From Acaryochloris thomasi RCC1774 (GTDB lineage: Bacteria > Cyanobacteriota > Cyanobacteriia > Thermosynechococcales > Thermosynechococcaceae), in NCBI RefSeq assembly GCF_003231495.1, contig NZ_PQWO01000041.1, positions 1 to 20,970 on the forward strand: DNA of 20,970 bases, read 5' to 3'. Under the pieces are notes generated by a model, which saw only the letters and a program-made list of their open reading frames with translations, ran no database searches and was not told where the DNA came from. The position numbers and the translations under genes are program-made. This document shows positions 1 through 20,970 of this stretch, piece after piece (positions within the stretch are counted from its first letter, which is position 1; every line of letters begins with the position of its first letter).

Positions 1-59
1 TCAATGACACCGGCTACTAAGCCTAGATGGTCCAACGTTTCGACCTGAAGTTCTGACAT
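1..59 (-). CDS. 5' end of a transposase gene running off the left edge (IS1634/IS4-like, DUF4277-type N-terminus)
   Basis: A reverse-strand ATG at 57-59 opens MSELQVETLDHLGLVAGVI. I associate the LDHLGLVAG motif with the N-terminus of DUF4277/IS1634-family transposases. Only 19 codons are visible. Confidence 0.4.
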   Translation of the reverse strand, partial: MSELQVETLDHLGLVAGVI

Positions 60-202
60 CTGGAAAAACTCTATGAAGCTTGCACTGCTTCATTATCCGA
101 AATTTACACTACCTGCGGAATGTAGGTTTAAATGCTGTGACGTTCATTGTTCTATGTATATAGTCTGGATCAGCCGCAGCATCAGGATTTTAGTGGGATA
201 AC

Positions 203-1123
203 TCAGCCCAGAGACTGATGATGGATGCGATCGCGTTCTTCATCTGCCCAAGAGGCCGGATCTTCAATGGGTTCTAGATGTGTCATCACATCTGTCCCTG
301 GTAGCTCTTGGTTAATGTGAATCTCCAGCTCATCACAAAGCTCATGGCCCTGCTGCACTGTCCAGTTCCCCGGCACCAAAACATGGAGGGCGACGAAGTT
401 GCGCGCCCCCGCCACCCGCGTTCGCAATGCATGAAACTGAATGCCTCGTTCTTTATAGGTGGCTAAGGTCTCATGAATAATCGCCTGCTCCGTTTCGGGT
501 AACGCTGTATCCATTAAGCCCGAAAACGTCTCGCGCAAAAGATGAATGCCGACCCAGGCAATATGAATTGCCACCAGTAACGCAATCAAGGGGTCCAAAA
601 TTAGCCACCCGGTTAGCTTTGCGAGTACCAGTCCGATTACCACCCCGATCGATGTCCATACATCTGAAAGTAGGTGATGACCGTCAGCCCGCAACGAAAT
701 AGACCGCAGCCGCCGACCGGCCCGCAGCAGCGTTACTGCCACGCCACCATTGATGGCTGCTGCGATCAGCGAGAGAACCAAGCCCCACTCCACCCGAGTG
801 ACCGGTTGAGGATTTAGCAAGCGCTGGGATGCGGCTACCGCAATACTGATGGCGGCGAGTACGATCAGCGCTCCCTCTAGAGCGCTAGAAAAATATTCCG
901 CCTTGGAGTGGCCGAAGGTATGTTCGCTGTCTGGGGGCTGAGCGGCTAAATTCAAGGCCCAAAAGGCGACCACTGCAGCAATGAGGTTAACGCTTGATTC
1001 AGCAACGTCAGAGAATAGGCCCACTGAACCCGTGAGTAAGTAGGCCCAAAACTTTAGCCCCATGGTCACGAGGGCAGCAGCGATGGAAAGCTTGATATAG
1101 TTGCGGGCAACCAGACTGCTCAT
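203..1123 (-). CDS. cation diffusion facilitator (CDF) family divalent-metal efflux transporter
   Basis: 306-aa ORF with an ATG start and six hydrophobic segments. TM2 has an acidic site (FSDVAESSVN) and TM5 has the HxxxD site (HHLLSDVWTS). FGHSKAEYF follows TM3, and a soluble C-terminal domain ends in a His-rich tail (IHHQ). Confidence 0.85.
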   Translation of the reverse strand: MSSLVARNYIKLSIAAALVTMGLKFWAYLLTGSVGLFSDVAESSVNLIAAVVAFWALNLAAQPPDSEHTFGHSKAEYFSSALEGALIVLAAISIAVAASQRLLNPQPVTRVEWGLVLSLIAAAINGGVAVTLLRAGRRLRSISLRADGHHLLSDVWTSIGVVIGLVLAKLTGWLILDPLIALLVAIHIAWVGIHLLRETFSGLMDTALPETEQAIIHETLATYKERGIQFHALRTRVAGARNFVALHVLVPGNWTVQQGHELCDELEIHINQELPGTDVMTHLEPIEDPASWADEERDRIHHQSLG

Positions 1124-1143
1124 AGAACTTGAGAATGTCGGCG

Positions 1144-2331
1144 TTAAGGACGATACCAGAGATTCGCAATCCGCTTGGCTGTTGTCAGCGCCTGCTGTCG
1201 ATCGGGGTTGTCTAACAGAGCGGTGACGTGGCCCAACTTCCGGCCTGGATGGGCCTTAGCCTTACCATACCAGTGAACAAAAGTATTGGGGAAGGTCGCC
1301 ATCATCTCTCGTTTTTGGCCGTAGTCATACTCAGCCACTTCATAGCCCAAGAGATTGATCATGATCGCCCCTGGTGCCGTTAAGCTAGTGTCTCCTAAAG
1401 GCAGCCCGCTAACGGCCCGCAAATGCTGCTCAAACTGTGACGTTGCGCAGGCATCAAGCGTGAGATGCCCGGAATTATGGGTACGGGGGGCGATCTCATT
1501 GACGAGAATCTGGCCGTCGGGGGTTAAGAAGAGTTCAATCCCGAAGATCCCTACCGCCTCTAGATCATTGAGGAGTGTGGTGGCTGCATTTTCGATCTGC
1601 TGTTGGGTCTCGGAAGCCAGGGCCACCGGAGCCATTGCCCAGTGACAGACCTGATGATGCTGATAGGTTTCGATCACCGGATAAAGAGCTACCTCGCCCG
1701 TGATCGAGCGAGCCGCAACAATCGCCAGCTCTCGCTCGAAGGGAATAAATGCTTCAGCCATGAAGGCTTCAGGACTGGGGGGCGTTGGAAAGTCATTCCA
1801 GAAAGCCTGAAGCTGCACGGCATCATGCAAAATAAACGTGCCCTGGCCGTCGTAACCGTGGCGACGCGACTTCACCACCAGCGGAAAGTCGAGGGTGCTG
1901 ATATCAGTGCTGGGCCCAATCGTCGTAAAGGCCGGGACGGGGAGGCCCAATTTTTGCAGATAGGTGCGCTGTTCATATTTATCCAGCAAAGGCTGCAGCG
2001 CGGTTAGGGCAGGCCGAAAGCAAATGCCTTGGGTCGCAAGCTGGCTGAGGGCTTCTAGATCGACAAATTCGTTTTCAAAGGTGATCACCTGGCAGTGTTG
2101 GGCCAGCTCGGCTGTGGCCTTCGCGTCATCGACCGCGGCAAAAACGGGGTGACCGGAGGGATGGGAAAAGTTTGCGATCGCAGGGTCTGTCTTGTTCGGT
2201 GTCTGCACCGATAGCTCAATGCCGAGGTCCGCAGCGGCTTTTGCCATCATCCAGGCCAGTTGTCCACCGCCGATGACGCCAACCCGTTGAACCGTTGCTG
2301 GATCCGCAACCGATGAATACACCGCAGCCAT
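1144..2331 (-). CDS. purK: N5-carboxyaminoimidazole ribonucleotide synthase (ATP-grasp)
   Basis: 395-aa ORF. It has the N-terminal VGVIGGGQLAWMMA motif, the ATP-grasp core PLVVKSRRHGYDGQGTFIL, the PurK/PurT signature LVNEIAPRTHNSGH, and the C-terminal HWYGK...GRKLGHVT. Confidence 0.85.
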   Translation of the reverse strand: MAAVYSSVADPATVQRVGVIGGGQLAWMMAKAAADLGIELSVQTPNKTDPAIANFSHPSGHPVFAAVDDAKATAELAQHCQVITFENEFVDLEALSQLATQGICFRPALTALQPLLDKYEQRTYLQKLGLPVPAFTTIGPSTDISTLDFPLVVKSRRHGYDGQGTFILHDAVQLQAFWNDFPTPPSPEAFMAEAFIPFERELAIVAARSITGEVALYPVIETYQHHQVCHWAMAPVALASETQQQIENAATTLLNDLEAVGIFGIELFLTPDGQILVNEIAPRTHNSGHLTLDACATSQFEQHLRAVSGLPLGDTSLTAPGAIMINLLGYEVAEYDYGQKREMMATFPNTFVHWYGKAKAHPGRKLGHVTALLDNPDRQQALTTAKRIANLWYRP

Positions 2332-2354
2332 AGCTTTAACTTGAGTCTCTACAC

Positions 2355-2768
2355 TTACTCGTCAGAACGACCTGACTCTACTCTCTCAATATTGTCGACG
2401 CCAATCCAGCCGACCAAGGATTGCGTTTTATCATCTTTCTCTATGTCTAGTTCTACCTTCTGCCATTTTTTATCGCTTGAGATATCAACAACCCTGAGGG
2501 GCTGGCGATAGTCTAAAACAGTTATGGCCTTGGCATCGGTGCTGGGAGCAGGCCGCAAAAACAGGCCGTTTTGATAGGAGACTGTTGCCTCATAGGCGGC
2601 AATTTTGGGCGTGACGGCGGCCTTGTCGTCATTGGGAAAAGTGGGCTTTGGTGGCGCTTTTGAAAACTGACTAAAGTAGAAGTAGCCTGCGATTGTCAAC
2701 CCCCCTGCAATGAATGCCAACCCTAAGAACACACCGAGAATCAGTTGGGCGAGTTTTGACCAGTTCAT
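2355..2768 (-). CDS. membrane-anchored SH3b-domain protein
   Basis: 137 aa with one N-terminal TM helix (LILGVFLGLAFIAGGLTIAGYFYF). A bacterial SH3-like pattern follows: YEATVSYQNGLFLRPAPS...ITVLDYRQPLRVVD...KWQKVEL...GWIGVDNI. Confidence 0.6.
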   Translation of the reverse strand: MNWSKLAQLILGVFLGLAFIAGGLTIAGYFYFSQFSKAPPKPTFPNDDKAAVTPKIAAYEATVSYQNGLFLRPAPSTDAKAITVLDYRQPLRVVDISSDKKWQKVELDIEKDDKTQSLVGWIGVDNIERVESGRSDE

Positions 2769-2801
2769 AGAGTTCGGACAGGAGCAGACATTGAGCAGGC
2801 G

Positions 2802-4325
2802 CTAGTCAGGCTGCTGGAGCTGACGCTGAATACGCAAACTCAGTGTACTATGCTTGGACGCCAGCCGCGCTTTCCCTGATGCAGCCCATTCTTGCAGGAA
2901 CTGCACCTGCTCCTGAGCCGTGCGCGCCAGCGGGATAATTTGGCTGGCTGATTCGAGAATATCGTCGGTGGTGAAGTCCCGGTTTTGACTGAAGCCCAGA
3001 TGCATGGCTTCGATTAAACACTGCTCAATTTCAGCCCCAGAAAAATCGGGGGTTTCGTAGGCCAGCCGCTCTAAATCGTAGATTGATAAGTTATGGGGGC
3101 GCAGCCGCGATAGATGCACTGAAAAAATATCTTGACGCTCTTCGGTGGTGGGCAAGCCTACAAAAAAGACTTCATCAAAGCGGCCCTTCCGCAGGATTTC
3201 GGGAGGGAGGGACTGAATGTTGTTGGCGGTTGCCACCACAAATACGGGGGACTGCTTCTCTGCAAGCCAGGTAATAAAGGTGCCGAAGACGCGGCTTGTG
3301 GTACCCGAATCCCCCCGACCTTCAAAACCGGCAAAGGCTTTGTCAATTTCGTCAATCCAAAGGATGCAGGGGGCTAGGGCTTCGGCAAGCTGAATCATTT
3401 GCCGGGTCCGAGATTCGGATTCCCCGACGAGGCCCGCAAACAGACGCCCCACGTCTAGCCGCAAAAGAGGCAAGTGCCAGTGGTGGGAGATGGCCTTTGC
3501 GGTCAACGATTTCCCTGTGCCTTGAATGCCTGCCAATAGGAGGCCCCGAGGGTGTGGTAGGCCGTACTGTCGGGCTCGTTCTGAGAAAGCGCCGCCGCGT
3601 CGCAGTAGCCAGTCTTTGAGGTTGTCGAGTCCCCCAATGTCAGAGATGTTCTCTTTGGCGGGGTAGAAGTCTAGGATCTGGGTTTGCCGAATGGTCTGGC
3701 GCTTTTCTTCGAGGATCAGGTCTACATCGTCGGCGCTGACTTGGCCGTGGGTTGCGATCGCACGTGATAAAACCCGCCGAATCCGCTCCATCGAAAGCCC
3801 TTGGCAGGATCTGACGAGATCATCTAACGCCTTACCTTCAAGACGGCTGTTCGTAGCCGTTAAAAGCTGCTCGACCTCTTTCCCGATTTCCGCCGCATTG
3901 GGCAACGGGAAGTCGAGGACATTGAGCGCTTCACTCAGATCGGTGGGAATGACTAGCTCACTGGAAAGCAGCACAATGTTTTTCGGCTGGGACTTCAGCT
4001 CTCGGGCGAGGTTACGCAGCTTGCGAGACACTGCAACATCATCGAGAAAGCGATGGAAGTCCCGCAGGATAAAAATGGCGGGGGCGCTAGTCGGGAGCTT
4101 ATTGATCAGATCGAGGGCTTGTAAAGGATTGCGTCGGGCAAAACCGTCATCGGTGGGGTTGCCCTGGTAGCCATCGACAAAATCCCAGGTGTAAATAGCG
4201 CGATTGCCCTGTTTTTTGGCGGAGGTTGCGATCGCAACCTCCGCCCGCTCTTCTTCTTGGGTCGGAATATAAATCAGCGGATATCTGGCCCGCAACAGGA
4301 GTTCAAAATCTTCACTAAAGCCCAT
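2802..4325 (-). CDS. ycf46: AAA+ ATPase, Ycf46-like
   Basis: 507 aa. Walker A is [13 protein letters not shown], Walker B is [10 protein letters not shown], and the Arg-finger region is [14 protein letters not shown]. The N-terminal [19 protein letters not shown] block resembles cyanobacterial and plastid Ycf46. The symbol comes from motif memory only. Confidence 0.7.
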
Positions 4326-4463
4326 ACTGATTTACCGACCGTGAGAGGGTGTCAGTATTCTACAATTTTCCCTACGACAGCGGATTGAGCATTTCGCCGC
4401 ACAATGGCGGTCATTGCGGGCTTTAAGCGTCAAGTCCCGCGTTCTTGAGATTTATTACCGCTC

Positions 4464-7400
4464 TTATTTGACAACGGCCCGGAAGCGGATGAGGCCAAAG
4501 GAATCGTTAGGGGTACCTGGGCTGTTGGCATGGGGGATCGTCCCAAGATTGACGACCACTGCGCCATTATCTTCAGATTGATTGGGCACGTTACTGCAGA
4601 CATCTGGCAGTACTGCTCCTGGCGGGAAGAACTGCGCGGTATCGCCATCATTATCGTTAGAGAAGGAGAATGTATCGCCGTCGTACTCCACAAGAATGCC
4701 GCGATTGGCACCCGCGCCGCCCCCGGGTGCTGGCGTGACTGCATTGAAGGTATCGGGGACAAAGGTTTGGGAATTGGGGATGCGATCGCAAAACTGCACA
4801 TCCTCTGCATCTTGGCTTCCATCCGAAAGAAAATAGATTGTATATTCAACCTCATCGCCGGGCTGGGTTTCACCCCCATTCGTCTGCCCTCTCAAAAAGC
4901 CGCTAGTGTTGCTGTTAGGGGTATTGGGCCAGTTCTCTGTATCAATCGGGTTCGGCGCTGGATTGTCTAAATCATTGTCATCATAGGGATAGTCAGGGGC
5001 ATTGACGTATACATCAAGGTCAGTGCTGCCATTGGTCGTTTGACCATTAACGCGGGTGATTCGCTTCACCAGCAGCAGATTGGGATCATTCGCGGCCGCT
5101 GCTGTAATAGTGACTCCATAATCTTCCACCTCGCCATCAAGGGCAGAACCCACCGATGCATCATCGCGATTGGTCGTGTCGGCACTTGAATCAAGATCTT
5201 CTGTCGTCACTCTGACGCGAACATAACTTGCACCTGCGGTGATATCAGGACCAGAGCTACCGATATTGCTCCAGCTTAAATTCACTGGGGCATTCGTACT
5301 GTTGGCCGCAACGGTCGCGTCAGCCGCTCGTTCGTCCTCGTCAAATTCGCCATCCCGATCAAAGTCGATCCAGGCGTAGACGTTCGCAGGCACGTTGTTG
5401 GTGTTGTTGACAGTCGTTGTCAAGCTATAGCTGGTGTCTGTCTGCTCAAGGACAGGGAAAGTGGTAATGCCATCTTCATCGTCCACTGCCGGAGTATTGA
5501 CTGCGTCATCACCGTTGGCTGCAGCTGAACTCTGGGGAGCGGCTTCAGCATCAGGTCGGGTCGCGCCCAAGTGCAGAGTGCTAGAAATGGTGTGCTGGGC
5601 GGGAGTATCACTGCTGTTTAGGGTGCCATCCCCTGTTGTGTCGTCATAAGTGAGCGGGGCATCGCCATAGTCAGGATCGGCACAATACTCAATTGAAAGA
5701 AAGCCCAGGGTAACGTTCCCACCGTTGTTATCTTCTTTGCCCGTGACCACCCTAATCTCATCGATGGGGCCAGGGATGGATAGGTTGTAGGTATTGGTGA
5801 TTACGCCCGGATCGTTGTCCTGATTTTGGCTCACGACCGTATCACTTTGGCCATCCCCATCCTCATCTCTGAACGACATGCCGGTACTTAAATTACTGAA
5901 GTTTGCCGCCGTGATCTGCACCGGAACGCCTCGAAGCGTGGCGATGATATAGGTGCCATCGTCATTGTTCAAGCCACCTGCCACCATCGCAAAGTCAGTG
6001 ACGGGGGTGGGGAAGGAAAAAACGTACGTCGCCTGATTATTGGTGTTGAGAAAGCTATTGGAATTGTTGCTCTGGACAAACAGGTGAGGGCCAAAGCCAG
6101 GAGCCGGATCGTTTTGGACCTGGATGCCGGCGTTAAAGGCCGCACTGCCACTCAGCTCGGTATTGAAGCTGAGGCTGCCGTTGTTAAATGTGAGCGGCGT
6201 TGGGAGCGGTATTGTGGAGCCTTGCAGGGCTTGGTTGAGCGGGAAGTTGGCGCTATTGAAGGTTGTGTTTGCCTGTGCAATACAAGCCGGACCCACGGGG
6301 GTAGAGGCCGCTGCGATCGCAACTGCATAGTCTTCCACCTCACCATCGCTGGCGGCCCCCACTGAGGCATCATCTTGATTCGTCGTCTCGTTCGTATTCA
6401 CATCAAGGTCATCTTGGGTGACCCGGACGCGCACATAGCTGGCTCCGTCCTGGATATCGAGACCGTTGCTGCCAATACTGCTCCATTTCAGCTTCACTGT
6501 GCCGTTCGTATTGCTGGGCACCTGACCACTGCCGTCGAGAGCAATTGTGTCACTGTCAACCGTCGCCCGTTCATCTTCATCGAACTGGCCATCGCGATCA
6601 AAGTCGATCCAGGCAAAGACATTGGCCGGATTGCTGCTGCCGTTGTTGATGGTAGCCGTCAGGCTATAGGCCGTCGTTGTCTCATCGAGAGCTGGGAATG
6701 AGGTCACTCCATCTTCATCATCTGTGCCGTTATTATCATCGCCATCGGCCCCAGGCCCCGGCTGAGTATCGGCTTCACCGTCAGGCGCAACGCTGCCGAG
6801 ATAGAGGGCTGTGACTTCGTGGCTGGCATCGCCATAGGTGTCAGGGGCGTCGCCAAAATCGATGGTTTCGTTCACCGTGGCCTGTTGGCTGGCACTTGCT
6901 TCTTGACGATGGTTTGTGGCATCGCCGTTGATGGGGTCGCCATTGGCATCGCCGTTGTCGGTACCAGAATTATCCTGTGTGTAAAGATCGCGATTGTTGC
7001 CGCCATCAACGAAGGGCTGGTTCTGCTGATCGGTGGGGGTGGTATCTCCTAACACAATGGTGACCTGATCGCCCATACTGGCGCTCGTGCTGACTTTGAT
7101 CGGCACTCGCACCGTCAGAACACCACTTGCAGGGAGTGACCCACCGGTTAACCCAGGAATCGTCAGTGCTCCGGTGGTGGCTCCTGCTGTAGGGATGGTG
7201 ACGGGGGAGCTGCTCAAATCTGTGGCTGCAGTGGAGCCAGCGCCATCGGGGTCAAAGCCAATAATTTCGATGTTTCCCTGCAGTGCCCCGTTGGTGACGG
7301 CAGAGGGGGCGCCCGGAATAAAGAATTGGGTAGGGTCATTGCCGATATTGGTGATGGTGTAGGTAAAGTACACGACATCACCGGGATTGATGACTCCATT

Positions 7401-7721
7401 CCCCTGCTGAGAACCCGCGCCTGATACATTGCTGGGGGCTTCAGTGGGTGTGGTGCTGCTAGAGACGGTGATGCCCGCAACCTCAGCGACTCGGACCACA
7501 ACCTCATTGGATTCGATATTGGTGGTGGAACTGTCAACGGGATTTACGAAACTGCCGGTGGCTTGGTTCCTAATCACGGTGCCAGGAGCAGGGGGTGCGG
7601 CCAACACGGAGAGCGCGGGTAGCCAGTTGCCGCCGGTAAAGAGGACTGCCAACAGAAGTTTGAGGGGCAACGTCAATCGTTGGGTCTGTTTTCTTTTAGG
7701 GTGGGTGTGACGCTCAAACAT
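4464..7721 (-). CDS. large secreted modular surface protein P1: signal peptide, DUF11-like N-terminal region, GEVED module, unassigned central domain, second GEVED module, shared C-terminal module
   Basis: Uninterrupted 1085-aa ORF with an ATG start. The signal peptide has a long basic n-region (MFERHTHPKRKQTQRLTLPLKLLLAVLF...LSVLAAPP). PGDVVYFTYTITNIGNDP is a DUF11-type core. Two copies of GDAP.TYG...DDEDG...WIDFDRDG.FDEDE...YVRVRV...DGEVEDY follow. The C-terminal module is shared with P2 and P3. Confidence 0.85.
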   Translation of the reverse strand: MFERHTHPKRKQTQRLTLPLKLLLAVLFTGGNWLPALSVLAAPPAPGTVIRNQATGSFVNPVDSSTTNIESNEVVVRVAEVAGITVSSSTTPTEAPSNVSGAGSQQGNGVINPGDVVYFTYTITNIGNDPTQFFIPGAPSAVTNGALQGNIEIIGFDPDGAGSTAATDLSSSPVTIPTAGATTGALTIPGLTGGSLPASGVLTVRVPIKVSTSASMGDQVTIVLGDTTPTDQQNQPFVDGGNNRDLYTQDNSGTDNGDANGDPINGDATNHRQEASASQQATVNETIDFGDAPDTYGDASHEVTALYLGSVAPDGEADTQPGPGADGDDNNGTDDEDGVTSFPALDETTTAYSLTATINNGSSNPANVFAWIDFDRDGQFDEDERATVDSDTIALDGSGQVPSNTNGTVKLKWSSIGSNGLDIQDGASYVRVRVTQDDLDVNTNETTNQDDASVGAASDGEVEDYAVAIAAASTPVGPACIAQANTTFNSANFPLNQALQGSTIPLPTPLTFNNGSLSFNTELSGSAAFNAGIQVQNDPAPGFGPHLFVQSNNSNSFLNTNNQATYVFSFPTPVTDFAMVAGGLNNDDGTYIIATLRGVPVQITAANFSNLSTGMSFRDEDGDGQSDTVVSQNQDNDPGVITNTYNLSIPGPIDEIRVVTGKEDNNGGNVTLGFLSIEYCADPDYGDAPLTYDDTTGDGTLNSSDTPAQHTISSTLHLGATRPDAEAAPQSSAAANGDDAVNTPAVDDEDGITTFPVLEQTDTSYSLTTTVNNTNNVPANVYAWIDFDRDGEFDEDERAADATVAANSTNAPVNLSWSNIGSSGPDITAGASYVRVRVTTEDLDSSADTTNRDDASVGSALDGEVEDYGVTITAAAANDPNLLLVKRITRVNGQTTNGSTDLDVYVNAPDYPYDDNDLDNPAPNPIDTENWPNTPNSNTSGFLRGQTNGGETQPGDEVEYTIYFLSDGSQDAEDVQFCDRIPNSQTFVPDTFNAVTPAPGGGAGANRGILVEYDGDTFSFSNDNDGDTAQFFPPGAVLPDVCSNVPNQSEDNGAVVVNLGTIPHANSPGTPNDSFGLIRFRAVVK
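4467..5090 (-). other. shared C-terminal module, copy in P1 (aa 878-1085)
   Basis: DPNLLLVKRITRVNG...DYPYDDN...NWPNT...PGDEVEYTIYFLSDG..DAEDVQFCDRIP..QTFV...GANRGILVEY...NDNDGDTAQF...LPDVCS...EDNGAVVVNLG...FGLIRFRAVVK runs directly into the stop codon. It aligns along its full length with the ends of P3 and P2. Confidence 0.75.
5106..5678 (-). repeat. GEVED-type acidic module, copy 2 of P1 (aa 682-872)
   Basis: DPDYGDAPLTY...HLG...PDAEA...DDEDGITTFP...YAWIDFDRDGEFDEDE...ASYVRVRVT...RDDASVGSALDGEVEDYGVTI. This is an internal paralogue of 6315-6866. The two copies share an identical 20-nt stretch (5356-5375 = 6595-6614). Confidence 0.7.
6315..6866 (-). repeat. GEVED-type acidic module, copy 1 of P1 (aa 286-469)
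   Basis: TIDFGDAPDTYG...YLGSVAPDGEAD...DDEDGVTSFP...FAWIDFDRDGQFDEDE...ASYVRVRVT...QDDASVGAASDGEVEDYAVAI. DFDRDG at 6588-6605 is a DxDxDG calcium-loop motif. Confidence 0.7.
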
Positions 7722-7774
7722 AGTGGGTTCTCAAGGCGGGTAGGGAGCTAATAGAGAGGGGGCAGAGAAGGTGG

Positions 7775-10462
7775 CTATTGATTAATGGTGGTGGTGTAGC
7801 GAAAGAATCCGTAGGCATTATTCGGCTGTCCTTGCCCCGTAGAGCCAGGAAAAAGCGTTAGGTTCGGCAGGCCGGTATTGGCGGCCCCAGTGATGTCAAA
7901 GATGAGGGTGCCGTTGGCGTTGGCTCCCTGGAGGTTACAGGTGGCGGGGAGGGTAGTACCTCCCGCAACGAATTGGGTGCGATCCGCTGCATCATTGGCG
8001 GCGCTTAGATCAAGAGTGGCGCTGGTGCCCAGACGAACCTGTACGTCTGGGTCTGGGCCACCGTAGGCGGCTAGCTTGAGCGCTTCTTCGGGTTGGATGC
8101 GATCGCAAAATCGTACGCCCTCTGCCGCGGAACTACCGGTATTCAAAAAGTAGACGGTGTATTCAACATCATCTCCAGGCTGGACCGTACCGGCATCAAT
8201 CTGGCCGACCAGATAATTCGCAGGCCAAAAGGGGTGGTTATCCGCGTCGGTGGATGTTCCCCCATCTTCCACATCGGTGAGCTGGGTGTTATTGATGGCC
8301 GTGATCCGCTTCACCAAAAGAACGTTAGGGTCGCTTACCTGATAGTCTTCGACTTCGCCATTACTGCCGCCACCGTTGAAGTCGCTTGTGGTTAACGGCG
8401 CGTCGTTGATGCGCAGGCGAGCATAATAGGTATCGCCTGCGGCCAATCCGCTTAAGTTTGTCCAGGTGAGTGTTGCTGTCGTGTCGTTATCTGCAACTGT
8501 GGCAACGACGCCTTCACTCGCTTGAAACGTTCCATCCTGATTAAAATCGATCCAACCGGCTAAATAGGCATCTTCGCCCGTTGTATTGGTCACCCTGACC
8601 GTTGCGCTATAGCTCGTTGAATTGCCAATAAAATTAACCCCCTCTTCGTCATCAGGGGCTGTGCCATTGTTATCATCGCCATCGGCATTACTGGTAGGCT
8701 GACCATCTGCCTCTAGATCAGGAGCAACCGTCCCTAGGTGGAGGTTTGCGCTAATGAGGTGACTGGCAGGAATACCCCCAACGGTAATATCTGTATCAGT
8801 GCCATAGGTATCAGGGGCATCACCAAAATCGTTATCGTCGGTGTCAGCAATGATCGTCTGCGTTTCTTGATCTTGAATGTTGCCAAAGACCCAAGTGTCG
8901 ATGAAGTTGGTGTTGCCAATTCCGCCACTGCTGAAATTGCCCCAAGTATGGCGGCCTGCAGGCGTATTAGACAAAGCACCGACCAGATTGCGAGTACCAG
9001 CGATTGGACTGTCGTCCCAATGATTCAACACAGGTGTTCGGGGGTTAGAACCATTGGCGTCCCAAATGGCTAGGCCGTTATTGGTCCCTCCTCCACTTGT
9101 CTCTGCATCAAAAGCAACGAAGTGATACTCTCCCAGGCCAATACTCACTTGTGCGGGGTAGGTTCCTGATGGCAAGACAGCAGCATTGATGCCCCGCCCA
9201 TCCCACTCGACAGCGTTAGCTCCTGCAGTGGCACTCCCAAATAAAACGCGATCGCCGTTATCAAAGCTTCTATTATCGTTGGTGTCAATGATGATTCTGT
9301 AAGTACCCGCAACGTCTAGATCAAATTGGAAGAAACCTGAATCTTGAACGTTGGTTGTTGAATTGGGAGAAATTGAATTATCTTGGCTGTTATTATCAAA
9401 AAATCGCAGATTAGTCAGATTCGGTGATGCTGGCTCTGGTAAGACCGGCAGTACGGCTGAACTTGAATTTGGTGGAGCCAAGTAGATCGGGAATTCTCTT
9501 GCAAAAGATGCACCGGAACTGCCTAATGCACTGGTACGGGAATTGGGTGGGTTAAGGCCAATGCTATTGGCCACGATCTCATGGCGCTGGGGGGCAAAGT
9601 TATTGAGATCGAGCTGCCAAATAAACTCTGTGTTAGGCCGTCCCCCCGGGGTTCTGATATAAAGGTCAGCGTCGTAACCCCCTGGTGCGAAGAAGGTGTT
9701 GCCTGCATTGAATGCCCAACTTGTGGCCCAAATTTGTCCATTATCTGCATTGGGATCGGGATTAACGGAGGCAGAGGAGGTAACGGTTATATCAAAGTAG
9801 GTAAAAACGTTGTTGCTACCACCACCGTTCCCTTGGCTAGTGTTAAACAAATTAATTTCATAGGTGCCTGCTTCCGACGCAATGAAACGAACGGGGGTCG
9901 TCAAATTGCCTACTGCACTATCAGGATTATCTTGGTTGTTGCAAAGCGTGGCTTGGGACGCAGTTTGTGCATTGCTCCCAGCTAAACGCCAAGCAGTGAC
10001 AGCACTATCGAAGAAACCAGGTGACCCGGCTGCCACTTGGTTGTTGTAGTCAAGCGGTGCACCCGAAGGGCGAAACACTCGGATAGCAGTAGTGTCTGTT
10101 AAAGACCAACCGCAGAGAGAAACGTTGATAACGTCACCAGGGTTTTCTACATTGACTTGAATCCCTCTGTTGGTACCTTGAATAAAGCCGTTAGCAGCAT
10201 TGTATTCAAACAGGAAAACGTTGAGTCCTTGGTCACCTCTGCCGAGCTGTTGAGAACCTTCACCCCAGGCAGGAATAGCTGAAGCTAATAAGATAATGGC
10301 TCCAAGACCAAGACTTGAAAGTGTAGAAGCAAGTCGCCCTCTGCTATTGGTCTGGGGCCGATCGTGAACAAGATTATAGCGATTATGATCTAACCCGACA
10401 ATACTTTTACTATTCTGAAGGGTCTGCTTAAATAATGACTTCATTATGACCTGATAATTCAA
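7775..10462 (-). CDS. large secreted modular surface protein P2: long signal peptide, unassigned ~475-aa N-terminal region, one GEVED module, shared C-terminal module
   Basis: 895-aa ORF. The track start is TTG at 10462, and the first ATG (MKSLFKQ...) at 10444 is the more likely start. The hydrophobic core LGLGAIILLASAIPAWG comes only after ~45 residues. The GEVED module runs DFGDAPDTYG...DDEEGV...GWIDFNQDG...YYARLRI...NGEVEDY. The tail is DPNVLLVKRIT...PGDDVEYTVYFLNTG...RFCDRI...LPATC...YGFFRY. Confidence 0.85.
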   Translation of the reverse strand: MNYQVIMKSLFKQTLQNSKSIVGLDHNRYNLVHDRPQTNSRGRLASTLSSLGLGAIILLASAIPAWGEGSQQLGRGDQGLNVFLFEYNAANGFIQGTNRGIQVNVENPGDVINVSLCGWSLTDTTAIRVFRPSGAPLDYNNQVAAGSPGFFDSAVTAWRLAGSNAQTASQATLCNNQDNPDSAVGNLTTPVRFIASEAGTYEINLFNTSQGNGGGSNNVFTYFDITVTSSASVNPDPNADNGQIWATSWAFNAGNTFFAPGGYDADLYIRTPGGRPNTEFIWQLDLNNFAPQRHEIVANSIGLNPPNSRTSALGSSGASFAREFPIYLAPPNSSSAVLPVLPEPASPNLTNLRFFDNNSQDNSISPNSTTNVQDSGFFQFDLDVAGTYRIIIDTNDNRSFDNGDRVLFGSATAGANAVEWDGRGINAAVLPSGTYPAQVSIGLGEYHFVAFDAETSGGGTNNGLAIWDANGSNPRTPVLNHWDDSPIAGTRNLVGALSNTPAGRHTWGNFSSGGIGNTNFIDTWVFGNIQDQETQTIIADTDDNDFGDAPDTYGTDTDITVGGIPASHLISANLHLGTVAPDLEADGQPTSNADGDDNNGTAPDDEEGVNFIGNSTSYSATVRVTNTTGEDAYLAGWIDFNQDGTFQASEGVVATVADNDTTATLTWTNLSGLAAGDTYYARLRINDAPLTTSDFNGGGSNGEVEDYQVSDPNVLLVKRITAINNTQLTDVEDGGTSTDADNHPFWPANYLVGQIDAGTVQPGDDVEYTVYFLNTGSSAAEGVRFCDRIQPEEALKLAAYGGPDPDVQVRLGTSATLDLSAANDAADRTQFVAGGTTLPATCNLQGANANGTLIFDITGAANTGLPNLTLFPGSTGQGQPNNAYGFFRYTTTINQ
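7778..8335 (-). other. shared C-terminal module, divergent copy in P2 (aa 710-895)
   Basis: It keeps the same anchor points as P1 and P3: LLVKRIT, PGD(D/E)VEYT(V/I)YFL, the A..V.FCDRI cysteine, the LP..C cysteine and a terminal aromatic-rich strand. It lacks the DYPYDDN/NWPNT insertion. Confidence 0.6.
8336..8830 (-). repeat. GEVED-type acidic module of P2 (aa 545-709)
   Basis: Same motif order as the two P1 copies. The DxNxDG loop DFNQDG lies at 8531-8548. Confidence 0.65.
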
Positions 10463-11743
10463 GAATTGAGGGTTAGTTCCAAAGAGACAGTAATGCTGGC
10501 ATTAGAGAATTATGTAGGTAATAAATTACCTATATATAGGAGGCTAAAATGCTATTTCAAAAGGGTCTTTGATGTTCTCGACTGTGGCTCAATGCCAAAT
10601 GTTAGCCACTATGAACGTGCCCATTCTTGCTAGAGAATGGGTTTATCCCGTAGTGCTTAATCTGCAGCTTTATGCCAGCTACCGCCTTAATGCAAGGCAG
10701 CTTATTGCAGTTTGTCTGCTGCGAGTACGAGACTCTGCAGCCAAATCTGCACCCCCTGTATCTCTAGGACACCCAAATTGGGTCTCGAATTGATCGTAGG
10801 CAGCACTGATTATGACCGTCATCATGCTGATAACTATATTGAGTATCGCTATTTTGTGAGGAGTCGCAATCGTGAAAACTACCGATCTTTATCGGCGTTT
10901 CACCTATACGGCAAATGCTTGCCATACTCTACTGATTTCAACCTCCTTAAAACTACGGATCTTTTTGCCTTAACTGGCAAATTTAACCCGTGGGTCTACG
11001 GAGAGAAGCATGGTCTTGAGGGAAACTAGCAGGGGTAGTTGTAGTTCCCTCGTGACCTGTTCGTTTGCAATGGCCTGGGGCCTTACGGCCAAGATTTTGC
11101 GTTCTAGAGTCGTAGCGAACCAGCAGCATAGAAGTGGGAGATTTAATGCTTTGGTGTTGGAAGAGCGCTTTGAATCTTGTCCATAAATCTATACTGCTAG
11201 GGGAAGGGTTGCGATCGCATCCATGATCTCGTCTATTTTGTATAACTTGTCCAGCCACCGTAGAACTTTTTGATACAAGCTACCGCACCTTCGTCTAAGA
11301 GCGGATCATTCCCGAGAATATGGCAGAGCTACCCAGATTCTATTGTTTTCTCCATTGGTGAGAGGTTTAAACGTGGCATCCAACCAGCGTCACCATTATT
11401 TTGAGCATCAATGTTGTCACTGGTAATACTGGCAAGAAGGCGATCCGCGACTCTAATGGTGGTAGTCCTAACCTGATTCGATTCCACTACCGTGACGGTC
11501 GCCCCAGAAACCGCGTCTCCCTCCCCTGAAAGCTGCAAAAAGCTGCATTCATATCTGGACTCTCGACAACTGATAGCGTCTGGGCCACGGCAGGGAGCGC
11601 CCACGGACTCAGTTCACTGCTTAGAAGTAGAACTATACTCAACTGATGGGAACTAATATTTGGTAAAGGAAAGCTCTCTTGAGATGGAATGAGTCAAGCG
11701 ACAATCCGTACTGCGTGTACTGGGTCGTCTTCAAATGCTGCCC

Positions 11744-14143
11744 CTATTTAACCTTGGCTCGAAAGCGGACCAAGCCGTAGGACGTCGCAGGATCACCTGA
11801 ACTATTGGCCTTGGGCAAATTTCCCAGATTCACTACAATGGCCCCGTTATCTTCGGTTTGGGCTGCTGCACCATCGCAGGCAGAAGGCAGTGTTTCACCG
11901 GATGGATAAAACCGTGCGGTATCACCGTCATCATCATTTGAGTAGGATAGCGTGCTGCCGTTATACTCCACTAAAATGCCACGATTGGCACCGACCCCAC
12001 CGCCAGTTGCAGCAGGCACAGAATTATAGGCATCTGAGACAAACGTCTGGAAATCTGGAACCTTGTCGCAGAGTTCAACATCTGATGCATCCACATCGCC
12101 AGTTGACAGGAAGTAGATGGTGTATTCCACTTCATCATCAGGGCGGGTTGTTCCCCCTTCACGGCCCCCGATCAGAAAAGTACTGCTAGTACTACCGGTG
12201 GTATTGGGCCAGTTTTCGGTATCAGGAGTGGGGAACTGCGCGTTTCCAGTCAGGCTGGGTTCCAGTGTGTTGTCATCGTAGGGATAATCTGCGTCTTCAA
12301 CATAGGCCGCGAGATCGGTGCTGCCATTGGTTGCGGTGCCGTTGACTCGAGTGATGCGTTTGACCAGTAGCAAATTCGGATCTTGAGGCTCACTGACGAT
12401 AACATCAGTGGGGTCGCTCTGAGCCGCTGTACCAGGATCATCACTCATACCGGAAAAGGGTATACCTGAGAACTCACCCCTGTAGTCAATATCAGCCTGA
12501 TTAGAAATGGTGGTCGGGAAGCTAGAAATTCCTGAATCAACCCTAACTCTGAATTTCACCACAACCGTATCGTCCACAGCTCCAGGAACATTAGGATCAT
12601 CAAAGGGGACAACGCCACCATTGAGAATACCAGCCCCAACTCCGGTTCTGAAGACAACACGGTTATTCGCGCTATCAAACTCAGCCCGATCATCATTAGG
12701 GGCATCTGAGGGGGCATCTGGAGTCGTAAACGTTGGGTCAGGATCTGTAATTATTTGTAGAGAGTCAGGCTCGTAAGTTGTGTTGGTAGGAATATCATCG
12801 GTCAGAATGGCATCAGTTGCATTATCGTTACCTGTATTTTGGTAAGTAATCGTATATTCCAGAACATCACCGGGAAAAACATCACCACCATTAATATCTG
12901 TAACCGTCTTAGTAAAGTTTTGGTCTAGTACAGGTTGAAAGACCTGAACGCTAAAGAAGAATGCAGTGGGATAGTAAACATCTCCCGTCGTCGTAAATTT
13001 TAGGTCAGCTGACGTTGCACCATTTGGAATAATAGGGTCACCACTGGTATCCAGTGCTTCAACAATATCTATATCCAGTGCCAAGAGATTAGAATAATCA
13101 GGATTTCGACTGATTGGGCCTAGTACTGGACCACCTGGAGTGGTAATAACGGAGGTATTTGTCTTGATCCCTATACCATATAGTGAGTTAGAGCTATTAA
13201 AAAAGTTGTTCGACGGATTATTGGCATCGGAGACAACCTGGTTATTGATCTGAAATTCATCTGGCTGGAAACGGACGTCACCTTCACTAATAAATGCTCC
13301 CATCGCGGCTTCAAAAGGACCAGCCTGTGGCGTTAAAAAGCCACTGATAGTGGCAGTTCGGTCAGTACCGCTAACAGGTAGGTACCCGTCAAAGATGGTC
13401 ATGTTACGAAGAACTTCTGTATCATCTTCGTACACGACAATTAGGGTCCATCCACCATAACGATCTGTGCCTTTACCTGTTTGAATATTGGCTCCGAAGT
13501 ATTCGCCGCTTCCGCCCTGCCGTACTAAGGTCGTAACGTCAGCAAAAGCGCTATAGCGAGTACTTGCAGCAGTACCGGAAGTATCTAGCTGCTCCGCAAG
13601 AACTGTCTGGTAAATGCCACCAGGCACCTTAAAGGACATCTGGCTGCGTGAAGCTGCACTTGGGGCTGTACTGCCACCTTGTCCACCCGCACTAGTGTCG
13701 CCAGTCCAGTAAAGTCCTGCCCAAACGATATTGAACCCAGAATTCGCGCTAGGGAATGTATAGGTCGATGATGAAGAGTTAAAGGTGGAAGCATCTCCAT
13801 CAATGTCGATGTAGTCAATGAAGAAGTCATTATTGGCAGTGGCAGGTGTGACTGTAGCGTTACGGGCCGCTGCACAGTTTGCTGAGTTGAAGGCGCCTGG
13901 AGCCGTCGAGCAGGTCGTAACGGCATTACCGAAAATTGTGGTGCGACCTCTGGCTTGAACCTTAAGACGAGGAGTGTAGTTGCGAGTTTGGGCCTGTGCG
14001 GGTGCCATCACCGTGCCGAAGGCTGCGAAAGAGGTCAGGGCCACTCCAGCCAAATAACCGAGTGTTTTACGATGTTTGGTGGGTTTGAGTCTCTGCTTGA
14101 TAAATTGAGACGTTTGCCTAAGAAATGGGGACGCAAATTTCAT
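11744..14143 (-). CDS. large secreted modular surface protein P3: signal peptide, unassigned ~350-aa N-terminal domain, DUF11 conserved-repeat domain, shared C-terminal module
   Basis: 799-aa ORF with an ATG start. The signal peptide ends AFGTVMAPAQA-Q after a long basic n-region. The DUF11 core is GDVLEYTITYQNTGNDNATDAILTDDIPTNTTYEPDSL. The tail is roughly 60 percent identical to the P1 tail in my hand alignment. Confidence 0.85.
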   Translation of the reverse strand: MKFASPFLRQTSQFIKQRLKPTKHRKTLGYLAGVALTSFAAFGTVMAPAQAQTRNYTPRLKVQARGRTTIFGNAVTTCSTAPGAFNSANCAAARNATVTPATANNDFFIDYIDIDGDASTFNSSSSTYTFPSANSGFNIVWAGLYWTGDTSAGGQGGSTAPSAASRSQMSFKVPGGIYQTVLAEQLDTSGTAASTRYSAFADVTTLVRQGGSGEYFGANIQTGKGTDRYGGWTLIVVYEDDTEVLRNMTIFDGYLPVSGTDRTATISGFLTPQAGPFEAAMGAFISEGDVRFQPDEFQINNQVVSDANNPSNNFFNSSNSLYGIGIKTNTSVITTPGGPVLGPISRNPDYSNLLALDIDIVEALDTSGDPIIPNGATSADLKFTTTGDVYYPTAFFFSVQVFQPVLDQNFTKTVTDINGGDVFPGDVLEYTITYQNTGNDNATDAILTDDIPTNTTYEPDSLQIITDPDPTFTTPDAPSDAPNDDRAEFDSANNRVVFRTGVGAGILNGGVVPFDDPNVPGAVDDTVVVKFRVRVDSGISSFPTTISNQADIDYRGEFSGIPFSGMSDDPGTAAQSDPTDVIVSEPQDPNLLLVKRITRVNGTATNGSTDLAAYVEDADYPYDDNTLEPSLTGNAQFPTPDTENWPNTTGSTSSTFLIGGREGGTTRPDDEVEYTIYFLSTGDVDASDVELCDKVPDFQTFVSDAYNSVPAATGGGVGANRGILVEYNGSTLSYSNDDDGDTARFYPSGETLPSACDGAAAQTEDNGAIVVNLGNLPKANSSGDPATSYGLVRFRAKVK
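11747..12385 (-). other. shared C-terminal module, copy in P3 (aa 587-799)
   Basis: DPNLLLVKRITRVNG...DYPYDDN...DTENWPNT...DDEVEYTIYFLSTG..DASDVELCDKVP..QTFV...GANRGILVEY...NDDDGDTARF...LPSAC...EDNGAIVVNLG...YGLVRFRAKVK runs directly into the stop codon. Confidence 0.75.
12386..12931 (-). other. DUF11 / conserved-repeat domain of P3 (aa 405-586)
   Basis: LDQNFTKTVTDINGGDVFPGDVLEYTITYQNTGNDNATDAILTDDIP.NTTY fits the canonical DUF11 pattern (K..., PGD.[LV].Y.[IV]...N.G...A..V...D.[IL]P). Confidence 0.65.
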
Positions 14144-14618
14144 GGTTAAAAATCAAGAAAAAATTATCTTAGGACTAACAAAAAATATTTTCAAAAATAT
14201 AACAACTGATGATTTATGAGAAAATAAAAGCTAAAGAATTGTTGCCCATATAGCTTCAGTATGATGTCGTCTAAGATTCTGCAAAAAATATTTCTTGCCT
14301 ACTTATTATTCCCGTCTTAAGTCAAGATTCTCTTGATTTTTTGTATATCTTGTGGCTTTTATGTATGTTTTCTGTATGCTTTTGGTGCGATAAAATAAGC
14401 ACCGGTGTGTTTAACGTTTTTAGTGCTTCTCCCAGTAATGGCCTGGGAGTAATCAGACAGAAATTTCTGATGCGCAACACGAAGTCCAGAGACACTAAGA
14501 ATTTCACGAATACTTTTGCACATCGTCTAGGTGCAAACTCAGGTGCATTGTGGCCGTGATGATCGTTAGTGCGGTTCCTTTCAAGGCAAGAGCGAATGCT
14601 CTATATGGCCCTCACCTT

Positions 14619-14650
14619 TCTCCCCTCTCCCAACGTTGGGAGAGGGGAGA
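14619..14650. repeat. 32-bp perfect palindrome TCTCCCCTCTCCCAAC|GTTGGGAGAGGGGAGA
   Basis: The two 16-nt arms are exact reverse complements with no spacer. The site lies 60 nt downstream of the stop of the 14710-15084 ORF. Neither side has a U-tract. Confidence 0.9.
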
Positions 14651-14709
14651 ACGATCCTTGCGCTATTCTGTTACAGTTCCCTGCTCTTAACGTTGTTGCT
14701 GTTGGCGTC

Positions 14710-15084
14710 TTACTTCACTAGTGCTTGACCCTTATGGTTTTGGGCTGTCTGTTGAATGGCTTCTAGCTGAGTCCCGCCGACCGCATTAAACAATGAATCT
14801 GAGATCACAATTTGAGCTGGGGTACTCCTAACAGGAGCATTATTGGCTTCCGTGACCTTTAGCTCTGCGTTGTTAGATATTCTCTTTCGCACGCTCTGGT
14901 TGTCAGGAGCTTTAAAAGACATCGTGGCTTGACCTTGCATGATCGTTCCTGGAGGGGTTGAAGCCAGTAGCGGTCGAGCCTGAATTGCGGCGCTGCCCTC
15001 TACCAAAGCGATCGCTAGCAGGATATACAAGGGCTTGATCAGCTGTTTGTTGTTTTGGATGAAAGATGCAGAGGGCTTAGACAT
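14710..15084 (-). CDS. small secreted protein carrying only the N-terminal motif seen in P1
   Basis: The ATG at 15084 gives MSKPSAS...LYILLAIALVEGSAAIQA, a signal-like segment. The track's TTG start at 15099 is the alternative. PPGTIMQGQATMSFKAPDNQSV..ISNNAELKVTE then parallels P1's APGTVIRNQATGSFVNPVDSST..IESNEVVVRVAE. Confidence 0.55.
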   Translation of the reverse strand: MSKPSASFIQNNKQLIKPLYILLAIALVEGSAAIQARPLLASTPPGTIMQGQATMSFKAPDNQSVRKRISNNAELKVTEANNAPVRSTPAQIVISDSLFNAVGGTQLEAIQQTAQNHKGQALVK

Positions 15085-15385
15085 GGTAGTGAAGGACAAA
15101 GAGTTTATACAATAGAAGGCTTAAGCGCGGTCAAAGAGAGTAAAGAGTGTCTAGTTTGTGCCGGTTCTCTCTCAGTTCAGACTGCTTTGCAGATACTGGC
15201 TTTCTGAACGCTTGATCCAAATGTGGATGACTGATGGTTGCGATCGCATCTACGAACAGGCTTATTAACGTATAACTTCAGGCCTAAGCAGGCAATCATG
15301 AACGGGAGGCGTTTAGGTTTTGGCAACTGGTCATGGCTAGAGCAATTGGCTTTAGGGGACATTCTAAGGGTCCGTCTGTGAGCAA

Positions 15386-15998
15386 ATGGCAAGCCGTGCA
15401 AAGTATGACTATCTGGAGCCTTTATTCAAGGGTGTCATTGACTGGAAGCTGATTGAGACCCATTGGCGAGACCTGATGCGGATGGTGCTCTCAATCAAGG
15501 CTGGAAAGGTTTTGCCCTCGACGTTGCTGCGGAAATTGAATAGCTACAGCAAGAAGAATCGACTTCATCAGGCGCTACGAGAGTTGGGGAGAGTCGGACG
15601 GACGATCTTCCTGCTCCGGTTCGTTTCCGAGCCTGCCGTTCGGCGGCAGATCACGGCCTGCACTAACATTGTTGAGACCTATCACCATCTCCTCGATTGG
15701 TTGCACTTTGGAAAGCATGGGGTGATCACGGAAAATGATCCTGATGAACAGGAGAAGCGGCTCAAGTCTTTGGACTTAGTGGCCAGTGCGGTGATTTTCC
15801 AGAATGCGGTGGATATGTCGTTGGCGGTGCAGCAGCTCAGTGCGGAGGGATATCCCAGACCGGGCGGCGTTGGCGACGGCGAGTCCCTATTTGGTGGGGC
15901 AGTTGAAGCGGTTTGGAGACTTCGTGGTGGACATGGAGACGGTGCCGGTTCCTTTTGAACAAGCCATTGAGCTGCCGCTCGACTTCGATGAAATCTAG
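15386..15998 (+). pseudogene. Tn3-family transposase, C-terminal ~200 aa only, frameshifted
   Basis: YLEPLFKGVIDWKLIETHWRDLMRMVLSIKAGKVLPSTLLRKLNSYSKKNRLHQALRELGRVGRTIFLLRFVSEP..RRQI...ITENDPDEQEKRLKSLDLVASAVIFQN matches the conserved Tn3 TnpA C-terminus. The frame is closed upstream by TAA at 15365-15367. Homology jumps frame near 15855: ...SAEGYP, then DRAALATASPYLVGQLKRFGDFVVDMETV in the 15804-15998 frame. Confidence 0.8.
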
Positions 15999-16088
15999 AT
16001 GGGGCAAGGCTTTTGGGAAGAATTTAGTATGATTGAATTGACTGGAAAACTTGGAAGTCTTGATTTCTGAAAGTCAAGCTGTGCATAG

Positions 16089-16679
16089 GTCCTGGAACCA
16101 TCTTGCGCCTTATTACACGTATCTCGGTATGACCTCTACATGAATCCCCAGGCGGAACATCTACTCGATTGGTTTCATATCACCATGCGAATCACAGTGT
16201 TGGGGCGATACCTCAAGGGGGTGAAGCACCACGATGCTGACTAAGAGGAAGAGATGCCCCAACGCTTGGAAAGCATCAAGTGGTATTTGTGGCATGGCAA
16301 TAGGTTCCAGGCCATGCAGCATATTGAGCTTCTGGAAATGGATGCCGAATGTCTAGAGATTGACTATCTCAAGTTGAGCAAGATGGCGAAGGCGATCCGA
16401 GAGTTTCGGGTCTATATTCAGAACAATCTGGACTTTATCGTCAATTATGGTGAGCGATACCGTTGTGGTGAAAGGATTTCAACAGGTTTTGTAGAGTCGG
16501 CGGTCAATCAGATTATCGCTAAGCGAATGGTTAAAAAGCAGCAAATGCGATGGACGCTTAAGGGCGCTCACCTACTGCTTCAGGTGAGGACTAAGGTGCT
16601 CGATCAGCGGTGGAAGGATGCGATCAAGCAGTGGTACCCAGACACTAATCAGGTTGAGGAAATACCTATGGCTGCGTGA
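16089..16679 (+). pseudogene. ISKra4-like transposase, C-terminal part only, with an in-frame stop
   Basis: ...NPQAEHLLDWFHITMRITVLGRYLKGV..HHDAD-TAA(16242-16244)-EEEMPQRLESIKWYLWHGNRFQAM...VESAVNQIIAKRMVKKQQMRWTLKGAHLLLQVR. The LDWFHITMR and KWYLWHGN motifs are ones I associate with ISKra4-family transposases. The stop codon is in frame with the 16254 ORF. There is no N-terminal part. Confidence 0.6.
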
Positions 16680-16700
16680 TTCCCCCGGTTTTGATCACTC

Positions 16701-16976
16701 TCAATTCCCCACCCTTAACGCCCAGGCTTCAGGTGTCCAACGTCCATGCACCGCTACTTCAGCAATGGTCTCCAACCGGCCTTCAGCTATCGCAAATCGG
16801 ATTACATCAGCCCCGAGAGGAAATCCATCCCAGCTCAAGATCACTTTCGCCAAGAACCTGCTCGATGGTTCCTCCCTTGAGCTTGTTATCAAGAATGCGA
16901 TTCCGAGAGTGGAAATTGCGCTTGAATGAATTGTCATGAAATCCACATCAGTTGAGAAAACATGAAGTTCAACCAA
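16701..16976 (-). CDS. hypothetical small ORF, doubtful
   Basis: 91-aa ORF. Its only support is the segment FAIAEGRLETIAEVA, which recurs in the 18151-18366 ORF with mostly synonymous differences. Alternative frames here also look partly coding, so it may be a decayed gene. Confidence 0.25.
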   Translation of the reverse strand: MVELHVFSTDVDFMTIHSSAISTLGIAFLITSSREEPSSRFLAKVILSWDGFPLGADVIRFAIAEGRLETIAEVAVHGRWTPEAWALRVGN

Positions 16977-17242
16977 ATTACTGAGATTGCATTATTGCTG
17001 ATTGCAGTGTTCTGCTAGAAATCACGCCAGACCAATCGTTTCAGAGATTGGGTGGCGCATCATCATAGAGAGCAAAATCAAATGCACTTCACTATGTGAA
17101 GAACAATAGTCTCTAAAGTTAGAGCGGCTTCCTAAAATTTGACTGGCCGTCGAAGATTCGTACAGCCCTTACGATATTGTCGCTAACCATTTAAGAGGCT
17201 TAAATTACCTTCGCCTGTGTCGTTATTCTCTTGAGGGATGAA

Positions 17243-17950
17243 ATGAGAAGTAAGCACGTATTGCCATATTTGAGTATAAGTTGTATCTCCGCAGTGATCT
17301 CTGTTACGGCCCCAGCTCAAGCTGTCTCCTTGAACGTTAAGTTTGAAACTGATTTTGAAACCAATCAGGGCATTGGAACAATTATTGAGCAAGGCGATCC
17401 TTCAGTAGCACAGATTTTTTCTTATGAAGAACGAAATACATTTTTCACCGCTGCTCCATTCGTAAATCCAAGTGATGACATGAGTCATTTCCATCTATTT
17501 AACTTTGTTGCTGCGCCTGAGACAAACACCGATCTACTTATAGGCGGAGACTCTGCTGGGCTTTCAATCACGTTTGGCAGCCCAACACCATCTGACTTCT
17601 TTGGCCTCGAAAATTTGGTTGTTCGGGAAGTTCGGGAGGGTAGCGATGTGGTCTTTGAGGGATTCAATGGTCAAGATTCGACAGGGACAGCTTTATTCAA
17701 TGCAGGAACAACACCTGGATTCGTAGCCCTGGAGCCAGCAATTTTTGGGAACGTCAACCGCGTTGATGTGTATTATCCGGATGCAGGTTTAGGGGGTGAA
17801 GCCCCAGATGATGCAGGTATAATTTTTGATGATGTTCGGATTAATTCTGTCCCCGAGCCAGATGCAATTCTAGGCTCCGTAATCCTATGTATCGGTCTGT
17901 TCGTGAAAAGACGGTACTCAGTTAATAGCGTCGCTGCAAAATCTAAATAG
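17243..17950 (+). CDS. PEP-CTERM sorting-domain secreted protein
   Basis: The ATG at 17243 gives MRSKHVLPYLSISCISAVISVTAPAQA, a signal peptide. The track's TTG start at 17231 is less likely. The C-terminus is VPEP + DAILGSVILCIGLFV + KRR. Confidence 0.75.
   Translation: MRSKHVLPYLSISCISAVISVTAPAQAVSLNVKFETDFETNQGIGTIIEQGDPSVAQIFSYEERNTFFTAAPFVNPSDDMSHFHLFNFVAAPETNTDLLIGGDSAGLSITFGSPTPSDFFGLENLVVREVREGSDVVFEGFNGQDSTGTALFNAGTTPGFVALEPAIFGNVNRVDVYYPDAGLGGEAPDDAGIIFDDVRINSVPEPDAILGSVILCIGLFVKRRYSVNSVAAKSK
17849..17914 (+). other. PEP-CTERM motif (VPEP, hydrophobic helix, KRR)
   Basis: VPEPDAILGSVILCIGLFVKRR, read directly from the sequence. Confidence 0.8.
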
Positions 17951-18150
17951 ACTGCAGGTACAGATGTAGTTCTGTTATCAACAGTTTGGACAGCTTTGGA
18001 GTCAGGCCGACATCCGCATAAAAAGACGCAAGATGATTCTATGACCTATATGCAGAGAGGCTTTTAGGAACCCAAGTCCTCGAGTTTTAAGCTCTTCAAA
18101 TCACTCTAGGGTTTCTCTAAAAGCCTTTCTATAATTAGAGTTCATCTAGA

Positions 18151-18366
18151 TCAATAGGAAGCTGAATCACCTGCTCTGTTTGAACAGGCACCCTCTCCAT
18201 ATGCCGCAACTTCCGCGATGGTCTCCGACCGGCCTTCGGCCATCGCAACAAATTCAGCACAGCGATCGCCTATAGGACCAGAAGGATGGATGGCGCAGAC
18301 GAGGTGGCCGGTCAGGTAATGGTATCGGCAGTCAAAGCACTGGGGTAACTTGCAGAGTCCAGTCAC
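18151..18366 (-). CDS. small Cys-rich protein (possible zinc ribbon) with a C-terminal AEGRSETIAEVA segment
   Basis: 71 aa with a GTG start. The cysteine pattern is LCKLPQCFDCRYH...LVCAIHPSGPIGDRCAEF, which includes a CxxC and two further Cys. It ends 15 nt from the next gene on the same strand. Confidence 0.45.
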   Translation of the reverse strand: MTGLCKLPQCFDCRYHYLTGHLVCAIHPSGPIGDRCAEFVAMAEGRSETIAEVAAYGEGACSNRAGDSASY

Positions 18367-18381
18367 AGTAACTGCTCTGAT

Positions 18382-18783
18382 TTAGTTAAAGGTGGTAATC
18401 AGAGCATTAGCAATGGAGTTTCCAGCAATACTCGCAACGAAAAGAATAACGTAAAGATACAACCCACAAAGCGTGAAAACCAATTGCCAGCCACGCCTTG
18501 TTCTTAAAAAATAACGAGGAACACCGACAATTCCTAAAACTATTATCCAGACAACATCAGAGCCAGTAAATTTACTTCCTCGTGCAGCAGCATCAAAACG
18601 ACACCAAAGAACGATGCAAGCAACAGACGCGACAAGCGAAATTATGCCGATATAAGCATAGGATCCTATATTGCCGATCAATGCAGAGAAAACTCCGTCA
18701 GCAACATTAGTTGCCACAAGTGCGAACATAGTGATTTGCCGACGCTTTAGATTGATAGGATCAAGCTGATTCTCTTGTAACAT
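18382..18783 (-). CDS. small integral membrane protein, about four TM segments, unknown function
   Basis: 133 aa with an ATG start. Hydrophobic runs are MFALVATNVADGVFSALIG, YAYIGIISLVASVACIVLW, VVWIIVLGIVGV and VFTLCGLYLYVILFVASIAG, separated by basic loops. Confidence 0.55.
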   Translation of the reverse strand: MLQENQLDPINLKRRQITMFALVATNVADGVFSALIGNIGSYAYIGIISLVASVACIVLWCRFDAAARGSKFTGSDVVWIIVLGIVGVPRYFLRTRRGWQLVFTLCGLYLYVILFVASIAGNSIANALITTFN

Positions 18784-18958
18784 CTATGCTGTCATCCACT
18801 AATCTTTGCGCCCTCGAATATCAGAAAAAGGCTGCTTACTTCCATGCAACTGTAGCACTCAACATTGTCAAAGCATTGAGACAAATTGTGGAGAGTTAGC
18901 ATTCAGACAAATCAAAGACTGTAATGAGAGAGGGGGCGTCATATTTAGATCAAGCACA

Positions 18959-19522
18959 ATGCCTATTTCACCCCTACCCGCATCATTGCAGAAACTTACT
19001 GCAGATCTGACGTTAGCTCAGAGTGCCTACATCTACGACATTCGAGATCGACTGCTCTCTGCTGGTGATCGCATGGCAGAGCAGGGATTTAGCACCCGAA
19101 CCATCTACGGCTTACGGAAAGACAACAAAACAGTCTATAAATCAAAGGTTTGTGCCGAGTTCGTCCCCGTTCTGAGAGGTGTCAATGTCCCCCGACTGCG
19201 GCTGAGGTTGCCCTATGCGAAACAGCGAGGCGGCGGGCCAGGGCGAACGTACAAAGATGAACCGATTAAAGGACTGTGCTGGGTTGAACTGAGGCACGAG
19301 AAAGAGGGGAATGATGTCTCAGACCTGTCGCTTCTTTTCAACCTCAGCAAATCTAGCCGCTGGAGCTATGCCATAAATGTTGAGGAGTATTCCGCTTTCT
19401 GCCAGAATTTGACCGGAACAGACAGAGCGTGGACATCTCTCACAGACCTACTGGAACTAGCTTTAAATGAATGGAAATTGCTCTGTTACTCCAAGACCAC
19501 GGCTACAAAATGGTGTGAGTAG
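18959..19522 (+). CDS. hypothetical soluble protein, unknown function
   Basis: The long ORF in the track starts at TTG 18806. The first ATG at 18959 (MPISPLPASLQKL...) gives 187 aa. I recognise no motif. Confidence 0.5.
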   Translation: MPISPLPASLQKLTADLTLAQSAYIYDIRDRLLSAGDRMAEQGFSTRTIYGLRKDNKTVYKSKVCAEFVPVLRGVNVPRLRLRLPYAKQRGGGPGRTYKDEPIKGLCWVELRHEKEGNDVSDLSLLFNLSKSSRWSYAINVEEYSAFCQNLTGTDRAWTSLTDLLELALNEWKLLCYSKTTATKWCE

Positions 19523-19583
19523 ATGAGCAAGCCATCGTAAAACTAGCTATCTTGAAAATCAGCAGTTAAAACAGAGCCAACCG

Positions 19584-19826
19584 ATGCCTCTCGAAACTGA
19601 CAAGCTGCGTGGCAACTCCTTACCTAGTAAACCAGATGGCATCTCCCGTTGTGGAATGTCGATAGCAAAATACGCCCAGCACCGGGACACTTTGCGATGG
19701 TATGAGCTGTCGAGTACTGGTGATATCATCGGCTCTCCACTACAGCTAGATTTCTACACCCAAGTCGATACATCAGGACCACAAAAGCGATCGCAACCCG
19801 CCAAAAAGCAGTTAGCTAAAACTTGA
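19584..19826 (+). CDS. hypothetical small protein with a basic C-terminal tail
   Basis: 80-aa ORF with an ATG start, 61 nt downstream of the previous gene on the same strand. The tail is KRSQPAKKQLAKT. I recognise no motif. Confidence 0.35.
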   Translation: MPLETDKLRGNSLPSKPDGISRCGMSIAKYAQHRDTLRWYELSSTGDIIGSPLQLDFYTQVDTSGPQKRSQPAKKQLAKT

Positions 19827-19917
19827 GGAAAGCGTCACAAATCTACCTGTTTACATAGGATTCTCGATTAGGCCATCAAAGAAGGTAGCTTTACCTCCAG
19901 ACCTTTTAGTGTCGGTA

Positions 19918-19938
19918 GCTGTTGCTTGAGTTAACAGC
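19918..19938. terminator. weak hairpin between convergent genes
   Basis: GCTGTT-gcttgagtt-AACAGC has a 6-bp stem and a 9-nt loop. It sits between the 19826 stop (+) and the 19948 stop (-), with only a weak T-run after it. Confidence 0.2.
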
Positions 19939-19947
19939 ACTCGTCGT

Positions 19948-20550
19948 TTAGCTATCAGTACCAAATTCTTGAACAAAGTCTTGCATTGAATTCAGATGCG
20001 GAAATGGTTCTTCTGGAATTGCCAGCCCAAGAGAACGACATAGTGGCTCCCAACCTTCACTGGGTTGCCATTCAAGTAACCTGTTTCCTAAATTAGATTT
20101 CCGAACCCGTTCATTATGTTGATTGAAAGCCGCAATACACGCTGAGCGATTTGTTATGGCTGAGGTAAATCTATTGCTAAATAGTTCATCCGCCATGACG
20201 CGCCACTCACCTGATGATTCTTCCGTATAACGGAAAATAGTTGACCTAGCACTTTCCCACCATGAATCAGCGTCCCGATACGAAAGAATGACAAGACTAT
20301 CAGTGTAGATACTGCTCAATTCAAACCAAAAAGCACTTGAAGGCCAGTCAACCGTGGCAATATATCCGTCAAAAATGGTAGACCAGTCAACCCCTTTTCC
20401 CTGTGCTGCAGCATGCCACAATGAAATATGTTCTGGGTGAGACAATACCTCGTCCATATGATAACAGGGGCCACCTAAGAGCTTCTCAAGCGCTAATTTG
20501 AGTGATGTTGTTCCAGTTCGACCAAGACCTGCACCAATAACTTTCAGCAT
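19948..20550 (-). CDS. sulfotransferase family protein (small soluble, PAPS-dependent type)
   Basis: 200 aa. The N-terminal KVIGAGLGRTGTTSLKLALEKLLGGPCYHM is a 5'-phosphosulfate-binding loop of the GxGRTGTxSL type. VDWPSSAFWFEL and ILSYRDADSWWES follow, as in that family. Confidence 0.75.
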   Translation of the reverse strand: MLKVIGAGLGRTGTTSLKLALEKLLGGPCYHMDEVLSHPEHISLWHAAAQGKGVDWSTIFDGYIATVDWPSSAFWFELSSIYTDSLVILSYRDADSWWESARSTIFRYTEESSGEWRVMADELFSNRFTSAITNRSACIAAFNQHNERVRKSNLGNRLLEWQPSEGWEPLCRSLGLAIPEEPFPHLNSMQDFVQEFGTDS

Positions 20551-20641
20551 TAGTAAAAAGTGTCATTTCAATTCTCCTTGGCCAATCCTAGAAGGTAGGT
20601 AACCTCACGTCTTGCACGTTTTTCTGAAATTTGGCACGTTC

Positions 20642-20842
20642 TTACGATCGAGCTAGAAATTGTTTGGGTGTGACACCCACCTGACGTTTAAAGTGTCGGG
20701 TGAAATGACTTTGGTGGGAAAACCCCATTGCATATGCAGCGTCAGAGATCGCCATCTTCTCCTTGACGAGCAGGCCCTTAGCACACTCTATCCGTTGGTG
20801 TATGACGTACTGATGAGGGGTAAGTCCTATTGCCTGCTTGAA
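20642..20842 (-). pseudogene. AraC/XylS-family regulator remnant: the last ~66 codons, covering the end of the first HTH and the whole second HTH
   Basis: My own reverse-strand translation gives [66 protein letters not shown]-stop. The frame is closed immediately upstream by TAA (20843-20845). It has no start codon or sensor domain, so the ORF track missed it. Confidence 0.7.
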
Positions 20843-20922
20843 TTAAGGATCGAGGAATAAATAATATCCAGAACCTCAATGGAAGAATGATAGTCTGAGC
20901 ATCCTCCCCTATTTGGTTTGAG

Positions 20923-20970
20923 ATGAATCCTTACACAGTGAATATTGAGCAGCAAATGCAACGGCTCTAC
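20923..20970 (+). CDS. start of an ORF running off the right edge, identity unknown
   Basis: ATG at 20923 gives MNPYTVNIEQQMQRLY. Only 16 codons are visible. Its position against the truncated AraC gene suggests an inserted element, but this is unproven. Confidence 0.2.
   Translation, partial: MNPYTVNIEQQMQRLY

Follow-up and report, generated by a model that had tools for sequence, protein, structure and literature searches.

A single-copy CLIPPER-type module at the C-termini of diverse cyanobacterial proteins and its linkage to an outer-membrane barrel operon

The window analyzed here is a whole contig of Acaryochloris thomasi RCC1774 (20,970 bp). A sequence-only reading of this DNA had placed on it three large proteins with unrelated heads and one invariant tail at the extreme C-terminus, and we recovered all three open reading frames (ORFs), P1, P2 and P3, together on the minus strand. 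The features of the window are as follows.

4464..7721, minus strand: P1, 1085 aa (WP_110989094, 'GEVED domain-containing protein')
4464..5087, minus strand: tail module of P1 (aa 879-1085, 207 aa plus stop)
5109..5678, minus strand: second GEVED-containing module of P1 (aa 682-871), immediately ahead of the tail
6318..6860, minus strand: first GEVED-containing module of P1 (aa 288-468)
7775..10462, minus strand: P2, 895 aa when taken as the longest ORF
7775..8332, minus strand: tail module of P2 (aa 711-895, 185 aa plus stop)
8333..8836, minus strand: GEVED-containing module of P2 (aa 543-710), immediately ahead of the tail
11744..14143, minus strand: P3, 799 aa (WP_110989096, 'DUF11 domain-containing protein')
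11744..12382, minus strand: tail module of P3 (aa 588-799, 212 aa plus stop), ending in ...YGLVRFRAKVK-stop
12482..12919, minus strand: internal canonical CLIPPER/DUF11 domain of P3 (aa ~409-554), with FTKTV, LTDDIP and ISNQA motifs
14710..15099, minus strand: 129-aa ORF upstream of P3, with a signal peptide and a 'PGT.. QAT.SF' motif
15386..15958, plus strand: Tn3-family transposase fragment (aa 774-928 of 954)
16254..16679, plus strand: ISKra4-family transposase fragment (aa 304-422 of 422)

P1 is composed of an N-terminal ~280 aa, two GEVED modules and the tail. The true start of P2 is probably the ATG at 10444 (MKSLFK...) rather than the TTG at 10462, because MKSLFK begins many relatives and the TTG-start sequence is missing from the protein collection. 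Its head is of an 'AEGS...' type that recurs across cyanobacteria, including on a Trichormus variabilis protein in a locus (L079) syntenic to Anabaena All3288, while the P3 head ('RNYTPR...ARGRTTIFGN.VTTC' type) recurs in other genomes. The description of the heads as unrelated holds for P3 against the other two; P1 (aa 288-468, 682-871) and P2 (aa 543-710) have in common the ~190-aa GEVED-containing module at ~40% identity (~39% between P1 aa 682-871 and P2 aa 543-710). In its signal peptide and motif, the 129-aa ORF corresponds to P1-type tail proteins over their first ~75 aa; it is a truncated remnant or else a short paralogue. By eye, the N-termini of P1, P2 and P3 carry a hydrophobic stretch followed by AxA-like sites, and signal peptides are plausible for all three; a hydrophobicity heuristic was not discriminating, as it passed 169 of 193 tail proteins and 144 of 245 control genes. 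All3288, the presumed Anabaena homologue, is marked 'SP' in a published supplement (PMC10957091).

Each of the three proteins ends in a homologous module of 185-212 aa that reaches the stop codon, and every anchor motif quoted for the tails was present. The P1 and P3 tails, previously hand-aligned at roughly 60% identity with diverged DNA, have a protein identity of 65% and a DNA identity of 63%, with a third-codon identity of 39% (pS 0.78, i.e., saturated), and the P2 tail is indeed more distant (35-37% identical to the other two). The tail paralogues represent an old duplication under purifying selection, as had been suggested. Two details needed correction: the tail is conserved and not invariant, and the insertion of ~45 aa assigned to P1 and P3 amounts to a net length difference of ~22-27 aa, with an 11-aa insertion in P2 of its own. 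The P1 tail is a CLIPPER-type sandwich with K8, D101, N174, C100 and C164, ending in ...FGLIRFRAVVK-stop, and that of P2, the most divergent of the three, ends in ...YGFFRYTTTINQ-stop. P3 also offers an in-protein comparison for its tail in the form of the internal CLIPPER/DUF11 domain.

The tail is a specialized, single-copy CLIPPER (DUF11) Ig-like domain. The DUF11-like beta-sandwich proposed earlier is borne out by a CLIPPER-homologous core (PGD.VEYT.YF...v.CD.IP) and a confident AF2 model (pLDDT 93.4) in which nine strands, within the 7-9 typical of the CLIPPER sandwich, form a complete Ig-like Greek-key fold with its own first and last strands. Existing family models describe the module only in part: TIGR01451 (cut-off 24 bits) scored 31.3, 26.2 and 22.6 bits for the tails of P1, P2 and P3, respectively, with only ~40 residues aligned, and the Pfam DUF11 model PF01345 stayed below its cut-off of 24.6 bits in all three (18.4, 21.2 and 15.9 bits). 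Giant multi-DUF11 proteins matched only positions ~45-125 of the tail profile, i.e., the core, so that it is the flanks (LLVKRIT at the start, YGFIRFRxKV(K/N/D) before the stop) that set the tail apart as a subfamily of its own. Foldseek returned weak PDB neighbors only, namely the CLIPPER structure 9IFR and Gram-positive pilins (E 0.008-0.07, TM ~0.3), and PDB sequence searches with the tail profile, the canonical DUF11 domain of P3 and the barrel protein introduced below gave nothing usable. Like CLIPPER domains, for which a Lys-Asp-Asn isopeptide triad has been defined (PMC12617251), the tail has a Lys in the first strand, an Asp in 'D.lP' and an Asn in 'NxA', and both share frequent disulfides and occurrence on surface proteins with signal peptides. 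Unlike them, it measures ~190-210 aa instead of ~110, holds a 40-70-aa insertion after strand A (with an invariant Trp) and a DGD motif, has conserved first and last strands of its own and scores under the Pfam cut-off; moreover, CLIPPER domains usually stand in tandem in a mid-protein stalk, whereas the tail is single and last.

In order to characterize the module beyond the window, we assembled 212 distinct full copies from 74 representative proteins and from 139 genes in 76 genome loci plus the window; a first homology search had matched only proteins of up to 371 aa, which we read as a limit of the search and not as biology. Six positions are 100% conserved across these modules (K8, R9, W53, C100, D101 and G198), and two cysteines are invariant. 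By motif position, K8 and D101 of the putative triad occur in 212/212 modules and N174 in 190/212; the tail thus likely carries the isopeptide triad K8-D101-N174, although the replacement of N174 in 10% of modules counts against it. The full module was found essentially only in cyanobacteria, on many different heads, among which several recurrent and mutually unrelated types can be recognized, and tail genes are arranged in same-strand tandem arrays. Its position is exclusive: the profile search placed it at the extreme C-terminus, 0-5 residues from the stop, in all 74 representatives and all 139 genome-locus genes, and tandem or internal full-length copies, which would have made it an ordinary repeated domain, were absent among the 212 modules. 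Among 113 short matches, the module was likewise terminal in nearly all cases.

These distributions bear on whether the tail is simply an ordinary terminal stalk, i.e., the last CLIPPER domain of paralogous fibrillar adhesins, with no sorting role. Under this explanation its position would reflect common descent with head swapping, and its linkage to the barrel operon described below would be that of a cell-surface gene island, free of functional dependence. In its core, the tail is an evident homologue of ordinary DUF11 repeats, CLIPPER domains have been described as stalk domains of fibrillar adhesins (PMC12617251), same-strand tandem arrays are typical of duplication, and for some arrays the operon is not nearby. 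A generic stalk domain would however be expected to occur sometimes repeated or internally, and 0/212 modules do; the domain ends 0-1 residue from the stop in 131 of the 139 genome-locus genes, and on unrelated heads from distant cyanobacterial orders, the flanks as well as K8, R9, W53, C100 and D101 show 100% conservation. We consider this explanation unlikely.

The sequence-only reading had noted no usher, sortase, exosortase, TpsB or T1SS gene in the window, and none was found within the 20,970 bp. Gene neighborhoods in other genomes did reveal a conserved partner, an operon that often includes a beta-helix protein and otherwise comprises the following.

DUF7925 protein, All3292 type
Small CLIPPER protein, ~190 aa, All3291 type
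CLIPPER+SdrD_B protein, ~510 aa, All3290 type
Outer-membrane barrel protein, ~1,250 aa, All3289 type, with two Ig-like domains and a very large beta-barrel

Among the 36 informative loci (at least 4.5 kb visible upstream of the tail genes), the barrel gene, with or without the beta-helix gene, stood directly upstream of a tail gene on the same strand in 30, and the operon was absent upstream in the other six. Starting from the barrel, an adjoining tail gene was found in four of six sampled loci. The adjacency of tail and barrel could also reflect a shared 'cell-surface island'. Tail genes are unlinked from the operon in the window and in a close relative (L077). In the window, tblastn with all operon proteins gave only generic DUF11 matches and a match to the first ~280 aa of P1, which share homology with the DUF7925 N-terminus; no remnant of the barrel, beta-helix or CLIPPER+SdrD_B proteins turned up. 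The Tn3-family fragment marks a rearrangement where the barrel operon stands in other genomes. The barrel has been located only in a relative whose Ycf46-type AAA ATPase falls into one 90%-identity cluster with that of the window, and for A. thomasi itself it would be a presumption. Comparison of the tail profile with the DUF7925 C-terminal domain, the small protein and the CLIPPER+SdrD_B protein by hhalign recovered only the generic PGD..Y core, and these three operon proteins are therefore without the tail; conserved strands do occur at the extreme C-termini of the DUF7925 and small proteins. In Anabaena PCC 7120, All3289 has been listed as an outer-membrane protein candidate (PMC9705863), and All3288 and All3292, both marked 'SP', were detected in a published exoproteome, from whose lists All3289-3291 are missing (PMC10957091, supplementary files 13, 14 and 17). 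By synteny, All3288 would be a tail protein. Literature searches brought up no account of the tail itself, nor of what the operon does.

The AF2 model of the barrel protein, of only moderate confidence (pLDDT 70, pTM 0.55), places ~30 or more long strands behind two Ig-like domains. Its Foldseek matches were MtrB, the T9SS translocon SprA, Deinococcus SlpA, FimD and LptD (TM 0.13-0.26), and at these scores the predicted structure would mean only 'large outer-membrane barrel' and nothing finer. The presence of FimD among the matches bears on a second explanation, in which the tail would serve to assemble a fibre or pilus, in the manner of the C-terminal pilin domain of the two-domain adhesins FimH/PapG or of the donor strand with which type V pilins end. 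An usher-like platform would then be provided by the barrel, the ~190-aa protein would act as chaperone or adaptor, and DUF7925 and CLIPPER+SdrD_B proteins would be further subunits, joined by strand exchange or an intermolecular isopeptide bond. The gene order is similar to that of chaperone-usher operons, with a small Ig-like protein, the barrel and the variable-head proteins last; Gram-positive pilus backbone proteins are among the nearest PDB folds of the tail, and the conserved C-terminal strands of the DUF7925 and small proteins would fit as well. Furthermore, P1-type heads and the small CLIPPER and CLIPPER+SdrD_B proteins begin with GT.I.NQATGSY...SN.V.V, a motif similar to the Asn-bearing strands that close a CLIPPER domain; among the heads, only some types have it. 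The tail is predicted as a self-contained sandwich with no strand missing (pLDDT 93), no usher or PapD model matched among the operon proteins and no filament has been reported, so that we regard fibre assembly as rather improbable.

A third explanation requires no barrel at all. Abundant anionic exopolysaccharides are made by cyanobacteria, and basic residues on the first and last strands of the tail (K8, R9, R201, R203, K205 and K207) might form a patch with affinity for anionic polymers of the envelope (LPS O-antigen, sheath or sulphated exopolysaccharide, for example), by which the heads would be retained at the surface. Of these residues, R9 is invariant and R201 almost invariant, and the C-terminal strand is rich in Arg/Lys. 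Polymer binding leaves both the strictly last position of the domain and its tight linkage to the barrel operon unexplained, no carbohydrate-binding family matched above threshold, and we give it the least credence of the three.

The tail was also compared with known C-terminal sorting systems, and in agreement with the earlier assessment no T9SS CTD, LPXTG, PEP-CTERM or autotransporter model matched. Sortase and exosortase signals were set aside, the tails lacking a hydrophobic helix and closing with an amphipathic beta-strand (..RFRAKVK), as was the 12-strand barrel of type 5 autotransporters, the tail being a predicted 185-212-aa sandwich. The T9SS CTD of Bacteroidota (Por_Secre_tail, TIGR04183) is likewise an Ig-like sandwich; it too stands last on Sec-exported proteins whose heads are diverse and goes with a very large outer-membrane barrel, SprA being among the structural matches of the cyanobacterial one. 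It differs in that no Por_Secre_tail-type match was obtained even at E ≤ 10 (Pfam, NCBIfam), the tail is about twice the size and essentially restricted to cyanobacteria, and no T9SS machinery gene (PorU, PorV, SprA, PorK-N) was seen in the barrel operon or the 76 loci. Chaperone-usher adhesins (FimH, PapG, with FimD) share the variable N-terminal head, the conserved C-terminal Ig-like domain and a gene that follows an outer-membrane barrel gene within the same operon. The classical form of that system was nevertheless rejected: the tail is predicted complete and not a strand-deficient pilin, usher (PF00577) and PapD families were unmatched in the operon, FimD was a low-TM match only, and the cyanobacterial barrel is much larger and bears N-terminal Ig-like domains. 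In Slam/type 11 secretion, a conserved C-terminal beta domain of the cargo is similarly recognized by a dedicated outer-membrane barrel encoded nearby; there, the cargo ends in an 8-stranded barrel, and a 14-strand DUF560 protein serves as translocon. We know of no homology of the tail or the barrel to either.

Taken together, the exclusive terminal position, the diversity of heads and the linkage to the barrel operon stand behind the earlier suggestion of a C-terminal sorting or anchoring module; the function itself we infer from them. We give an even chance to the tail being a C-terminal handle that links diverse Sec-exported heads to a dedicated cyanobacterial outer-membrane apparatus, the one encoded by the barrel operon. 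In such a scheme of barrel-dependent export or display, every step of which is inferred, the Sec pathway would bring the tail protein to the periplasm, where the tail would fold to a rigid sandwich that a K8-N174 isopeptide bond (with D101 catalytic) and a C100-C164 disulfide probably lock. The barrel complex would then recognize the conserved first and last strands (LLVKRIT and YGFIRFRxKVK-COOH) and either move the protein across the outer membrane or hold it there by its tail, with the head exposed or shed. A broader version, that the tail and the All3292-All3289 operon form an unrecognized outer-membrane export and surface-display system across cyanobacteria, in which a CLIPPER-derived tail plays the role of the T9SS CTD, is put forward more tentatively. 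If this is true, a giant barrel would export or display dozens of different adhesin-like or enzyme-like heads per genome.

Little has been learned of the ways in which cyanobacteria pass Sec-exported proteins across their outer membrane or fix them to it, and the well-studied proteobacterial and Bacteroidota routes are mostly absent or unproven in this phylum. A tail on hundreds of proteins and one linked barrel operon make the export question testable, with Anabaena PCC 7120 (all3288-all3292) as a tractable organism. A tail profile would supply an annotation rule for the many proteins now named 'hypothetical', 'DUF11' or 'GEVED', and if the tail is a portable sorting handle, it might serve for surface display or secretion in cyanobacterial biotechnology. 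The position of the tail and its barrel-operon neighborhood thus point to an undescribed export or surface-anchoring system.

The window, a complete contig of Acaryochloris thomasi RCC1774 (20,970 bp), encodes three proteins that end in a homologous module running up to the stop codon (the tail, everything N-terminal of it being the head):

4464-7721, minus strand: P1, 1085 aa (WP_110989094, "GEVED domain-containing protein"), tail at aa 879-1085
7775-10462, minus strand: P2, 895 aa, tail at aa 711-895
11744-14143, minus strand: P3, 799 aa (WP_110989096, "DUF11 domain-containing protein"), tail at aa 588-799

The sequence-only reading had described this common ending as an old, maintained duplication beneath unrelated heads. 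Homology of all three tails bears out the first point, and the P1 and P3 tails share 65% protein and 63% DNA identity, with third-codon identity of 39% and a saturated proportion of synonymous differences (0.78), while the P2 tail is 35-37% identical to both. Judged from these sequences, the copies represent an old duplication under purifying selection, and neither a recent copy nor gene conversion. The heads are only partly unrelated: that of P3 matches neither of the others, but P1 and P2 share a GEVED-containing module of ~190 aa (two copies in P1, one in P2, about 40% identity), one of which immediately precedes the tail in both. Tail-bearing heads belong to recurrent, mutually unrelated types, among them those of P1 ("AASPAPGTVIENQATGSF...VAEVAGITV"), P2 ("AEGSKEL..GG.RPYLE") and P3 ("RNYTPRF..ARG.TTIFGN.VTTC"), so that in this family the heads are exchanged while the tail stays constant. 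The longest P2 ORF begins at a TTG, and an ATG six codons on would give MKSLFKQ... (10444-10462); MKSLFKHL-like starts, located 20-40 residues before the hydrophobic core, occur in 19 of 193 tail proteins (~10%, loose pattern; e.g. genome loci L003, L021, L028, L041) and recall extended signal peptides.

Searched with the tail profile, 1.84 billion representative proteins gave 9,755 matches, the best 145 of which were classified. In 74 of these the whole profile matched exactly once and ended at the last residue (74/74). The other 71, giant proteins of 2,000-7,700 aa, each show as many as 34 separate matches, every one of them spanning only part of the profile (best stretches mostly at positions ~45-125); these are ordinary tandem DUF11 repeats, and many finish in other C-terminal signals. 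A further 139 full-length modules, from 76 genome loci and the window, all lie 0-5 residues from the stop (131 within 0-1 residue), with no internal or duplicated full-length tail among them. This makes the tail a terminal subfamily in its own right rather than the ordinary internal or tandem Ig-like repeat that could have accounted for it. Its defining features are the first strand, an insertion of 40-70 aa that contains an invariant Trp, and the last strand YGF(I/V)RFRxKV(K/N/D)-stop. Scanning one genome per species confirmed at least 579 tail stretches.

The parent family is DUF11, recently renamed CLIPPER, whose CnaA-like Ig fold is characterised by an intramolecular Lys-Asp-Asn isopeptide bond and in many cases by a disulfide as well (PMC12617251). 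The stretch PGDEVEYTIYFL...V.FCDRIP matches the DUF11-type repeat TIGR01451, with the P1 and P2 tails above the cut-off and the P3 tail just below; the tails score under the cut-off of Pfam DUF11, and neither Pfam (2025) nor NCBIfam (June 2026) holds a model covering the module. AlphaFold2, using an alignment of 49 tails, predicted a confident nine-strand sandwich (pLDDT 93.4, pTM 0.90), in line with the DUF11-like beta-sandwich initially proposed. Foldseek against the PDB found only weak neighbours (E 0.008 or worse, TM about 0.3), including Gram-positive pilus backbone proteins and the CLIPPER structure 9IFR, and the tail profile had zero matches among PDB sequences. Across 212 tail modules K8, R9, W53, C100, D101 and G198 are invariant, T11 is kept in 211 and N174 in 190. 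By position, K8 (LLVKRIT), D101 (CD.IP) and N174 (NGA) would be the equivalents of the CLIPPER triad, and the motifs suggest a putative C100-C164 disulfide; an internal DUF11 domain of P3 has equivalent motifs (FTKTV, LTDDIP, ISNQA). No T9SS, usher, PapD, PEP-CTERM, LPXTG or autotransporter model matches.

A conserved operon emerged when the genes flanking tail genes were clustered; it lies upstream of the tail arrays on the same strand and precedes between one and four tail genes:

C: 300-900 aa, Pfam DUF7925
E: ~190 aa, single CLIPPER-like domain
B: ~510 aa, CLIPPER and SdrD_B
A: 1,150-1,400 aa, weak Invasin_D3/Big_1 matches, no barrel model matched, named "TonB-dependent receptor" or "Ig-like domain-containing protein" by NCBI
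F: 500-770 aa, often present, NosD-like beta-helix, sometimes with an OmpA domain

For 36 loci, 4.5 kb or more of sequence before the first tail gene is visible, and in 30 of these A lies directly upstream, alone or together with F. Viewed from the barrel gene A, the C-E-B-A core is present in every locus with a visible upstream flank, and four of six barrel-side loci have an adjoining tail gene, so that the linkage is strong from both sides. Tail genes number two to four within the ~20-kb locus in 35 of 77 cases and nearly always share a strand, as they do in the window. Named tail matches are all cyanobacterial (Acaryochloris, Nostocales, Leptolyngbyaceae, Pseudanabaenaceae and others) save two MAG bins, labelled Parcubacteria (protein P0084) and Candidatus Gracilibacteria (locus L023, JAAUUT010000017.1), which are probably misbinned cyanobacterial contigs; L023 has B, A, F and two tail genes, the contig 5' end precluding a view further upstream. 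Longer F versions, noted in L020, L021, L038, L041, L042, L067 and L075, carry a C-terminal OmpA-like domain (Pfam match in L078, 5962-8163; ending ...ARNRRVE... in other loci), which suggests a candidate peptidoglycan-binding component of the apparatus. In ten loci (L008, L014, L021, L037, L038, L041, L059, L061, L063, L071) a ~195-215-aa gene (MT.PKF.GKYRIESTRL...) immediately precedes a tail gene; in four of these its direct neighbours are the barrel gene and the first tail gene, in three more the beta-helix gene and the first tail gene. Visual inspection suggests a REP-associated or IS200-type tyrosine transposase.

The conserved partner sought through gene neighbourhoods thus lies outside the window, in which A, B, E and F are all absent. 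On the downstream side of P1 are ordinary genes (Ycf46-type AAA ATPase, SH3-domain protein, PurK, cation-efflux protein), and on the upstream side of P3 are the following:

14710-15099, minus strand: 129-aa ORF with signal peptide and "PGT..QAT.SF" motif
15386-15958, plus strand: Tn3-family transposase fragment (aa 774-928 of 954)
16254-16679, plus strand: ISKra4-family transposase fragment (aa 304-422 of 422)

One relative, Cyanobacteria bacterium P01_A01_bin.17, encodes a Ycf46-type AAA ATPase from the 90%-identity cluster of the window gene, and its C-E-B-A-F operon has no tail gene behind it; arrays and operon are thus unlinked in this lineage. The transposase debris, which stands where other genomes have the barrel operon, would fit a rearrangement. 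The signal peptide and motif of the 129-aa ORF match the opening ~75 aa of P1-type proteins with the tail in other genomes (39-42% identity, E about 5e-5); it may be what is left of a truncated gene, or a short paralogue. Base composition shifts at ~9000-10000, with G+C of 0.52-0.57 over 1-9000 (P1, most of P2) and 0.44-0.51 over 9001-20000 (P2 start, P3, IS debris and the remainder). A 239-aa ORF (17231-17950, plus strand) with a signal-like N-terminal segment and zero Pfam or NCBIfam matches at the thresholds applied ends in ...NSVPEPDAILGSVILCIGLFVKRRYS..., resembling a PEP-CTERM sorting signal with VPEP, a hydrophobic helix and basic residues.

For A, AlphaFold2 (45-sequence alignment) gave a moderate model (pLDDT 70, pTM 0.55) in which some 30 or more long strands come after two Ig-like domains. 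Foldseek matched this to large outer-membrane barrels (MtrB, the T9SS translocon SprA, Deinococcus SlpA, the FimD usher, LptD, TonB-dependent transporters), all at low TM (0.13-0.26), and these matches support the label "very large outer-membrane barrel" but no narrower one. The member in Anabaena PCC 7120 is All3289 (BAB74988.1), which PMC9705863 counts among candidate outer-membrane proteins. In Trichormus variabilis the gene after the All3289 orthologue encodes a 1,053-aa P2-type protein with the tail at the C-terminus (residues 852-1053). Synteny and the run of UniProt accessions indicate that the PCC 7120 genes extend from all3292 (Q8YS00, DUF7925 seed) to all3288 (Q8YS04), and by synteny All3288 would be a tail protein. 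A published Anabaena exoproteome lists All3288 and All3292, both as "SP" and "Extracellular", and All3289-3291 are absent from that list (PMC10957091 supplementary files 13, 14, 17); the presence of the former two is an experimental hint.

The best reading, to which we give even odds, is that the tail is a rigid C-terminal handle joining diverse Sec-exported heads to the barrel apparatus, by which the head would be exported across, or displayed on, the outer membrane. In such a role it would be analogous to the T9SS CTD and to the pilin domain of chaperone-usher adhesins, but it lies outside both families, and membership in the latter is further disfavoured by the predicted completeness of its fold. 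Two rivals remain beside the handle, namely a terminal stalk domain that is purely structural and plays no part in sorting, and a basic patch binding an envelope polymer. A third, a fibre-assembly module acting via strand exchange or covalent linkage, also remains, and two features speak for keeping it. C proteins end in ...(T/E)F(T/I)FQR(K/R)VN-stop (e.g. ..TFTFQRKVN; L018, L022, L025, L060, L062 and others) and E proteins in ...YQ(V/T)QVR-stop (e.g. ..YQVQVR; L028, L060 and others), so that other operon products too have conserved extreme C-terminal strands. The mature N-termini of P1-type tail proteins, B and C share "GT.I.NQATGSY.D....SN.V.V" (B and C in L060, L062 and L071; in P1 aa ~44-85, window ~7467-7592), which resembles the Asn-bearing last two CLIPPER strands standing alone, and the N-terminal ~280 aa of P1 share homology with the start of C proteins (35% identity, E 5e-16).

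The literature searched contained no account of the tail, nor of what the operon does. The tail is a CLIPPER domain specialised as a terminal module, and there is a real possibility that the tail and operon together would constitute a new outer-membrane export or display pathway.
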